Source of the DNA: a virus
Length of the DNA: 64,000 nucleotides
Strand: one strand, 5' to 3'
IMG/VR virus record: IMGVR_UViG_3300042503_000209
Span: 44,134-108,133 of that record
In this document: positions 1 to 64,000 of the stretch, one piece after another
Layout of the letters: the number at the start of each line of letters is the position of its first letter
How positions within the stretch are numbered: the stretch's first letter is position 1
Translations under genes and position numbers: made by a program
The notes under the pieces: generated by a model
The model's input: only the letters and a program-made list of their open reading frames with translations
The model's database searches: none
Told to the model about the DNA's origin: nothing

Positions 1-3000
1 ATTTCATTCTGTTGACGAGTCTGCTGATAAGTTAAGAAATTAAGAAGACGTTTCATTTGTTCATCATCATCATCCAATCCAGAAGCTAACATATTAAATA
101 AGTAAGCAGCTACAGCAGAAGCCATAAAGAAGCCAAGTTCAGCAATATTCTTATGCATATTTCTTACTTCTAACTCAGACATATTCTTATACGTCTTAGA
201 CCCTGGTACAAGTGCACCTAACATACCGCCTGTCTTAGCTAAGAAACCTTGTTCAGTTTGATAAACGTGTTTCATTACATTCCAGAATGTTCTGTAACGT
301 CCTTCTATCACACCTAAGTTTTCATTATCATATCTCTTAGCAAATCTAGCTCTAAACAAAGGATAAACCCACTTGTGAAACTGAGCTCCTAACTCACCTA
401 ACCAGTGAGACTGAATTACCATACGATCTTCCCACGCATAGTTACCATGTATTTGTTTGTTAACTTCATAGATGTAATTAGTAACTCTGGTACGAAAAGC
501 TTCATCTATATCAAAACCTGGCTTAAGAGTAAGTTCGTTAGTATTTTCATCAAAGTTAAAAGCATCATAGATGCTCATCTTTTCACCAGTATTTTTATTA
601 GTAAGCTCAAATTTACTACTCATTGTAACAGCAATACCTGTCTTGGACTGTACGTTAAATTCACCAGCTTCTTGAAACACGTAAGCTAATTGTAAAGCAT
701 CAACTTTTCCAGAAGTTTCTTGATACTTACGAATCATTCTAAAGTATTTAACTACTGCCTCATACTTAGAGTTAGGTTTATTTAAATTATAAAGACCATC
801 TTTAGAACCCATACCTTTCATTAGACCAGGCATATAGTCTTTATTATACTCACCAGTAGCTCTAAAATATGCAGGACGATCAAAATAAACACCGCCATAA
901 GCTTCTATAGCATTGTTTATTCTACCCATTACATAGTTATTTACAGCACCGAATACGTTAAAACCTATACCTTTTAATGATGTAATGTTTTGAAGCTTAG
1001 CTGCAACTTGAGCAAATGTACTATAGTCATACTGATCATTGTTGTAGTAGACCATTTTAAACCATTTCTTAAGACGCTTATTAGCTAATGACTCTCCTTC
1101 TTTTTGATATACAGCATCAGCATCACTGCCTTTTTTCAAAAACTTTTCACCAATGCTATTAGAAACATAGTATTTTTTCTTTTCTACAATCTTAGATATA
1201 GCTAACAAAGAAGTTTCAATATCAGACATCTGCTCAAACTTTTCTGCCATCATTCTAAAAGCAATCAAGTTTTCTACAAGGTCAGTATTAATATCATTAA
1301 AATTAATCTTAGAGTTTTCTATAGCTAAAGAAAGCTGTAATTTTTTAAGCTCTTGCTCGTACACCTCATTGCTAATACTTTTTTCTAGTACATAAGCATT
1401 CTTAAGATCTGATATTTTTTCGTTTATTGCGTTTATACGAGCTTCATTACGAGGATCATTAGTATAAAGAATAGGTAAGTTATCTACAGGTACACCATCG
1501 TCATCTGTTAATCTTTGTGTAGAATGCACTTTACCAGATATATCAAACCAACTTCTTAGAGACTTAGTTATAGCTGTAAAAATTGATGACCCGTTTCTTT
1601 TAGCAGTGTTAATATAATTATCTTTAACTCTAGCTACCTTACCTAACATTTTTTGCTGAACGTCAATAGGAAGCTTTTCTAATGTAGCTTTCATCTCTTT
1701 ATTAAAGACTTCATAGAAGTCCTTCTGAGCACGCTCTAAATCCGTAGTAGGATTCATAAGCTTTACATAACGTTCATCCCGCATATCTACACCAGATAAT
1801 GTAGTTTCTCTAGTCTCAACGTATTTACTCTTAACAAAGTAGCCTGTTTTTAATTCTGTACGACCTCTATAAGAACCATCTTTTTCAAATATAGTTCCCA
1901 TGTATTCAATACGATCATAATACTTATCTCTAAACTTTCTATAAGCTTCATCTGTAACTGTAGATTTTTTAACCCATGATAGTATTCCACGTTTAGCAGA
2001 AGGACCATGAGGCATCTCATACATAGCACGCTCATTTATAAACTCACTAGAATATCTATGATACTCTCCACTAGTAATATTATTATTAGCATCTAGTTGT
2101 TCAGCTTCTCTAAACTTTCTTACTTTATCTTTACGTCTTTGAAGTTCAATATTATATAATACATCCTCACCTTTAGCATCTTCAAGATTTTCAATAAGAA
2201 TGTATTCCATCTTTTCTCCCTTATCATCTCTTAAAAGACCGTAAATTTCTTTTTTAAGATCATAATACTTTTGACCTATAGCTTGTAAATATCTACCACT
2301 AAAGTTGCCGTCTTTGTCGTAGTTAAGCATGAATGAAAAGTCAATCTTACCTCCAAAAGCTGCAGCTAATTTATTACCTATAGATTTAATCTTGATTATA
2401 AATTCATCTGTACGGTTCATAGCTTTTTGATTAGCTTCCGTATATAGATTAGCTGCTATAGCTAAGAGTCTTTCTTTACTATTCTGAAGATCACCTAAAG
2501 CATATTGATCTAAACTAATATCAAAACCTTCTTTAAGGATCTTGGTAAGTTCTTCTTCTGTTAGAGAAGCATTAGATTTTTTAGAAATCAAATCCTTAAC
2601 ATATGCTTCTAAAGCTGGATTGATTTCATCTTTTACAGCGTTAAGTAAACTTTGTACCTCACGCATAAGCTTTAACTGCTCTTGTGATCCTAATCCTAAT
2701 TCAGGAACAGATGCAAGTCCTCTATAAGATTCAACGAATTTTTCAGCTTCTAATATTACGTCTATATATCCTGGATTACCAACCTTAGATGGATCAGTAA
2801 TATACTTATACATACTTGATAACGTAGACTTAGTATAGTTAAGTAATCTACCAAATGAAATATCTGGTCTACCAGCATCTTTCATCTCAATAGAAGATAA
2901 TAACTCAGAAACTTTATCAACGCTCTGCTCACGACTCTCTTCTGAAAAAGATTCAAATCTTCTAGACTTAGCTAGATCTTTTAAATATATCTCACGTTGG

Positions 3001-4886
3001 CGTAGCTTATCTACAAAGGTTTTAATAGTTGCTTGAAGCTTATCTAACATATCTCCAGGAATATCCTCTTCAGGCATTTCTTCCTCAGCTGTTAAAAAGT
3101 CTTCATCATTAGCAGGGTTATTTAAACCTAAAGCTTTCTTGTATCCTTTAACTTTACTTCTACCACCTTTAGTCTTAACAATCTGATCTACAAAAGATAC
3201 GTTAGCACTTGGTTGGTGAGTTTGTATACCTTCCCACTCAAAGTCTGTAACTTTTTGTTCTTTACCCAAACCTTCTATAGACAACTTAATATGAAGAGTT
3301 TGAATTCCCTTAACAGGAAATCCGTTAACTTCAGCAAGTCTTTTGTAAGTAGCAACTTGTATACCATGCTGTTGCTGTGTAGTTAGAGGTCCTTCCAGTA
3401 CTGACTCTTCCCCTACTGGAAACTTTTTGTTACGATAGTTATCACTCTTATAACTGTTCTTAGAAACCTTTAGATCTGTAATAAATATATCACCGTTAGG
3501 TTTAACAATAAATATATCTAGAGATCCTGCTATACCACTTTGTGCATCAGACAAAACTACTTGTGGTAGTATAATAGAGCCATCTGACATTACACCAATA
3601 AAATATCCCTGTAAAGCATCATAAGCTCTTCTTGAGATATCTTCTGATATAATACCACTCATACTCTGTTTAGCCTGATCAAAAGTTTTACCTTCAATAA
3701 TGTCTTGAAGAGTCTGATCAAATTGAGATCCAAACAAACGGTTAAGTTCAAACATCCCTTCTGGATCATCAAGCTTACCTTTGATAGCTGTAGTTACAGA
3801 CTTATATGTTTGACCTGTACTTGTATGTACATACACGTGATTTTTTTCTTCTAGAATTACACGTCCTGGGTCTTCTTGACCAGCTTTAGGTTCAAAATAG
3901 ATATCATCTACTATACGCTTCTGAAGATCGTTTCCTAATTGTCTAATACGATTCTTAAAAGTTCTAGTACGTTCATCTAACTGATACAATGGTTTAACTG
4001 ATACCGGCATACCAGTAAGATCTATCTTACTTTCAGACAAGCTAATCATATCAGCAATGTCTTGTAAGTTATAGTTTAGTTCTAAATCAGATATCTTAAT
4101 ACTAAACACTTTATTAAACATTCTACGTAACCAGTTTTTAAACTGGGTCATCATAGAAAGTCTCACTCTACTAACTTGACTATCTTCTATATTACCAGCA
4201 TCGGTCATATTACCTGCAGCTAGTTTACCAAGATAGCTAATCAAAGCTTCATCCATTTGATCTTCTTCAGATAGATTACTATATCCTTCTGTAGCTTTAA
4301 CATTCTCAATCTCAGATAATCCTTCCTCTATAGACTGAAGCTCTTTCATTAGCTTATCATATAAAGACTTATTATCTGTCTTTAGTACACTGATGAATGG
4401 ATGTAGATACTCATGAAACGGAGTATCTTTAGTTATCTCTTTAGCAGAGTTAATATACACCTTACCGTTTTGAAACTTAGCTTTCCATTCAGAATTAGGT
4501 TCATTAACTACTTGATAATCAACACCAAATCTTTCTTTAAGTCTATCAAGCATCTTGGTAGCTGTTTCAATATCTACAGGCACTTGAGGTATTACAGCTG
4601 TAGGAGTTTCTACTACTGGTTCAGATCCTAAAAACTTTCTAACTGAACTTATAAACGGCTCGTTATTACTATCTACTAAACCTTTAGCTTCCCCAGCTTC
4701 AAAGTCTCCAAAGTAGGATTTAAAAGACGGGGTGTATGCAAGTAGATACATATCTACAGCTAACTCTTGATCTTTAGCTACTTCTGGTAATGATATAATA
4801 TCATTGTATAGTCTAGACTCCTCACCGTTAGGAGCTTTAACTGCTACAACTTTACCTTCATCATTTCTAAATATTTTACAAGCCAT
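1..4886 (-). CDS. Large virion cargo protein (>1628 aa, 3' truncated by window edge) with zincin and PD-(D/E)xK nuclease-like domains; not in the ORF track
   Basis: Hand translation from the ATG at 4886 gives MACKIFRNDEGKVVAVKAPNGEESRLYND. The segments I translated are open and share one frame down to the edge (...QMKRLLNFLTYQQTRQQNE). Motifs: KDTPFHEYLH (HExxH, 4401-4415); GIAGSLD...ITDLK...QVATY (~3340-3530); HGNYAWEDR...QFHKW near the end. It lies directly downstream of the vRNAP gene, as the large cargo genes of crAss-like phages do. Confidence 0.88.
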   Translation of the reverse strand, partial: MACKIFRNDEGKVVAVKAPNGEESRLYNDIISLPEVAKDQELAVDMYLLAYTPSFKSYFGDFEAGEAKGLVDSNNEPFISSVRKFLGSEPVVETPTAVIPQVPVDIETATKMLDRLKERFGVDYQVVNEPNSEWKAKFQNGKVYINSAKEITKDTPFHEYLHPFISVLKTDNKSLYDKLMKELQSIEEGLSEIENVKATEGYSNLSEEDQMDEALISYLGKLAAGNMTDAGNIEDSQVSRVRLSMMTQFKNWLRRMFNKVFSIKISDLELNYNLQDIADMISLSESKIDLTGMPVSVKPLYQLDERTRTFKNRIRQLGNDLQKRIVDDIYFEPKAGQEDPGRVILEEKNHVYVHTSTGQTYKSVTTAIKGKLDDPEGMFELNRLFGSQFDQTLQDIIEGKTFDQAKQSMSGIISEDISRRAYDALQGYFIGVMSDGSIILPQVVLSDAQSGIAGSLDIFIVKPNGDIFITDLKVSKNSYKSDNYRNKKFPVGEESVLEGPLTTQQQHGIQVATYKRLAEVNGFPVKGIQTLHIKLSIEGLGKEQKVTDFEWEGIQTHQPSANVSFVDQIVKTKGGRSKVKGYKKALGLNNPANDEDFLTAEEEMPEEDIPGDMLDKLQATIKTFVDKLRQREIYLKDLAKSRRFESFSEESREQSVDKVSELLSSIEMKDAGRPDISFGRLLNYTKSTLSSMYKYITDPSKVGNPGYIDVILEAEKFVESYRGLASVPELGLGSQEQLKLMREVQSLLNAVKDEINPALEAYVKDLISKKSNASLTEEELTKILKEGFDISLDQYALGDLQNSKERLLAIAANLYTEANQKAMNRTDEFIIKIKSIGNKLAAAFGGKIDFSFMLNYDKDGNFSGRYLQAIGQKYYDLKKEIYGLLRDDKGEKMEYILIENLEDAKGEDVLYNIELQRRKDKVRKFREAEQLDANNNITSGEYHRYSSEFINERAMYEMPHGPSAKRGILSWVKKSTVTDEAYRKFRDKYYDRIEYMGTIFEKDGSYRGRTELKTGYFVKSKYVETRETTLSGVDMRDERYVKLMNPTTDLERAQKDFYEVFNKEMKATLEKLPIDVQQKMLGKVARVKDNYINTAKRNGSSIFTAITKSLRSWFDISGKVHSTQRLTDDDGVPVDNLPILYTNDPRNEARINAINEKISDLKNAYVLEKSISNEVYEQELKKLQLSLAIENSKINFNDINTDLVENLIAFRMMAEKFEQMSDIETSLLAISKIVEKKKYYVSNSIGEKFLKKGSDADAVYQKEGESLANKRLKKWFKMVYYNNDQYDYSTFAQVAAKLQNITSLKGIGFNVFGAVNNYVMGRINNAIEAYGGVYFDRPAYFRATGEYNKDYMPGLMKGMGSKDGLYNLNKPNSKYEAVVKYFRMIRKYQETSGKVDALQLAYVFQEAGEFNVQSKTGIAVTMSSKFELTNKNTGEKMSIYDAFNFDENTNELTLKPGFDIDEAFRTRVTNYIYEVNKQIHGNYAWEDRMVIQSHWLGELGAQFHKWVYPLFRARFAKRYDNENLGVIEGRYRTFWNVMKHVYQTEQGFLAKTGGMLGALVPGSKTYKNMSELEVRNMHKNIAELGFFMASAVAAYLFNMLASGLDDDDEQMKRLLNFLTYQQTRQQNE

Positions 4887-4911
4887 GTGTTATGTGTATA
4901 TAAATTAATAA

Positions 4912-7900
4912 TTATTCTCCTTTACAACCAGCGTCATCTTCTTTTTTACGTTCCTGTAGTTCACTTCTTTTAGCAGCTAGAAGCTTCTGTAAGTTCTTCT
5001 TAGCTTCTTCTGGGTCTATGTCAGTTGGTACAGGATTGGTAAAGTTAGGCATTTCTCCCTCAGATTCATCAGTAGCTTTAAAAGTATTTTTCATAGCTTT
5101 TGGTGAAACAGGCTGCTCTTGACGAGTCTCTTTTAGAACACGCAATAGCTCAGCTGGTTCAGTAATCTCAGTGTCATACTTAACATCTTTACCGTTTTCT
5201 TTTTTATAGAAGGTAAGTTTATTACCTACTATCTGGAAGGTAATTCCCCAATCTTCTTGCAGATCTCTAGCTTCAGTACTAAATCTTAAAGGATCAAAGT
5301 TTCCGATAATATTATCTAGTTCAATTTCTGCTTTAGCTAAAGCTGCTTCAGAAAGATTAAACTTATTATTATTAGAAGCTTTTCTATTTCTAAGTACCAA
5401 GTTAGTAGGCATCTCACCTGTAAGTCCACCAACCTTCCATTGTTTTCTAGAACCAGTAGGCTCAAATTTCTCATATACAGCTGTGTTGCTTAGTGCTATA
5501 GTATCACCTACATTTTTAATAAATGACCCAACACCTTCTATAGGAGTAGATTGAGTTACTACTTCTTCTAATCTCTTAAGCTCAGCGTTTAAGTATTCCC
5601 AAGTTCTTGGAGCTTTTTCAGCAAGCTTAGCTAAACCTACACCAATTGGAGGCACAGTTAACTTGTTATACTTACCAGTGTTCCATACTGCTATAATAGC
5701 ATCTATGTCTTGAGTAATTATACGTGCATTTTCTTCAAAATCAGCATCAGATTTGAAAGCAGAATCATCCATGTTAGGAGCTTTCTTAGTAGAAATACCC
5801 ATAGCATTAGGCTCACCTCTCATCTCTTTAGCTTGCCCACCTAAACCTTTTCTTGTATCATTATCACCAAATACATATAGTGTACCTGGATTTTTCTGAA
5901 GATCTTCTCTTTTAAGAATCTTTGTAGTTCTTGAAAAAGCTGTAGCAGTGCTTACCTTCTTAGCTACACTTCTAAGTTTATAATATGTAGCTTTTTCATT
6001 TACACCTTTTTCACCTGTAAGTATCTTAACTGTATAAGGTAGTTCAATATAGTATCTATTGTTACCTTGTTCATCAGGACGATTAGTAAGTTTAAAACCA
6101 TTAGCTTTTAAAACTTCTTTATTATAGTTTAACTTATCTAAATCCTTTTGCTCAAACTTACCTTTTTCAAGTACTTCAGTATAAAATTCATTACCAAACT
6201 CATCAATCAACAACATGAGTTCAGGTTTACGAACTCCACCAAACAAGTCAATAGCTAGTATAGTTTCATCTTCAGACTGCATTATAACTTCAGGTACATA
6301 TCCTTTAGGTTTATTTTTTTCAGCCTGTGCATTTACTTTCTTACCAGCAAATACTCTTGTTATATTGAATGTATTATTAATGTTAGTAGTGTACAAAGAA
6401 GTAAACTCATTAAACATTTCTGGAGCTGTAGAACCAAATATTTCTTTGTACTTTTCAGTGTTACCAACTAAAGAGTCTTCCTTAAGAAGTTGATGAGCTG
6501 CCCCTGTAGAATCTAACAACTCTTTAAACATTGCAGGTGGAATAAACTTAATAAAACTACCACTCTTAAACTGAGCACCATCTTTAACTATAAGATAGTT
6601 AAATAAATTGTAAGCTAAAGATCTAGTTTTTGGATTACTATATATCTCTAAGAAGCTATCTTCAATACGATTTTGTTCGTGCTGCCCAAGCTTAGCCCAT
6701 GTATTAGACTCTACAGTGTTAATACCACCTCTTGATTTAGCATTAAAGTATTCTTGACCTGAGTTAACATCATATAGTTTTACAGGAACAATGTTTAAGA
6801 ATTTATTAGCAAAGTAGTTTTTAGGAAGTTGTTGTCTGATAGATTTTACAGTATCAATAATATCCATAAACTGATCTCCTCTAGCTACTGCTTCTGCATC
6901 ATAGATCATTGAATTATCTAAACCGGCTAGCTTTGCACCTTTACCGTTTACTTTTAGATACTGCATGTAAGCTTTAATACCTAAATAAGAAATGATATCA
7001 CGCTTTAGTGTAACGTTAAAGGTTTCTGCTTCTTTAGAATTAACTCTTAAATTTTTAAGAATAGTTTCTTTAAATCTCTGGAAGATATATGTCTTTTCCA
7101 TAAAGATACTTTTCTGAAGATCTTGAATCTGATTCTTAATTCTTAAATAGTTAGCCGTAATATTATGATGAGGTTTAGAAGCATCTTTACCTGTAAGCAC
7201 TTGACGTAAATCAAATGGTAATTTACTTTCAGAGAATGTAGAGTCATCCATATTTAAACCAAGCATCTCTTCTTTCTCTTCAATAGCATCAATAGCTTCA
7301 TTACTTGTACCTAAACCTTTAGATAACTTAAGTACTTGAGCTACAGCAGAATAGTAAGATGTTTGATTATAGAAATTTAAGAATGAACTAAATATTGCAA
7401 CATTAGCTTCTGGGTTAGAACCAGCAGACTTAATATTGTTTTCCAAAAGTTCTGTTGTAATTTCAGGTAAAGTAGAATCTTTTACTAATTCATTAGAAAG
7501 TTCTTCTAAAAGTTCCTCACCAACCTTAGCTTTTACTAAATCTTGTTCTTGAGGTGTTTTAATCTTCTTAGAAGCTACAGCGATACGCTTATAAAACTCA
7601 CGAACAGAAGGTTGTAAGTTAAACATAAGTGCTGTTTCTAAAGGTACACCAAGTGCAACCATATTAGATACTACACCTACAGCATTAATATTCAATCCAA
7701 GACGTGCAGCCAAACGTTCTTTGGCGTTATCCGTCATAGCTGATACTATAGCAGAAATGTGATAGAATATACGCTCACCTGTGTATCCTTCAACCTCACT
7801 TACTGCACCACCATCACCAATTTCTGTACGTTTTTGGAAAGCTTTGTTATACTCATAACTATTAAACTTATGACCATCTATAGTTAATACATACAATTCT

Positions 7901-10900
7901 TCTCCTTTACCGTTTGTTTCTCTAACTCTAGTTAGTTTACCATAACTATTCATAATGGCATAAACTAGCATTGAGTTTACAGCTGGTCCAATATTACGAG
8001 CACCTTCTTTATTATTTTTGAAAGCTTTGTATTGACCGATCATAGAGTCAACATCAGATCCAGTTTCTACTAACACATCTCTTAGTATTGGGAATCTTTC
8101 AATAAAGCTATTAACAATATCTATAAGTGGTTGTACCTCAGCTACTTGGAATGCAGAAGCAACTTTTCCTTCTGTAGACTTAGTAACTCCATCATTGTTT
8201 TGAAGCTTAATCTTAGCTTCAAGAATACGGTTGTTAAGTACACCATTGTTAAGTTCACCATATTGTTCTACAGCTTTAGCATATTCATCTGCATTACTAG
8301 GTAATCCTAATTCTTTTAAAGCACTCTCAATCATCATTGAGTCTAGAGATCTACTAAATAAGTCTTTAGCTAGATCTTCAAAGCTTTGATAAACACCGCC
8401 CTCTTCATCACTATAAGTTTCTTCATTCACAGCTTCAGCTCTAAGTTGAGCAAGCTTTGTTTTAAAAGTCTTATTGCTTGACTGCAAGTACATTACATAC
8501 TCAGTAAACTTACCGTCTTTAGTCTTAGCTGTACCATAAGGTATACGTTCTCCATCTTTACGATAGAAGTCCATAATTTGCATGTACACCTTATCAATAT
8601 CAAAGTCAGCTCCAGATATTTCAATAAGCTCGTGAGGAAACACTGCTGTAGATCCGTAGAAAGCAGGTAAGAAATCAACCAACTTACTGGTTACAAATGA
8701 GTGCTTATCTTGTGAAGGAATACGTACTGCAAAAGATTTTAAAGCTGCTTCTGAAATAGATCCATCTTCATTATATAAGTTCATGTCTTCTCTAAAGTGA
8801 GGAGGCATCATATACTCTGTAAAGTAACCAGTAATATTACCTTGTTCATCAAACTCTGGAACGTTATGTCTTAGATCATCTATGTAGATATCACCCACTT
8901 TAAGACCATCAAACTCACGATCTAGATTATTATTATAACGTTTAGCATCTTTAATTTGAGCTAATAAAGCTTTGTCTTTTTCATACTGGCGTCTAGTAAT
9001 AACTTCCCAGCTTAAAGGTTGCCCGTTCTCATCTAATCTTGTTACACGTTTAGCAACCTTCATACCGTAGTTAGAAGCTAACGCTAAAGAGTGTCCTGGA
9101 GTTTTTTCACTCATAACACCTTTAGAAAAGTAAGCTAAGAATAACTGAGTAAACTTATCTAAAGTGATAGGATGGTTAAGATCATACTTAGGTACATATT
9201 CACCAGTCTGCTCATTCTTAATAGGAGTAAAGAACTCAATAAGTTGTGAGTCAGCTCCTGTAGCTTTAAGAGTTTCAACTTGTTTATTTAAAAACTTACC
9301 AAGCTTAGGAGTAATCTGAGATTGTTTAAGTGACTTCTTAAGTTCTTTAAATGCACCTTCAATATCAAACATCTCATCACGAGCCGCAAAGTAGTTATTC
9401 TTAACACGTTGTTCAGTATCAGATAAATAGTTATCAATTACTTGACCAAGAGTCATCTCTTCACCCTGGAAATTAACTATAAGATCTCTTGACTGTTCTG
9501 CAATAATCAACTGCTTAGCTTGAGTAGGATCAGTAATTAATAACTTATTAGAAGGGTTTTCTAACTGAAGTCTCCAGAAGTTATTATCATGTTCTACAAA
9601 GTTCTCATCTGAAATAGAATTAGGGTCAGCAGCAATATTAGTCTTATATCCTTTAGAAGCAGACTTAGGTATAGCAAATGTAATAGTTTCATTTGCTGAC
9701 TCATATGCCTCAAGCTTTTCTCTTATTGTATGAAGCTCTTCATATCCTGGTCTAGCTACCCAAGTATTACCTTCTTCAACAGAAGTAAGTTGTTTACTTA
9801 ATAGAATACCTGAAGTCTTAACATACTTCTTACCATCGTTATACACAAGCTTAATAGAGTTAGTCTGAGCATTATAGCTAACAGAACCTCCTCTTGTACG
9901 AGATATTCCATTTTTATCTTTATATATCTCTCCAAAGATATCTTTTGTAGATACACTTTCTCCTCTTTCAATTTTATCTAGTAAGTCAGCTTGAGCTTGA
10001 TTAAGTTTACCAAGTCCAAACAATGTATAGCGGAAAGATTTTACAGACATCCACATTTGAGCATCTGCTTGTTCTTTATTCTTACCAGCATACTTACCTC
10101 TATATTGAGGATCATTAATTGTAACTACATGTGACTTTGTATTAGCATGATTAATGCCTAAGTTAGATGCTGTAACAATACTAGAAATAGATGCTCCAGA
10201 ACCATTCAAACCTTTATTACGCTTAACCTCATCAATACCACCATCGTTTTTATAGTTCTCAGCAGCATCTCCAATAAACAATTGTCTAGCTGATAATGTA
10301 TTAATAAAGTTGTTGATAAGTACCTGAGCTATATTATGTTCAGGTGCATCTACAACCATATTAAGCATCTTATTTCTATCCTTATCAGTTTTATTATCAG
10401 ATTTAAAACCTCTAAAAATATAATTAGTAAGAAGTCTATTCTCTAGTTTATCTTCTTTGGTTGCTCCAATTACGTTTTGTTCTTTTAAAACGGTAATCAT
10501 TTCATCAAGTTTACCGCCATCCGCTAACCAATACTTTTCAATTTCATTTAGAATTTGGTCATTGTATTGTGATATATCTTCAAAGTTTTTAGCAGCATCT
10601 TCTAAAGTAGATAATAAACTACCAAGCATATTACCAGTCTTAATAAACTTAAGACCTCTTTCTTCACCATTATGGTATCCTTCTATAATACCATTTAAAT
10701 AATTACCACTATTAATTTCAGTGGTCACTCTAGCTATTCTGTCAAACTCACGTTTAACTTCATTGAGCAACATATCCTTAGCTTCTTTAGTAAGAACTAT
10801 CTTACCACTCTTATATTCTACAGCTCTGATTACAGGTAAGTTTAACATATCACCTGTGTTAGAAGCTTCCAATACTCCTAATAATACTGAAGAAGTCATA

Positions 10901-13900
10901 AACTGCTTAGTAGGTTGTCCTTCCTGACCAGGAATAACATGCTTTTTATTATTAGCATATAGATCAAACAAACTAATTAAGAATTCACGGTCAGACATTG
11001 AGCCATAAGTAATACCTTCATTCTGGTTTACGTTAAGTCTCTTATCTTCTACTAAAGAACCATCTTCATTTTTAGTAAGGCTAGATGATTTAATACCATC
11101 TATACGTGCAATCTTAAGACCGTCAGCAATATAGTTAAAGAACGGATTGTTCAATAAGTAGTTAGTAGTTAAGAACTTATCTTTTTTAAGTTCTTGACGG
11201 AACTCTTCACTCTGCAATTGTGCAGCTCTTACTAAGTTGTATGTTGGTAACTGATGTGAAAACACTAATTCACCTTCTGCATTCTTATAAGAAGTAGAAG
11301 ATACTTGCTCATCAAACACAGCATTACCAGCAGCTATCTTAGTCAAACGACCAATAGCAGCATCTACATCATCCTCTACATCTTCACTTTGTTCTTCAAA
11401 TTCTTCCTCAGATATAACCTTTGGTTCTTCTGCAGCAGTAAGTGTAGCCACTTGCTCTTCAGATTCTGCAAGTTTGTCTGGGTCAATATTTGTACCAAAA
11501 GGATTCTTACCACTTCTAATAGAAGATGCAATCTCTCTAGCATCTGACTCAGTCATCACCTCTACACCTTCAAAAGCTCTAAGTATTCTTAAGTCATTAG
11601 CTGTTAACTTTTTAGTATCAACAGTAGATAAATAACTATACTTAACAAACAATGGAGATAATGATATACCTAGTTCATCTTTTAGAGATAATACTATATT
11701 ATCAATTTCAGTAGCTAGTACACTTTCCTTATAAGTGTTACCTTTCTTTAAAAGGGTAGCAAGCTTGTCTAATGCAGCTGTTTTAGATTTAATAAATCTA
11801 GAAAGACTTTCAGAATCTTTTGATACATTTTCATACTGATCAACAAAAAGTCTTAGGTATGCATTATACCAAATAGAAAACTGGTTTCTAGCAGCACCTT
11901 TACGATTAGCTTCACTAACTCTAGTTTCCTTTTTACTAATATCTTTATTAATAAAGTAGTAATCTACTGAGAATTGGTTAAAACCTTTTATAACAGCTTG
12001 GAATAAATTAGCTTGATTCTTATTACCAATATCTATGAAGTTACCATCTTCGTCATATTGAAGATCGACATCATTAGAAAACTTAGTCCAGAACTTTCTA
12101 GCTTCTGGATTATTCTCAGCAAATATTCTTAAACGCTCAAGCATCTGAAACTGATCTGTAGAACCAGCTACCGCTTTAAGAATACCATTATAAAGAACGT
12201 TTGCGTTTACAGCTTCAATTAGTACTTCTTCAGTAGGAGAACCATCCTCAGATATAAATCTAGTATTACCAAATTCATCTGTAGTTTCTTCTACAATAGT
12301 AGATATATATTGACGTAGTTCTTTAGATAAAGAACCGTAACCACCAATGCTATAAGTTTCTTTCCAATTATCAGTAGTCACTCTATCTCCATACTCATCT
12401 ACTTTATCATCAAAGTCATTAGATTCAACCTCTTCCTGATAACCCATGATACGGGTATGTTCAATAACAGCAACTTTAAGAACATTAAAAAAATCTTTAT
12501 TTGAAAATACAGCAAATAATTGATCTAATTTTTCTATAGCTTTGCGTAAAGCTACTGGATCGTCTCCGTACCTATCAATAAACTCATCTGAATCATAATA
12601 AGGATTATTATTTTTATCATATAAGTTAGCATAATCTTCAAAAACAGTATCTAAAACATCTTCACTATGCATTGTTAAACCTGCTTCAGACATACGTCTA
12701 TGATATACTGCAGCAATAGTAGAAGCTAATATATCACCTTCTTGTTGACTTAAGTAAATAGGAATAGATTCTCTTTCACCATCTTCATTATCTATTACAG
12801 TAGTTCCAATTTGAATAGCTTTTAAAGCTGTTTGTGTAATAGCAATATTAGGACCAGTAGTAAATCTATTCTTTGCTAAAGAAGCATTTCTATAATTACC
12901 TTTCTCAATAGACTGAAATAAATCATCTAAAGGAGAAGCTTTAAGACGCTTAAAGAAGTTCTTAACGAAATCTAATAATCTTCTAAAAAAACTTTTATTT
13001 TCTGCAGATGTTGGTGTCTTAACGTCAGACTTCCATGCATCAAACTTATCAGCTAAGTATTCTTCATATACACGCTCTTCTAATTGCTCTTCTGTAAGCT
13101 TAGAGTAAAACTCAGGTTTAGTAGCTAGCAACTCTTGTTTAAGCTTAGCAATACTCTTACCTTGTTGACGAAGTTCTTGTTTAGCTATATTTAAGTACTT
13201 ATCAATCTGTTGATCAGTAAGTAACATACGGAATACAGCATGAAACGCTTCATGGTATTTAAACGGTGTATCTTTACCTACAGCAATCTTACCTTCTAGT
13301 TTATTATTTAACTCATTCATATGAGTGTAGAACATACCAACGGTAACACCCTCCACTTTCATTTGACGAGCAATATTATTTAACTCTTCTACAGAAATAA
13401 ACTCTGGAAGATTTTGTTGTGCCCATTTTTTAAATGCATTAATATGTACAACGTCTTGACCAGTAAGTCTATCTGAAACTTTAAGAGCAGCACTATTATT
13501 AATCTTAGCAATTTCTTGATTAATTGCAGCTACACGTGGTTCAGCATCATAATTATGCCTCATTACTTCACGTCTTGTTTTTCCAGATTTTTTTAAAGCA
13601 TCACCAATTTCTCTAATTATAGCATATCTCTCATCTTTAAGATCTTGTAGCTGATCTTGAATACTCTTAGTCTGTTGCTTAGCTTTACGTTCTTCCTCTT
13701 CTTTACGTTTTTTTTCTTCCTGCTCTGCTATACGCTTAGCAATCATTTCAGCTTGTGCAGTATCTATATCAGAAGGTAGATTAATACCAGCTAGTTCTTC
13801 ATCAGTAGGTTCCTCTTGTTGAGGTACTGGTCTCATTTCTGAAATAACAACATTGCTAGATGGAGAAATTTGTTGTTTCTTAGGGTATATAAAAATACCT

Positions 13901-16900
13901 TCATTCTTTACAATACTTGGATTAACACCAGAAATCATCTGACGAGCTTCATCAACTGAAGCATTTTCAGAAAAAGTATTTTTAAAACTGTTTTTAGTTA
14001 ATCTTACATTACCAATCTTATATGGAAATTTAGCATCATGATCTACAATAGCACGATTAATTCTTTCTATAAAGTCAGTGCTGTCCTTTATGTTTAAAGG
14101 TTTTTTACCATCAGATTCAGACTCTTGTAATACTATAATAGATCTCTGAGGATTCTTACTACCTTTTGTAAATGTTGCAAACTCTACTCTAACATTACCT
14201 GTTGGACTAAGAGCAATGTTCACTCTATAACCTCTTCTACCAGGTACAGCTACATAGATAGTTTGATTAATCTCATTATTAATATCATCCGCTGCTGAAG
14301 TATCAACCGCAGCAAAATAAGTTTTATCTGTTTTTGGATCAGTCTTTTCTTCTAGATTGTTTTCTTTAATTTCTTTAGACTTAGCATTGATTCTTTGTAC
14401 TAAATCATTAAAGCTTTCTGTAGAATAAACACTTGGTTGTAATTCTATAAACTTAATACTACCGTTAGGTAATTCTACTACAGCTACATAACGACCATAG
14501 TTTCTAAGCTTATCTTCACCGCCTTCAAATCTAGCAGCTTCAATTCTTTTTTCTAGTTCTTCAGTATTAAGAGACTCTGTAATAGGAGCATTGGGAACAT
14601 CTTCATACATTCCGTTTCCTAAATACTTAGTTCTACGATCATAGATATAAGTAGAACCACCTATTGTACTGTAATCTAAATCATCTAAAGTAACTCTTGT
14701 ATCACCTTCTTCTGCAAAATCATATTCACCAGCCGATGGTACAACATTAAATAAGCCATTAACCTCCTCATTGTTTAAAGTAACTTCGGTAGCACCTCCT
14801 AACAACTGGTTAGTCATTGCACTATATAACTTCATACCAGAAGCATAGCTTTCTTTAAACTTTCTAAACTCCTCATTAACATCTTTCTTTTGAGGATCAA
14901 AAATTTGTATAAACTGGTCTTTAGTAATATTACTTAAAGCAATAGGTTTACCAGCATTATCTAAATATGTGTATCTATTATAGTATGTAACAAAACCAAT
15001 AGTCTCACCACCATATACAATTTCAATCTTGTATGGTTCTGGGTTCTGCTGTAGATGTCTATTTTGATCTGTACCTTCACTACCAACTAAAGTTGTATTA
15101 CCAAGAGTTTGATTCTTAGTAATCTTAATAGTAACACCAGACTGAAAAGCATCTTTAGACGTAGTATAAATAAGTTGTCTTAATCTAGCATTAGCTTGCT
15201 CTTGAGTTTCATCCTCATTTCTTTTAGCATAAATTCTATTAAGCTCATTAGTTCTTTTTAGTCTAAATGCGTCAGGATTTTCTGGTTGTAACGCAGCTTC
15301 AAAAGCACTTTCTAGTTTATAACCAGCAAGACTTTCAATAGTAAGAGTAGCTGCAGAACCCTGCATAGGCTGAATAGTAATCTTAGGTTTACCTTGTATT
15401 AGTTTAGGCTTAGTCTTTGTAATTACTCTATACTTTCTTCCTTTAGCATCTACAAGAATATCACCAAACTTTAATGTTTGACCATCAAATTGATACTCAG
15501 CATACTCGTCTTTATTAAGCTCTGCCAATGCTTCAAAATAAGTTGTAACTTCTTCTAAAGATTCATATGCTTTAGCAGCTTCCCATAATGGGAACTTCTT
15601 AGCATCTAACGTTAGCTCTGTTACAGGAGCCCCTCTTCTATTTAAAATATAATAGAACTTAGAACCTTCGTATTCTTCTTCTATAAGATAAATACCGTTT
15701 TTCTTATTTATTACTTTAGCACCTTCAGGAAGACCATCTGGTACATCTTCAGTCTGTTCAGTTGGAGCTAATGGATCTTTTCTTTCTACCGGAGGCTTAC
15801 CTTCAAACTCATTTTTAATTTCCTCTAAATGCTCTTCTAAAAGTTTTTTACCAGTAGTGTCAATAGATTCCATCAATCTTTGGTGCACCCTTACAAACTG
15901 AATAGGGTTAGCCATAATGTTATAAGCATCTACATACTCTTTAACATCATTATTAAGATCAATATATTCAGTAAGATTCTTATAGATTTCTTGAATGTCA
16001 TCCGCTTTTATAGTAGTATCAATACCTGCCTCTTTGTTCTTAGCATTAACATACTTCTCAAAACTTTTAGCTGCCTTGTTAAACTTACGTTTCTGACCAG
16101 GCTCCATACTCTTAAGATCCTGATGGTGTTGTAACCACTCTTCTAAAGATTTTAATTGTTCTTTCTTAGATTTAAGAAGCTCTCTAGTTGCAGTATCCTT
16201 TTTAGGATTAGCAGCTAGTGCTTCAATCTCAGCTTTAAGAATATCAATTTCTTTCTGTGTGTTTTGAATAACACCTAGATTACGGAACGCTGTACCCACA
16301 GAAGCACCAATTTGTGGTGTAGCTGCCATTTCAGTTTGTAACTGAACAGCACGCTGAGCTGCTTTATGAGCTTTGTAATCATTAGTAGCCATTATTTCAA
16401 TAGCATCATCTAACGCACGCTTAGCCATTAAAGCAGTCTTACGCTCTGGTGTACCCTCTTTGTACATATCAATTAGTACAGAGTCACCATATTTATCTTT
16501 AAGAGCTTTCCAATTCTTATGGAATGTCTCTACATCATTTGCAATATTATTAAAAAAGTCTTTGGTTGATTTAATGTTGTCTGCAGTTTTGTCTAAGCCA
16601 AAAGCTTGTTTAAACTCTTCGTCATTAAATGTCTCACCATACCCACGTAATGTGTCAAGAACTGCTCCTGCCATATCTGTTTTGATAGCAGAAGAAATCA
16701 TTTTAGCAAAACCTGAGTTCTTATTGTTGTTAAAAACATATTGGTCTCTGTTAGCAACAGCTTCCTCCATGTTCTTAGCAATCTTATTTTGTACTTTAAT
16801 ATTAGCTATATGCTCTGGTAAAAACTTATTAGGGTTTTCATAGAAAGCATTAACCTCTCTTACAGCTTCATTAATATTTTTATAACGTGTAGCTCTTTGC

Positions 16901-18549
16901 TCTGATGTGGTAGATGCAAACTCTTTAGTTTTACCAACTGTATAGTTGATAGGAGATAACAATCTTCCAGTCAAAGCTCCCATTAAAAAGGTCTTTAAAC
17001 CTTGAATGTTAGCTTGCTCATCAATAGCTTTGTCTATTGATTTATCCATAGTTGTACCCTTATACCCGTGGTACAAATCATAATAGTAATCTTGTAAAGC
17101 TATATTAGAACCTTCTTGGAACAATTCCTGAAGACCTTCGCTTGCTTCCCATTTAAATACATTCTTACCTAAAGACTTTGTTGCTTGCCATGCAGCTGTA
17201 CGACCACCAAAATCTCTAGCTACCTGACCAATTAAACCTAATGTTCCTAACTTACCTTTTGTATATAGTTTAGTAGTTTCTTCTGCAGCTTCTTTACCTA
17301 CACGTTTACCAGTTACTTTTAATACATCATCTGCAAATTCACCGGTAGTACCAAATAATCCACGGCTAGTTCCAAACTTAGAAAATAAGTTATCAAATTG
17401 TAAGCGGTTACTTAACATCAAGATACCTGTATTAACCATAAAGTTATCTTGAGCTGCAGCTTGTGCAGAAGCTTTCATTCTTTCTTCTTGAGCAAAACTA
17501 GGAGCTTGTCCTGTTTTCTGAAGTTCTTCATCATATAACTTATTATATAATTCTCCATATGTACCAGCAGCTTCCATACGAGCTTCTGTAGTAGCCATAT
17601 TAACTTCAGATAAAGCACGTCTTAAACCACCTACACCAATAGCTGCCATTTGTCCAATACCTGCCCCAGCTTTACCGTACTTACTTAATGTGTAAGCAGT
17701 ATCACCTAAAGGTACAAGTTGTCTAGCACCTTGTACTAAACCTTCGGCAACTGAACGAGATTTCCATACTGGACTACCAAGTCTAGTTAAATCTGCAGCA
17801 ATGTCTGCTTTACTAATAACTTTACCAAAAATAGAAGGTGCTTTTAAACCTAACTTAGCTATTGAAAACTCAGTGGATAAACCAAATGTAATAAGCTCTT
17901 CTGTTAAGAATTGACCAATAGCTCCTACAGCAAAACCAGATTGCTGTAACATATCACCAAAAAACTTACGGTTGAATATACCTTCTTCAGATTCAGGTGT
18001 TGAATAGATAGCATATCTATTCATAATGTCTTTAGTAATCTTATCTTGTTCTAAAAGTTGTTCTGGAGTACCTAATAAATCTTGTTTAGCCTCATCCCAA
18101 CTACTACTTGCTATAGCATCTGTTAAGTTAGCCCAACCTTTCCATCCTTCAATATAAGTATTACCTGCTAATCTAAACATACCGTTTAGACCATTAGACC
18201 AAATATCTCCCCAAGTTTGACGAGCTCCATACTTATATTCATTATTAGTTTGACCAGATGGATCAAAACCTAATATATTAAAGTTATCCGAACTCTTATA
18301 TCTATCTACTTGAGCTGCATTATAATCAAAAAACTTTGGAGCAGCTAATCTATTCATAGTAGCTCGTGAACTACTAAAAGCATCAAGACCACTTTGTACA
18401 ATATCTACACCAGAAGATATAGGTGCTGAAATACTAGGACGAGCTAGTAAATCTAACATACTAGTATTGGTTTCTGGTAAAGGAAGAAATGGATCTTGAG
18501 AATAAACTCCTTGTAATTCTTGAGGTATTACACCAGTTTCTAGTGCCAT
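4912..18549 (-). CDS. Virion-packaged RNA polymerase polyprotein (crAss-like, phi14:2 gp66 type), 4545 aa, with N-terminal helical region, zincin domain and C-terminal macro-like insert
   Basis: RIPSQDKHS...ISGADFDIDK catalytic motif (DFDID at 8593-8607), plus EQADAQ and MTDNAK motifs. Zincin HEAFH at 13240-13254 with downstream EEYLAD. Size and position beside the tail and cargo genes match crAss-like vRNAPs. Confidence 0.9.
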   Translation of the reverse strand: MALETGVIPQELQGVYSQDPFLPLPETNTSMLDLLARPSISAPISSGVDIVQSGLDAFSSSRATMNRLAAPKFFDYNAAQVDRYKSSDNFNILGFDPSGQTNNEYKYGARQTWGDIWSNGLNGMFRLAGNTYIEGWKGWANLTDAIASSSWDEAKQDLLGTPEQLLEQDKITKDIMNRYAIYSTPESEEGIFNRKFFGDMLQQSGFAVGAIGQFLTEELITFGLSTEFSIAKLGLKAPSIFGKVISKADIAADLTRLGSPVWKSRSVAEGLVQGARQLVPLGDTAYTLSKYGKAGAGIGQMAAIGVGGLRRALSEVNMATTEARMEAAGTYGELYNKLYDEELQKTGQAPSFAQEERMKASAQAAAQDNFMVNTGILMLSNRLQFDNLFSKFGTSRGLFGTTGEFADDVLKVTGKRVGKEAAEETTKLYTKGKLGTLGLIGQVARDFGGRTAAWQATKSLGKNVFKWEASEGLQELFQEGSNIALQDYYYDLYHGYKGTTMDKSIDKAIDEQANIQGLKTFLMGALTGRLLSPINYTVGKTKEFASTTSEQRATRYKNINEAVREVNAFYENPNKFLPEHIANIKVQNKIAKNMEEAVANRDQYVFNNNKNSGFAKMISSAIKTDMAGAVLDTLRGYGETFNDEEFKQAFGLDKTADNIKSTKDFFNNIANDVETFHKNWKALKDKYGDSVLIDMYKEGTPERKTALMAKRALDDAIEIMATNDYKAHKAAQRAVQLQTEMAATPQIGASVGTAFRNLGVIQNTQKEIDILKAEIEALAANPKKDTATRELLKSKKEQLKSLEEWLQHHQDLKSMEPGQKRKFNKAAKSFEKYVNAKNKEAGIDTTIKADDIQEIYKNLTEYIDLNNDVKEYVDAYNIMANPIQFVRVHQRLMESIDTTGKKLLEEHLEEIKNEFEGKPPVERKDPLAPTEQTEDVPDGLPEGAKVINKKNGIYLIEEEYEGSKFYYILNRRGAPVTELTLDAKKFPLWEAAKAYESLEEVTTYFEALAELNKDEYAEYQFDGQTLKFGDILVDAKGRKYRVITKTKPKLIQGKPKITIQPMQGSAATLTIESLAGYKLESAFEAALQPENPDAFRLKRTNELNRIYAKRNEDETQEQANARLRQLIYTTSKDAFQSGVTIKITKNQTLGNTTLVGSEGTDQNRHLQQNPEPYKIEIVYGGETIGFVTYYNRYTYLDNAGKPIALSNITKDQFIQIFDPQKKDVNEEFRKFKESYASGMKLYSAMTNQLLGGATEVTLNNEEVNGLFNVVPSAGEYDFAEEGDTRVTLDDLDYSTIGGSTYIYDRRTKYLGNGMYEDVPNAPITESLNTEELEKRIEAARFEGGEDKLRNYGRYVAVVELPNGSIKFIELQPSVYSTESFNDLVQRINAKSKEIKENNLEEKTDPKTDKTYFAAVDTSAADDINNEINQTIYVAVPGRRGYRVNIALSPTGNVRVEFATFTKGSKNPQRSIIVLQESESDGKKPLNIKDSTDFIERINRAIVDHDAKFPYKIGNVRLTKNSFKNTFSENASVDEARQMISGVNPSIVKNEGIFIYPKKQQISPSSNVVISEMRPVPQQEEPTDEELAGINLPSDIDTAQAEMIAKRIAEQEEKKRKEEEERKAKQQTKSIQDQLQDLKDERYAIIREIGDALKKSGKTRREVMRHNYDAEPRVAAINQEIAKINNSAALKVSDRLTGQDVVHINAFKKWAQQNLPEFISVEELNNIARQMKVEGVTVGMFYTHMNELNNKLEGKIAVGKDTPFKYHEAFHAVFRMLLTDQQIDKYLNIAKQELRQQGKSIAKLKQELLATKPEFYSKLTEEQLEERVYEEYLADKFDAWKSDVKTPTSAENKSFFRRLLDFVKNFFKRLKASPLDDLFQSIEKGNYRNASLAKNRFTTGPNIAITQTALKAIQIGTTVIDNEDGERESIPIYLSQQEGDILASTIAAVYHRRMSEAGLTMHSEDVLDTVFEDYANLYDKNNNPYYDSDEFIDRYGDDPVALRKAIEKLDQLFAVFSNKDFFNVLKVAVIEHTRIMGYQEEVESNDFDDKVDEYGDRVTTDNWKETYSIGGYGSLSKELRQYISTIVEETTDEFGNTRFISEDGSPTEEVLIEAVNANVLYNGILKAVAGSTDQFQMLERLRIFAENNPEARKFWTKFSNDVDLQYDEDGNFIDIGNKNQANLFQAVIKGFNQFSVDYYFINKDISKKETRVSEANRKGAARNQFSIWYNAYLRLFVDQYENVSKDSESLSRFIKSKTAALDKLATLLKKGNTYKESVLATEIDNIVLSLKDELGISLSPLFVKYSYLSTVDTKKLTANDLRILRAFEGVEVMTESDAREIASSIRSGKNPFGTNIDPDKLAESEEQVATLTAAEEPKVISEEEFEEQSEDVEDDVDAAIGRLTKIAAGNAVFDEQVSSTSYKNAEGELVFSHQLPTYNLVRAAQLQSEEFRQELKKDKFLTTNYLLNNPFFNYIADGLKIARIDGIKSSSLTKNEDGSLVEDKRLNVNQNEGITYGSMSDREFLISLFDLYANNKKHVIPGQEGQPTKQFMTSSVLLGVLEASNTGDMLNLPVIRAVEYKSGKIVLTKEAKDMLLNEVKREFDRIARVTTEINSGNYLNGIIEGYHNGEERGLKFIKTGNMLGSLLSTLEDAAKNFEDISQYNDQILNEIEKYWLADGGKLDEMITVLKEQNVIGATKEDKLENRLLTNYIFRGFKSDNKTDKDRNKMLNMVVDAPEHNIAQVLINNFINTLSARQLFIGDAAENYKNDGGIDEVKRNKGLNGSGASISSIVTASNLGINHANTKSHVVTINDPQYRGKYAGKNKEQADAQMWMSVKSFRYTLFGLGKLNQAQADLLDKIERGESVSTKDIFGEIYKDKNGISRTRGGSVSYNAQTNSIKLVYNDGKKYVKTSGILLSKQLTSVEEGNTWVARPGYEELHTIREKLEAYESANETITFAIPKSASKGYKTNIAADPNSISDENFVEHDNNFWRLQLENPSNKLLITDPTQAKQLIIAEQSRDLIVNFQGEEMTLGQVIDNYLSDTEQRVKNNYFAARDEMFDIEGAFKELKKSLKQSQITPKLGKFLNKQVETLKATGADSQLIEFFTPIKNEQTGEYVPKYDLNHPITLDKFTQLFLAYFSKGVMSEKTPGHSLALASNYGMKVAKRVTRLDENGQPLSWEVITRRQYEKDKALLAQIKDAKRYNNNLDREFDGLKVGDIYIDDLRHNVPEFDEQGNITGYFTEYMMPPHFREDMNLYNEDGSISEAALKSFAVRIPSQDKHSFVTSKLVDFLPAFYGSTAVFPHELIEISGADFDIDKVYMQIMDFYRKDGERIPYGTAKTKDGKFTEYVMYLQSSNKTFKTKLAQLRAEAVNEETYSDEEGGVYQSFEDLAKDLFSRSLDSMMIESALKELGLPSNADEYAKAVEQYGELNNGVLNNRILEAKIKLQNNDGVTKSTEGKVASAFQVAEVQPLIDIVNSFIERFPILRDVLVETGSDVDSMIGQYKAFKNNKEGARNIGPAVNSMLVYAIMNSYGKLTRVRETNGKGEELYVLTIDGHKFNSYEYNKAFQKRTEIGDGGAVSEVEGYTGERIFYHISAIVSAMTDNAKERLAARLGLNINAVGVVSNMVALGVPLETALMFNLQPSVREFYKRIAVASKKIKTPQEQDLVKAKVGEELLEELSNELVKDSTLPEITTELLENNIKSAGSNPEANVAIFSSFLNFYNQTSYYSAVAQVLKLSKGLGTSNEAIDAIEEKEEMLGLNMDDSTFSESKLPFDLRQVLTGKDASKPHHNITANYLRIKNQIQDLQKSIFMEKTYIFQRFKETILKNLRVNSKEAETFNVTLKRDIISYLGIKAYMQYLKVNGKGAKLAGLDNSMIYDAEAVARGDQFMDIIDTVKSIRQQLPKNYFANKFLNIVPVKLYDVNSGQEYFNAKSRGGINTVESNTWAKLGQHEQNRIEDSFLEIYSNPKTRSLAYNLFNYLIVKDGAQFKSGSFIKFIPPAMFKELLDSTGAAHQLLKEDSLVGNTEKYKEIFGSTAPEMFNEFTSLYTTNINNTFNITRVFAGKKVNAQAEKNKPKGYVPEVIMQSEDETILAIDLFGGVRKPELMLLIDEFGNEFYTEVLEKGKFEQKDLDKLNYNKEVLKANGFKLTNRPDEQGNNRYYIELPYTVKILTGEKGVNEKATYYKLRSVAKKVSTATAFSRTTKILKREDLQKNPGTLYVFGDNDTRKGLGGQAKEMRGEPNAMGISTKKAPNMDDSAFKSDADFEENARIITQDIDAIIAVWNTGKYNKLTVPPIGVGLAKLAEKAPRTWEYLNAELKRLEEVVTQSTPIEGVGSFIKNVGDTIALSNTAVYEKFEPTGSRKQWKVGGLTGEMPTNLVLRNRKASNNNKFNLSEAALAKAEIELDNIIGNFDPLRFSTEARDLQEDWGITFQIVGNKLTFYKKENGKDVKYDTEITEPAELLRVLKETRQEQPVSPKAMKNTFKATDESEGEMPNFTNPVPTDIDPEEAKKNLQKLLAAKRSELQERKKEDDAGCKGE

Positions 18550-18570
18550 GAATCTATCTTTATGTATTGA

Positions 18571-21500
18571 TTACTTAATTAAATGACCTAAACCTACTGC
18601 TTTTAATGCTGCTTTAGGGTCCCAAACATTAACGTTTGCTTGTGTTGTGTTAAACTTTTGATACTCTAAATGAACATTTCTATTGTTATTCATATTCTGA
18701 AGATACAAACTTTGAAGATATGAAACAATTTCATCTGGAGATTTAGCACTATCACCTTGTAAATTTATAGTGTGAAAATACGATTTATCTTCCACTTTTT
18801 TAACTAATTGTCCAGTTTGTGGATCTTTTACATTAGTTGCAACTTTATACTTTAAATCTACAGTAACGTATTGTGGAACAGCAGAACCATTATCTGACAT
18901 GACATTTGGTGTAATAGTATAACTAAATCCAGCAGCATCTAATATAGGGTCAGATTTAATCTGCTTACCTCTAGTAATAGCATCATAAACCTGGAAACCA
19001 GTATTATTTGGAAGCTGATCAAGATAAGTACCAGAAGTATTATCTTTAACTACAAAATTAACTTCAGTACCTGAACTTATACTACTTAAATCAACTCCAG
19101 CAACTTGATCTTTAGATTCAGTTGAAATTGGTTTACTAAATATATATCTAATTGTTTTTTTACCATTAATGCCTTGAGGTATATACTGACCAGTACCGTA
19201 TTCTTCAATGTTCTTTTCACTAGATAATAAAGTTTGAATACCTTTTATCATACTAGGATCTAAAGGTTTACCATCTTTATCATAAACATCCTGAACATTT
19301 CCTGGTTGTACAGCTTGATAAATTATCAAAGCTGCATTATCACCATTACCCATTGTCTTATTACCTTTTGTGTTTAAAGCAAAAAGAGTACCTTGTTGAC
19401 CAGTTAAGTTCTTATACATTAAAAGATCTGGTACAACAGACTCGTGAGCAGCTTTAAGATTCTTTACAAGATCTTGAGAAGACTTATATGTGGTGTTTAA
19501 AGATCCAATAGTTTTTCCTAAATCTTCCAAACCTGCTGGAATTGAATTATTACTATAACCAATACCTGAATTATATCTTCCATACAAATGATATTCTTTA
19601 CCATCTTTTTTTACAGTATATCCAGCATATGTTGTAGTATTTCCACCTCCACCAAGTGCTGCTGCACTAGACGATAAATTTTGAAAAAATGTAGGATCGT
19701 AGTCAGTTATATTACCTGTAACATAAGCTTTAGCTAAATCATCACTTGTTAACTTAACTTTATTACCATCATCATCTTCAAAGTCATATGAACTTTTAAA
19801 CTTAGGTGCTAAATTACTAGCTGTAACTAAATCTTTTTCTCCATTACCTACGTCAACTAATAATCCTTTATATTTTGGATCATTTTGAAGTTTATCTTGT
19901 ACAAGTTTTTTTCTTTGAACTTCGTTAGCGTTATAACTATCTAATTTAGTTACTGCTGTAGAATATCTCATTAAAGCTTCAAACTCAGTATTAGTTAAAG
20001 CTATATCAGAACCATCAGCAGCTATCTTACTACGTTCAGATAAATAATCTCCAGCATATGCAATAAGAGCATTTCTTAATGTACCAGGTCCAGTTATAGT
20101 AGTTATACCTGCAGTTTTAACACCTTGACTATTAAGTAAGGCTGTTTCTAATTTTTTACTAGCAGCTGCTTGTTCTTTAGTAAACTTGTGAGCATAATCA
20201 GTAGCCACCTCAGTTTGTAAAGCTGTAGCTACATGTGCTATTTCTGCAGGATCTAATCCAAGTTTTGATGCAAAACCTAAAATACCTTTTTGATCAAAGA
20301 TCAAATTATGAGCATCAAGAAAAGCTTGCTTTTGATTTTTAGAATAAATATCAAAAGCTGTTTCAGCAGTCTTAGTAATATCTATACCTGATAAACCAGA
20401 ATAAATTAATGAACCACTTTCATCTACTCCAGGTACAGGTGTACCATCAGCATTAGTTCCTGTACCTGTTCCAGTACCAGTTCCTGTGCCAGTTCCTGTA
20501 GCACCTTTAGCAGCTTTTATCTTTAAGTCTTCAGTCTTATACCATTGATCAAATGCAGCATTACTTACTGCCAAGTTATGTTCAGCTCTTCTAAGTTCAA
20601 GACTTTGTGCAGCTGTAAAAGCAGCGTTTTCTTTAATAAGTTTTTGATCAATACTAGCTCTACCTGTAGCCCAGTTGTTAACAAGACGTTGTTTAGCTAA
20701 TACACTAAAATATTGTTTTGGAGCAGCTAATACAGCTTCTTCCACTTTACCTTTTTCTTTATCAAAATATTTATACTCTTCACCAATTGAAGCTTTTCTA
20801 CCCATTAATTCAGAACGTTCTTCAACAAGTTTATTAAACATTGCTTGATTATTCGGACCACCTGTCTGACCTATTGAAGATAACAAACTATCAATTCTAG
20901 CTACTTCTACATCAATCTCTTGATTTCTTTTAGTATATCCTTGATTTAATTCTGATATAATATCTTTAGCAATTAGTTTTTGTATATCAGGTTCTGTAAG
21001 GTTTGGATTATTACGTTTTAATATTTTAGCACGCTCTTCATTCTCAACAGTACCAGTTATTTCAAACTGACCTTGAAAGTTATTACCAATCATAGCAGAT
21101 GCCCAAGTAGCATATTTCTTTTGAGAACGCTGTCCATTAACAGTCTCAATTAAATATGGTCCATTAGGATCATCATACTTAACATCCATACCTTGATCTT
21201 TAGCTTGTTTTTGTAACCAAGCTTCAATATTAGTAAACGGTTCAGCTTTACGCATTTCTATAGCACCAAACGCTTCAGGTGTTAACTCAGCATTCTGAAG
21301 TTTGCTTAAACCGTTTTGAAGATACATCATACCAATGTTGTTATACTTCTCACGCTCTTCTGGTTTAGCTGAATCTTTCCATGACATATATTTCTGCATC
21401 TCATTCTGATAAGACTTAGTCATAGCAATGTCTTGAACCATAAACTTGTTCTGCCAAAAAGGAGAAAAGATTTGTTCTGCAGCATTTACATTTTCCATAA

Positions 21501-21753
21501 GAGAAAGATCAGATGAAGAAAGTTTTGTCAACTTTTCTTGTGCATCTTTAATATACTGATCTCTTAAAGGAATAAGATTCTTATTAGAAAGAGGTGCGTT
21601 AAGCACTGAGGTATACGCAGATCTAACTCTACTAGCTCCTTGTTCAAACATAGATTGCTTCCTTTGAAGCATTCTATCATAGAAGTTAAAGTCCGGTTTA
21701 TATAAAGCCGGTTCAGGAATTGTCTCTGGTATATAAGGAAGGTATTGTGCCAT
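18571..21753 (-). CDS. Putative virion cargo/ejection protein, 1060 aa
   Basis: Long ORF with a helical/coiled-coil N-half and a (GT)n linker, immediately upstream of the vRNAP gene. Function is inferred from position only. Confidence 0.6.
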   Translation of the reverse strand: MAQYLPYIPETIPEPALYKPDFNFYDRMLQRKQSMFEQGASRVRSAYTSVLNAPLSNKNLIPLRDQYIKDAQEKLTKLSSSDLSLMENVNAAEQIFSPFWQNKFMVQDIAMTKSYQNEMQKYMSWKDSAKPEEREKYNNIGMMYLQNGLSKLQNAELTPEAFGAIEMRKAEPFTNIEAWLQKQAKDQGMDVKYDDPNGPYLIETVNGQRSQKKYATWASAMIGNNFQGQFEITGTVENEERAKILKRNNPNLTEPDIQKLIAKDIISELNQGYTKRNQEIDVEVARIDSLLSSIGQTGGPNNQAMFNKLVEERSELMGRKASIGEEYKYFDKEKGKVEEAVLAAPKQYFSVLAKQRLVNNWATGRASIDQKLIKENAAFTAAQSLELRRAEHNLAVSNAAFDQWYKTEDLKIKAAKGATGTGTGTGTGTGTGTNADGTPVPGVDESGSLIYSGLSGIDITKTAETAFDIYSKNQKQAFLDAHNLIFDQKGILGFASKLGLDPAEIAHVATALQTEVATDYAHKFTKEQAAASKKLETALLNSQGVKTAGITTITGPGTLRNALIAYAGDYLSERSKIAADGSDIALTNTEFEALMRYSTAVTKLDSYNANEVQRKKLVQDKLQNDPKYKGLLVDVGNGEKDLVTASNLAPKFKSSYDFEDDDGNKVKLTSDDLAKAYVTGNITDYDPTFFQNLSSSAAALGGGGNTTTYAGYTVKKDGKEYHLYGRYNSGIGYSNNSIPAGLEDLGKTIGSLNTTYKSSQDLVKNLKAAHESVVPDLLMYKNLTGQQGTLFALNTKGNKTMGNGDNAALIIYQAVQPGNVQDVYDKDGKPLDPSMIKGIQTLLSSEKNIEEYGTGQYIPQGINGKKTIRYIFSKPISTESKDQVAGVDLSSISSGTEVNFVVKDNTSGTYLDQLPNNTGFQVYDAITRGKQIKSDPILDAAGFSYTITPNVMSDNGSAVPQYVTVDLKYKVATNVKDPQTGQLVKKVEDKSYFHTINLQGDSAKSPDEIVSYLQSLYLQNMNNNRNVHLEYQKFNTTQANVNVWDPKAALKAVGLGHLIK
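20455..20505 (-). repeat. Coding hexamer repeat encoding a (Gly-Thr)n linker
   Basis: gttcctgtacctgttccagtaccagttcctgtgccagttcctgta; the protein reads GATGTGTGTGTGTGTGTN. Confidence 0.85.
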
Positions 21754-21757
21754 AGTT

Positions 21758-21814
21758 TACATATATAATATACAATAAAATCTTTAAAGTTTAAAACTAA
21801 ACCTTTAAAGTTTA
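21758..21814 (-). promoter_or_regulatory. Putative phage promoter/operator, copy 1
   Basis: Minus strand TAAACTTTAAAGGTTTA-GTTT-TAAACTTTAAAGATTTT-ATT-GTATATTATATATGTA. Same architecture and overall spacing as 40943-40999. Confidence 0.65.
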
Positions 21815-23845
21815 ATAACCATATCCATCATCATAACCAAATGGGTATGCACTTTGAGCCATAGGTGCTCTATTTAAAGCAGCATATTGAGCATTAATAG
21901 CTGCAGCATTACCTGCACCCCTATTAGATTGAAAAGCATTAGGAAATTGAGATCTTAAAAACCCATTAATAGTAGCAGCATCATGTCCTTCATTTTTTAA
22001 TTCAAGAGCAAATCTTCTCATAGCTGCTAAACTTTGTTCAGATGGTGCAGCACTTTGTCCAGTAATCATACTCATCCAGTTATTCTTATCTTTCCATTTA
22101 AGAGTTTCACCTTGTGGTCCTTCTTCTATAGAATAATACGGATTAGTTTCATTAAGCATGTTAAGCTTACTGTATCTATCACGCTCATTCATATTATACA
22201 TTTCTCTAGCTTTAAGATCCATTCTCATAGTATTACGATAAGCTTTATCTTCTTGCTGAGCATTAAATGCTAACTTGTCTCCAGCATCTGCTCTATAAGC
22301 CATCACTCTATTCATAATATCAGTTTGTAAAGGACTAAACTGATTAGCTACCCCAACATTCATGTTTTGATATCTACCCATAGTGTTAGCTGCTTGCTCA
22401 GCTCCTTGTGCATTTAATGCACTAGCTCTAGCAGAAAACTGCTGAGGATCCATTTGAGACATATAAGCCGCCATCATGTTACGATTAGATGCACCTTCAG
22501 CTAACTCTCTATTAGGATCGTAGAACGTAGGTTCTGGTATCATAGCATTAAGAGGTGCTGCATAAGGAGTGTAACGTTTAGGAGGAACCATAAACTGCAT
22601 ACCAAAGAACGGTCTTCTACCACCGCCTCCACCACCGCCACCGGTTGTAGTTATAGTAGTAGGATCTTCTTCATAGGTAATCTCATCCATCTTTTCCCAT
22701 GCTTTTATACACTTAGTAGGATCATTAGGATCTGGTGTATAACCTTCAGGACAAGTTTTAGTCTCAGGTGTTGTAGGTGTAGTTGTAGGTTTAGTACCAG
22801 GTGTATACTTTGGCATTCTACCACGTAAAAGCTCATCTAATCCTTTTTGCTTTTCCCCATCTGAAGCATCTTTAAAACCTTGTTTATTTAAAAAAGTACT
22901 ATAACAATTAGGTCTAGCATTCATATCAGCGACTGTGTACTTAAGATTAGCACATGGTCCACTACCACCTCTACTACTGCCACCAGTTGGAATATTATAT
23001 CCTGGAGTTAATGTTCCTGGTGTACCCCCAGATATAGTACCTGGTTTACCAGGAGTTATAATAATATCTTTAGTATCTTTACCAGATGTTGCTTTTCTCC
23101 ATACATTAGTATTACCTACACGCTTATATCCTTCTTTCTCATATTTACTTATTTCTTCCTTCTTAACTTTTTTAGGAGTAGTTCCACCACCTTGATAATA
23201 ACCTTCATCACCACCATAAAAACCTCCCATCTCAGCAAGTTGTTGTCCCATACCTTCTGGTAATACAGACATAGCTACATCAGGAATACCTTGAGGAAAT
23301 CCTTTCATAGACTCTTGTACTAATGCAAGTCCACCAAGTTTTTTTTCATAGTTATCAATCATTCTTTCAGCTGTACGTTTAGCCATCTTATCAGCATAAG
23401 GATCATCAAGTATAGCTCTGTACTTGTTAACATCATACTGCTTAGCTAAAGCTGCTGGGGTAAATTTCTGTTTAGTGTTTTCTGACTTACCAAACTTTGC
23501 AAGTACAGGTCCACCTATTCGTAACTTCTTTGTATCAGAATAAATAAAAGTACCTTCAGGAACATTTAAAGGTGTACCACCATTAGTATGTCTTTCACCA
23601 CCAATCTTCATATGTTCTTTACGACCATCATTATTAAAGTCTCCATATGCTGTTTCACCAAGCTCAGCTTCAATATTAGCTTCAGCTCTATCAACAGGTT
23701 GAAGAGTGTTAGATACTGACTCATATGGATTTTGGTTCATATCAGTGTATACATCTCGTTGCCCAAGATCTAGACCATAGTTTTTTTGACCACCATACGC
23801 CATAGATTCTGGAGCACTTTTAATTCTTACTTTATACTTTTTCAT
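21812..23845 (-). CDS. Putative cargo protein, 677 aa, with ExExGE...GxxHxxGG domain and xxxGG tags
   Basis: ANIEAELGE...GGERHTNGGTPLNVPEGTFIYSD, a motif I recall from crAss-like cargo proteins. Tags MAYGG, AEMGG and YQGGG; Pro/Thr/Gly-rich middle; helical C-terminus. Confidence 0.65.
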   Translation of the reverse strand: MKKYKVRIKSAPESMAYGGQKNYGLDLGQRDVYTDMNQNPYESVSNTLQPVDRAEANIEAELGETAYGDFNNDGRKEHMKIGGERHTNGGTPLNVPEGTFIYSDTKKLRIGGPVLAKFGKSENTKQKFTPAALAKQYDVNKYRAILDDPYADKMAKRTAERMIDNYEKKLGGLALVQESMKGFPQGIPDVAMSVLPEGMGQQLAEMGGFYGGDEGYYQGGGTTPKKVKKEEISKYEKEGYKRVGNTNVWRKATSGKDTKDIIITPGKPGTISGGTPGTLTPGYNIPTGGSSRGGSGPCANLKYTVADMNARPNCYSTFLNKQGFKDASDGEKQKGLDELLRGRMPKYTPGTKPTTTPTTPETKTCPEGYTPDPNDPTKCIKAWEKMDEITYEEDPTTITTTGGGGGGGGRRPFFGMQFMVPPKRYTPYAAPLNAMIPEPTFYDPNRELAEGASNRNMMAAYMSQMDPQQFSARASALNAQGAEQAANTMGRYQNMNVGVANQFSPLQTDIMNRVMAYRADAGDKLAFNAQQEDKAYRNTMRMDLKAREMYNMNERDRYSKLNMLNETNPYYSIEEGPQGETLKWKDKNNWMSMITGQSAAPSEQSLAAMRRFALELKNEGHDAATINGFLRSQFPNAFQSNRGAGNAAAINAQYAALNRAPMAQSAYPFGYDDGYGY

Positions 23846-23866
23846 ATTCTTATAGATATTACAAAT

Positions 23867-25627
23867 TTATAGAAATTCTACTTCACCACCTGAAGCTAAT
23901 ATACTTTTTATTTCATCCTCTGTTAGTTCATATATACCTCCAGATTCATATTGTGATATTGTACCGCCATCAGCATACAACTTCATACCACTTAATTTAT
24001 TGTATGCTTGCTTACCTTCCCATCTAGCAAATTGTTTTATTAACTTATCACGTTCTTCAGGAGTAAGATCTGCTAACACTTTATCTGTCCCCATAGCTTT
24101 TACAATATCTGGGGTAGACGCATTAGTTTTATCTGGACTACCACTAACCCATTTGTTTCTAGCTTGAGATATTGTAAGGTTAGAATAAGCCGGACCAAAT
24201 AAAAGATCTTGAGCTGCTCTAATACCTGTTTGAAAATCTGGAAATTTACTTACAAAACCACCACTATCTTTAGCACCTTGTACACCACCATACTTAGAAG
24301 TAAAATCACCATGATGTATATTCAAAGGATTATTATGACTTAAAGCAATTTCACCATCCACATTACCACCAGATGCTCTATTAAAACTTACATGAACATG
24401 ATCTGTATGTGGACTTTTGCCATTATATGGTCTCCATGAATTAGAAACAGATGGATTCCAAATCTGTTTATTCCAAATAATATATTTAATATTTTTATCT
24501 TGAGCTTCTTTAATAAGCTTTTGAGCTATTTCGTTTCCTTGATCTAAACCTGTTATACCAATATCTAAAGCATCTCCAGTATTATGATCACTTACTGATT
24601 TCTTATGGTTTGCATCACCCCATATCCCCCAATTTTGAACTCCTTGAAACTGAGAAGAAACTTCTTTCCATGTTTGTTCTGCAACCGGATTAGCACCACT
24701 AGATTTAACTGGAGCTGGAGAAGCATTTTCAGAAGTAGCGTAAGCTTCACCTGTAGCCATTGGACTCTGTAAAGGCATAGAAAAAGGAATTTGGTCAACC
24801 GGTAACATTAACTCATCAGGTATAATGCCTCCACCATACTGTGCCATTCTTGGTAAGAATTGACCAGTATACATGCCTTTATTTACAACATACTCATCAG
24901 GTCTAAACTCTCCAAATCTGCTACCACTAACTACATAGTCTCCACGGTTACCTGACATCTCACTAGGTACTTCAGGAAACAAAGAATCTGTAGATGTTTG
25001 GCGTCTTAACCTTTTATCAAATTCTTGTTTTCTTTTATAACTATTTACAAGTTCAGTACCAAAGTTTCCCCATGATGTTAATCTATTAATATCTTGAAAA
25101 GCTTTTTCTACTGGTTGACCTATATTTTTACTGTACCAACTAACTGGATTTGTGGATGTATTAGATTGAGTATTAGCTGCTGCAGCTTGTGGTGCTTGAT
25201 AAAACGGTGAAGCAGGATCTGTATCAAACTCCTCATCATCCCATTCAGAATGCCAAAATCTTTTAGGAGTTGTAGATGTTGTATTTGCAGCTGGAGCAGC
25301 AGTAGTATTAGTAGGTTGTACAGTAGGAGTAACTATAGAAGAACTACCACTAGGTTGTACAGGTGCTTGACCAAACGGTTTAAAAGTTAAACTAGGAAAC
25401 TTAGGACCAGCGGCTTTAAGAGCATCTATCTTATTACCATTTTGCAAACCGAGTTTTTGTCTACCAGAATTTAAAAATAATGAAGACTGACTCATAAGTT
25501 GAGCATATCTAGGATCATTAGGAGATATTAATTCACCATTATAACTTAAAGTAGTAGGGACATTACTTTTCTGTTGTCCAGCAAGTTGAGCTTTAGGTAA
25601 ACCTTTTCCTGTAATACGTATTTTCAT
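23867..25627 (-). CDS. Putative cargo protein, 586 aa, with an M15-like Zn peptidase and an NNPxNI lysozyme-like domain (virion peptidoglycan hydrolase)
   Basis: SDHNTGDALD...YIIW...WRPYNGKSPHTDHVHVSF (H-x6-D...HxH, ~24380-24700). HNNPLNI...KFPDFQTGIRAA (~23990-24345). Tags AQLAG, AQYGG, YADGG, YESGG. Confidence 0.72.
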   Translation of the reverse strand: MKIRITGKGLPKAQLAGQQKSNVPTTLSYNGELISPNDPRYAQLMSQSSLFLNSGRQKLGLQNGNKIDALKAAGPKFPSLTFKPFGQAPVQPSGSSSIVTPTVQPTNTTAAPAANTTSTTPKRFWHSEWDDEEFDTDPASPFYQAPQAAAANTQSNTSTNPVSWYSKNIGQPVEKAFQDINRLTSWGNFGTELVNSYKRKQEFDKRLRRQTSTDSLFPEVPSEMSGNRGDYVVSGSRFGEFRPDEYVVNKGMYTGQFLPRMAQYGGGIIPDELMLPVDQIPFSMPLQSPMATGEAYATSENASPAPVKSSGANPVAEQTWKEVSSQFQGVQNWGIWGDANHKKSVSDHNTGDALDIGITGLDQGNEIAQKLIKEAQDKNIKYIIWNKQIWNPSVSNSWRPYNGKSPHTDHVHVSFNRASGGNVDGEIALSHNNPLNIHHGDFTSKYGGVQGAKDSGGFVSKFPDFQTGIRAAQDLLFGPAYSNLTISQARNKWVSGSPDKTNASTPDIVKAMGTDKVLADLTPEERDKLIKQFARWEGKQAYNKLSGMKLYADGGTISQYESGGIYELTEDEIKSILASGGEVEFL

Positions 25628-27018
25628 TAGTCAATAATTTCAAAGTTATAACCACCTTGTTTTAACATTTGTAGTTCTTCTGGAGTGACATCTAATATAT
25701 CACCTTCTACTGGACCACCCATTTGCTTAGCAAAGTTCCTAGCAAAGTTAGCTTTTTTCCTCATAGCAGGACTATATCTTCCTTCTGGTGCGTTAAGTAT
25801 TGCTGATGCAGCTTCTTGTACTCCCATACCCATACGAGTAGCCTGTGCTTTAAATGTGCCAGCTTTAGCAGGATCTAATTGTATACCACCGTATGCCATA
25901 TTAGATAATATCTGTTGTTGTACAAATTCAGGTAGAGCTCTAAAACCTGCATTGTTAGTACCACCTTTCTCATAAAAAGCATTACCACTAAATGTAGTAC
26001 CACCTTCTTTCCATGTAGCTCTAGCAAATGCTCTAAAGAAAGGATTATTAGCTAAGTTCTTTTTATGACGAGCATAGAAAGCTTTCTTTCTTTCTGGATC
26101 TTTAGGATGCTGACCTAACTTAGAATCACCAAAATATTTAACAACTCCACCAGGTCCTGTCACTTTATGTGTCTTACCCTTACGATCATTACTTCTAGTT
26201 ACAGTGTATCCACCTCTTGCCATCATTTCTTTTTCATCTTCTTGCTCATACTCTTCATCTTCCATTTCTTCACCTTGAGCTTCAGGATTATACATCATAT
26301 AATCTGAAATACTATTTACACTATCATCAATCACAGCAAGCTTAGAAGCAATCCATGGATCTAAGTTTTGTTCTGGAGAAACAAACTGACGTAGTTTATT
26401 CATCTTATCAGCAACAGCAGACATTTGACCTAGTGCCATACCACCGTTTGGTTCACCACCTTCAGCAAACACTCCTGTCATATAACCACCATATCTCATA
26501 GCAGCTTGCTGCATGTCTGGTTGTTGCATACCAGGTTGTTGTGAACCAGCTCCTTGTTGTTGTACAGCTTGAACCATTTGTTCAAAAGCTCTTTGCTGAT
26601 CTTCTGGAGACATCTGCTGTAATTGCTGTAAAATCTTTTCAGGTTCTACTTGGTTCATTTGAGCAAACTGCTGAATAACCATCATAATCTGATCTTGTTG
26701 TCCACCCTGCTGCATATATTGGTTTCCACCATACATCATTTCTGGAGCATATCCACCATAGGCATAACCGTAATTATCCATTTGATCTAGATTACCAGCT
26801 GCTGCAAAACGTGCACGAGCTATTTCAGGTGGCATTTTTTCTCCACCACCTCCCATTACTTCCATACCGTATTCAGCTTTACGCCAAGTGCCGCCTTTAG
26901 ATTTATACCACTTAGCAGCCCATCCGTTAGCATAAGCACTAGGGTAGACATCAAATTTTTGTTTAGCCATAGACTTAGCTCTAGACCACAAGGCAGGATT
27001 ATTAGGTTTGTTTGCCAT
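25627..27018 (-). CDS. Putative internal virion polyprotein, 463 aa, made of short modules separated by xxxGG tags
   Basis: Modules PSAYANGW, Gln-rich helical, PWIASKLA, FGD...DPERKKAFYARH and KKANFARNF, separated by about 12 GG-type motifs. Confidence 0.65.
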   Translation of the reverse strand: MANKPNNPALWSRAKSMAKQKFDVYPSAYANGWAAKWYKSKGGTWRKAEYGMEVMGGGGEKMPPEIARARFAAAGNLDQMDNYGYAYGGYAPEMMYGGNQYMQQGGQQDQIMMVIQQFAQMNQVEPEKILQQLQQMSPEDQQRAFEQMVQAVQQQGAGSQQPGMQQPDMQQAAMRYGGYMTGVFAEGGEPNGGMALGQMSAVADKMNKLRQFVSPEQNLDPWIASKLAVIDDSVNSISDYMMYNPEAQGEEMEDEEYEQEDEKEMMARGGYTVTRSNDRKGKTHKVTGPGGVVKYFGDSKLGQHPKDPERKKAFYARHKKNLANNPFFRAFARATWKEGGTTFSGNAFYEKGGTNNAGFRALPEFVQQQILSNMAYGGIQLDPAKAGTFKAQATRMGMGVQEAASAILNAPEGRYSPAMRKKANFARNFAKQMGGPVEGDILDVTPEELQMLKQGGYNFEIID

Positions 27019-27027
27019 AATATATAA

Positions 27028-30000
27028 TTATTTTTTGTATTTAAATTTAGGATTATTAGGATTAAAAGGAGCATACTGATTAGTGTTCCATATACGTCCA
27101 TACCATGTATCATAATAATCACTATTAGGTACACCCGGTGCTGGGTTATTTATATTTCTATAATACCAATCTCTACCTTTATTCATTAAAACTCTTCTCT
27201 TATTTTCAGGAAGTTTACCAATAGTATTAGCATACTCTTTATCAAAAGAATAAGCTGGATTTTTTCTACCAGACCATTTGCCATCAGCATCTAATTTAGA
27301 TGGATCATATTGTCTGTAATATTCTTGTAAAGCATATGCTCTAGGATCTTTAGTTATTTTATTATTAGTTTTATCCCAACCAGCATTAAATATAAAATCC
27401 ATAGCTTCACCAGCTTCCATAGCACTTGCACCTGGCATTATCTTTTTTACTTCTGGATAAACCTTTTCCATTAACATTTTCATGTAACTAGGATCACTAT
27501 AATATGGTAAAGGAGAACCGCCAGGACCACCTCTAAGTTCCTCATACTTTAATATATTTCCAGCAATGTTTCTTACACTATCAGCTGAAGAAACTTGACC
27601 AGCAAACTGCATTTTTTTATGATTGTATGGAATACGTTCACTACTTGTTTTAGTCCTTTTAAATTTATCTTTTTCTGCAGAACTCATTTCAGATGATGTC
27701 TTAGGTGTCTGAGAGTTTACTCTTTTAGAAGGACGACATGCTGGATAGCCGGCTCTCTTTTCTCCTTCTTGTCTACCGCACGCTTTACCAGTCTTTACAT
27801 CTACCCACTTCTCTGCAAACCATCTATCTAAACCACCATGTTGTCCACCACTTTTCATCTTAACAGTACCACCACACTTATGACAAGTCATTGGATCATA
27901 ACCACCATCAGCAGCTTTCCATGACCATCCACAATTAGAACAAGAAACATTCTTGCTTAAAAGTCCACCATTCTTAACTTGAGGTATAGCATCAGAAGCA
28001 TAAGATGTTTTATTCTTTACTACATTATTATGAAGATCTGCAAGCTTTTGAGGATCGTTTCCAATTATCTTTAAAATATCATCTAAACTATTCAGACTAT
28101 TTTCTTTGCTCTTAAAAAGTTCATCACGAAAATTTTTAAAACTTCCCTTATAGTTATTATGATCATTAATGATCTTTTTCATATCCTCTGCTGTATACTT
28201 CTTTTTTGGATCTAGATTATACTGATATCTAAACTCATTAAGACGAGCATTTATTTCAGTTGGAGTAGAAAGATAATCATATTCATTTCTGGTACTAACA
28301 TATCTATCAGTTTTAAAATTTTTGTTTTTAGGAATTACTTGTTTAGAAATAAAACTACTAGGAGTACTGTATAAATTAGCATCCCAAAACCATCTAGGTT
28401 GATCATAAAAAGTATTATCCTCATAATCCATTTTATGAGTAAGTTCATGAATTTGAGTAGGGGCACTAAAACTTGTTGGATAATCAGTATTAAAGTTTAA
28501 TGAAGAATCTTTAGGGGTATAAAAAGCCTGAGTATTATATAGATTTTCATTTGTCTCTATATCTTTATTAGTGTATGTTTTATATTTTCCTGATAAATTA
28601 TCTAAAACAGATAATCTGCTATTAGCCCATTCAGTAAACTTAGGATCCTTAGCTCTTTCAGTTAACCAATACTGCATAAAATTACGCATATCTTTGTAAC
28701 CTTCTTTTAAAGAACCATCTTCAACTGTTATTCTAGTGTCATGATTATGAGCATACTTTTTCTTATTAACGTTTTTATTAAGAGCTGCCATAGTTGCCAA
28801 GTCAGATCTAGATAGACCACCACCTGACCACCCACCTTTTTGCATCATTGGATATTCATCTACATAAGATGCACCACCAAAGTTATAATCCTTACCAGGA
28901 TACATTACTTGTTTCTTACCGTTGTTACCTATTCCTAATACAGGATATGGTACACCTTGCATTGTAATATCTGATCCAGGTATACGAGTAACTTTACCAG
29001 GGTGAGCCCATTGACCACGAGGATCTAATATAGGTCCACCTTGTTTTTTATAATTTTGCATTCCTGCATACACTCCAAATTGACCTACTTCAGCTGGGGG
29101 AGCTGAAGGAAAAAATGGAACATTAGGAGCTTGTTGAATAGCTTGTATAGCATCTGTACCACGACCTGCATAGGGTACTCCCTGTATAACTTTACTAACT
29201 GCATCTAATCCAATTTTATGACGGGCTTTCAAACCAACTTTAGATGCATTACTCATCATCTTACCAAATTTACCTACCTTTCCTAACAAAGGAAGTGCAC
29301 CAAATATTTCAAGTTCTGTTTGAGGAGACATTCCAGTTTCTTTGTATGATTTGTAAACATCATCCCAAGAACTTAGTCCTGTTGGATCAATTATTTCAAA
29401 TATATTTTCTAAAGTAGAATCAGTTTGACCACCTCGTTGCTTCTTAGCACTACCCTTTTGTTTTTCAAATTCAGTAATACGAGGTTGTCCAGTAAACGGT
29501 TGAATGTTATTTAACAACTCATAATACTCTGCATAAGTAGGATTAGATTTATTCTTATTAATATATTCTAAACTTTTAACAAAGTTAGGATTTGTAAAGA
29601 TCTCAGGATACTTAGCTTTAAGTTCATCAAACGCAGTCTTTTGTCCTTCTTTAGCTAAGCCAATATGTGCAACGTCCCAGTCTTCAAGATGATACATTCC
29701 TGTTTTATCAGCAGCACTCCAAAGAACATCTTTATATAACTTTTTATTTACATTAGCATCAATAGGTTTACCATCTACATATAGAACGTAATCTTTTGCT
29801 GCATCAAAATTATGAAGAGATACTGGAGTTTGAGAGTTACCTTTTTTCTGAATCTCAAGTTGTGATTGTATATCACGTCCACCAGTCTTATCATAAAGAC
29901 CAGTGTTTTGATAGCCAACACTAACCTTTTTACCAGGATATAATGATTGAAGTTTCTTAGTAGCTTCTTGTTCAAACTCTGCAAACTTAGCCAATGGTCT

Positions 30001-33000
30001 ACTAGTTTGTTGACCAGGTAGTAAATAAGCAAAGTTACCACCACCTGTATTTAAATTATCATATGCTCTTAAATCAGCAGCAGTAAATTTTTGATCTTTT
30101 GTACGAAGTCCACGAGAATAAGAACCATTATCTAAACTAACTACAGTTACATATGGATTCTTTCCTTTAATACGTTTAAACTCTTCTTCAATATTTTTTA
30201 AAGATCCACTTACTAAACGAGTCTGTCCATCAGGAGTCTTAAAAATAAAACGTCCACCTGTTGCTACACCAAAAGCTTCATCAGCTTTATCTCCTTTAGG
30301 TAGCACTAAATTAAGCTTTCCTTGTACTTGTTTACCTTGGTCATCAAGTACTGTAACAGCTGGTGAAAAAGCGTTCTTACTAACCTTAGATCCAGCAGCA
30401 ACTTTTTTAATACTTCCTGATGGTTCTCTAATAAAATCTACTACTCTATTAGAAAATACACGACTTACTTGTACATCTTTATTTTCAAAGTCTTTACGTT
30501 GACCAACTTGTATTTTACCATCTGGACTATAAGCTAAATATGTAGCGTTAGCTGGATCATCTTTAGCACTAGCAAAATATGTTTTAGCATTTTCAAAAGG
30601 ATGGAATGCTGTAATAGAAGCAGCTTCTGAATCTATAGGGGTAAAGTCTCCTCTGTTACGTACACCAAAACGTAATGCATCAATATCCATACTTTCTGGT
30701 ATATGGTATTGACGACCACCAGCATCAGGAATAGTATCTCCTGTAACATACATAGGAGCAAAATCATACTTAGGAACTATGATTCTACTCTTAGGATCGT
30801 TAGCCATGTTCTTAATAGCCTGTTGACGGTCTAACCAGTTTTCATACTTTTGAGCCATGTCTGGAGAAAACAAACCTATTGCTTTTTTAGTAACGTCTCT
30901 TGTTATCTCATTAGCTCCTTGTGGAGACATACCCGATGGTCCAAAACTCATGTTGCTAAAATCAAGACCACTTTTATTTACAGCTTCTGAATAAGAATCA
31001 TAAAGATCTGAAAAGAAGTTTGATGTATTATCAATAAATTCTTCATACCAAGGTTTTTCTACTTCAGTTGTAACCTTCTCAGTTTTTACAGCTGGTTTAT
31101 TAGCTGGTATATATGGAAGTAAGTTTTTTTGTTGTGGTCTATAGAAAGAATAAAAATTTGGGTTAGTAAACATATTGTTTTGACCCATTAAATTTTTTAC
31201 ACCAAATCCTGATTCTTGATTCATAGGACTTACTTCTTCTTCAGTATTGTATACCTCAGAAGTAAGCGGACCCAGTATTGGTTTTCTAGTAGCTGGAACA
31301 AAAGGATTGTATTGAGGAAAAGTTAGTGTTGATTTTGGAGTAGCACCAGTTACAGGACGAGTAACTTCAGGTGTAACTTCAGGTGTTATTTGAGTAGTAG
31401 TATTTCGTTTACCAAATCCAAAAGGTAAAGGAATAACCATTTGAGGCTTTAAAGAAAACTTATCATACTTAACTTTAGGTTGTAAAGATACATTTATCTT
31501 TGGAGGAGTTATTCTCATATCTCCATATTCAGGACTAAACGTATAATAATTACCAGGATTAACAGGTCGTTGAGCTGGTGGTGGAGCAGCATTTTGAGCA
31601 GCAGCTTGTCTTGCAGCTCTAGCTTGGTTCTCCATCTCCATTATTCTTTCTACAGATATTGGAGCCTGTGTTGGTTGATAACTTTGTTCTAATAAATCAT
31701 CATTCTCACGAAGTTTATTAAGAAGCTCTGTATTCTTAGCAGCAGAATAATCATAACCTTCTATACCATACTTATCAGCAAGTTCTTTTCTAAATGCTTT
31801 CTTACCAGAATATCCTCTAGTAGCTAAATAATCTACAATACTTGGTCCTTTATATTCTAAACCTTCTTGAGCAAACACTCTAAACATATTGTTTTCTCCA
31901 CCATATCTTTGTTCTTTTTGACCAGCCATATTCATACCAGCATTGTATGCAGCATTAGTTAGAATAAAAGGTATACGTGGATTTTCATAATTTCTATTAC
32001 GTCCAAAAAAAGCATTAGTTCTTCTTTTAGCATAGTCACCAACAACACTAGGAATTCTAGATAAAGGATTACCTTTTACCATGTAAATACTAGGTTGTTC
32101 ATAATATGAAGCCCATGCATTATTTCCAATGTTTTCATCTAATATTTTAGTCATAGGAAAGTTTAAACCTGTCTTTCTATTAACTTCAATAATAGGTTTA
32201 TCTAATGTAGGTTTATAATTATTTAAAAACTCTTCAAAAGACTTTTTAGCGTTATAATCTGTCTGAGCTGCATACGGTAAATCACTTATAATTTGAGAAC
32301 TTATACCATCTCTTTCTAACTGAGCAGCTTTTTGTAAAGATTGAGGATCACCTAGTTTCTTTAAATAGTCAACACGATTTTTTAAATTCTCAGCGTAAGT
32401 AGCTGCACCAGGTATTGTACTTTCTACGTTTTTTGGTAGGGCGTTACTAACCCTTTTACCCATATTACCTGACCAGTTTAATGTTTGAGTTGTACCAGGA
32501 TTAACTACAGTAAATCCTTTTGGAGATCTAGCAGCTTGTGTCCAAAATAATGGAGCTGAGTTTTTACTCATATTTCCATCAAAAGTAAATGCTCCTTTAG
32601 GTAGTGAAGCCATTTCTTGAGACATCATTCTAGACACTTCATCCGCAGGTATATTAAAATATGAGTGACCATATATATCACCTGGTCTTGTACCACTAAG
32701 TTCAAGAGCTCCAGCATTAGCTGCATTTCTTATTCTACCCAAGCCACTAGTCATTCCTGCTGTACCCTTATATGCTTTAGTAGCTCCTTGTAATCCTTTA
32801 GAAACAAAGTTAGCTCCTTGAACACCTTCTGCTACAAAAGGAATAGCTCCTAAACCATGCATTGCTGTATTTAAAAAATCCATTCCACTTAAACTAAATG
32901 GATCAGTTACTCCTTTATATGCTATATTGCCAACACCTTTACCAAACTCTTTTGCTTCATTCATATAGAAAAAAGGATTAACCAAATTTGCAGCTAAATC

Positions 33001-33381
33001 TAAAGAGTTCTTTTTTCCTCTCTCTAAATGATCAGGTATATCTCTTCCTTGAACTTTATAAGCTAAAGCTGTCATAGGATTAGTAGCAATAGACCAAGCT
33101 TTAGAAGCCATGGATTGTGCAGGTTCTGCTTGTCTAATATATCCTTGTCTATCTCTAGCAGCTTGATCTGCAGCACGTTTAGCTAAAACTTGTTTAGCTA
33201 TAGCATCCTTTTGTATTTTTGCTCTAACAACAGCAGGATTAGGTATGTTATCATAGACAGGTCTTTCGTTAACTGGAACTTTAAACATTACTGTACCAGC
33301 CCTCTGCATTTTTGGAAGCCCAGGAAGAATCTTGTGATCTACATCACCTGCATTAATAATATGTTGTAATAACTTATTCAT
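27028..33381 (-). CDS. Multi-module putative cargo polyprotein, 2117 aa: DUF3597-like, M15 peptidase, zincin, Zn ribbon, basic Cys module, GH108-like
   Basis: SIVDYLATRG...KYGIEGY...NTELLNKLR (DUF3597-like). RDIQSQ...SLHNFDAAKD...DVAHIGL (M15). HELTH...EINAR (28435-28449). CSNC...CHKC. GLDRWFAEKWVD...YPACRP. ILKYE...DFIFNAG...RDWYY...WYGR (GH108-like, weak). Confidence 0.75.
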   Translation of the reverse strand: MNKLLQHIINAGDVDHKILPGLPKMQRAGTVMFKVPVNERPVYDNIPNPAVVRAKIQKDAIAKQVLAKRAADQAARDRQGYIRQAEPAQSMASKAWSIATNPMTALAYKVQGRDIPDHLERGKKNSLDLAANLVNPFFYMNEAKEFGKGVGNIAYKGVTDPFSLSGMDFLNTAMHGLGAIPFVAEGVQGANFVSKGLQGATKAYKGTAGMTSGLGRIRNAANAGALELSGTRPGDIYGHSYFNIPADEVSRMMSQEMASLPKGAFTFDGNMSKNSAPLFWTQAARSPKGFTVVNPGTTQTLNWSGNMGKRVSNALPKNVESTIPGAATYAENLKNRVDYLKKLGDPQSLQKAAQLERDGISSQIISDLPYAAQTDYNAKKSFEEFLNNYKPTLDKPIIEVNRKTGLNFPMTKILDENIGNNAWASYYEQPSIYMVKGNPLSRIPSVVGDYAKRRTNAFFGRNRNYENPRIPFILTNAAYNAGMNMAGQKEQRYGGENNMFRVFAQEGLEYKGPSIVDYLATRGYSGKKAFRKELADKYGIEGYDYSAAKNTELLNKLRENDDLLEQSYQPTQAPISVERIMEMENQARAARQAAAQNAAPPPAQRPVNPGNYYTFSPEYGDMRITPPKINVSLQPKVKYDKFSLKPQMVIPLPFGFGKRNTTTQITPEVTPEVTRPVTGATPKSTLTFPQYNPFVPATRKPILGPLTSEVYNTEEEVSPMNQESGFGVKNLMGQNNMFTNPNFYSFYRPQQKNLLPYIPANKPAVKTEKVTTEVEKPWYEEFIDNTSNFFSDLYDSYSEAVNKSGLDFSNMSFGPSGMSPQGANEITRDVTKKAIGLFSPDMAQKYENWLDRQQAIKNMANDPKSRIIVPKYDFAPMYVTGDTIPDAGGRQYHIPESMDIDALRFGVRNRGDFTPIDSEAASITAFHPFENAKTYFASAKDDPANATYLAYSPDGKIQVGQRKDFENKDVQVSRVFSNRVVDFIREPSGSIKKVAAGSKVSKNAFSPAVTVLDDQGKQVQGKLNLVLPKGDKADEAFGVATGGRFIFKTPDGQTRLVSGSLKNIEEEFKRIKGKNPYVTVVSLDNGSYSRGLRTKDQKFTAADLRAYDNLNTGGGNFAYLLPGQQTSRPLAKFAEFEQEATKKLQSLYPGKKVSVGYQNTGLYDKTGGRDIQSQLEIQKKGNSQTPVSLHNFDAAKDYVLYVDGKPIDANVNKKLYKDVLWSAADKTGMYHLEDWDVAHIGLAKEGQKTAFDELKAKYPEIFTNPNFVKSLEYINKNKSNPTYAEYYELLNNIQPFTGQPRITEFEKQKGSAKKQRGGQTDSTLENIFEIIDPTGLSSWDDVYKSYKETGMSPQTELEIFGALPLLGKVGKFGKMMSNASKVGLKARHKIGLDAVSKVIQGVPYAGRGTDAIQAIQQAPNVPFFPSAPPAEVGQFGVYAGMQNYKKQGGPILDPRGQWAHPGKVTRIPGSDITMQGVPYPVLGIGNNGKKQVMYPGKDYNFGGASYVDEYPMMQKGGWSGGGLSRSDLATMAALNKNVNKKKYAHNHDTRITVEDGSLKEGYKDMRNFMQYWLTERAKDPKFTEWANSRLSVLDNLSGKYKTYTNKDIETNENLYNTQAFYTPKDSSLNFNTDYPTSFSAPTQIHELTHKMDYEDNTFYDQPRWFWDANLYSTPSSFISKQVIPKNKNFKTDRYVSTRNEYDYLSTPTEINARLNEFRYQYNLDPKKKYTAEDMKKIINDHNNYKGSFKNFRDELFKSKENSLNSLDDILKIIGNDPQKLADLHNNVVKNKTSYASDAIPQVKNGGLLSKNVSCSNCGWSWKAADGGYDPMTCHKCGGTVKMKSGGQHGGLDRWFAEKWVDVKTGKACGRQEGEKRAGYPACRPSKRVNSQTPKTSSEMSSAEKDKFKRTKTSSERIPYNHKKMQFAGQVSSADSVRNIAGNILKYEELRGGPGGSPLPYYSDPSYMKMLMEKVYPEVKKIMPGASAMEAGEAMDFIFNAGWDKTNNKITKDPRAYALQEYYRQYDPSKLDADGKWSGRKNPAYSFDKEYANTIGKLPENKRRVLMNKGRDWYYRNINNPAPGVPNSDYYDTWYGRIWNTNQYAPFNPNNPKFKYKK

Positions 33382-33384
33382 GTC

Positions 33385-36300
33385 TTACCTAAAAGATTGT
33401 TGTATTTTCTGATTAGATATCTTAAAGATCATTTTTAAATCATTGCTAGTTAGTTTTCTAAGCAACACTTTATTTACATTATGTCTAAACTTCTTACGTT
33501 CTAATACAGGTTTCTGATAGTTTACGTAAGCTGGGTTAATTTGAAACTGATAACCATTAGCTCTTGTATTAAACATAGGTACATTATTACTAGCAAACTC
33601 TCCACGATTTTTAGTTATATCCCAGAACTGATTAAATCTATATTTATTCTCTTCTTTAGAATAATTAATCTTTATAGAAGATGTGCCTACTTGAGGATAA
33701 GATAGCATATCTACTGGATTAACCTTACTCTTTAAAGTCATCTCTAATAAACCAGATACTTGTTCAGAGTTATATATAATAGCTTGATCAAAGTTCTCAT
33801 CTAAGATATGAAATTTATCAGCACATCCATTATGATATTTATAAGTTTCAAGCAAGTATTCTATATTCCTTACAGTTGTAACTGTCTGACCTGTAGACGA
33901 TATAAACTCAACCTCAAACGGATAATCTTTATTATAGAAGTTAGCAAACTTATCACAACGCTGATTATGCTTCCACACCGTATTAGAATTCACACTTAAG
34001 AAATGAGCTCTACCAGGAAGTAAGAATGTAGGAATCCAATCATGGAAAGAAATCCACATCTTGCTTTTAGGATCATAACTTATAGTCCAAGAAGCTTCTT
34101 CAAATGCTTCACTCTTAAATGTGTAATAAGTCTTGGTTCCGTTTATAGTTCTATAAAATCCATTAGAGTCATATGCTAAGTCAGAAAACTTTGGTTTGTA
34201 ATCTTTCTTAGTAATATATAAAATCTCGTGTGTATTGTCATAGATCATCTGTACGCCAACACCAGATACTGGATTATCATATAATGGATAATCTGGAAAA
34301 GCTTTTAGTAACTCACTAGGTAAATACTTAGCAAACCACCATTTCATTCCATTACGAGATATTTCATTTAACCCACCGGCATACTGAAATACTTTACCCT
34401 GGTTCTGACTTACCCAGAATACACCATGTGTAGTACCTACAGAACAATATCTACCTTGGTTTGATCCATACTCATATGAGTCATCAGCATTTACTAAGTT
34501 CTGGAAAGGTTGACTAAACAATCCGCCATCACCAATAGTAATCTTAGTACCTGCATCTGTCTGTAACTGATCTACTCCCATAAACTGTATAGGACTTTGA
34601 TCAGCTAACATGAACAACGCACCGTTTTTATTAACAGACTTAATATTAGATATTCTAGAGCTAAAGTCTTTATAGTTATTAGCTAAGAATACTCTCCAGT
34701 TATCTTTGCTAATCTCATCCTGTTGAGGAAGAGAATAGATTGCACGGTTAGGTCTATATGTATAGCATGTAGAGTAAGTCTCAGGATCATAGTTCCTAGG
34801 AAGTACGTTACCCCATGAAATAAAATTACTGTATAGTTTAGATACACTTAAAGAGTAATCATACTTGTAATAGTTACCGCTTCTAATAATATCACTTCTA
34901 AACATCAAGCTTAGATCAGTAAATGAACTGCTATCATAGTGACGCTTAGATGTTTCGTCTTCCCAATCACGGTAAGCTAAGTTAATCTCAGACTCAACAA
35001 AAAACTCTCTTACACCAGAGTTAAACAAGTAAATATATCCTTGGTGGATATAAAAGAATCTACTTACACTTTTATCTAGGTGATGATGTTCTTTAGCTGA
35101 ACTCTGTAAAAGTTTATATTCTGCTTCAGCAGTATTCATCCAATATCTTGGATAAGGTACATTTATATAGTTTCTATAGTCATAAGCAGTTTCATCTGGG
35201 AAGTCAATCATCCAGTCATTAAAGAATGGCATAGTGTTCTTCTCAGTAAACTTATTGATGTATACATCACCTCCAAATAAAATATCAGAAGTAAACTTAA
35301 CTCCTGTTGCACCATTAGTCTTTCCAACACAGGTAGAAACTGGTACTTGTTTAATAGACTCTAACTGACCATACTGTGCTGGTAAAGGAATTTTAATAGC
35401 ACCATAGTGACATGATATATTTCTTTGAAATCCTTTTCTAGGTTCTACACCAGCATCACTAATAAGCACTCTACTATTATCAACATTCCTAGGGTTTGCA
35501 AAAGTCTTTCCAGATGGAAGTTTAATAACTACAAAGTTTCCTCTGTATAAGTTATTGATTCTAAATCCATTATTAAAACCTTGAACGTTTCCTCCTACAT
35601 ATAAACTATCATCAATTTTTCTTCTTCTGTTACCAGTTTGTGACTGAGTAAACTTATTAAAAAATCCATGAGAGTTATATTGTAAAGCATACTGACGTCT
35701 AGGAATTAAACCATAAACTAAAATTTGTATCTGAGCACTAGTAGTTTCAGTATGTATGTATTTTACTACAACTAGTTGAGCTGCATAACTAAATTGATTA
35801 ATACCATAAGCTATATTATCAACTAAACCTGATACTAATGATCCTGCACCAGGAGCAATTAGATTTGTTATACCTCCAAGAACCGATCCTAATACTGTTT
35901 TCTTTGGTTCAGGTTTTACAGGAGTAACATTAAGTTTAACAGGAAGTTTATCATTACCTGTAAATTCTACAGCACCTGGAGGTAATTCACTAGATATACT
36001 ATTAATAATTCTAACTATTTGTAAAGCTTTATTTATGAATTCTATATCTTTACCAATAAACTTATTTTTAGGATGTCTCCAAGGATGCTCAAAAGCTCCT
36101 TGAGATTTACCATAAACTTCACCATACAGTTTTACTTCCTGTACAGATAAAAATGGTTTAGTAAACGTTGTATCAGGACTATGAAAAGAAAATATATCTT
36201 TTCTATAATCTCTTAAAGGATCTTTCTTACGATTAGTAAATGAACCGTCATTAATGATCTCTTCATTAGAAGTTAAATAGTAGTCATCTGATAAGTCATT

Positions 36301-38427
36301 ATACGGATAGTTCTGGAACAATCCTTGAACACCTACTGTACCCTCTTGAATTGTATACTCACGCATATTGTTAAATACACCTGTAGCTACAATAGTTTTA
36401 TGACCTTCTCTTGTTCCTCTTAATATTTCATATCCAACCACAGAAGCAATTGGCTTACCATCTATACCTAATGGATGTGTAATGTTTTCAAACTGTACAC
36501 CTAAAACAACAATGTTTTGACCATCTGTATTAAAGTGATTAATAATAGGATCTACAGTGGCATCAGGAAACTTATGATGTCTAATAGGTTGACCACACAA
36601 AGCTCCCCATATTTGTGGTTTATTATCAGGATATAATTCTGTAGATTCCCAATAACCCATTTGCCCACTTGCAATAACTTTACCACCATCCGCTAATGTT
36701 CTTGTTGTTAAATTGTCTATTGTTGCTGTGTTTTCTACTTTCCAACGTTGTGGTGTTACACCATCTTCTATTTCAAATACATCTTCTCCTGCAACAGTAG
36801 CTCTATCAGATGCTACAGCAGGTCTACCTGGAATATGATATGAATCAGAACGCTCACCTGTATTGTATACCCATCTAATAAAAAATGCATATTGTTCATC
36901 TCTCATAAAAGAAGGATTGTTTCCTCCCTTTACGTAATATGTAGATGGATACTGTACAGCTACCCACTTCGATCTAATAGCGTTAGCTTGTTGTTGATAG
37001 TTAAATCTAAACTTAGTATATGTACCTACACGTATTAAATAATCAGTTACAGAATATAATGCATCTGATTTTTCAATTGGTTCTGTTCTAAGAACAACCA
37101 TTGTAAGAGGTACAGTAATTAATTCTGGACCTACACTGCTTATATAAATAACTCCTTGACTAGTAGAATAGTAACCAAGACTTTTAGCTACTGTCTGCTG
37201 GTTAATATTAGATATAACTATTAACTCAAACTCGTCAAAGTTTTTATCAATGTCTGTAATAGTCACTTCTAAAGAACCAGATAAGTTCTGATGACTAAAC
37301 AATGACTGCACTTCACTTAAACCAAAGTAGTCAGTCACTTTAACTTGATCTACTGTATACGCTAATGCCACTTGGTAAGAACCATTGGCTAACGTACCAG
37401 CACCTTTACCCTTTTGTAAAGACACGCAAGGATGTTTTACAATACTTGCTAATCTTATCTTTTCACAATCAAGTCTGTCTGAACAGATAGGAGTTGTACA
37501 TCCAATACCATTACTAGTTGGAGATATAACTGTAACATCGTTTAAACTATATGGAGTTGTGGTTGTACTTTGAGATATACATCCACAAGGTATAGAATTT
37601 CCATTATTATCTAATTTTCTAGATATAACAGTTAATGCATCAAGAACTCCTCCTGGAAACTGTTGTTCGTAAGCTTGTTGATCTGTAAGACATAACTCAT
37701 AAGCAGTACGACCAGCTGTAGGAATTGTAATATTAATTATGTGAGTATAACATGGTTCTGCAACACAGGATTGCGTAGTAACCTGCATATCAGAAGCTTT
37801 ATCAAAAGATAAAAACTCAAATACTTCTCCATCAACTAAATATTTAGTCTGAGAAACATAATTAATGTCTTTATATATAATGGTTGTCCTAGCCGTTTTA
37901 GCAGGACAAGTAGCTCCAATAAGTTTATACTTAAAAGGTTGTTGTGCTGTATTTACTGTACTATCTGTACATACATAAGGTATGTCATTAATATTCAGAA
38001 CTCTAGTAGGGTTTAGACCATCGTCCCAATAAAGTAATGTATCACAATCAAATCTTGAACGTGACACACCAGTGATTAAGTTTGTACGTTTAAAGTTTAA
38101 ACATGGATCATTTATAATCTTAGTATAAGAACAAGCTGACTCATCAAAAATTCCAATCTCAGAGTTAAGATCATCTGTAGTAAATACAGCCCATTGATCA
38201 TCCCCAAGATGTACAGTACCAATTAATGTATAAGGAAGTGTAGCACAATATAAATTAGCTGGTTCGTTTCCAATTACTCCCACTTGTCCATCATGTGAGT
38301 TATTAACTGCGTTACGTGCATGCGTATACAATCCCTCACCAACGAAAGTCTCGTTATAGTCTTTAACCATACCCTTATTAAAGGTATTAGTTGTAGCTCC
38401 CGGATTTTGTGATTCTTGTTCAGCCAT
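33385..38427 (-). CDS. Tail muzzle / stabilisation protein (P22 gp10-like, crAss-like), 1680 aa
   Basis: N-terminus NTFNKGMVKD...LYTHARN; beta-propeller-like composition; C-terminal WTISYD...WISFHDWIP. Sits between the ring and cargo genes. Confidence 0.78.
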   Translation of the reverse strand: MAEQESQNPGATTNTFNKGMVKDYNETFVGEGLYTHARNAVNNSHDGQVGVIGNEPANLYCATLPYTLIGTVHLGDDQWAVFTTDDLNSEIGIFDESACSYTKIINDPCLNFKRTNLITGVSRSRFDCDTLLYWDDGLNPTRVLNINDIPYVCTDSTVNTAQQPFKYKLIGATCPAKTARTTIIYKDINYVSQTKYLVDGEVFEFLSFDKASDMQVTTQSCVAEPCYTHIINITIPTAGRTAYELCLTDQQAYEQQFPGGVLDALTVISRKLDNNGNSIPCGCISQSTTTTPYSLNDVTVISPTSNGIGCTTPICSDRLDCEKIRLASIVKHPCVSLQKGKGAGTLANGSYQVALAYTVDQVKVTDYFGLSEVQSLFSHQNLSGSLEVTITDIDKNFDEFELIVISNINQQTVAKSLGYYSTSQGVIYISSVGPELITVPLTMVVLRTEPIEKSDALYSVTDYLIRVGTYTKFRFNYQQQANAIRSKWVAVQYPSTYYVKGGNNPSFMRDEQYAFFIRWVYNTGERSDSYHIPGRPAVASDRATVAGEDVFEIEDGVTPQRWKVENTATIDNLTTRTLADGGKVIASGQMGYWESTELYPDNKPQIWGALCGQPIRHHKFPDATVDPIINHFNTDGQNIVVLGVQFENITHPLGIDGKPIASVVGYEILRGTREGHKTIVATGVFNNMREYTIQEGTVGVQGLFQNYPYNDLSDDYYLTSNEEIINDGSFTNRKKDPLRDYRKDIFSFHSPDTTFTKPFLSVQEVKLYGEVYGKSQGAFEHPWRHPKNKFIGKDIEFINKALQIVRIINSISSELPPGAVEFTGNDKLPVKLNVTPVKPEPKKTVLGSVLGGITNLIAPGAGSLVSGLVDNIAYGINQFSYAAQLVVVKYIHTETTSAQIQILVYGLIPRRQYALQYNSHGFFNKFTQSQTGNRRRKIDDSLYVGGNVQGFNNGFRINNLYRGNFVVIKLPSGKTFANPRNVDNSRVLISDAGVEPRKGFQRNISCHYGAIKIPLPAQYGQLESIKQVPVSTCVGKTNGATGVKFTSDILFGGDVYINKFTEKNTMPFFNDWMIDFPDETAYDYRNYINVPYPRYWMNTAEAEYKLLQSSAKEHHHLDKSVSRFFYIHQGYIYLFNSGVREFFVESEINLAYRDWEDETSKRHYDSSSFTDLSLMFRSDIIRSGNYYKYDYSLSVSKLYSNFISWGNVLPRNYDPETYSTCYTYRPNRAIYSLPQQDEISKDNWRVFLANNYKDFSSRISNIKSVNKNGALFMLADQSPIQFMGVDQLQTDAGTKITIGDGGLFSQPFQNLVNADDSYEYGSNQGRYCSVGTTHGVFWVSQNQGKVFQYAGGLNEISRNGMKWWFAKYLPSELLKAFPDYPLYDNPVSGVGVQMIYDNTHEILYITKKDYKPKFSDLAYDSNGFYRTINGTKTYYTFKSEAFEEASWTISYDPKSKMWISFHDWIPTFLLPGRAHFLSVNSNTVWKHNQRCDKFANFYNKDYPFEVEFISSTGQTVTTVRNIEYLLETYKYHNGCADKFHILDENFDQAIIYNSEQVSGLLEMTLKSKVNPVDMLSYPQVGTSSIKINYSKEENKYRFNQFWDITKNRGEFASNNVPMFNTRANGYQFQINPAYVNYQKPVLERKKFRHNVNKVLLRKLTSNDLKMIFKISNQKIQQSFR

Positions 38428-38779
38428 GTTTTATTTCCAGCTTCTTCTTTTCTAAAAATTTATATACCACTGCGGTTAAATGTCCAGCTAACCATGCTTG
38501 AGCTTCTTCATCTGATATTCCTCTATCTTCTGTCACTCTAACTACAGCGTGAAACATCTCGTGAGCTATTGTGTTATGCGTTAGATATTTAACACCTAGT
38601 AATAAATAGTAAACATCTATATCATGCATAATCAAAGCTCCTTCTGCTTCATCACCAAAATCATCTTTTATTTTGCACTTCTTGTAAATCTTCTCTGCTT
38701 CAGCAGCAACACTGTCAACTATACTTATAATTATCTTACAACTATAAGTAGGTAAATTTATCGTGGTGCTTAGCTTCAT
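38420..38779 (-). CDS. Small zincin-like metalloprotease, 119 aa
   Basis: TIAHEMFHAV...DEEAQAW (HExxH plus distal Glu). Overlaps the start of the muzzle gene by 8 nt. Confidence 0.65.
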   Translation of the reverse strand: MKLSTTINLPTYSCKIIISIVDSVAAEAEKIYKKCKIKDDFGDEAEGALIMHDIDVYYLLLGVKYLTHNTIAHEMFHAVVRVTEDRGISDEEAQAWLAGHLTAVVYKFLEKKKLEIKHG

Positions 38780-38782
38780 ACA

Positions 38783-39676
38783 TTACAATCCCTCTGTTGA
38801 TTTAAACATATCGTAATACTTACTATACATAGCTTTACGATTTGTTTGCCATAACTTATACATTTCTGCAAAGTCAGGAGTGTTAACAATACTTAATGCA
38901 TTATTTCTTGCTGCTCTTAAACGCTGCTCTACTAGCTGAATTCTTTGAGAAACATCCTCCCCGTTCATGTATAAGTTTTCTAGAATACGCTGCTTCATAG
39001 CATATTCATAATACTCATTAATTACAGGATGATCTAATACCAATAAATTACCATCATCATCTTGTAATGCACCTTGATATGATATAAATAGTTTTCCTTC
39101 TTCTACATTACTATAAACAAAACCATTCTTAATATATCCGTTTTTACCACTATCGTTTAAAGCATCTATTCTTCCTGTAGAAGTAGAGATACTTATCTTT
39201 TCAAAGTTGTTGTAAGTCCTAGTTTCATACTTACGCTTTTCTACAACCTGTACATATATCTTCTCACCTGTCTTACACTCTACACTGTATGTTCTTTCAC
39301 AAAGACAAGTAGTGTCAACTTCTCCGCATTTATTACATACATTCTTACCATCTACAGTTTTGCAATGTCTAGGATCAAGTATAACATTCTCAGTATGACG
39401 ACCATGCATTACAGGATAAGTAGCTGTTACCTCTCCACACAAGTATGCATAGTTTAACACATAGAAATCATCAGGTAACTTAGCCTTATTCTTTTCTATG
39501 TCAATTATCTTTTCTTTAGTTCCATGAATTCTTAAACCTAAATCATAACTTACACGCTGAGCCACCTTAATAAGCTGACCAGCTTCAATCATGCCCTCAT
39601 TACTATACGTACTAAAATCCACCGAAACTTCATCAAGAAGTTGGTTAAAAGTTCTATATTGTAATTCAGTTTTCAT
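38783..39676 (-). CDS. Tail ring / tubular protein, 297 aa, with Cys-rich insertion
   Basis: IEKNKAKLPDDF...YIKNGFVYSNVEEGKLFISY...DDDGNLLVLD resembles crAss-like ring proteins. ATGA-coupled to the upstream gene. Confidence 0.65.
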   Translation of the reverse strand: MKTELQYRTFNQLLDEVSVDFSTYSNEGMIEAGQLIKVAQRVSYDLGLRIHGTKEKIIDIEKNKAKLPDDFYVLNYAYLCGEVTATYPVMHGRHTENVILDPRHCKTVDGKNVCNKCGEVDTTCLCERTYSVECKTGEKIYVQVVEKRKYETRTYNNFEKISISTSTGRIDALNDSGKNGYIKNGFVYSNVEEGKLFISYQGALQDDDGNLLVLDHPVINEYYEYAMKQRILENLYMNGEDVSQRIQLVEQRLRAARNNALSIVNTPDFAEMYKLWQTNRKAMYSKYYDMFKSTEGL

Positions 39677-40347
39677 CGTAATCCACTTTGTTTATCTTGA
39701 GCAGTATCTGAAGGAATTTGCATCATTCCCATAAGATCCTTAAATACGTTGTTCTCTATCTCACCAAATAAATAATCTGGTACATTAAACGGTTGATCTG
39801 TTTTTTGAACACAACTGTCATCTGCACAAGTAAACATAGAAATATCTTCTTCAAAGATTCCCTCTATACGTACAGCATCCCATTCTAAATTAGGAAAGTA
39901 TAAGTAGTCATTTAAATACCAAAAGTATTTTGACTTATTAAACTTAAAGTTTTTAGATTTAGTCATTGCCATGTAAGTACCTGGATTGGTTGAACTTACG
40001 CTTTGAGAACCATCAATAGATGTGGTAGCTCTAATTAGTGGACCATAAAAACCCTGCATAAAAATTGGCATCTTCTCTTTTGTACGTTTGATTTTACAAT
40101 CAGAAGTTAAGCCTGTGCAGCATGCCTCCACTTTATCCACTTCAATAAGTTCTACATAATCCATAGTTTGAACAACACCAGAATAACTAAGAAGTTGGTT
40201 CTTACCATCTTCACGTTTCATCAACCACTTAGCATGCTTTAATATAAAAGCATAGATAGCTCTGTCAGTCAAGAAAGCATCTTGTCTAACTGCTTTTATC
40301 TGTGTACGCATTCTAGAGATTACATCTCCTATAGTAGTTTTAGCCAT
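39673..40347 (-). CDS. Tail ring protein, 224 aa
   Basis: N-terminal helices, then VELIEVDKVEACC...KRTKEKMP...YFWYLNDYLY...VRIEGIFEE. The pattern and synteny fit crAss-like ring proteins. Confidence 0.65.
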   Translation of the reverse strand: MAKTTIGDVISRMRTQIKAVRQDAFLTDRAIYAFILKHAKWLMKREDGKNQLLSYSGVVQTMDYVELIEVDKVEACCTGLTSDCKIKRTKEKMPIFMQGFYGPLIRATTSIDGSQSVSSTNPGTYMAMTKSKNFKFNKSKYFWYLNDYLYFPNLEWDAVRIEGIFEEDISMFTCADDSCVQKTDQPFNVPDYLFGEIENNVFKDLMGMMQIPSDTAQDKQSGLR

Positions 40348-40349
40348 GG

Positions 40350-40934
40350 TTAATCCAGATTAAACTCATCATACTGTTCTAACAGTTGTTCCGTTTCATT
40401 TTTAATAAAGTCCTGAATTTTCTGCTTTCTAAAGATTCTACTCACTTTAATCATGTTATCAAGTAGTATATATCTTTTCCAGTTTTCAGGATATGTTTTA
40501 GCCACCGTTCTTTTAAAATCTCTTACACCAGTAAAAGACCACATCTCATTGTTTTTAAAACGATACTTAGTCTCATAGTTTGTGTACAAAATTTTAGCTA
40601 CGTAGTTATCACTTTCCCAGTTCTGAAACTGTACCTTAGAACCAAGTTCGTTAGATATCTTGTAGTTAGTATTGTGTCTTTTCTTTCGTGGGCAAGATCC
40701 AATAAATAAATTACCTAACTGTTCTGGTAGTTCTACACCATCACGTTCATTAATAGCTGTTTCCCAAAGTTTACCATTAAATGTGGATATTACTTCTTTA
40801 AACTTGTCTATGGTTAAAGAAGCGTTCTTTGGGTGCTCTTGTATGAACCTATTGTAAAACTCTACGTTTGTAAAGTTTAACTTCTTAGATCTATACCTAG
40901 GAGCATTGAGGTCAGGTCTTTTATATGTTTTCAC
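40350..40934 (-). CDS. HU/IHF-like DNA-binding protein, 194 aa (GTG start)
   Basis: FKEVISTFNGKLWETAINERDGVELPEQLGNLFI resembles the HU helix-strand core; the protein is basic. IHF-like genes precede ring genes in crAss-like phages. Confidence 0.6.
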   Translation of the reverse strand: MKTYKRPDLNAPRYRSKKLNFTNVEFYNRFIQEHPKNASLTIDKFKEVISTFNGKLWETAINERDGVELPEQLGNLFIGSCPRKKRHNTNYKISNELGSKVQFQNWESDNYVAKILYTNYETKYRFKNNEMWSFTGVRDFKRTVAKTYPENWKRYILLDNMIKVSRIFRKQKIQDFIKNETEQLLEQYDEFNLD

Positions 40935-40942
40935 TATTCCGC

Positions 40943-40999
40943 TACATTAATAATTTACGAAAAATCTACGAGGTTTCCTACTTAAACTTTCAGGGTTTA
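40943..40999 (-). promoter_or_regulatory. Putative phage promoter/operator, copy 2
   Basis: Minus strand TAAACCCTGAAAGTTTA-AGTAG-GAAACCTCGTAGATTTT-TC-GTAAATTATTAATGTA; matches 21758-21814. Confidence 0.65.
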
Positions 41000-42313
41000 A
41001 GCATTATGAGTAAACTCTGATATTTTACCTTTGGTCAAGTGGTGGATTTCCATAACTGCTTGACGCTTAGACCCCGTAAACTTGTTGTGATAATGCCAAT
41101 AATCTGACTTAGATAAAGAAGGAAGATGTTTAATTGAGAAGCCATGTACCTCATTATCTGTTACAAATTCTACTACTTTCTTAGTATGAAAGTGTCCAGT
41201 GTAACAAGTTCTAAAGCTAGTCATACCCCATTGTAAAGGGAACTCAGTAGCATAAACGAGAGGTGTGTTTTTCTTAGTTACGTCACCATGTTCAAATGCA
41301 AAGAAGTTCTCACCCCATGTGATAACCTTTCTTTCAGCGTAGTTGGCATTAAACGTAATAGAAATTTCTTGTGTAAAGCACTTAGATAGTGCATGTACTA
41401 AATGGTAGGAAGATAAACGGTCATGGTTACCAGGTAGGTAAACCACCTCTAGTTCTTTACAGAACTGCTTAATAAAGTTAATTGACCAGAACATTGCGTC
41501 AAAAGCCTCATCATAGGCATCCTGAGCTCTAAGGTCAGAGTCTACAGGTGTTCCCTTAGTAGTTAGTCCACTAAAGGTATCCATGTTAAGAAGGTCCCCT
41601 CCAATCACATATATGATCTTTTCGACCATATGAGCATGATAAGATCTTAGTACAAGACTCTTAATGCTTTCTTTAAAGTCATCTACTATAGATAGGTTAC
41701 CCTCTTTACCAAAATGGAGATCCTGTATAGACAAGATCCCCACCGTAGGCTGGTCAAAACTTTCATTTATAAAAACCTCTGCAACGGGTTTATATACAGG
41801 TTGAAATGACTTTAGCGTTTCAGCTAAAAAGTCTTTCGGCTCCAGTTGTTTCTGAGTGACCATAGCAGAAACCAACCAGTAATCTTTGTGTTGTTTATTC
41901 CAATAAGAACTAAGCTTCCACTTATCAGTGTCTATCTTAAGTATTCTAATAATTTCTTCTGGACTTTTAGGTTCAGCAAAGGCTATACCTTTTATTTCTG
42001 CTGTACCATCATCCAAGTTTTCTTTAAACTCTACCACCTTTTCTTTGTTTTGATTGATAGCTTCTACTAAACTATCTTCAAGTTGGGTGATATACTGTGA
42101 CTTAATTGCCTCATCATCAATGAGTTCTAACATTCTTTGTCCAGCAAAGTTTATTAGTTGTGTGTCCAGTTCGTCTTGTAAAAGACTCTTAGTTTGTAAA
42201 ATTTGTTTTTTGATTTCTTGGTATTTCTCTAAAGAAATCCCTAATTTTATGGCACAGAACTCATCTGTTTTTTTCCATTTGAAGGAGCCATACACCTGGT
42301 TGATTAGTGTCAT
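40997..42313 (-). CDS. Calcineurin-like metallophosphoesterase, 438 aa
   Basis: Complete motif set: QDLHFG, GGDLLN, PGNHD, EHGD, TGHFH. Confidence 0.88.
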   Translation of the reverse strand: MTLINQVYGSFKWKKTDEFCAIKLGISLEKYQEIKKQILQTKSLLQDELDTQLINFAGQRMLELIDDEAIKSQYITQLEDSLVEAINQNKEKVVEFKENLDDGTAEIKGIAFAEPKSPEEIIRILKIDTDKWKLSSYWNKQHKDYWLVSAMVTQKQLEPKDFLAETLKSFQPVYKPVAEVFINESFDQPTVGILSIQDLHFGKEGNLSIVDDFKESIKSLVLRSYHAHMVEKIIYVIGGDLLNMDTFSGLTTKGTPVDSDLRAQDAYDEAFDAMFWSINFIKQFCKELEVVYLPGNHDRLSSYHLVHALSKCFTQEISITFNANYAERKVITWGENFFAFEHGDVTKKNTPLVYATEFPLQWGMTSFRTCYTGHFHTKKVVEFVTDNEVHGFSIKHLPSLSKSDYWHYHNKFTGSKRQAVMEIHHLTKGKISEFTHNA

Positions 42314-42399
42314 ACGTTGTATTTTGGTATATGGTGTATAAAGCTAGACGTAATTTATCACTCTAATTATTTTTTATACACAACTTACTAACATTGGTT

Positions 42400-42434
42400 A
42401 AAAAGAAACCCCCGATGTAGAAACACCAGGGGTC
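42400..42434 (-). terminator. Rho-independent terminator
   Basis: Minus strand GACCCCTGGTGT-TTCT-ACATCGGGGGTT-TCTTTTT: a 12-bp stem with G-U pairs and a U tract, downstream of the FN3 cluster. Confidence 0.8.
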
Positions 42435-42480
42435 TTGTTTGCCAGATGGAAACCAACAAAACCACTGACTTTTTTATATT

Positions 42481-42708
42481 TTAAACTACTGTAGTAAAGC
42501 TCCTTGGTGATCCATAAGTTCCACCACCACAATTTGCTTCTACAGTACCAGTATACGATGATTCTGTTAATCCTGTAACTATTAATAAATTTGTAGGTGT
42601 AAGAGTTGTAGTTACGTCTGAAGGATTAGTAGTAGGCCAATACTTTACCCTATACCCCAACGAAGGAGTCGGTACTACTGCTGGAAAAGTTATATTTAAA
42701 GTTGGCAT
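42481..42708 (-). CDS. Single FN3-like domain protein, 75 aa
   Basis: LNITF...GYRVKYW...VTGL...YTGTVEANCGGG; paralogous to the N-terminus of the 372-aa protein. Confidence 0.7.
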   Translation of the reverse strand: MPTLNITFPAVVPTPSLGYRVKYWPTTNPSDVTTTLTPTNLLIVTGLTESSYTGTVEANCGGGTYGSPRSFTTVV

Positions 42709-42911
42709 TATGAATTAGTATTTATCCAGTTATCTGCTTCAATAAGATTATTAAAGAATGGACTAAGTGTATTATAATCTTTCATTACCACGTTTTTCAT
42801 ACCATCATATTCTTTATAAATAGTATAGTGGGAACCGTTAAGATCATATGAAGCATGGATTACATTATCCATTCCTAAATTATTTTCTACTATAGCTGTT
42901 AATTCTTTCAT
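42708..42911 (-). CDS. Hypothetical protein, 67 aa
   Basis: TAATG-coupled to both neighbours; no motif recognised. Confidence 0.6.
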   Translation of the reverse strand: MKELTAIVENNLGMDNVIHASYDLNGSHYTIYKEYDGMKNVVMKDYNTLSPFFNNLIEADNWINTNS

Positions 42912-44029
42912 TATACGACAGGTGTTGTTGTATCATTAGTATCTATGTTACCTACGTTTGTAGATCTGTTATATGTAATAACAGCTAAACGCTGACCTCT
43001 TGATATAGCCGCATTAACATTAGGACTTTCTAAATCAGAAGATCCTGTAGCCGTGCCGCCATTATTTCTAGCTGTAATAACTTTACTTGCAGATGTTCCT
43101 ACTAAAGTTGCTGTAGCTGTAGGGTTAGTATAACCAAATGCTGGACTACCTGGAGAAGGACCTTGCTTAATCATACATCCTCCTTTATAAAGAGTAAAAC
43201 TTATATTAACAGGATTAGTACCTAAAGTTACCCACCATAACGCACGACAATCAATTACTACCTCATTTTGACCAGCTCCAAGCTGTGTAAAGTCAATTAA
43301 TACAGTTTCAAAACCTTGAAGTTGATTATCTCCACCCCACATTGCTAATGGTTTAACAACCATATCACAAACATTACCACTGTTTATATACCCTGCAGAT
43401 TGCGGAGTTCTTAAGTACTGACCATAACCAATATGTTTACCTTGACCATTTTGATCAGCATAAGTTGTACCATCAATAGATACTATTCTTGTACGTGTAT
43501 CTAAGTCTGTACCATTAGTAAACTGATAAGTTACTACCATGTAATCAGCATCAAACGTAAAGTTTGTTTCACCAATTACAATGTTTTCTGTATTTACACA
43601 ACCCGTAATAGTATCTGTAACAGTAGCAATATATGTTTGACCACCAGTTAAACCAGTAGCAGTTATTGTTGTTTGTACAGGAGATGTATTCCAGCTATAT
43701 GTATATGAACCAGAACCGCCTACAATATTACTAATTGTAGCAGTACCATTAGTACCTTGCTGATTAGTTGGAGATGTAGAAGAAATATTAAATGTTACAT
43801 TACAAACAACGTCTGTAAAGTTTACTCTAGTAGAGTTACCAAAGCTACAAACTGACTCAATAGTACCAGTATAATCATATCCAGATAAATTACTTATAAC
43901 GGCAGGACTACTTGTAACAGTTGTAGTTAATACTGTTCCAGGTGTACTAGTTTCCCAATATCTAACTAGATATCCTCCAGACGGTGCTGGACTAGCTGCA
44001 GTAAAATTTATAGTTAATTGATTAGCCAT
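42911..44029 (-). CDS. FN3-like + SprB-like repeat adhesin/decoration protein, 372 aa
   Basis: N-terminal FN3-like domain, then NGTATISNIVGGSGSYTYSWNTSPVQTTITATGLTGGQTYIATVTD (SprB-type repeat), then a C-terminal beta domain. Confidence 0.7.
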   Translation of the reverse strand: MANQLTINFTAASPAPSGGYLVRYWETSTPGTVLTTTVTSSPAVISNLSGYDYTGTIESVCSFGNSTRVNFTDVVCNVTFNISSTSPTNQQGTNGTATISNIVGGSGSYTYSWNTSPVQTTITATGLTGGQTYIATVTDTITGCVNTENIVIGETNFTFDADYMVVTYQFTNGTDLDTRTRIVSIDGTTYADQNGQGKHIGYGQYLRTPQSAGYINSGNVCDMVVKPLAMWGGDNQLQGFETVLIDFTQLGAGQNEVVIDCRALWWVTLGTNPVNISFTLYKGGCMIKQGPSPGSPAFGYTNPTATATLVGTSASKVITARNNGGTATGSSDLESPNVNAAISRGQRLAVITYNRSTNVGNIDTNDTTTPVV

Positions 44030-44033
44030 CTAA

Positions 44034-44471
44034 TTATCCTAAACATTGATTTTTACGAGTGTAGCTACCACCACTAACTGATCCGTCAATGGCACATACT
44101 ATTTGTGGTGTTGATAAGCCTGTAGAATTAAATACTGTTACAGCTGTTGAACCACCGCATGGTGTATATGAGTATTCAGCATTATCAAGAAGTTCAAATT
44201 CGTAACAAACAGAACCACCAGTTCCTTGTACGCCAAATGTTTCGACTACTTCTAAACCTGAACCACAATCAACTAATAGTTTAACTTCTAAAGGATAACA
44301 AGCTGGTACTCCAGATATTACAATAGGGTTAGCTCTTTTATTAGGTTCTGTATACCAAACATCATCTCCTACAATTTTCCACTGAACAGTATATCCACTA
44401 TCAGGCATAATACTAGCTGTAGAATACTGAATAGTTAAAGTCTTTAATACATTACAAGGTGCTACTGGCAT
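44034..44471 (-). CDS. Cys-rich FN3-like protein, 145 aa
   Basis: LTIQY...GYTVQWK...ISGVP...LLVDCGSG plus a small Cys-rich C-terminal domain. Confidence 0.65.
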   Translation of the reverse strand: MPVAPCNVLKTLTIQYSTASIMPDSGYTVQWKIVGDDVWYTEPNKRANPIVISGVPACYPLEVKLLVDCGSGLEVVETFGVQGTGGSVCYEFELLDNAEYSYTPCGGSTAVTVFNSTGLSTPQIVCAIDGSVSGGSYTRKNQCLG

Positions 44472-44482
44472 ATGGTTATTTA

Positions 44483-45139
44483 TTATAGAATTGTACCTGT
44501 ACCACTCACTTTAACTGGTGAGCCGACAAATGCTCTAAATATTCTTGGTGTTCCTTGAACTACTGTAATTGTAAATATTTGATGATCAGTTCCTGTTGCA
44601 GTAATAACTGTAGCACCACCAGACAATGCTGTAGTCGGTGCAGCAGAAACTACAAAAGCTGTAGCATTAGTAACAGAAACAACTGTAGTGTTTGCAGGAA
44701 AAGCTCCAACACCAGCAGTAACTTCAACAGTCATGCCAGCAACAAGACCTGTAGTTGAACCTACAACAATAGTTGTAGTAGATCCGGTTGCTCCAGCAGC
44801 TGATGTATAAATTGGACCTAAACCTAAATATCTTACTACCATTGGTGTAGTAGTAGTTGAAGTAGCTGTATAATTGATTCTAGCAATTGGAGTAACTAAT
44901 AATGAATTAACAACTTTATGTAACTTAGTCAATACAGTTGTCAATCTATCACCATCTAAAATAGATAATGCAGGTAAATTTGAACCAATAAACTTGGTGC
45001 AATCAGCTACAATAAGTTCATCACAAACTTCTCCACCAACACATGGTGTCAAATTAATTGCGTTAGTAGGTTGGCAATCTGCACAACCATCGTTGCAGTT
45101 ACCTAATGGTAGGGGAGTATCGTTACAACCGCATGACAT
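44483..45139 (-). CDS. Cys-rich virion structural/decoration protein, 218 aa
   Basis: N-terminal Cys cluster. DCTKFIGSNLPALSILDGDRLTTVL parallels NCVIWQGPDLSCINLCNGDTISSVV of the 411-aa protein. Also a VGSTTGLVAGMTV beta module. Confidence 0.6.
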   Translation of the reverse strand: MSCGCNDTPLPLGNCNDGCADCQPTNAINLTPCVGGEVCDELIVADCTKFIGSNLPALSILDGDRLTTVLTKLHKVVNSLLVTPIARINYTATSTTTTPMVVRYLGLGPIYTSAAGATGSTTTIVVGSTTGLVAGMTVEVTAGVGAFPANTTVVSVTNATAFVVSAAPTTALSGGATVITATGTDHQIFTITVVQGTPRIFRAFVGSPVKVSGTGTIL

Positions 45140-45164
45140 AGTCTTATATTATTAAAAGTTTATA

Positions 45165-45719
45165 TTATGGTTGAGCTGTTAATTCAGCAGTTACGTTTGT
45201 AGGAGCGTTACATACAGGAGGAGCAGATGTCACACCAGTTGTAAACGCACAATCAGTTTTAGTAAATGTTCCTGCTGTAGGAATCACTCTAAGTTTATAA
45301 GTTGTACTAGCAGTTAAACTACTAAAAGTTCCTGTAAGAGTTGTAGTTCCTGTAGGAGTTTGTGAAGCTAGTTCTGAGTTACCTGTTGAGTCAAATAACT
45401 TAACAGAATAAGTTGTCACTGATCCACCAATCTCTGGAAAACTATAAGACAAACTTGTAGAAGCTGGTGTTATAGTAACCGTTGGACAAATTATATTAAT
45501 CTTTTGTACAGTAGGACTTACTGTAGATGTTCCACCATTACAAGCAGTAGTGATTCTAAAATCATAAATTAAATTATCACTAAGTCCAGTAACATTCACC
45601 GTAGCAGTTGTACCCGACACAGTACTAAAAGTAGTCCATGAAGTAGTTGTTGCAAGTTTATATTGCACACTCTGAGATGTAGACCCTACGCCAGGTGTCC
45701 AGGCTAATGTTACGTTCAT
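45165..45719 (-). CDS. Tandem fibronectin type III protein, 184 aa
   Basis: VTLAWTP...VQYK...VTGLSDNLIYDFRI and FSSLTASTTYKLRV are FN3 signatures. Confidence 0.85.
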   Translation of the reverse strand: MNVTLAWTPGVGSTSQSVQYKLATTTSWTTFSTVSGTTATVNVTGLSDNLIYDFRITTACNGGTSTVSPTVQKINIICPTVTITPASTSLSYSFPEIGGSVTTYSVKLFDSTGNSELASQTPTGTTTLTGTFSSLTASTTYKLRVIPTAGTFTKTDCAFTTGVTSAPPVCNAPTNVTAELTAQP

Positions 45720-45720
45720 A

Positions 45721-46956
45721 CTATGTTAGTGTTGCAGTTACTGATGAAATAATTGGACAAGGTACAGCAACTGTAAATGTAGCTGTCTTAGAACAACTGT
45801 TACCGTTCTTAGTAAGACATCCTTCTACAGTAATTGTATATGCTTGTGAAGTATTAAGTGCAGCTCCAGAAACAGTGTATGTAATACCATCAGTATCTGT
45901 AACAGCTGTTACAAGATTTACAAAATCAGTATATGTTTTACCTGAAGCATCTTTAATAGTGATTTTAGATCCTTGAGCTGTACAGTTAGTAAATCCAGAA
46001 GGAATTACAGTACCACCACCATTAAAAAATACAGTAACTTGAGTACGGTCTTGATTAGTTGCTGCACTAAATCCAAGAAGAAATGCAGAACAATCTGTAG
46101 CACCAACTGAAGTTTTAAGATCAAAAATTGTTTGACGCATATCACATAATACAACCCAAAGGTTTTGAACTGCAGAAGCAACTGTAGTAGAAGCAGCGTT
46201 CCATCCAGGTAGGCTACTAATAGTTCCTGTAGTACTTAAAGCACTAGATGCTCCAAGTCCTTGACACTGCTGAGCAATAGCTGTTGTTAACGCAGTGTTT
46301 GTTCCTAATACACCTCTTAATGTACAATACTGAGCTTCTAGTTCATCAAGAACTAAATTCATAGCTGTAGGTGTACCAGGAGTTAAAATACAATTAGGAG
46401 TTACTAAAGGAAGAGTTGTTGTAGGTCTATTTTCTAAAGCAGTAATTCTAGTATTATGAGAAGCAATAGTAGTAGCATGACTATCTACGGTAGCTTTTAA
46501 AGTACAAAACTGATTACCAAGTCTTAAAGTGTATTGATTATGAATCAAACTAGTAACAGGTTGACCTGTTGTTGGATCATTATATTGTAAACAAGTAGGT
46601 AAAGCTATATTAGGTTCTGTAAAAGAAGAACCACCACCACTAGGTAAAGCATCTACTTTTGCATTAAGACAACATACTTTATCAATAATGAAATCCAATA
46701 CTGCTGACAGGGTCTTAGTAGTTGGAGCAGGATTTACGGACGAGCAAAAAGATACGAGACATGCTAGGTCCAGATTAGTTAAATCTAAAGATGTCTTAAT
46801 CGTACAAAGGTCCGTTGCTACCTTGTATACTACACTCGATATAGTGTCACCGTTGCAGAGGTTAATACATGACAAGTCTGGACCTTGCCATATGACACAG
46901 TTTGAAGATACTGGGGAACAGCCCTGATCAGCAGTATTAGATTTCGTAGGTAACAT
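45721..46956 (-). CDS. Cys-rich segmented coiled-coil fibre/anchor protein, 411 aa
   Basis: 20 Cys; repeated amphipathic helices ending in Cys; HNTRITALE coiled coil; C-terminal Ig/FN3-like domain. Confidence 0.6.
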   Translation of the reverse strand: MLPTKSNTADQGCSPVSSNCVIWQGPDLSCINLCNGDTISSVVYKVATDLCTIKTSLDLTNLDLACLVSFCSSVNPAPTTKTLSAVLDFIIDKVCCLNAKVDALPSGGGSSFTEPNIALPTCLQYNDPTTGQPVTSLIHNQYTLRLGNQFCTLKATVDSHATTIASHNTRITALENRPTTTLPLVTPNCILTPGTPTAMNLVLDELEAQYCTLRGVLGTNTALTTAIAQQCQGLGASSALSTTGTISSLPGWNAASTTVASAVQNLWVVLCDMRQTIFDLKTSVGATDCSAFLLGFSAATNQDRTQVTVFFNGGGTVIPSGFTNCTAQGSKITIKDASGKTYTDFVNLVTAVTDTDGITYTVSGAALNTSQAYTITVEGCLTKNGNSCSKTATFTVAVPCPIISSVTATLT

Positions 46957-46980
46957 AATGTATTGGATATCAAAGAGTTA

Positions 46981-47487
46981 TTAACAATCAACCACGTTGG
47001 CTGCACCAAACAGACCTTCTAGTTTCATTTTTAAATGACCGTAACCAAACTCAAATACATCTACACCTTCAGCAGAAGTTAGATCAGGAACAGTCTTAGT
47101 GATTGTTTCTTCTACATCTTGCTCTTGCATTTCTGTACGAGTTCTAGTAACCGTATTAGTTGTAGGATTACCGTCAGAATCCAAAGGACCAGCAACTTCT
47201 TCTTCAAACTCTACTTGTACAGGAACCATACGCTTTACCGTAATGGTTTCTTCTACTTGTTTAGTTAAAGCTACATACAAACTCTCACCAATTTGTTGGT
47301 TACGAGCTACACCGCCACCCATTCCTGGGTAAGAAGTAGGAGGTGTTGCATCCTCTTGACTTTGGAAAAGTTCAATTCTGAAGTTAGCAGACCCATATTT
47401 AGAGATCTGATAATCAGCAATTCTTACATAAGCCTCAGATGTAATACCTTTATCGGTTCCAATCTGGGTAGTAATTTTAAGTGCCAT
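46981..47487 (-). CDS. Putative tail-fibre assembly/accessory protein, 168 aa
   Basis: AYVRI...IELF...YGHLK...VVDC pattern of small fibre-associated proteins; adjacent to the fibre genes. Confidence 0.5.
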   Translation of the reverse strand: MALKITTQIGTDKGITSEAYVRIADYQISKYGSANFRIELFQSQEDATPPTSYPGMGGGVARNQQIGESLYVALTKQVEETITVKRMVPVQVEFEEEVAGPLDSDGNPTTNTVTRTRTEMQEQDVEETITKTVPDLTSAEGVDVFEFGYGHLKMKLEGLFGAANVVDC

Positions 47488-47514
47488 ATTATTTATGTTT
47501 AGATTTTAAGTAGT

Positions 47515-47530
47515 CTACAATATAATATAC
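47515..47530 (-). promoter_or_regulatory. Putative phage promoter core, copy 3 (no upstream palindromes)
   Basis: Minus strand GTATATTATATTGTA, just downstream of a terminator; matches the core box at 21758-21773. Confidence 0.5.
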
Positions 47531-47550
47531 ATTATTTTTGTGGAAATAAC

Positions 47551-47578
47551 AAAAAAAACCACCCCAGATGGGATGGTC
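47551..47578 (-). terminator. Rho-independent terminator
   Basis: Minus strand GACCATCCC-ATCT-GGGGTGGTT-TTTTTT, downstream of the 170-aa gene. Confidence 0.82.
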
Positions 47579-47605
47579 TTTTCTATATATAAAGAGGGGC
47601 AGGAG

Positions 47606-48118
47606 TTAGTTCAAAGGAACCACCTTAGTTTCTTCAACCTTAATAAGCTTAAAGAAGGTTCCGTAGTTCTCAGAGGTTTCCACTTTTTCAAAGTCCTCAA
47701 GAGTAAAAGCTTTATACTCCAACTCTTTCTCTGTTTGAAGCAAGTCGTTAAACTCTTTCTCAAATAATTGAAAGTCAGGGTTAATAACTTTCTTAGTAAA
47801 CCAGTTACCATCCTTATCTACGTCTTTCATAGGTTGACCTTCTGAGTCAAGCTCTTCAATAACCATAGGGATAGAAATACCACCCTTTTCATCTTCCTTA
47901 CCGTACTTCTTGATAAGGTCATTCTTTAGTTCTTCGACAGCAGCCTTTTCAGCAGCCACCTTCTTACCTAGTTCTGTTAACCAGTACTTAGTAACTAAAG
48001 ACAGTTTTTCCTGGATAAGACCAGAAGCAATTTTTTCACCAGTTTGCTGGTTGGTTAAACCGTTAAGTTCTGCATCTAGATTGTAGAACTCAAACAGTTT
48101 CAAAGAAATTTTTTCCAT
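47606..48118 (-). CDS. DUF1617-like acidic helical protein, 170 aa
   Basis: KLSLVTKYWL...LKNDLIKKYG...FEKEFNDLL resembles DUF1617-type proteins found near fibre genes. Family assignment is from recall. Confidence 0.5.
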   Translation of the reverse strand: MEKISLKLFEFYNLDAELNGLTNQQTGEKIASGLIQEKLSLVTKYWLTELGKKVAAEKAAVEELKNDLIKKYGKEDEKGGISIPMVIEELDSEGQPMKDVDKDGNWFTKKVINPDFQLFEKEFNDLLQTEKELEYKAFTLEDFEKVETSENYGTFFKLIKVEETKVVPLN

Positions 48119-48206
48119 GTGTTTTTAAATTTTTAGATTAATCTGTTACGAATATACAAAGATATGCAATTGTTAGACCAAATTAGTTATCCACAAATGT
48201 GAATGA

Positions 48207-48434
48207 CTATATGACAGACAATGCTGCTAACACTTCTGACTTAGCAGTATTAAACACTTCTTCTGTAGTAAGAGGCCATTCTTCAGCACCAGCTACATAT
48301 CTTGTATAGTACTCTTCATTAGTCATAAACCCTAAAATTTTTTCAGTAGGTTTGTTTACAACATTAGTAATTGTTTTAGCATCCGTATCAATTCTAACTG
48401 GAATCGAATCTGGTCTTAGTTTGTAAATTATCAT
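48207..48434 (-). CDS. Hypothetical protein, 75 aa
   Basis: Co-directional ORF filling the gap, with an A-rich start context. Confidence 0.65.
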   Translation of the reverse strand: MIIYKLRPDSIPVRIDTDAKTITNVVNKPTEKILGFMTNEEYYTRYVAGAEEWPLTTEEVFNTAKSEVLAALSVI

Positions 48435-48451
48435 ATTATTTTATTTATTAA

Positions 48452-48919
48452 TTAACAAGGTACAATATCACTATAAGCAACATTAGGAAAATAGTTTTGA
48501 CTACCACTACTTGTTGGAAAGATAGACCAAAATTCATTTTGTCTAACTTCTCCTATACAGTTAACACCTCCTCCTGAGTATACTGATGCACTACCGCAAG
48601 CAGTTCCAGAAGGTATAGTTACACTACCTGTAAAAAATCCACCTAAATCACCATACCAGTTTATACCAACGTTTACATTTGTATTTACAACCTGTGATGA
48701 TGTTGCTGCAAAAGTATAATAATTATAACAACCAACATAAGCTGGAAGATATACATCAATGTTTACAGTAACTGATGCACTATATCCATAGAACTCACTC
48801 ATAGCATCTGGTGTAGATTTACCAGCTAATCCTGAAAGGTTTCTAAGACTTCCATCACTTGTTCCAAGTTCTGTTCTAATTTGACTGATGCTTATAGCAC
48901 CTGATGATGGTAATGGCAT
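48452..48919 (-). CDS. Putative fibre-tip/adhesin protein, 155 aa
   Basis: MPLPSSGAISISQIRTELG...AMSEFYG, an N-terminal motif typical of genes that follow S74-bearing fibres; variable C-terminal beta domain. Confidence 0.55.
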   Translation of the reverse strand: MPLPSSGAISISQIRTELGTSDGSLRNLSGLAGKSTPDAMSEFYGYSASVTVNIDVYLPAYVGCYNYYTFAATSSQVVNTNVNVGINWYGDLGGFFTGSVTIPSGTACGSASVYSGGGVNCIGEVRQNEFWSIFPTSSGSQNYFPNVAYSDIVPC

Positions 48920-48922
48920 ATG

Positions 48923-51900
48923 TTATTTATTTTTTAGTTCTTTGATTTCTTTCTTTAACTCTTCTATCTGAGATTGCTGCTCTTTAATACCTTCTATTAA
49001 CAAAGGTACAATACGATCATATTTTACAGTAAGATAATTTTCTCCAGTCTTAGATATTACTTCTCCTGTCTCAGCTATACCCTGCATATCAAATGGAGCT
49101 AACGAAACTGCTTGAGGTAGTACGGCTTGAATCTGTTGTGCAGAAACCCCAGCTTGTTCTTTTTGATTAGTATATCCAAGACTACGTGCTAAATCATTTT
49201 CTACGTATACAAAACCTTCTAATGATTTAATTTTTTCTATAGCATCTGTAATAGTATTTATCTTAGTTTTTAATCTTTCATCAGAATAGTATGCTGTAAT
49301 ATCTCCAGAAGCTAATATATTACCATTTCCAAACTCACCTCCGCTAGATTGAAATCCAACTAATGAAGAACCATTTATTATTTGATGATGCCAAGTTGCT
49401 GAGTTACTAAAGTTCCATAATGCACCATATGATTCAGATAATCTAGCCCCAGTACTATTACTAGTAGAAGCTCCTGATCCAGTTAATGCTAAAACACCAC
49501 CAAAGTTTAGTCCATTAACAGTTGCATTGTTAGATAATGTACCGGCACTACCTGCACTTCCTGTAATATTTATACCCCACGTTCCTGAAGCATTGCCACC
49601 AGTTAATGTAGGAGAATATGAGTTATAATTACTTGAATGTAAAGATTGAACAAGACTAAAATCTACTTGTTTATCTGTAGTAGGTTGAGAACTATTTGTT
49701 ATACTTGTTACTTTATTAATTACTCTACCTGCATAAGCTGTATAAACTTTAATATTAAAACCTTCCCAATAACCACCAGTAGGCCACCAAAAAGCTAAGT
49801 TTCCACCAACTCTTATAGCTCTTACACTTATTGGTTTACCGTTAGATAAACCAGCAGTTGCTATAATAGTACCACCATATATATACCCTTGAATTTGTAT
49901 ATCAATCAACATTTGATTAAAATAGGAATTACCACGTATTTCTAATACAAAAGGATCACCATACTCCCCGTATACTATACTAGTTTGAACAAGAGTACCA
50001 TTTGGAAAATCTCTATTACTATGTAAAAAATCAGTAGATGAGTCTGTTGCAGAACCTGCAATATTAATACTCCAAGTACCATCGGCTATACCACGAATAG
50101 AGTTTTTAACATGAGCTAATGTAGATTTTCTAGACCACCCATCACCATTAGAAGTAATAAAGCTACTAATAGTAGGATTTTCTGTTTCAGTTGTATTAAA
50201 ATTAATATGATTAGCATAAATATAACCATTAGCATCACGTTGTACAATATGACTACCATTAACACCTGTTGTTATATTTCCTGCTGCTACACTGCTTCCT
50301 GATATAGCTCCAGTATTTGATAATGTAATTACTGGTGTACCGCCTCTATTTGCAGAAAATATTCTTACACCAGCACTAAATCTCATTGAACAATAAGCAT
50401 CATTAAGATCTACTATGTCTCCATCATCTGCTAATATAATACCACCTCCTGTAGCATTTCCAGATGATACAGTCAAATTACCAGTTAAAGTTAATGATGT
50501 TGCTGATGATGTAATATAACCTGGGCCGTTACTTAATTGGTTTAAATTAGTTAGATTGCCCGCATGCCAAATAGCATAGTCAGTATCTCCTCCATTTGCT
50601 TTTACATAAGTAAACCAAGATAAATATAAAGTACCTTGACCGTATACCCCTAATGTGTTAACATAAAGTTCAGCCCAAGCTGATAGTGAATTATTGTGTC
50701 CAAATACACCAGGTCTACCTGTATAGTTTCCAAGAAAAGATGACTTATCAGCACTAGCATTAAATGAACCTATCCTACCTCTCCATGCTGTAGAAGTACC
50801 ATCATGCTGAACTTTTAAAGCTGAGTCAATACCATTTATTGTTATAGCGGTACTTGTACTTGCACCTCTACCAGTTACTGAGGAAAGTGTATCAGTTTCT
50901 GTGTATCCAGTTATATAACCGCTTGGATTTGTACTATTGTATGGTATATATCCTAAAGCATTAGTTACTTGTGTAGATGTAATACTAGTAAGATATCCTG
51001 GACCATTTGTAAGCTGGTTCAAATTAGTCAAGTTTCCTGCATGATATACTGTATTACCACCAACAGATAAAACACCACCAAAACTAATAGCCATTACTGA
51101 ACTATTGTTTATTCTCCATTCATAAGTAGTACCGTTAGTTTTAGCAGCAGGTGTACCAATAATAGTATTATATTCTGAATCCCACGATCCTACGTTTTGT
51201 ACAAGTCTTGCACCACCTTGAAACCAAAGTTCATCAGAATGCACTCCAGGTCCTTGAAAATCATTAAAAACTCCAATAGTCATTCTAATGTCCTCAGTAG
51301 TTGGAGCACCATTTGTATTAGCAGAATCATCCTGCATTAATATCCAACCATAATCTGAAGTTTGGTTAACCTTGGACTCAAATTTCATCATGGTGTAACC
51401 ACCAGATGTAGTTGGTCTAAAGTGAGCTACAATACCATCTTGTTCATTTACAGTATCAAGTCTAATATATCTTCCATCATGGTTATGAGATGGCAAAGAA
51501 GTTAAATATGTATTATTATCATAAGATACAGTTGTACCTGAAACTTTTACAAACCCTGTTCCATTTAATGTTGTACCAGAACTAATTGCTACACCATTAA
51601 CTCTAAATGTTCCTGTAATATTTACATCACCAGCAACTTGTAATAAACCAGCTCCTGTAATAGCTGTTGAAGATCCTACTAGTACAACACCACCTGCTGG
51701 CTGAAGTCTTAATGTACCAGAAGCAATAGATGTACCATAATATGTTTGCCACTGACCAAATGCTGTAGCAGTATTACCACCAGCTACTAGTTGAACAAAT
51801 CCATTATTACCACCTGTTGCAGGATTAGAATCTATTAATATTAACTGTGCAGGTACACCTGAAGTATTTTTAATAATTAGTCCACCATTTACATCTAACT

Positions 51901-53518
51901 TAAAAGCTGAAGATTCAAACGGAGAAGCTGTATTAATACCTATAGCACTTCCGTTATCAAACGCTACACTATTACCAACAGATGTAGAACCTGTCCATTT
52001 AGAAAGATAGTTAGTTGTACCTGAACCAGAAATACCAGTAGATATAGTCCACGATCTATCAGCTGATAAATCATAACTTACACCGTTAATTGTTAATGAA
52101 CGAGTTGTAGGTACACCACCAAGTCCTGATAATGTAGGAATATTAGAAGTTAATGCTATAGTACCTGAAGCATCAGGTAATGAGTAAAATCTTTGTGTTG
52201 TTATAGCAGTAGCACTAAAGTAAAATGCTTTTGTAGCACCACTAAAATAAAATCCAAAACCATCTGTTCCTACTGGTCCAATCGTAGTATATCCTGAACC
52301 ACCTAATCCAAGACCTGCAGCTTGTTCAAAAATTAAACCATTTACTGAACTACCATATTTTGATATTGTTAACCCTCTTGATGTTAATCCATATAATCCT
52401 AAATCAACGTTAGATGTTGCACCAGTGTATGGTACATAAGGACTTAAATCATAAGTAGGTAATGTCTGCCACGTTTTATCACCTCTCCAATATTGAGCAG
52501 TTGTTCCTGCGATAATAGCTGGTTCTTTAGTACCTATTAACGTAGTAATGCTTGTACTAAAGTTAGCATCATCTCCTAATGCAGCTGCAAGCTCATTAAG
52601 AGTATTAAGTGTAGTTGGAGCTGCGTCTACAAGATTAGCTATACTTGTATCTACATATGTCTTTAAAGCATAGTTAGCTTTCTCAGATGTCCAAATAGGA
52701 TCAGTCTCTGTAAAAGATTGTAAGTATCTTCCGTCCGCTTGTGTTTTAGTATAATAGTTTATTTTTTCTGACGTCCATATAGGATCTGTTTCTGTGTAAG
52801 AAGTTAGATAACCAGCTAACGCATGGTTGCCCCAAGTGTACGCTGTATTCCAATTACTAATATTTGTAGTGGTGATAGCTTTAACATGAGATGAAACTGT
52901 AGGATCAGTTTCAGTAAATGATGTTAAGTATCCGGCAAGTGTATGATTACCCCATCCAAACGCAGTGTTCCAGTTAGTAGAATTATCAACTATACTAGTT
53001 CCCCATGCTGTTCCATTAGATAAAGGTATACCAGCAGATGGATAGACCATTGCATCTATAGTAAATGTTCTATTGGCAGATAAATCAGCGGTCTGACCAT
53101 TAATAGTAATAGTTCTTGTTACAGGTACATAGTTACCCACTATACCTGAACCATACTGTGGTATATTAAGTATACCTGTAGTGCTATCATAAGTAGCTGG
53201 ACCAGATGTATTAAAAGTAGTTAAGTTAATAGCTTTTCTAGCTCTTCCGTCAGAAAAATATAAGGCTTGACCTTCTGTAACTTGATCTGTATTATAATCT
53301 CCTCTAAGAGCTGTAACTGCACCTGTTCTACCATATACAGAAGTAACAAGGTTGCCACCACTCTGTGTGATAAGCTGTGCTACTGTAGCAGATGATATCC
53401 TACCATTAACTCCGGGCACAAGAACTTTATTCTGCGTACCAGTAGTAGCAGGTATAGAAGCTACAGATACGCCTGCAGGAAAATAAGCATTACCATAACT
53501 ATCTACTTGATAAGACAT
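48923..53518 (-). CDS. Tail fibre 3 with C-terminal peptidase S74 intramolecular chaperone, 1531 aa
   Basis: TAYYSDERLK...GVSAQ...YDRIVPLLIEGIKE; G/T/S/N-rich repeats; TLNELAAALGDD motif. Confidence 0.9.
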   Translation of the reverse strand: MSYQVDSYGNAYFPAGVSVASIPATTGTQNKVLVPGVNGRISSATVAQLITQSGGNLVTSVYGRTGAVTALRGDYNTDQVTEGQALYFSDGRARKAINLTTFNTSGPATYDSTTGILNIPQYGSGIVGNYVPVTRTITINGQTADLSANRTFTIDAMVYPSAGIPLSNGTAWGTSIVDNSTNWNTAFGWGNHTLAGYLTSFTETDPTVSSHVKAITTTNISNWNTAYTWGNHALAGYLTSYTETDPIWTSEKINYYTKTQADGRYLQSFTETDPIWTSEKANYALKTYVDTSIANLVDAAPTTLNTLNELAAALGDDANFSTSITTLIGTKEPAIIAGTTAQYWRGDKTWQTLPTYDLSPYVPYTGATSNVDLGLYGLTSRGLTISKYGSSVNGLIFEQAAGLGLGGSGYTTIGPVGTDGFGFYFSGATKAFYFSATAITTQRFYSLPDASGTIALTSNIPTLSGLGGVPTTRSLTINGVSYDLSADRSWTISTGISGSGTTNYLSKWTGSTSVGNSVAFDNGSAIGINTASPFESSAFKLDVNGGLIIKNTSGVPAQLILIDSNPATGGNNGFVQLVAGGNTATAFGQWQTYYGTSIASGTLRLQPAGGVVLVGSSTAITGAGLLQVAGDVNITGTFRVNGVAISSGTTLNGTGFVKVSGTTVSYDNNTYLTSLPSHNHDGRYIRLDTVNEQDGIVAHFRPTTSGGYTMMKFESKVNQTSDYGWILMQDDSANTNGAPTTEDIRMTIGVFNDFQGPGVHSDELWFQGGARLVQNVGSWDSEYNTIIGTPAAKTNGTTYEWRINNSSVMAISFGGVLSVGGNTVYHAGNLTNLNQLTNGPGYLTSITSTQVTNALGYIPYNSTNPSGYITGYTETDTLSSVTGRGASTSTAITINGIDSALKVQHDGTSTAWRGRIGSFNASADKSSFLGNYTGRPGVFGHNNSLSAWAELYVNTLGVYGQGTLYLSWFTYVKANGGDTDYAIWHAGNLTNLNQLSNGPGYITSSATSLTLTGNLTVSSGNATGGGIILADDGDIVDLNDAYCSMRFSAGVRIFSANRGGTPVITLSNTGAISGSSVAAGNITTGVNGSHIVQRDANGYIYANHINFNTTETENPTISSFITSNGDGWSRKSTLAHVKNSIRGIADGTWSINIAGSATDSSTDFLHSNRDFPNGTLVQTSIVYGEYGDPFVLEIRGNSYFNQMLIDIQIQGYIYGGTIIATAGLSNGKPISVRAIRVGGNLAFWWPTGGYWEGFNIKVYTAYAGRVINKVTSITNSSQPTTDKQVDFSLVQSLHSSNYNSYSPTLTGGNASGTWGINITGSAGSAGTLSNNATVNGLNFGGVLALTGSGASTSNSTGARLSESYGALWNFSNSATWHHQIINGSSLVGFQSSGGEFGNGNILASGDITAYYSDERLKTKINTITDAIEKIKSLEGFVYVENDLARSLGYTNQKEQAGVSAQQIQAVLPQAVSLAPFDMQGIAETGEVISKTGENYLTVKYDRIVPLLIEGIKEQQSQIEELKKEIKELKNK

Positions 53519-56500
53519 TATCTAACTTGTTTTGTAGTTTTTCAATTTGTAACTGTTGTTCTTTAATAGCTTCAATAAGCACACCTACTATATTTCCATA
53601 TGATACACCATACTCATCTACGTCAGCAGCATAAGTAACAACTTCAGGTAACACTTCATTTATTTCTTGTGCAATAACACCTGTTTGTCTACCACGTGCT
53701 ACGTCATCTATTCTTGTATAATAAACACCACGTAAGTTAATAACTTTTTCTAAAGCATTATCTATAGTAACAATATCTGTTTTCTTTCTAGCATCTGAGT
53801 ATGCTACCACATCTCCTTCAGCATATAATGAACCACCAATATAAGCTCTATAAGAAGATGATGTACTTGAAGTTGAAATACCAGTACAGTTATTTCCTAT
53901 ATGATGGTACCAATACCATCTTCCATTAGCTTCTCTATAAACACCTCCATTACCACCACTATCATACATAAATCCATTTACAGCACTATAACTATCATAT
54001 ATACCACCGTAACTATTCTTACTACCAATTATTTCCATTTGAGTATAGGTAGAAGAAATATTTGGTCTTATATGAAAACTATAGTAACTAGGCCAAAATA
54101 TACCGTGTGAACCATTTACTTGTAACCAGTTTTGTACGTTATAGTAACCACTACCATTACCTACAGCATTAGGTGCATTTACATAAGATGTAAAGTTACC
54201 TGAGTGAATAATACTTCTTAAAGAGTTCCAACTTGTATTATTACCTGATCGTAAATACCAGTTTTCATGTGCGGAGTCAGATGGTCCTATAATTTGCCAT
54301 GCAGCATAACCATCATGCCATCCCTGTAAAGTCATTACACTATGCCATCCACTTACAATTTGGTTGGTAAATTCCCAAGATACTCTATAATCATCATAAT
54401 CATTAGGTGTTCTTTGACCACCACGAGTATCTTGAATAATACCTCTATACGTTCTATTTATTTCACCTCCTGAAGTAACATACCCACTATCATTACTAAA
54501 AGATGATACTGCTGTAGGTCTACCTGAAACATTTCCCCATGCTACAGAACCCGCAGATGAGGCATAACTAACTGACTGAGAACTAATGTTTGCAGAAGTA
54601 ATAATAGTTCTCCAACTACTCCATGAATTTGTTCCATAAAAACAGTTTCTATGTAATAGTTGTCCATCATAACTAAAGTATAATTGGTCATGCTCGTGTG
54701 CAACTCTACCATAAATATCTAATATAGTACCATAAACAGTTGGATATCCAGAACCTCCATTACTACCATATTGGTCCCAAAGAGTTACTGTATTAGGATT
54801 AGTTGCTGTATGAGCACCATTAGACCAGTTCCACTGGTTGTTACCAGTTTGTATTCTATCTGAATAATTAGCAAAATTTACAGATTGAGATCCTATATTA
54901 CCAGAGTCAATAACATCATGCCAAGTACCTGATCCTCTATATTGTTTAAATCTACCTTCTGCCCAATAATTACCACCACCATTTGCATAATAGTCACCAT
55001 TTATAATAATTCTATATCCAGTATTAATTGCTTGTCCTACGCCTATGTAATCAAACTGACCACTATATAATCTAGAAAGGCTATTTGTTTGTAGATAATA
55101 ACTATTATTATCATTCATATACATAGCACCATTAGCAGTCTTGCGTATGTCCCAAGCAGCCCATGTTCCATTCAAGAATCCATAATCACCACCACTACCA
55201 TAAATTTGAAAAGCAAACTGGTCTCCACTACCTCTACCAAGTATACCACAGTCAGCAGCACCTGAACTTTTTACAAGAAGGTTTCTATTATTATTAGTTT
55301 GAATATAAACACCACCGTTCATGTAGATAGAACCTACATAGTCTACACTAGCTCCTTCCATACTAAGAGCTTTACCATTGTAAGATCTTATATAAGAAGA
55401 ATCTGTCATTCTCCAACCACCACCATATGATTCAAAGTATAAACCTTGACTACCACCTACTCGTAACCAATCAGAAGTATATAAACTACCATACACTTGT
55501 ACTTGATAACCGTTATCACTATTTTGTCCAAAAGAAGTCCGACCTGTAGAATGCATTTTGGCAGCAAAAACTCCATTTACACTTGTAAAGTCACTTGTAT
55601 TATTTACATAAAATACAAGACTACCACCTGTATTAGTTCTTCCTCCAATAATATAGTTTTCTCCATTATTACCTAACTGAAGACCATACCAATTTAAAGA
55701 TGCATGATAAATGTCAGAACCTGATGTATATCTTGCTCTAAAATGATATGAACTATTATAAGTTCGTATATCTGCAGTATCATTTATAGAGTTTACATTA
55801 AGATACATAGTACCGTATAACCAGTTAGTACCCTGACTATAAATTCCAGCAGGATGATATGTAGCTTCTCCTGTTCCCCCTACATTTGAACTTCCTCTAT
55901 AAGAGGTAGCATAAATAGTATCACTTGAAGGATTTACATAAATATTTCCTGTACCATATACACTATTACCACTTCCCCATAATAATTGATAATTAGCGTT
56001 TGAGTCGTTATTATAATTAATAGAAACTTGAGAAGCTGTAGAAGCAGAACCAGAACTATCAGAATAAGCTACTCTTACTGCAGCAGGAGTTCCAGGACTT
56101 ACTTGAAATAACCATCTAGATCCATCATATGTTAAATAACCAAAGTATGGATTAGCAGCATCATAATTATATGCTGAATCTGTAGAGTATAATCTAGCTG
56201 TACCCTGATTAGCAAAACCTGTAACTCTAATACTCCATGTACCACTTGCTCCACTACCTGTTAGGGTTGGAGAGTAAGAGTTATAGTTAGAAGCATCTAA
56301 TATTTTATAATGTGTACCATCACCATACCAAGATCCATCATATCTAGCATATGGATTCCATAGTACAACACGATCATTTGTTCCCCAACCTCCACGTGGT
56401 CCAGCTACTATATAGTTAATTTCACCAGATGCACCACGGTTTGCTCCTGCTAATCTCCAAACTGAATATCCAGAATTATTAGCTTCATCATATGTTCCAA

Positions 56501-59057
56501 TTCTCCATGTGTTAACTCCAGCTACATATCTTATCCATTGATTCCAAGAACCCCATCCAGCACCATTAGAAACAATATAGTTATGATTAGATTGGTTATT
56601 AGCCATTCTAATAACACCTTCTGAAGCTTCGTAGTCATGAAGATTACCACCAGCTCTCACTCTATAAATATCAAGTGTACCACCTGAATTCAATTTCATA
56701 GCTTGAGTACTATTAGAATACCAAGTATGGTTACCTTGACGAGAGTTGTATCGTAATTGACCAGAACCAGATTCTGTACCAACATATCCTTCCCATTGAC
56801 CTGACGTATTATGATATTCTATTCCTGCAAAACCAGACCATAATATAATTTGAGTTCCTGCCATGTTTATAGAACCAGTCATAGTACCACCAGAAAGTGA
56901 TAGATATGAACCAGTAGAAGCATAAGCCATAGAACCAAGTCCTAAGAAAGAAGCAACTGCTGTTGAGTTATAACTTCTAACATAATAATCACTAGAATTA
57001 AAACCTGCTATATATCCAAGTCCAGATGAATTTCTTTCAGAACCTCCACCTGACATATAAAAGTATGAGTTTTGTATATATCCATTAGCATCTCTTTGTA
57101 CAATTGTATAAGCTCCTCCTGTTTGATTAGGTCCATAACCACCTAAAGTTGCTGCATTACCTGTTATAGAAATACCCCAAGTACCACTATTTGTTACAAC
57201 TTGATTCCATCCATTCCAAGATCCATCATATCTTCCTCGGATATAGATTTTATTACCTGGACTACCATATGAAATAGCCATTTGAGTAACATTACCTGTA
57301 CCATCTTTTGAAGAATACTCAAGATTAAATGGATGAAAATATTCACCTGGACCTGGACCATTAGAGTGTGTACCGAGTAATAATGTATAACCTGTACCAG
57401 GTCTTGTATTAGTAACATGATTCCAATCTGCTGTACCACTTGTTGTCATTGCACCAAACCAATCTCTAGCTGTAGTAATATAACCAGGACTATTTGTTAG
57501 TTGGTTTAAATTTGTTAAGTTACCAGAATGCCATACAGTATTACCATTATATGTCATATTCCCAGTATTGGGAATAATAAAATCTGTACCACCTGTAGTT
57601 GTAACACGCATTCTGTTACCAGATTGCATTCTAAACCAAGTATCTGTACCATCAAAATCTATTAATACACGACCTATTGTAGCATTTGTACTAAAAGTTA
57701 CAGCTGTAGAAGTTGATGCACCTCTAGCTGTCACTGATGCTAAAGTATCTACTTCTGTATAAGAAGTTAAGAATGCCGGTACACCAGTTATTTTAGAATA
57801 AGCTAATGATGTAATCCAAGATGGGTTAGCATATGATCCACTTAAACTTACATAACTACTTGATGCACTACTTTGTGTCAAATATGTACTTGCAGCATTA
57901 GTTAAAGTAAGATAGTTACTAGATGCTGAAGATTGTGATAGATAAGTACTTGCCGCATTAGTAAGCGTTAAGTAAGTATTAGAAGCACTAGTTTGACTTA
58001 AATATGTACTAGCTGCGTTTGTTAGTGTTAAGTAAGTATTGCCTGCACTAGTTTGTGAAAGATAAGTGCTAGCTGCATTAGTTAAGGTAAGATAAGTATT
58101 AGAAGCTGTAGTTTGACTTAAGTAAGTAGTAGCAGCAGTAGCAGATGTTAAGTATCCTGCACTAGCATGATTACCCCAACCGTGTGCTGTATCAGCTCTA
58201 GTTCCTTGTGCTGCCGTAGCAAAATCCCCTGTAGCAGAAAGAGCAGCTGTTCCTAACCCTAAGTTAGTACGACCATTACCTTGCTGTGTAGAGTTAAGAC
58301 CTTGTGCAGCCGTATCAACACGTAATCTATTTCCTAAAGAAGTAGCAGTTGTTGTAGCAAAATTTGCATCATCACCTAAAGCTGCAGCTAGTTCATCAAG
58401 CGTGTCAAGAAGACCTGGTGCTCCTGCTACAAGATTATTAATCTGTGTAGTAACATAAGATTGTGTAGCATAGTTGTTAGCACCTAAATAAGCTAACACT
58501 CTTGCATCTGTATAGTATAGTCTAGTTCCTTCTGCAATATCAGATGTTGTTGCACTAGCTCCTACGGTAACCCTACCTTTAGAGTCTACTGTTACCTTAG
58601 TAAATGTACCAGCAGTTACTCCTGAATTAGCTAATGTCAATGCTGTACTAGTCCCGGTTGTTCCTGTACCAGTTACATCTCCTGTAAAAGTGAGTGCTCC
58701 TGATATAGAAGCAGTGGATACAGAAGTAATACGTCCTTTAGAGTCAACAGTTACTACAGGTACAAGAGTGGCTGAACCATATATACCCGGAGTCACTGCT
58801 GTATTAGCAAGTGTAAGATTAATAGATGTAGTTCCAGATCCAGTAGCATCACCACTGACAGTAATAGATTGGTTACCTGTAAGATAAGTAAGACCGGTTA
58901 CGTATGTACGCACCCATGCAGTAGTTGGCACTTTAGAATTATTATCTCCTGCTCCAGGGGCTATGCTCACAGTAACACTAGCTGGTAGTACAACGTGTCC
59001 TTCAGCATCATACCTAAATACGTTAAGTATATTGGAGGTCTTCCTTTGTTTGTTCAT
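53499..59057 (-). CDS. Tail fibre 2 with C-terminal peptidase S74 chaperone, 1852 aa
   Basis: VAYSDARKK...GVIAQE...YGNIVGVLIEAIKE; TKVTVDSKGRVT repeats; TLDELAAALGDD motif. Confidence 0.9.
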   Translation of the reverse strand: MNKQRKTSNILNVFRYDAEGHVVLPASVTVSIAPGAGDNNSKVPTTAWVRTYVTGLTYLTGNQSITVSGDATGSGTTSINLTLANTAVTPGIYGSATLVPVVTVDSKGRITSVSTASISGALTFTGDVTGTGTTGTSTALTLANSGVTAGTFTKVTVDSKGRVTVGASATTSDIAEGTRLYYTDARVLAYLGANNYATQSYVTTQINNLVAGAPGLLDTLDELAAALGDDANFATTTATSLGNRLRVDTAAQGLNSTQQGNGRTNLGLGTAALSATGDFATAAQGTRADTAHGWGNHASAGYLTSATAATTYLSQTTASNTYLTLTNAASTYLSQTSAGNTYLTLTNAASTYLSQTSASNTYLTLTNAASTYLSQSSASSNYLTLTNAASTYLTQSSASSSYVSLSGSYANPSWITSLAYSKITGVPAFLTSYTEVDTLASVTARGASTSTAVTFSTNATIGRVLIDFDGTDTWFRMQSGNRMRVTTTGGTDFIIPNTGNMTYNGNTVWHSGNLTNLNQLTNSPGYITTARDWFGAMTTSGTADWNHVTNTRPGTGYTLLLGTHSNGPGPGEYFHPFNLEYSSKDGTGNVTQMAISYGSPGNKIYIRGRYDGSWNGWNQVVTNSGTWGISITGNAATLGGYGPNQTGGAYTIVQRDANGYIQNSYFYMSGGGSERNSSGLGYIAGFNSSDYYVRSYNSTAVASFLGLGSMAYASTGSYLSLSGGTMTGSINMAGTQIILWSGFAGIEYHNTSGQWEGYVGTESGSGQLRYNSRQGNHTWYSNSTQAMKLNSGGTLDIYRVRAGGNLHDYEASEGVIRMANNQSNHNYIVSNGAGWGSWNQWIRYVAGVNTWRIGTYDEANNSGYSVWRLAGANRGASGEINYIVAGPRGGWGTNDRVVLWNPYARYDGSWYGDGTHYKILDASNYNSYSPTLTGSGASGTWSIRVTGFANQGTARLYSTDSAYNYDAANPYFGYLTYDGSRWLFQVSPGTPAAVRVAYSDSSGSASTASQVSINYNNDSNANYQLLWGSGNSVYGTGNIYVNPSSDTIYATSYRGSSNVGGTGEATYHPAGIYSQGTNWLYGTMYLNVNSINDTADIRTYNSSYHFRARYTSGSDIYHASLNWYGLQLGNNGENYIIGGRTNTGGSLVFYVNNTSDFTSVNGVFAAKMHSTGRTSFGQNSDNGYQVQVYGSLYTSDWLRVGGSQGLYFESYGGGWRMTDSSYIRSYNGKALSMEGASVDYVGSIYMNGGVYIQTNNNRNLLVKSSGAADCGILGRGSGDQFAFQIYGSGGDYGFLNGTWAAWDIRKTANGAMYMNDNNSYYLQTNSLSRLYSGQFDYIGVGQAINTGYRIIINGDYYANGGGNYWAEGRFKQYRGSGTWHDVIDSGNIGSQSVNFANYSDRIQTGNNQWNWSNGAHTATNPNTVTLWDQYGSNGGSGYPTVYGTILDIYGRVAHEHDQLYFSYDGQLLHRNCFYGTNSWSSWRTIITSANISSQSVSYASSAGSVAWGNVSGRPTAVSSFSNDSGYVTSGGEINRTYRGIIQDTRGGQRTPNDYDDYRVSWEFTNQIVSGWHSVMTLQGWHDGYAAWQIIGPSDSAHENWYLRSGNNTSWNSLRSIIHSGNFTSYVNAPNAVGNGSGYYNVQNWLQVNGSHGIFWPSYYSFHIRPNISSTYTQMEIIGSKNSYGGIYDSYSAVNGFMYDSGGNGGVYREANGRWYWYHHIGNNCTGISTSSTSSSYRAYIGGSLYAEGDVVAYSDARKKTDIVTIDNALEKVINLRGVYYTRIDDVARGRQTGVIAQEINEVLPEVVTYAADVDEYGVSYGNIVGVLIEAIKEQQLQIEKLQNKLDNVLSSR
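57850..58152 (-). repeat. Coding tandem repeat with 60-bp period (two 30-bp sub-units), about 5 units
   Basis: Encodes (YLSQTSASNT YLTLTNAAST)n; the 60-bp period is visible line to line at 57841-58140. Confidence 0.88.
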
Positions 59058-59066
59058 AACCTACTA

Positions 59067-62000
59067 TTATCTATTTATAAGTTGTTTTACTAAATCTTTA
59101 AGTTCTTCTATTTCTGTCTTTTGAGATTCTATCTGAGCTTGTTGTTCTTTTACTGCTTCAATAAGTAAAGCTGAAAGGTTACCATAAGCTACTGAATAAT
59201 GTCCTCTATCATCTTCAGATACAACTTCGGGTAATATAGCTAATACTTCCTGTGCAATAACCCCAGCATGTCGTTTATTAACATCTGGTATATCGTTACG
59301 AGTAAATGTTACTCCTCGTATAGCTTTTACTTTTTCTACAGCATCTTCAATTATTTCTACATTATCTTTAACTCGTGAGTCTGAATATGCTGTAATATCT
59401 TGATAACAAAAGAAAGGGTTAGTAGATACTACAGTACTACATCCAAGATTAAGAGCATAATCATGCCCACCACTATTACCATTTCCTAATATTACTTTAC
59501 CACTACTCCAACCAACAAATATAGAAGTACAAGACCCCCATGCTGTATAAGCATCAATATGTCTATTAATGTTAAGTTGTGTAGTAACTGTTGTTGTACC
59601 ACCACTTCCACCTAAAGTAACATTACCTGCTTTAGTAAGTCTAATAATATTATCTACTTGACTACCCCCATTATTAGCTCCAAATACTAAATCATCTGTT
59701 GCATCTAATGCTGTATAACCAACATACCAGTTACCATCATTTCCTCCTCTTTCTCTTCTCCATCTTAATCCAGCCCAAGTATTTGTACTTGTAACAATAA
59801 ATGATAAACCTTCTGCCCAAGATTCTGAAGTTGGTATTATAACCATATTATCACTAAAATATGATCTACCAAAAACCTGTAAAGGTCTACTTGGGGAAAG
59901 TATTGTAGGAAATGTTCCCAAGTTACCAATACCCACACCAGTTTCTGTTATTCTCATAACAGTTTTACCTAAATAACCTCCAATACCATTATGAGGATTA
60001 TAGTTACTGTTACCGTAAGCAGTATTAGACATACCAAAGTCTAGTCTACTACCATTACCAGATGATCCAATTACCCATTGTCTTTGGTCTAATCCATTGT
60101 GTGCAAACTGAATAGTAGGACCATGAGCAGCATTAGAAGTTTCTGTGTGATCTAATACTAATGCAGGATATGCTCCTCTAGCATACATTATAGGACGTCT
60201 ATTAGCATCAATTAATGTATATGGAGTTTGTATATCATTATTTGAAACAATAAATCTAGTTCCATTTGTACCGTCCCATCTAAAACCACCTATAGCTGTA
60301 TCATTAGATACAAAGTTTATATTACCTGAAGAAGTAGACATTGTTAATGTACTACTAGCAAATACACCACCTCTATCCCAAGCAGCTCCAAGTCTAACTT
60401 CTCCAGAATAAGATTCTGGATTATTTATAACTAAGTTTCTAGTACCACTTAAAAAAGGAATATTATTTGTTGAAGTACCAATAGATCTATTATCAACTGT
60501 ATTTGCATTAGCTACTGACTGAGAACCAATATTTCCACTATGTATGATATTTCTCCAAGTATACCAAGTTCCAGCATAACCTGCTCTCCATCTTAATGTA
60601 GAACTATCATAATAATCACCCTGAATTTGCCACATGGTATCTCCACCACCTAAGTGTAATACAGGAGCATAACTTAAATTACCACCAGAACCATTTTCAT
60701 TTCTGTATACAGCAGAACTTCCATTATTTACATTTACAGAACCATTTCCTAAACTTTGTAAACTTAATGCTCCAGAAAAATTTGCATAGTTTACTGATTG
60801 AGAACCAATACTTCCTGAATGTATTAATGTTCTTATAGTACCATTATCAAAAAAAGTACCATTAGCGTAAATATAATATGTACCTCCAACTGGTGACCCT
60901 ATATATGTACCATAACTACCATTATATCCAAAAGCATCAGTCATTGCACCATGTGAAAACATAGTACCACTACTTAAGCTAGAATAAAATCTTGGAGCAC
61001 GCATGTCTCCAGCTGCAAATATTGTACTAGCTGACCAAATATAACCAGTATAATTTGATAACATCCACTGAGCAACTGCTGACGTAGCTCCTACAAAATT
61101 AGTGGTAGACACTCCGTTTCCACTTGCGTTAACAGCAGACATACCAAAAGTCTCAGCTCCTACAGTTGTATATCCTCCAAAAGTGTGATGACCAGAGGGA
61201 GCATTCTTCCAATATATACCCCAGTTAGCAGCATTCTCTTGGAATATCCATGCATCAACTTCAGATACAGCATGTTTTAATAATATAGAACCACCTGGTG
61301 CAGTAAAAGTTATTCCTCCACTCATTGTACCACCTGAAAGTGGCAAAGCATATGAAGAATAATTACTTGCATGCAATACTGTATTACCGTTCACTGTCAA
61401 CGCAGAAGAAGTAAGTTGCATACGTGTTGTGTATGTAACACCATCTTGACCTGCTGTCTGCCATCTAAAACCTTCATTTTCGTGGCCTTTAAACATCATC
61501 CAATAACCTTCAACGTTTATTCGTTTTGAGGTATCTCCAAAAATAACAGAAGTTGAGTTACCAGCTCCAGTCATTGTCAGGTTACCACTCAATGAAATTG
61601 CAGTAGAAGTACTAGCTCCACGACCTGTGACACTAGCAAGCGTGTCTGTTTCAGTGTATCCTGTTATGTAACCAGGTCCATTAGAAAGTTGATTTAAGTT
61701 AGTAAGATTATTACTTGTCCAAATTCTTTCCCAAGGATGCCATGTACCGCCCTGGTTTGGTCTCCACCATAAATAACCTGGTACATCTCCCAAATACATC
61801 TGGACTGTTCTGTTATCAGATGCCATGTTAAAACTAAGCACGTGTGAATAGTTTCCAGAAACTGGAGCATTAACCCAAACACCTGTGCTAAAACGAATAG
61901 TTGCATGCTGACCACTTATGTTTAAGTCATGAGCACCAGAATCACCATAAACTGGTCTAAGAGCATTAGTTTGAGTAATATATCCAGGTCCGTTACTAAG

Positions 62001-64000
62001 TTGGTTTAGATTAGTTAATGTACTAGATGTCCAAACTTGACCATTTTCCCAGTAAAGAATACCATTAGTTCTCATTTCTAAGAACTTACCTACTACACCA
62101 CTAATGTGAAATGCTATACCTGTTGTAGTGTTTCCATAAGATTCAGTCCAAAGTGCAGCTGTAGTATAATCATTATCAGTTTGATTTTTTCTAGCTTGTA
62201 ATCCACCAGTAAAAATTGAGTTAGTAGATGTACTAGCACCACGTGCAGTAACTGTAGCAAGAGTGTCAGTCTCAGTATAACCAGTAATAAATGCAGGAGC
62301 TCCTGTAATTTTTGACCATGCTAAAGCTGTAATCCAAGAAGGGTTTGAGTATGTACTAGTAGTATATACTAAACTATCTGTAATACCGTATCCAGCAATA
62401 GTAGTAGGTTTTGCAGATACGTTTGCAAAAGAAATACCTGTTATATAACCATTAGGGTTTGAAGCTAAGTAATAAGTTGAGTTATCATAACTCACTGTAG
62501 TACCACTTACTTTTACAAAGCCTGTACCATTAAGTTGTGGTTGTCCCCCCAATCCTGATAAAGTGTATACAGGAAGTGTTTGCCATGTCTTGTCTCCTCT
62601 CCAGTACTGACTAGTCGTACCAGCAGTAATAATAGGTTCTTTTGTACCTATACTTGCGGCTACTGTAGTAGCAAAGTTAGGATCGTCTCCAAGGGCAGCT
62701 GCTAACTCATTCAATGTATCTAATGTACCAGGAGCAGCATCTACTAAATTAGAAACAGCTGTGTTTACATAAGATTGAGTAGCGTAAGAATTGTTTGTAA
62801 GATAAGTTCCTACACGTGCATCCGTGTAATATAAGTTAGTACCTTCTACAATGTTTGTAGTTGATGCAGCAACCTTAGTCCATAGACCTGTAGATGCTAC
62901 ATATTTAATCATATCTCCATCTGATGGATTCTTTACAGAAAGATCGTGAAGTTCATCTAACTCAAAACCATTCTGTACTTTTACAAAAATCTCACCGTTA
63001 TTAGAATTTGCTCTAGTTACTATACCAATAAATACTAAATGAGCAGGTGCAGAAGGTTTATTAAGTAATCCATAAATAAGATTGCCATCTGTTCCTAACC
63101 ATACAGGATCTCCTGCATTTGCTGAAGCTGTATTTAATCCAGCTAGTAAACCTTCAGTAACTACATTTGCAAAACCATTTATAGAAACACTAGCATCTAA
63201 AAGACCCATTGTCTTACTAGATGTCATTTCTGCAGCATTAGATGCTTTAGAAACAATCATATTTGTACCATCAGCAGATGATACATATACAGCTTGACCT
63301 TTAGTAATTACTTGAGCAGATTTTACTTGATGCTTTACTTGGCTTACATAAGTAACAATATCTTGAGTGCTTAGTACACCAGTAGAACTGGCTACAACCA
63401 TTCTAGTTCCTGTACCAATTAAACTACCAACAAGAAGATTACCCCCTGCTGCGTTTAATCTAATTGTAGTGCTGCCAGTTATAGAAGCACCATAGTAACC
63501 TTGTATATCTACATAAGAGTCACCAAATGTACCACCTACAGTATGAATAACAAATGCATTGTTACCACCACCTGCAGGATCAGAGTTAATTAATGTAATG
63601 TTTGCAGTTTTACCTACGTTTTTAACAAGTAAAGCTCCGTTAACATCTAAACTATAAAAAGAACTATTATAAGGTGATGAGGTATTAATTCCTATTCCAA
63701 AACCATTGTCATAGATTAAACTATTAGCAATAGTTGTACTATTTGTAAACTTAGAAACATATCCTGTTGTACCACTTCCACCAATACCACCTAAGCCGGC
63801 TAAAGTATATGTAGGTACATTTAATACACCTGTACTAGAACTATATGAAGAAGCTCCAGATGATCCATTAACGGTTAGTGTAATAGCTGCTCTTGCACGA
63901 GCATTTGTATAATATAAGTTTACAACTCCTTCAGGAAGTTGATCAGTAGTAGTAGATGTTCCTTGATAAACAGGACTAACTACAATTACATCTATAATAT
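59067..64000 (-). CDS. Tail fibre 1 with C-terminal peptidase S74 chaperone (>=1643 aa, 5' truncated by window edge)
   Basis: The frame stays open upstream of the track's Met at 63401 to the edge (IIDVIVVSPVYQGTSTTTDQLPEGVVNLYYTNARAR...). TAYSDSRVK...GVIAQE...YGNLSALLIEAVKE. Ends TAA TAG TAG. Confidence 0.9.
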   Translation of the reverse strand, partial: IIDVIVVSPVYQGTSTTTDQLPEGVVNLYYTNARARAAITLTVNGSSGASSYSSSTGVLNVPTYTLAGLGGIGGSGTTGYVSKFTNSTTIANSLIYDNGFGIGINTSSPYNSSFYSLDVNGALLVKNVGKTANITLINSDPAGGGNNAFVIHTVGGTFGDSYVDIQGYYGASITGSTTIRLNAAGGNLLVGSLIGTGTRMVVASSTGVLSTQDIVTYVSQVKHQVKSAQVITKGQAVYVSSADGTNMIVSKASNAAEMTSSKTMGLLDASVSINGFANVVTEGLLAGLNTASANAGDPVWLGTDGNLIYGLLNKPSAPAHLVFIGIVTRANSNNGEIFVKVQNGFELDELHDLSVKNPSDGDMIKYVASTGLWTKVAASTTNIVEGTNLYYTDARVGTYLTNNSYATQSYVNTAVSNLVDAAPGTLDTLNELAAALGDDPNFATTVAASIGTKEPIITAGTTSQYWRGDKTWQTLPVYTLSGLGGQPQLNGTGFVKVSGTTVSYDNSTYYLASNPNGYITGISFANVSAKPTTIAGYGITDSLVYTTSTYSNPSWITALAWSKITGAPAFITGYTETDTLATVTARGASTSTNSIFTGGLQARKNQTDNDYTTAALWTESYGNTTTGIAFHISGVVGKFLEMRTNGILYWENGQVWTSSTLTNLNQLSNGPGYITQTNALRPVYGDSGAHDLNISGQHATIRFSTGVWVNAPVSGNYSHVLSFNMASDNRTVQMYLGDVPGYLWWRPNQGGTWHPWERIWTSNNLTNLNQLSNGPGYITGYTETDTLASVTGRGASTSTAISLSGNLTMTGAGNSTSVIFGDTSKRINVEGYWMMFKGHENEGFRWQTAGQDGVTYTTRMQLTSSALTVNGNTVLHASNYSSYALPLSGGTMSGGITFTAPGGSILLKHAVSEVDAWIFQENAANWGIYWKNAPSGHHTFGGYTTVGAETFGMSAVNASGNGVSTTNFVGATSAVAQWMLSNYTGYIWSASTIFAAGDMRAPRFYSSLSSGTMFSHGAMTDAFGYNGSYGTYIGSPVGGTYYIYANGTFFDNGTIRTLIHSGSIGSQSVNYANFSGALSLQSLGNGSVNVNNGSSAVYRNENGSGGNLSYAPVLHLGGGDTMWQIQGDYYDSSTLRWRAGYAGTWYTWRNIIHSGNIGSQSVANANTVDNRSIGTSTNNIPFLSGTRNLVINNPESYSGEVRLGAAWDRGGVFASSTLTMSTSSGNINFVSNDTAIGGFRWDGTNGTRFIVSNNDIQTPYTLIDANRRPIMYARGAYPALVLDHTETSNAAHGPTIQFAHNGLDQRQWVIGSSGNGSRLDFGMSNTAYGNSNYNPHNGIGGYLGKTVMRITETGVGIGNLGTFPTILSPSRPLQVFGRSYFSDNMVIIPTSESWAEGLSFIVTSTNTWAGLRWRRERGGNDGNWYVGYTALDATDDLVFGANNGGSQVDNIIRLTKAGNVTLGGSGGTTTVTTQLNINRHIDAYTAWGSCTSIFVGWSSGKVILGNGNSGGHDYALNLGCSTVVSTNPFFCYQDITAYSDSRVKDNVEIIEDAVEKVKAIRGVTFTRNDIPDVNKRHAGVIAQEVLAILPEVVSEDDRGHYSVAYGNLSALLIEAVKEQQAQIESQKTEIEELKDLVKQLINR

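Follow-up and report, generated by a model that had tools for sequence, protein, structure and literature searches.

Within the window analyzed, a 64,000-nt stretch of DNA (positions 44,134 to 108,133 of IMG/VR record IMGVR_UViG_3300042503_000209, an 83% complete contig from an uncultured phage), four cargo genes encoding proteins of 2117, 463, 586, and 677 aa follow the tail-ring and muzzle-like genes, all on the minus strand. The coordinates, strand, and lengths given for them in the original prediction were correct. Matches to CrAss_Ring_1 (38783-39676) and CrAss_Ring_2 (39673-40347) in the tail ring proteins (38783..40347, minus strand) place the phage among the crAss-like viruses. The 1680-aa muzzle-like protein (33385..38427, minus strand), included for context and devoid of the Gly-Gly seams described below, matches crAss001 gp44 weakly and in the same order along its length. 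Downstream of the cargo genes is a 4545-aa virion RNA polymerase (vRNAP) fusion (4912..18549, minus strand) carrying DFDID (residue 3315) and HEAFH (residue 1766). The location of the cargo genes is that of cargo protein C1 in crAss001, in agreement with the earlier proposal of a packaged and injected cassette, and the four proteins are probably packed and injected by this distant crAss-like phage.

Modular architecture of the cargo proteins

The four neighboring proteins consist of swappable modules joined by a short conserved peptide ending in Gly-Gly, hereafter the seam. Several unrelated domains occur per polypeptide, in architectures that are mosaic across relatives. The 2117-aa protein (27028..33381, minus strand) begins with a conserved 29-aa leader ending in MQRAG, and its seams include QRYGG495, KQRGG1318, KKQGG1449, MQKGG1517, and VKNGG1806. 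It also carries HELTH at residue 1645, a CxxC...CxxC stretch resembling a Zn ribbon at 1813-1837, and the C-terminal half of DUF5872 at 1841-1913. The N-terminal half of DUF5872 occupies residues 5-50 of the 463-aa protein (25627..27018, minus strand), a "beads on a string" protein in which 10 seams fit the strict motif and whose AlphaFold model exceeds a confidence of 50 only at residues 111-156, 271-336, 388-428, and 441-463. Three of its seams, YAYGG, MMYGG, and MQQGG, stand in tandem at residues 85-106 (26701..26766, minus strand), while MAYGG at residues 374-378 (25885..25899, minus strand) closes a 25-aa module that is located at residues 60-85 in relatives. The LKQGG at its C-terminus is not conserved, relatives having QQGY.

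The 586-aa protein (23867..25627, minus strand; leader MKIRITGKGLPKAQLAG) has a cell-wall peptidase-like motif (HTDHVHVS) within residues about 340-420, a tape-measure-like PHROG match, and seams AQYGG266, YADGG555, and YESGG564. The 677-aa protein (21812..23845, minus strand; leader MKKYKVRIKSAPESMAYGG) contains a run of eight Gly at 402-409, and there is a weak resemblance between its residues about 60-185 and the portal-binding domain of C1 from crAss001. Because its MKIGG and HTNGG can be aligned, though weakly, to the GG-rich N-terminal part of that domain, both are probably structural. KSKGG and MKSGG/QHGG, for their part, lie inside or at the edge of the two DUF5872 halves. Conserved N-terminal leaders close with a seam in three of the four cargo genes, and the cargo leaders are basic (MK..VRIK..., LPKAQ). 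Leader plus seam was also found in C1 of crAss001, Dulem 41, and cr128_1, and in a stand-alone 75-aa protein of cr10_1 whose upstream neighbor is an HExxH "peptidase."

Seam enrichment and module exchange

All pentapeptides quoted in the original prediction were found in the sequence. Its estimate of about 30 motifs holds under a loose definition (K-, Q-, or A-led, with AG allowed), whereas the strict count is 20, half of them in the 463-aa protein. These 20 [MFYW]..GG matches fall in the 3,843 aa of the four cargo proteins, against 21 in the other 30,246 aa. Composition-preserving shuffles (2,000) gave a mean of 4.3 and a maximum of 12, bearing out the predicted enrichment over the whole proteome. 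The M..GG form alone occurred 10 times in the cargo proteins, where shuffles averaged 1.2 (z 7.9), and once in the remainder of the 108-kb genome. M, F, Y, or W stood three places before GG in 17 of 51 cases in the cargo proteins (composition expectation 13.6%, p = 2.6e-4) and in 17 of 154 in the rest of the proteome. The pattern was also, as predicted, missing from the flanks, with one match in the muzzle-like protein, none in the 1060-aa protein, and two in the vRNAP.

The seam consensus is [M/Y/F/W]-[A/Q/K/E]-x-G-G-[Y/E]. Its conserved hydrophobic residue lies at P5 (1.19 bits of information; M 34%, Y 20%, F 8%, W 6%) and P4 is A/Q/K/E, while the profile around GG was flat in other ORFs on the same contigs. 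GG pairs were invariant in relatives with 55-95% identity. Seams sit in low-confidence linkers, often just past a predicted helix.

Comparison with relatives showed that evolution adds, removes, and relocates cargo modules at a conserved seam. For the 463-aa protein, 64-69% of homology breakpoints in relatives fell directly after GG (13% expected), and for the 2117-aa protein 36% fell at GG (3% expected), compared with 0% in both controls, the muzzle-like and 1060-aa proteins. Modules were inserted, deleted, and transposed precisely at seams, the gain and loss anticipated for homologous loci. The placement of tags at module boundaries was thus upheld insofar as homology breaks after GG, but some of the tags originally listed lie inside folded domains. 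The Gly-Gly junction rule looks new to the literature.

Relationship to C1 and candidate peptidases

The four genes appear to be an expanded, multi-gene version of C1, an ejected "polyvalent" cargo. The block shares with C1 (gp45 in crAss001) the gene position directly after the muzzle gene, the basic leader, the division into modules bounded by GG, and a weak similarity to the portal-binding domain. A basic helical module of the 463-aa protein (residues 379-435) is shared with C1 of Dulem virus 41, cr108_1, and cr128_1; its residues 377-434 have 76% identity to a segment of the Dulem virus 41 C1, which carries CARG1, and 42-58% identity to cr108_1, cr128_1, and cr10_1. The same seam layout was present in C1 of cr108_1, cr128_1, and Dulem virus 41. 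Comparison of the 677-aa protein with the Dulem 41 C1 by BLASTP gave E 0.028, and hhalign of its residues 90-182 with gp45 466-544 gave E 0.0048 at a probability of only 7%. No Pfam match to crAss_CARG1 (PF25725) or CARGO2 was obtained in the cargo proteins. The block differs from C1 in comprising four genes (3,843 aa in total), in its extra modules (cell-wall peptidase-like, HExxH, Zn ribbon, and DUF5872 halves), and in its seam rule, which is undescribed for C1. The crAss001 gp45 has a similar look, but the rule is statistically weak there (strict motif 3 observed vs. 1.4 expected; p about 0.17, not significant).

HExxH motifs occur four times in the block, in the 2117-, 4545-, 1718-, and 119-aa proteins. 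The 119-aa protein (38420..38779, minus strand), whose gene lies between those for tail ring R1 and the muzzle-like protein, is a candidate for a minimal zincin-like peptidase. In the model (pLDDT 94), HExxH lies in the last helix but one and the final helix holds a near-invariant Glu (E92), the helix order expected for a zincin-like MPTase, with H73, E74, and H77 invariant. The motif was kept in 150 of the 150 members listed, out of 1,273 matching clusters. Fold searches gave Z of at most 5.3 without a match to a known peptidase, and Pfam matches were all subthreshold.

The search for a CE-clan or head-maturation protease, suggested by the original prediction, was negative in five relatives that were 96-100% complete: Peptidase_C48 (Ulp1-like), the sole CE-clan profile used, Peptidase_S78 (HK97-type), and CLP_protease each scored 0 of 5, as did Peptidase_C39. 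GG after a hydrophobic residue marks maturation sites for adenain, pS273R, I7, and C39 double-glycine leaders, as it may at seams, and the sites in those systems lie in virion proteins or exported peptides; however, the viruses and hosts are unrelated to this phage. The adenain consensus, (M/L/I)-x-G-G|x, places the hydrophobic residue at P4. The proposed analogy with adenovirus, ASFV, and poxvirus accordingly fails on the two points compared, the C48 profile being without a match in the five relatives and the hydrophobic residue standing one place further from GG (P5, not P4); this speaks against GG/AG-X polyproteins cut by CE-clan proteases, although a divergent member could escape the C48 profile. 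Processing of internal proteins by a prohead protease was likewise disfavored (S78 and CLP_protease 0 of 5; the motif ends in GG, not Glu), as were double-glycine leaders with C39 (0 of 5), the basic leaders being a misfit to LSxxELxxIxGG. Internal proteins processed by head proteases, those of T4 with a capsid-targeting sequence (with gp21) and the inner-body proteins of phiKZ and SPN3US (with gp175 and gp245), are also packaged and ejected and have short leaders at the N-terminus and, where domains meet, short cleavage motifs that recur, but the final residue of these motifs is Glu (L/I-x-E or S/A/G-x-E) and they need a prohead serine protease.

Nearer frames than the adenovirus type are polyvalent proteins with zincin-like peptidases and the cleaved tape measures of T5 and lambda. 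Polyvalent proteins (Iyer, Burroughs, Anand, de Souza, Aravind 2017) similarly combine many unrelated domains in one virion-delivered polypeptide and are extensively mosaic; they too have HExxH peptidase domains, within the proteins themselves or elsewhere in the block, with a predicted role in processing the chain (PMC5512222). That study sets no junction or cleavage motif, whereas here a specific seam peptide stands at junctions and one of the HExxH proteins, of 119 aa, has a gene of its own. The tape measures of T5 and lambda are likewise ejected, extended tail-lumen proteins cut in a glycine-rich region between a module and the remainder, with both pieces remaining in the particle, and lambda gpH yields gpH* and gpHC. 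A host role is reported in the T5 cut. T5 pb2 is cut to pb2* and the 92-residue pb2C (PMC12617516; bioRxiv 10.1101/2022.09.20.507954), and lambda gpH is cut within its glycine-rich region (PMC12617516). Mapped on the T5 sequence, a pb2C of 92 residues implies cleavage at ...FVPR|AEGG..., next to the sole GG in the C-terminal 700 residues. The module split off in T5 is a cell-wall peptidase, AEGG is also a seam here (FAEGG), and the 586-aa protein has its tape-measure PHROG match. The differences are that T5 and lambda are siphoviruses with a single cut, that of T5 preceding GG, rather than a podovirus-like phage with many seams.

Possible functions of the seams

We tentatively favor, at a likelihood just short of even, that the seams are processing sites in ejected polyvalent cargo, a multi-gene version of C1. 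Each cargo protein would be a chain of small, independently folding modules with a seam peptide at each joint, and at least some seams would be processing sites, so that chains, including their short leaders, would be cut into single modules during particle assembly or after ejection. Cutting could be done by an enzyme of the host or by a zincin-like metallopeptidase from within the block, either the 119-aa HExxH protein or HExxH modules of the cargo. The site might lie elsewhere than behind the second Gly; T5 is cut two to three residues ahead of GG. The enrichment and position-specific conservation of the seam, the breakpoints and module rearrangements at GG, the leaders ending in seams, the four HExxH motifs, the predicted zincin processing of polyvalent proteins, and the T5 pb2 and lambda gpH cuts all support processing. 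The negative protease profiles, the 119-aa fold without a known peptidase match, and the nonsignificant motif in gp45 oppose it. Also against it, 28% of the intervals from one GG to the next span at most 12 aa, and cutting would therefore yield tiny peptides; crAss001 gp47 is intact (about 270 kDa), with peptides flanking its four motif matches; and the 4545-aa vRNAP fusion, a cut polyprotein in the predictions of others, lacks the seam pattern. A narrower version, that the seams are the long-sought cutting signals of polyvalent-protein zincin-like peptidases and that a dedicated family of minimal HExxH enzymes of approximately 119 aa trims crassvirus cargo into modules, is unlikely.

The main rival, an uncut hinge, is quite conceivable, though rather less than an even prospect. 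The hydrophobic residue would cap a module's last helix, which Gly-Gly would then stop, leaving a flexible joint and allowing modules to fold and unfold singly while the chain threads through portal and tail; seams would then be where recombinants survive, and module swapping needs no protease. In the model of the 463-aa protein, about 9 of the 15 seams lie 1-4 residues after a predicted helix, and all are in segments with pLDDT <50. The missing classical maturation proteases (profiles, five near-complete relatives) and the intact gp47 fit a hinge as well. In crAss001, gp45 was modeled by its authors as a single chain from tail to capsid, with threading and partial unfolding suggested, and G427-G428 of the AFGG is joined to the portal-bound domain (PMC10172136), which excludes a cut after GG at that seam. 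The first ordered residue of that domain, A425 (of A-F-G-G), is in a register approximating the T5 cut, which is weak support for processing. As a further likeness to the cargo here, the two resolved crAss001 segments, 214-245 and 425-552, both start at or just past an aromatic-GG seam. Against a hinge, a plain linker needs no conserved residues on either side of GG, tandem seams 5-13 aa apart with no intervening domain are hard to see as helix caps, the leader-plus-seam is present even in the stand-alone 75-aa protein, and ejected tail proteins of T5 and lambda are cut in such glycine-rich contexts.

A role for the seam as a short binding or "sticker" motif, loading cargo into the procapsid or tail or condensing disordered cargo through many weak aromatic/Met-Gly contacts like those of low-complexity Tyr-Gly regions, is improbable. 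Seams are multivalent and tandem in Q/M/Y/G-rich disordered stretches, seam-ending leaders occupy the N-termini, the expected place for targeting signals, and the crAss001 cargo is an unstructured zone without ordered density (PMC10172136). Yet stickers have no known partner, C1 of crAss001 contacts the portal and tail barrel via folded segments adjoining seams rather than the seams, and homology breaks exactly after GG are left unexplained. Far less probable still is a functionless by-product of glycine-rich low complexity or of a repeated DNA element, a reading largely refuted by the shuffles and comparative data. The four proteins are somewhat Gly-rich (8-11%), and the first Gly codon is GGT in 18 of 20 seams, creating a recurrent GGTGG. 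Against this, shuffles never attained the observed counts, equally Gly-rich tail-fiber proteins were without the P5 bias, GG pairs are invariant in relatives, breakpoints concentrate at seams with controls at 0%, and seam DNA shared nothing past the Gly codons.

Crassviruses are the most abundant human gut phages and are common in the sea, and their cargo amounts to about 5 MDa of protein stored and injected. If the zincin-signal reading is true, C1 of crassviruses would truly be a polyprotein, the pieces of crAss001 gp45 bound to tail and portal would be separate fragments rather than one portal-threaded chain, and the same rule would lie behind the T5 and lambda tape measure cuts. The module-border rule makes large "hypothetical" cargo genes divisible into units for separate folding, expression, and testing, and the conserved HExxH protein of 119 aa offers a concrete candidate for the enzyme. 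The seam rule offers a sharp test of cargo cutting that bears on the portal-threading model of gp45 and on tape measure cut sites, and it accounts for the acquisition of new injected enzymes by these phages.

A crassvirus-like setting for the cargo genes

The source contig is a 108-kb IMG/VR phage (CheckV completeness 83%), whose right-hand 64 kb form the window; the minus strand carries all large genes there. Pfam identified CrAss_Ring_2 (39673-40347) and CrAss_Ring_1 (38783-39676), both on the minus strand. A 119-aa HExxH gene (38420-38779, minus strand) lies between the tail ring gene R1 and the gene encoding a muzzle-like 1680-aa protein, whose match to the crAss001 muzzle gp44 is weak, yet collinear along its length. 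From the rings, the gene order continues through the 119-aa and 1680-aa proteins to the four cargo genes (2117, 463, 586, and 677 aa; 21812-33381, minus strand), whose products are putatively packed and injected, and on to proteins of 1060, 4545, and 1718 aa. The 4545-aa protein carries, at residue 3315 (8593-8607), the DFDID motif that is catalytic in the virion RNA polymerase of phi14:2 (bioRxiv 10.1101/2020.03.07.982082), along with a zincin-like HEAFH at residue 1766 (~13240-13254); judged by its motifs, this protein appears to be a fusion of parts encoded separately in crAss001 and phi14:2. Given the ring, muzzle-like, and virion RNA polymerase-like neighbors, the four genes hold the place of the crAss001 cargo genes C1 and C2 (PMC10172136). 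The gene class itself is already known, as crassvirus cargo and polyvalent proteins.

No terminase, portal, or capsid genes were recognized on the 83%-complete contig, megablast of the locus DNA against named phages returned no matches, and neither Pfam crAss_CARG1 (the portal-binding domain of C1) nor crAss_CARGO2 matched the window's own genome. PDB sequence searches with the 677-aa and 2117-aa proteins and the 119-aa profile also found no matches, and Pfam searches of excised modules gained little past DUF5872, DUF3597-like, and Extensin-like_C. At 48923-63401 are three giant, Gly-rich proteins of 1531, 1852, and 1444 aa, probably tail fibers, one with a C-terminal Peptidase_S74 chaperone domain.

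A Gly-Gly peptide marks module junctions

The original prediction counted about 30 short glycine tags in the four cargo proteins. Restated from the data as [M/F/Y/W]-x-x-G-G, the strict form of what we term a seam, the tag was enriched as predicted, occurring 20 times in 3,843 aa versus 21 times in the remaining 30,246 aa of the proteome, and versus a mean of 4.3 and a maximum of 12 in shuffled cargo proteins; a count near 30 was reached with looser forms only. M..GG occurred 10 times in the cargo proteins versus once in the other ~30,000 residues (per-protein shuffle mean 1.2). M/F/Y/W stood three places upstream of GG in 33% of cases in cargo versus 13.6% by composition (p = 2.6e-4), a bias absent from the rest of the proteome, and the 463-aa protein held half of the strict matches. 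Of the 20 seams, 18 use GGT for the first Gly, versus 64% GGT overall, giving a recurrent GGTGG pentamer. A repeated DNA element was rejected, the Gly codons being the sole shared DNA.

Database relatives of the 463-aa protein number more than 4,400 and differ widely in length and coverage. When these were split after each GG, the same beads (GG-to-GG modules) recurred, and whole beads were inserted (135-308 aa), lost, or relocated; a 25-aa module ending in NMAxGG occupies residues 354-378 in the 463-aa protein and 60-85 in several relatives. Internal BLAST breakpoints in this protein (n = 130) fell within -1 to +2 of a seam's last Gly in 64% of cases versus 13% expected. Across 74 related viral contigs, breakpoints at seams made up 69% in the 463-aa protein (13% expected), 36% in the 2117-aa protein (3% expected), and 19% in the 677-aa protein (7% expected), versus 0% in the muzzle-like and 1060-aa control proteins. 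Module gain and loss at the tags of homologous loci, with beads inserted, deleted, and moved, was thus borne out, and the proposal that new effectors enter as a "domain + tag" cassette is supported. Seam-rich ORFs (73 of 591) were all on the cargo strand and spanned 272 to 2,845 aa, a spread that implies frequent gene fusion and fission. The profile from 1,131 distinct GG contexts showed M 34%, Y 20%, F 8%, and W 6% (1.19 bits) at P5, the residue three places before GG, with A/Q/K/E at P4, Y/N/E/D/Q at P3, Y/E at P1', and T/P/V/I at P2'. In contrast, the other ORFs of the same contigs gave a flat profile around GG.

Seams also occur in other crassviruses. The 463-aa protein shares its residues 379-435 with C1 of Dulem virus 41, cr108_1, and cr128_1, where GG brackets the module on both sides. 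The shared module precedes the portal-binding domain in cr128_1, Dulem virus 41, and crAss001, but follows it in cr108_1; in the gut crassvirus cr10_1, the module stands alone as a 75-aa protein, whose 20-aa leader terminates in YKNGG. Immediately upstream of that protein is a HExxH "peptidase" gene, the pair (cr10_1 4643-6174) being flanked by the genes for the portal and the major capsid protein. In crAss001 C1 (gp45), seam-like sites are FDTGG21, SAYGG210, FAEGGG265, KAFGG333, NAFGG428, and FAYGG563, and the resolved segments 214-245 (tail barrel) and 425-552 (portal) begin at or just after such sites; counted in gp45 by itself, the strict motif was not significant.

Conserved leaders of 17-29 aa that terminate in a seam open three of the four cargo genes, namely MKxYKVRIKKSPESMAYGG in the 677 family, MKIRITGKxLPKAQ-x-AG in the 586 family, and, in the 2117 family, a leader ending in ...LPGLQKMQKGG, after which the relatives' homology ceases. 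Some of the tags originally listed are not seams: MKIGG and HTNGG (677-aa protein) align weakly to a GG-rich stretch at the N-terminal side of the portal-binding domain in C1, and KSKGG and MKSGG/QHGG are inside or border the two DUF5872 halves. The C-terminal LKQGG lacks conservation in relatives. An AlphaFold model, covering the 463-aa protein only of the four (32 aligned relatives; overall pLDDT 44.6), had four stretches with pLDDT >50, each within one bead. All seams fell in low-confidence stretches, with ~9 coming 1-4 residues after a predicted helix, so this weak model fits a position between folded units.

DUF5872, a small giant-virus and phage family, is split across two genes with its halves in swapped order, the N-half (26869-27006; residues 5-50) at the start of the 463-aa protein and the C-half (27643-27861; residues 1841-1913) close to the C-terminus of the 2117-aa protein that precedes it; the N-half alone occurs in T4-like Synechococcus phages. 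An eight-Gly run (22619-22642; residues 402-409) separates two halves of the 677-aa protein. The 463-aa and 586-aa proteins (25627-27018 and 23867-25627) have similar acidic C-termini (...TPEELxxL..G.xFEI; ...LTEDEIKSIL..GGEVEFL), and the genes next after them, including the 677-aa gene at 21812-23845, start with a basic MK..(V/I)RI(K/T) strand; by sequence, these ends could allow head-to-tail docking of successive cargo proteins. The C-terminal ...EELxxL..GG was rejected as a double-glycine leader, as relatives do not conserve the GG, and 2A-like translational skip, sortase (LPxTG), and rhombosortase (GlyGly-CTERM) were dropped on motif misfit.

A candidate peptidase and the evidence on cutting

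The analogy once drawn with the CE-clan proteases of adenovirus, ASFV, and poxvirus was not supported; Peptidase_C48, like S78, C39, and ClpP, had no match in five relatives (96-100% complete). Four HExxH motifs occur in the cargo block. The model of the 119-aa protein (pLDDT 94) is strand-strand-helix-strand-strand-helix(HExxH)-helix, the layout described for zincin-like MPTases by Iyer et al. (PMC5512222). Its profile search returned 1,273 matching clusters (~115-125 aa), with HExxH in 150 of 150 listed; among members listed, H73, E74, and H77 never varied, and the last helix held a near-invariant E92. The profile matched the cr10_1 "peptidase" (E 2.9e-5) and, more weakly, the HEAFH region of crAss001 gp47 (E 0.02). 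The protein has no Pfam family, tblastn against named phages gave no match, Foldseek found nothing at E <= 0.001, and VIA-align peaked at Z 5.3, its YbeY-like and SPRTN matches scoring just 3.6-4.5, so these comparisons assigned the protein no fold. It is a candidate minimal zincin.

We found no literature linking crassvirus cargo with cleavage. In T5, the 92 residues of pb2C (PMC12617516), placed on the T5 sequence, locate a cut between ...FVPR and AEGGMMYPG..., adjoining the only GG of the last 700 residues, between a hydrophobic stretch and the peptidase domain; a published model of 42 residues, counted from T1085, would stop at 1126 and so fall one residue short of this cut (bioRxiv 10.1101/2022.09.20.507954). 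Lambda gpH is cut within a glycine-rich region (PMC12617516). The T5 register (2-3 residues before GG), if it held at crAss001 seam 428, would give the N-terminus A425, the first ordered residue, a single coincidence that serves as a lead only.

We tentatively infer that the seams are processing sites, at a little below even probability. That they are uncut hinges or helix stops is a serious possibility, rated only somewhat lower. With gp45 numbering verified against published MS peptides, the crAss001 model begins A425-F-G-G-W..., so seam 428 is not cut after GG in portal-bound copies, and the ~270-kDa gel band reported in 2018 (PMC6235969) holds intact gp47. We reanalyzed the crAss001 MALDI peak lists (PMC6235969, supplement file 14; bands 11-13 absent), assigning bands 1-9 to gp44, gp50+gp47, gp49, portal, gp26/gp22, gp22/gp25, gp25, and gp23. 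In none of the bands did gp45 score better than decoys, and no semi-tryptic seam peptides were found. The portal, with 12 copies per virion like gp45, hardly exceeded the decoys itself, and gp46 escaped detection, so these lists are compatible with gp45 either full-length or cut. A loading or condensation sticker, akin to the capsid-loading signal first proposed, is unlikely. Chance is very improbable given the enrichment and the breakpoints.

Seams in crassvirus cargo evolution

In the literature searched, we found no description of the seam rule, of the leader-plus-seam arrangement, or of a HExxH family encoded as a separate gene next to the muzzle. In this phage's lineage, as in other crassviruses, the modules encoded by the cargo genes meet at a conserved seam peptide, and it is at these junctions that evolution works.

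Follow-up and report, generated by a model that had tools for sequence, protein, structure and literature searches.

Fibre genes of an uncultured phage, whose host is probably a member of the Bacteroidota, are cut between the first and second strands of an FN3 domain, so that the short C-terminal tail of one protein most likely inserts into the next and replaces the strand that it lacks. The cluster lies in a 64,000-nucleotide window (the whole stretch of DNA that was analysed) and would encode a virion fibre, probably a tail fibre, composed of separate proteins in which one FN3 domain is rebuilt from two chains. The cut is conserved among relatives, together with a pattern of cysteines and selection on the tails, and we consider it probable that the pieces form a plug-and-socket joint working like those of type V pili and of the Tuc2009 BppU-BppA pair. 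Fibre tips set phage host range, and the joining of separately encoded fibre parts is unresolved for most uncultured phages, e.g., for the flexible multi-protein fibres of crassviruses (PMC10172136). A generic plug and socket would explain the swapping of tips by whole-gene moves, gene borders inside a domain, and conserved lone Cys residues; furthermore, the model predicts fibre neighbours from sequence alone.

The cluster comprises seven open reading frames (ORFs), each beginning at the first ATG, GTG, or TTG past an in-frame stop; all lie on the minus strand at the coordinates given, and the termini quoted in the sequence-only reading checked out. The features are as follows:

45721..46956, minus strand: 411-aa protein, putative anchor and proximal fibre part (ORF, alignment invariants, AlphaFold2 model, Foldseek)
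45724..45759, minus strand: donor tail of the 411-aa protein, residues 400-411 (CPIISSVTATLT), putative orphan FN3 strand A with the lock Cys
45720..45723, minus strand: gene junction inside the FN3 domain (TAG, one base, then ATG of the 184-aa gene)
45489..45719, minus strand: acceptor domain of the 184-aa protein, residues 1-77, FN3 strands B-G only (Pfam fn3, model)
45228..45488, minus strand: residues 78-164 of the 184-aa protein, FN3 domain 2, complete (own strand A in cis, C78, and C157)
45168..45212, minus strand: putative donor tail of the 184-aa protein, residues 170-184 (CNAPTNVTAELTAQP; conserved residues, codon changes)
44483..45139, minus strand: 218-aa protein, N-terminus rich in Cys (matches PHROG 6005, virion structural protein)
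44034..44471, minus strand: 145-aa protein, same FN3 type with a 7-residue N-terminal extension containing Cys
42911..44029, minus strand: 372-aa putative tip protein; acceptor FN3 domain at residues 1-75 (43805-44029), whose single Cys is C61
42708..42911, minus strand: 67-aa protein, no function assigned
42481..42708, minus strand: 75-aa protein, one acceptor FN3 domain (strands B-G) and nothing else; single Cys C60

The 411-aa protein would be the proximal part of the fibre and bind the virion through its conserved N-terminus; beyond this it has helical rods and an FN3-like domain. In the alignment, its N-terminus carries an invariant Cys-rich motif (..SSNCVIWQGP..), and the AlphaFold2 model comprises helices at residues 39-56, 83-102, 139-175, 199-217, and 259-283 and a β domain at residues 295-396, for which Foldseek listed only generic FN3 domains (E 4e-3, prob 1.0). 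A weak N-terminal resemblance (E 0.02) links the 218-aa protein to the 411-aa protein, and it too is probably of the anchor type. The 184-aa protein would act as an adaptor: its head would be a socket, its end a plug of the kind proposed for the 411-aa protein, and one complete FN3 domain lies between them. The 372-aa and 75-aa proteins would be socket-only tips that can take such a plug and may bind the host. In the 372-aa protein, a weak match to the SprB repeat comes after the acceptor domain, and the C-terminal domain is without family assignment; an ESM Atlas search with the C-terminal part gave leads all under 0.9, and the C-terminal parts of its counterparts vary among relatives. The 75-aa protein is 42% identical to the N-domain of the 372-aa protein, and its counterparts in relatives have extra C-terminal domains (172 to about 230 aa). 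The 67-aa gene is present, in the relatives examined, only where a 75-aa-type gene comes next.

As had been proposed from the termini, the 184-, 372-, and 75-aa proteins begin in the A-B turn of an FN3 domain, and a longer N-terminus is impossible because the ORFs already open at the first possible start codon. Residues 3-72 of the 184-aa protein match positions 16-82 of the 84-position Pfam fn3 profile (PF00041; E 3e-10; 40.6 bits against a gathering cut-off of 25), and this late beginning of the match indicates that approximately 14 profile positions holding strand A are missing. Residues 12-65 of the 75-aa protein match positions 25-75 at 20.2 bits (E 7e-4), which is below gathering, and its longer counterparts P0219 and P0236 match at positions 15-80 and 13-79, respectively. 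Furthermore, in a profile search of 1.84 billion proteins, the single-domain matches within the top 150 begin at protein residue 1 in 11 of 11 cases. The seven-strand FN3 set (A, B, C, C′, E, F, and G) is complete in domain 2 of the 184-aa protein, and domain 1 has six strands, without strand A; the N-domain thus has the FN3 fold, yet it is incomplete within one chain.

The missing strand has a candidate at the gene border. The C-terminal ends of the 411-aa and 184-aa proteins, which had been likened to isolated strands A, share the motif Cys-x-x-Pro-Thr-x-Val-x-Ala-x-Leu, and the last 12 residues of the 411-aa protein would supply strand A to strands B-G of the 184-aa N-terminal domain. The Cys-to-Trp spacing is 18 residues across the 411-aa tail and the 184-aa head and 16 in domain 2 of the 184-aa protein in cis. 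A spacing of 20 is seen both in the repeats of P0196, a bacterial multi-FN3 protein, and in P0123, a rare fused relative in which CVLPSGVTASIT, with the motif of the tails, precedes a 184-type domain in cis; this fused form supports homology between the tail and strand A. The position of the cut in the A-B turn, with two pieces that add up to a normal domain, was counted for the joint. The 145-aa protein had also been listed as a strand-A-less tip; that assignment is ruled out by its own short N-terminal extension (seven extra residues, including its own Cys), and this protein is probably complete in cis, judging from its sequence.

The junction between the 411-aa and 184-aa genes reads ACA TAG t ATG, and the same cut is found in approximately 20 distinct IMG/VR loci at 39-89% identity. 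In relatives, the stop codon may be TAA or TAG, the spacer measures 1, 3, 6, or 8 nt and varies in base, and ATG is always present. It is scarcely credible that the two proteins are made as one by programmed frameshifting or readthrough, or that sequencing error accounts for the split. One continuous FN3 domain would result from a +1 shift at ACA TAG T ATG, but the four spacer lengths represent three different frame relations, any of the four bases (A, G, T, or C) may occupy the spacer, motifs prone to shifting are not conserved, and the same split recurs in hundreds of independent assemblies. A prfB-type programmed +1 frameshift was likewise rejected, the variable spacer, stop, and spacer base leaving no fixed frame relation. 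The 184-aa family contains 128 clusters, nearly all of 181-189 aa among those listed, and every aligned member starts with Met at strand B. The family of the 411-aa C-terminus contains 113 clusters, most of 405-418 aa and the others shorter except one of 514 aa; none is near the 595 aa expected for a fusion, and a search for longer proteins returned only generic FN3 proteins at no more than 37% identity and no close fused form. Universal fusion of the homologues into single genes had been named as grounds for abandoning the idea; across both families they are almost always split, the distant P0123 being fused. As the missing strand is simply not encoded, no protease would be required.

The tails are under selection at the protein level. 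Among 54 aligned sequences, C170, P173, and A178 of the 184-aa tail are invariant and T174 is nearly so; codon differences at the T, V, and A positions (synonymous/non-synonymous) number 69/0, 26/0, and 50/0, and those at alternate positions 23/69, 26/47, and 16/81. The Cys at position -12 from the end of the 411-aa tail is invariant (36 synonymous and 0 non-synonymous codon differences), and the conservation of this tail at least equals that of the preceding strand. Such alternating constraint with a period of two points to a strand with one buried face, though the tail packs on nothing in cis; in the proposed joint, the tail would sit along strand B with alternate side chains (Val, Ala, and Leu) buried. 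The constancy of the border motif, while tips and adaptors differ greatly between related loci, has also led us to consider the split as a by-product of module shuffling, in which the Cys-Pro-Thr..Val-x-Ala motif is a recombination joint and the orphan strands have no role in assembly. This account is improbable, because a DNA joint would conserve bases, whereas synonymous change is free here and the constraint alternates by residue, and because leftovers would decay, yet the tails have not. Shuffling is compatible with the plug-and-socket joint as an added benefit, not as its replacement.

The cysteines follow the cut. In the 184-aa protein, C60 at the end of strand F is invariant and is the sole Cys of the acceptor domain, and C78 and C157 of domain 2 are also invariant. 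All 69 unique headless domains carry the F/FG Cys, but an upstream Cys within the same chain is present in only 4; internal complete domains carry the F/FG Cys in 66 of 69 cases and an upstream Cys, located before strand A, in 66 of 69. Both Cys are found in one chain in 24 of 25 145-type domains. Each donor tail has one Cys, 11-14 residues from its end. The suggestion that Cys residues lock the junctions thus gained strong comparative support, the headless domains keeping one Cys and the tails carrying the missing one. From these alignments, a disulfide between the tail Cys and the acceptor Cys probably locks the joint: the tail Cys would meet the lone Cys of the acceptor at the end of strand F, and the joint would become covalent once in an oxidising medium. 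Phage proteins fold in a reducing cytoplasm, and therefore the disulfide could form only after release. Inter-protein disulfides stabilise the tails of crassviruses (PMC10172136), and this precedent was counted for the joint. The joint would comprise a tail of 12-15 residues, a domain of 75 residues, and one Cys per side, and, if real, it could serve as a natural covalent protein connector.

In the AlphaFold2 model of the 184-aa monomer (pLDDT 95), the N-domain forms a six-strand sandwich lacking strand A, as anticipated in the sequence-only reading, with strand segments at residues 3-6, 13-22, 29-35, 40-43, 52-60, 65-67, and 71-73, and domain 2 has seven strands (strand A at 82-85). Residues 1-164 of the model align with residues 14-175 of chicken tenascin (1qr4_A; Z 12.7, rmsd 3.6, 158 residues aligned), and the first 13 residues of the tenascin chain are thus without counterpart. 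The 184-aa tail (164-184) has no strand in the monomer model, and the 411-aa tail has no secondary structure (pLDDT 55-61). Folding back of the tails in cis, which would have spoken against a joint, is absent from both models. For the complex of 411[283-411] with 184[1-78], modelled with alignments built in this analysis, the score was 0.39 against 0.00 for the best of three controls, the partner pLDDT was at least 77, and the runs agreed in at least 95% of contacts. Of 80 solved complexes, 58 reached the mark set for this score, as did 2 of 110 mismatched pairs; at scores of 0.60 or less, only 7 of those 80 and both passing mismatches did so. FN3 halves may pass by their likeness to solved FN3 structures. 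The predicted pairing scored above its controls, but the support that it lends is weak.

The headless domain folds in AlphaFold2 at pLDDT 94-97 and may thus be stable alone. Accordingly, headless FN3 units could be stable six-strand domains whose strand-B edges homo-oligomerise, the tails being kept for another role such as virion docking or trimer pairing. Besides the confident folding of the 184-aa N-domain without strand A, the weak complex model and the unequal numbers of donors and acceptors fit this alternative, as do two of the 128 clusters of the 184-aa family (P0052 and P0089), which run on past the tail into another domain and show that the tail is not invariably terminal. We nevertheless judge it unlikely: the Cys pattern calls for a partner on a second chain, and it is the tails that carry this Cys; the A-B turn is precisely where the cut falls, and the combined length of the pieces is that found in cis; and headless domains and donor tails co-occur across clades.

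The plug-and-socket joint is also consistent with the gene content of relatives. Among 68 loci, 30 have a donor tail and acceptors, 30 have neither, 8 have a donor alone, and none has an acceptor alone; by eye, at least four of the eight donor-only loci do have diverged acceptors. A distant clade retains a minimal set of one donor and one acceptor, and in loci L029 and L022 the 411-type tails directly meet 372-type acceptors. This census agrees with the roles first assigned from the termini, i.e., the 411-aa protein as a donor-only anchor, the 184-aa protein as acceptor and donor, and the 372-aa and 75-aa proteins as tips, which are acceptors only and vary at their C-termini. A test controlled for relatedness contained only four independent contrasts, in three to four of which the acceptor changed in the same direction (sign test p 0.125-0.25, not significant). 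This genome has two donor tails and three sockets, and strict parity between donors and acceptors across genomes does not hold. The conserved tail of the 218-aa protein (..GSPVKVSGTGTIL) was weighed as a third donor, which would make three donors against three sockets; this tail has no Cys, and the balance breaks in loci L013, L014, and L020.

Modules with both socket and plug, namely the 184-aa protein and a 93-aa single-domain version in L020, might even polymerise head to tail, since the residues predicted to be buried in the 411-aa tail (x-V-T/S-A-x-L) recur in their own tails; we regard this as doubtful. If true, the phage would produce a disulfide-locked, pilus-like fibre that varies in length and is capped by interchangeable tips of the socket-only kind, with no need for a chaperone, usher, or protease.

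Among cultured phages, only a 67-nt match to the locus DNA was found, and tblastn of the 411-aa protein against GenBank phages gave no match. The nearest cultured relatives are Cellulophaga phages phi17:2 and phi4:1, which share a 26%-identical structural protein and differ in their fibre genes; a 1680-aa neighbour had no sequence match in the PDB. In the papers covered by a literature search, no description of donor-strand joints in phage fibres was found, the nearest cases being Tuc2009 BppU-BppA and the split nozzle of A1002.

In chaperone-usher pili (Fim and Pap), the Ig-like fold of a subunit stays incomplete until the next subunit donates a strand, and adaptors and tips are ordered in the chain. 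The strand missing from these pilins is the C-terminal G, the donor is an N-terminal extension, and a periplasmic chaperone and an usher are needed. By contrast, the polarity is reversed in the phage proteins, in which strand A is missing at the N-terminus and a C-terminal tail would be the donor; none of the proteins of the cluster matched a chaperone or usher family. Type V pilins (FimA and Mfa1) are two-domain transthyretin-like lipoproteins that polymerise by protease-mediated strand exchange; Rgp removes the N-terminal strand β-1, the subunits are not covalently linked, and base and stalk subunits have donor strands, whereas tip subunits do not (PMC13655056). The proposed likeness, which the sequence anatomy fits and the complex model supports weakly, lies in a C-terminal donor strand taking the place of a missing N-terminal strand in the β-sandwich of another subunit, and the host phylum is probably the same. 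The phage proteins differ in that they are FN3 proteins, the strand is not encoded, a Cys lock is probable, and assembly would take place in the cytoplasm of the infected cell; the acceptors open at strand B itself and lack both signal peptide and lipobox. The two groups are unrelated in sequence; the phage proteins are not members of the type V pilins and would only work alike.

In the baseplate tripod of Lactococcus phage Tuc2009, a C-terminal β-hairpin of BppU completes the sheet of BppA domain 2, and the composite domain is titin-like (PMC4742702). The donor in that single case is a 25-residue hairpin, and the passages cited describe no Cys lock, whereas here the donor would be a single strand A with a conserved Cys pair across the joint, several gene borders within a single locus show the cut, and the adaptor would have both socket and plug. 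Comparison of the 411-aa protein with PDB sequences gave nothing better than E 0.1 and no relation to BppU or BppA; the proposed likeness is one of mechanism only. In the split nozzle of Pseudomonas podophage A1002, two tail proteins rebuild domains, with gp39 supplying the missing strands of gp42 (PMC13730344); the domains concerned belong to the β-propeller and platform of the nozzle, and the case is neither a fibre connector of FN3 type nor a plug and socket that can be reused. On sequence grounds, the nearest cellular relatives of the phage modules are multi-FN3 surface proteins of Bacteroidota secreted by the T9SS (P0144 and P0196; fn3 and Por_Secre_tail). They share the FN3 subtype, with C-x-T-P-T-x-L-x-A opening each repeat and a Cys in strand F, but their domains are all complete, lie in one chain, and are never split between genes.

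The window, part of a 108-kb IMG/VR record, has ~34% G+C, and all genes here are encoded on the minus strand. The seven ORFs of the fibre gene cluster named in the sequence-only reading (411, 184, 218, 145, 372, 67, and 75 aa) are present exactly as described; they are tightly packed, with intergenic gaps of 1, 25, 11, and 4 nt and two gene pairs that overlap at start and stop, and are flanked by a 1531-aa fibre gene on one side and a block of virion structural genes on the other. Even the closest relatives in culture are remote: one structural protein shares 26% identity with a protein of Cellulophaga phages phi17:2/phi4:1, and the 411-aa protein has no match among GenBank phages and none in the PDB. 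The features of the region are as follows.

40997-42313, minus strand: 438-aa DNA repair exonuclease-like protein (PHROG 704, E 3e-48), with the fibre cluster on one side and the virion structural genes on the other, a location kept in relatives
42481-46956, minus strand: fibre gene cluster
42708-42911, minus strand: 67-aa gene without family match, overlapping the 372-aa gene at its stop and the 75-aa gene at its start
44483-45139, minus strand: 218-aa protein with a Cys-rich N-terminus (MSCGCND..CNDGCADC)
48923-53518, minus strand: 1531-aa fibre protein, whose C-terminal end resembles, by eye, an S74-type intramolecular chaperone domain (..YSDERLKTKI..)

Among the relatives examined, the 67-aa gene is found only where a 75-aa-type gene comes next (loci L002, L007, and L008), and its product could be an assembly factor for the putative 75-aa tip. 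The 218-aa protein has a short N-terminal motif in common with the 411-aa protein (E 0.02) and a tail without Cys, GSPVKVSGTGTIL, that is strongly conserved across relatives; its counterpart in a distant clade (~180 aa) has a complete FN3 domain at its end.

The earlier observation of orphan and missing first FN3 strands in this cluster is confirmed. The 411- and 184-aa proteins end in a donor tail, i.e., an orphan strand A with a Cys residue, and the 184-, 372-, and 75-aa proteins open with an acceptor, i.e., a headless domain of strands B–G. Residues 3-72 of the 184-aa protein correspond to positions 16-82 of the 84 in the Pfam fn3 profile and residues 12-65 of the 75-aa protein to positions 25-75; the 75-aa protein is 42% identical to residues 5-75 of the 372-aa protein, and both are in register with domain 1 of the 184-aa protein. 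Since each of these three ORFs opens at the first possible start codon past an in-frame stop, no longer N-terminus can be hidden; the 411/184 junction reads ACA TAG t ATG. In the AlphaFold2 model of the 184-aa monomer (54-row alignment, pLDDT 95), domain 1 has six strands versus seven in domain 2, and the isolated tail is without a strand, i.e., it does not fold back in cis. The top structural matches of this model are tandem FN3 pairs, and the alignment with tenascin (1qr4_A; Z 12.7, rmsd 3.6, 158 aligned) starts at chain residue 14. In the 411-aa monomer model, long helices and an FN3-like domain spanning residues 295-396 (pLDDT about 90) are followed by an unstructured tail (residues 397-411, pLDDT 55-61). 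The split domain is probably completed in trans, the tail of one protein filling the place of strand A in the headless domain of the next.

The cut is widely conserved: 358 relatives of the 411-aa protein are found in IMG/VR, and ~20 distinct loci (39-89% identity) share one layout, in which the tail gives way to a TAA or TAG stop, 1, 3, 6, or 8 nt of spacer with variable bases, and an ATG that opens a protein beginning at strand B. A fixed frameshift or readthrough at the junction is ruled out because these spacers give three different frame relations. The 184 family comprises 128 clusters in the protein database, nearly all of those listed being 181-189 aa, and all aligned members start with M-N/A-x-T/x-L/I-x-W. 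Among the 113 clusters sharing the 411 C-terminus, most are 405-418 aa and the others shorter save one of 514 aa, and no length approaches the 595 aa expected of a 411-184 fusion; longer proteins searched for fusions were generic multi-FN3 proteins only (identity ≤37%). Homologues that are always single fused genes, the case named earlier as contrary to the donor-strand reading, were thus not found, and the split is kept in both families. One of the generic proteins, P0123 (450 aa), represents a rare fused form that occurs naturally: CVLPSGVTASIT, whose motif is that of the orphan tails CPIISSVTATLT and CNAPTNVTAELT, precedes a 184-type domain in cis, and the C-terminal end of P0123 itself is the tail CPLPTNLTVTIS. 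By carrying the tail motif in this position, P0123 shows the donor tails to be homologues of FN3 strand A. Two 184-family variants, P0052 (271 aa) and P0089 (297 aa), run past a donor-like tail into an unrelated C-terminal domain.

The Cys pattern was examined by searching headless-domain profiles against all frames of 79 related loci. The 114 matches of the 372/75 type include 79 that begin at a start codon, 24 with 5-12 residues ahead (145-aa type), and 11 that are internal. The second Cys of the FN3 type (F/FG Cys) is present in 66/69 unique internal complete domains, 25/25 of the 145-aa type, and 69/69 headless domains; a Cys ≤20 residues upstream accompanies 66 of the 69 internal domains, and an upstream Cys in the own chain is found in 24/25 of the 145-aa type and just 4 headless domains. 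The Cys absent from headless domains is carried by the donor tails, 11-14 residues from the tail end. The 145-aa protein had been placed with the 372- and 75-aa proteins; the common Cys stands, but the residues preceding its FN3 start set it apart. In FN3 domains, the N-terminus and the BC and FG loops share one pole, and thus the upstream and F/FG Cys can bridge. Each repeat of the nearest cellular relatives carries this Cys pair, and the distance between Cys and the strand-B Trp is 20 residues; the two-chain spacing is 18 residues for the 411 tail with the 184 head and 21-23 for the 184 tail with a 184, 75, or 372 head. Given these similar spacings, the gene cut lies in the FN3 A–B turn. The closest cellular relatives of the phage modules (P0144, P0196, and other top matches) come from Bacteroidota: they are giant surface proteins in which 6-30 tandem FN3 repeats are combined with a type IX secretion sorting domain, which gives a hint of the host phylum and of where the modules came from.

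Selection on the tails bears on whether the split is a mere recombination joint between genes. In the 184 tail, synonymous/non-synonymous codon differences at T, V, and A (positions 4, 6, and 8 past Cys) are 69/0, 26/0, and 50/0, and positions 5, 7, and 9 are mostly non-synonymous (23/69, 26/47, and 16/81); this pattern is the signature of a β-strand with one buried face, on a segment unpacked in cis. The Cys of the 411 tail never changes (36 synonymous, 0 non-synonymous codon differences), and this tail shows no less conservation than the folded strand preceding it. What is conserved is the protein rather than the DNA sequence, which counts against a mere recombination joint.

Donors, scored on the 411 homologue, and acceptors, i.e., headless proteins, were compared in the 68 loci whose downstream DNA is long enough: 30 have both, 30 neither, 8 a donor only, and 0 acceptors only, with at least 4 of the 8 donor-only loci (L034, L039, L043, and L070) having diverged acceptors by eye. 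On a tree of the common N-terminal 300 residues, which provides only 4 independent contrasts, acceptor state tracks donor state in 3-4 of 4 and never runs opposite, but not significantly so (p 0.125-0.25). In the whole 108-kb record, numbers are unbalanced, with 2 donor tails (411, 184) versus 3 sockets (184, 372, 75). The minimal set, in a distant clade, consists of a ~500-aa anchor ending CPPPTxVxxxIxI, a ~180-aa protein with a complete FN3, and one headless tip (227-406 aa). Since a 372-type acceptor directly follows a 411-type tail in L029 and a 184-type gene is absent from L022, 411-type tails can serve 372-type sockets, and on gene order the joint looks generic. In distant relatives, genes upstream of the 411 homologue (L029:2809-5910, L039:3651-5951, and L055:359-2728) have strand-B starts (MALKLTWIP.., MATIVVTWTP..) or donor-like ends (..CEAPTNLTVSVVQA, ..CAPPDDLVVTLLP, ..CPPPTNVNSYIRV); with such termini, further fibre proteins would use the same joint.

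In the proposed trans completion, the invariant N-terminal motif and the helical rods of the 411-aa protein would anchor the fibre, and the tail of this protein would complete the head domain of the 184-aa adaptor, with a predicted antiparallel course along strand B of domain 1; the adaptor would in turn use its own tail to complete the headless domain of the 372-aa or 75-aa tips. Conceivably, the 184-aa protein also accepts its own tail and polymerises; the 411 and 184 tails have identical buried residues, and a 93-aa version in L020 consists of socket and plug only. The C-terminal parts of the tip counterparts vary widely among relatives (75, 172, and ~230 aa; 266-437 aa), in keeping with host-binding ends. 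The Cys pairs would make each joint covalent after release, the predicted partners being C400 of the 411-aa, C60 and C170 of the 184-aa, C61 of the 372-aa, and C60 of the 75-aa protein; a crassvirus is known to have disulfides linking its tail proteins (PMC10172136). Close gene spacing may favour assembly near the ribosome.

The donor-strand interpretation is thus partly supported: it gains from the comparative data, and the pair model, 411[283-411] with 184[1-78] on author-built alignments, scored 0.39 (runs 0.39, 0.36, and 0.43; best of 3 controls 0.00), a verdict of weak support. Partner pLDDT is ≥77, and the runs agree in ≥95% of contacts. The mark is passed by 58/80 solved complexes and 2/110 mismatched pairs, with passes at ≤0.60 comprising 7 of the 80 and both mismatches, and halves of FN3 domains can score through likeness to solved FN3 structures. 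The model adds a little to a reading that the comparative data had already made likely.

No description of donor-strand joints in phage fibres was found in the literature searched. Podophage A1002, with its split nozzle, is another case of two-chain domain rebuilding (PMC13730344), and the nearest case among phages is Tuc2009, in which BppA domain 2 has one sheet completed by the C-terminal hairpin of BppU, giving a titin-like composite domain (PMC4742702). Chaperone-usher pili have a polarity opposite to that of the phage joint. By mechanism, the nearest system is the type V pili of Bacteroidota, in which C-terminal donor strands replace a protease-removed N-terminal strand and tips are without donor strands (PMC13655056); however, fold, export, and protease dependence all differ, and the phage joint therefore belongs outside the type V pilus family.
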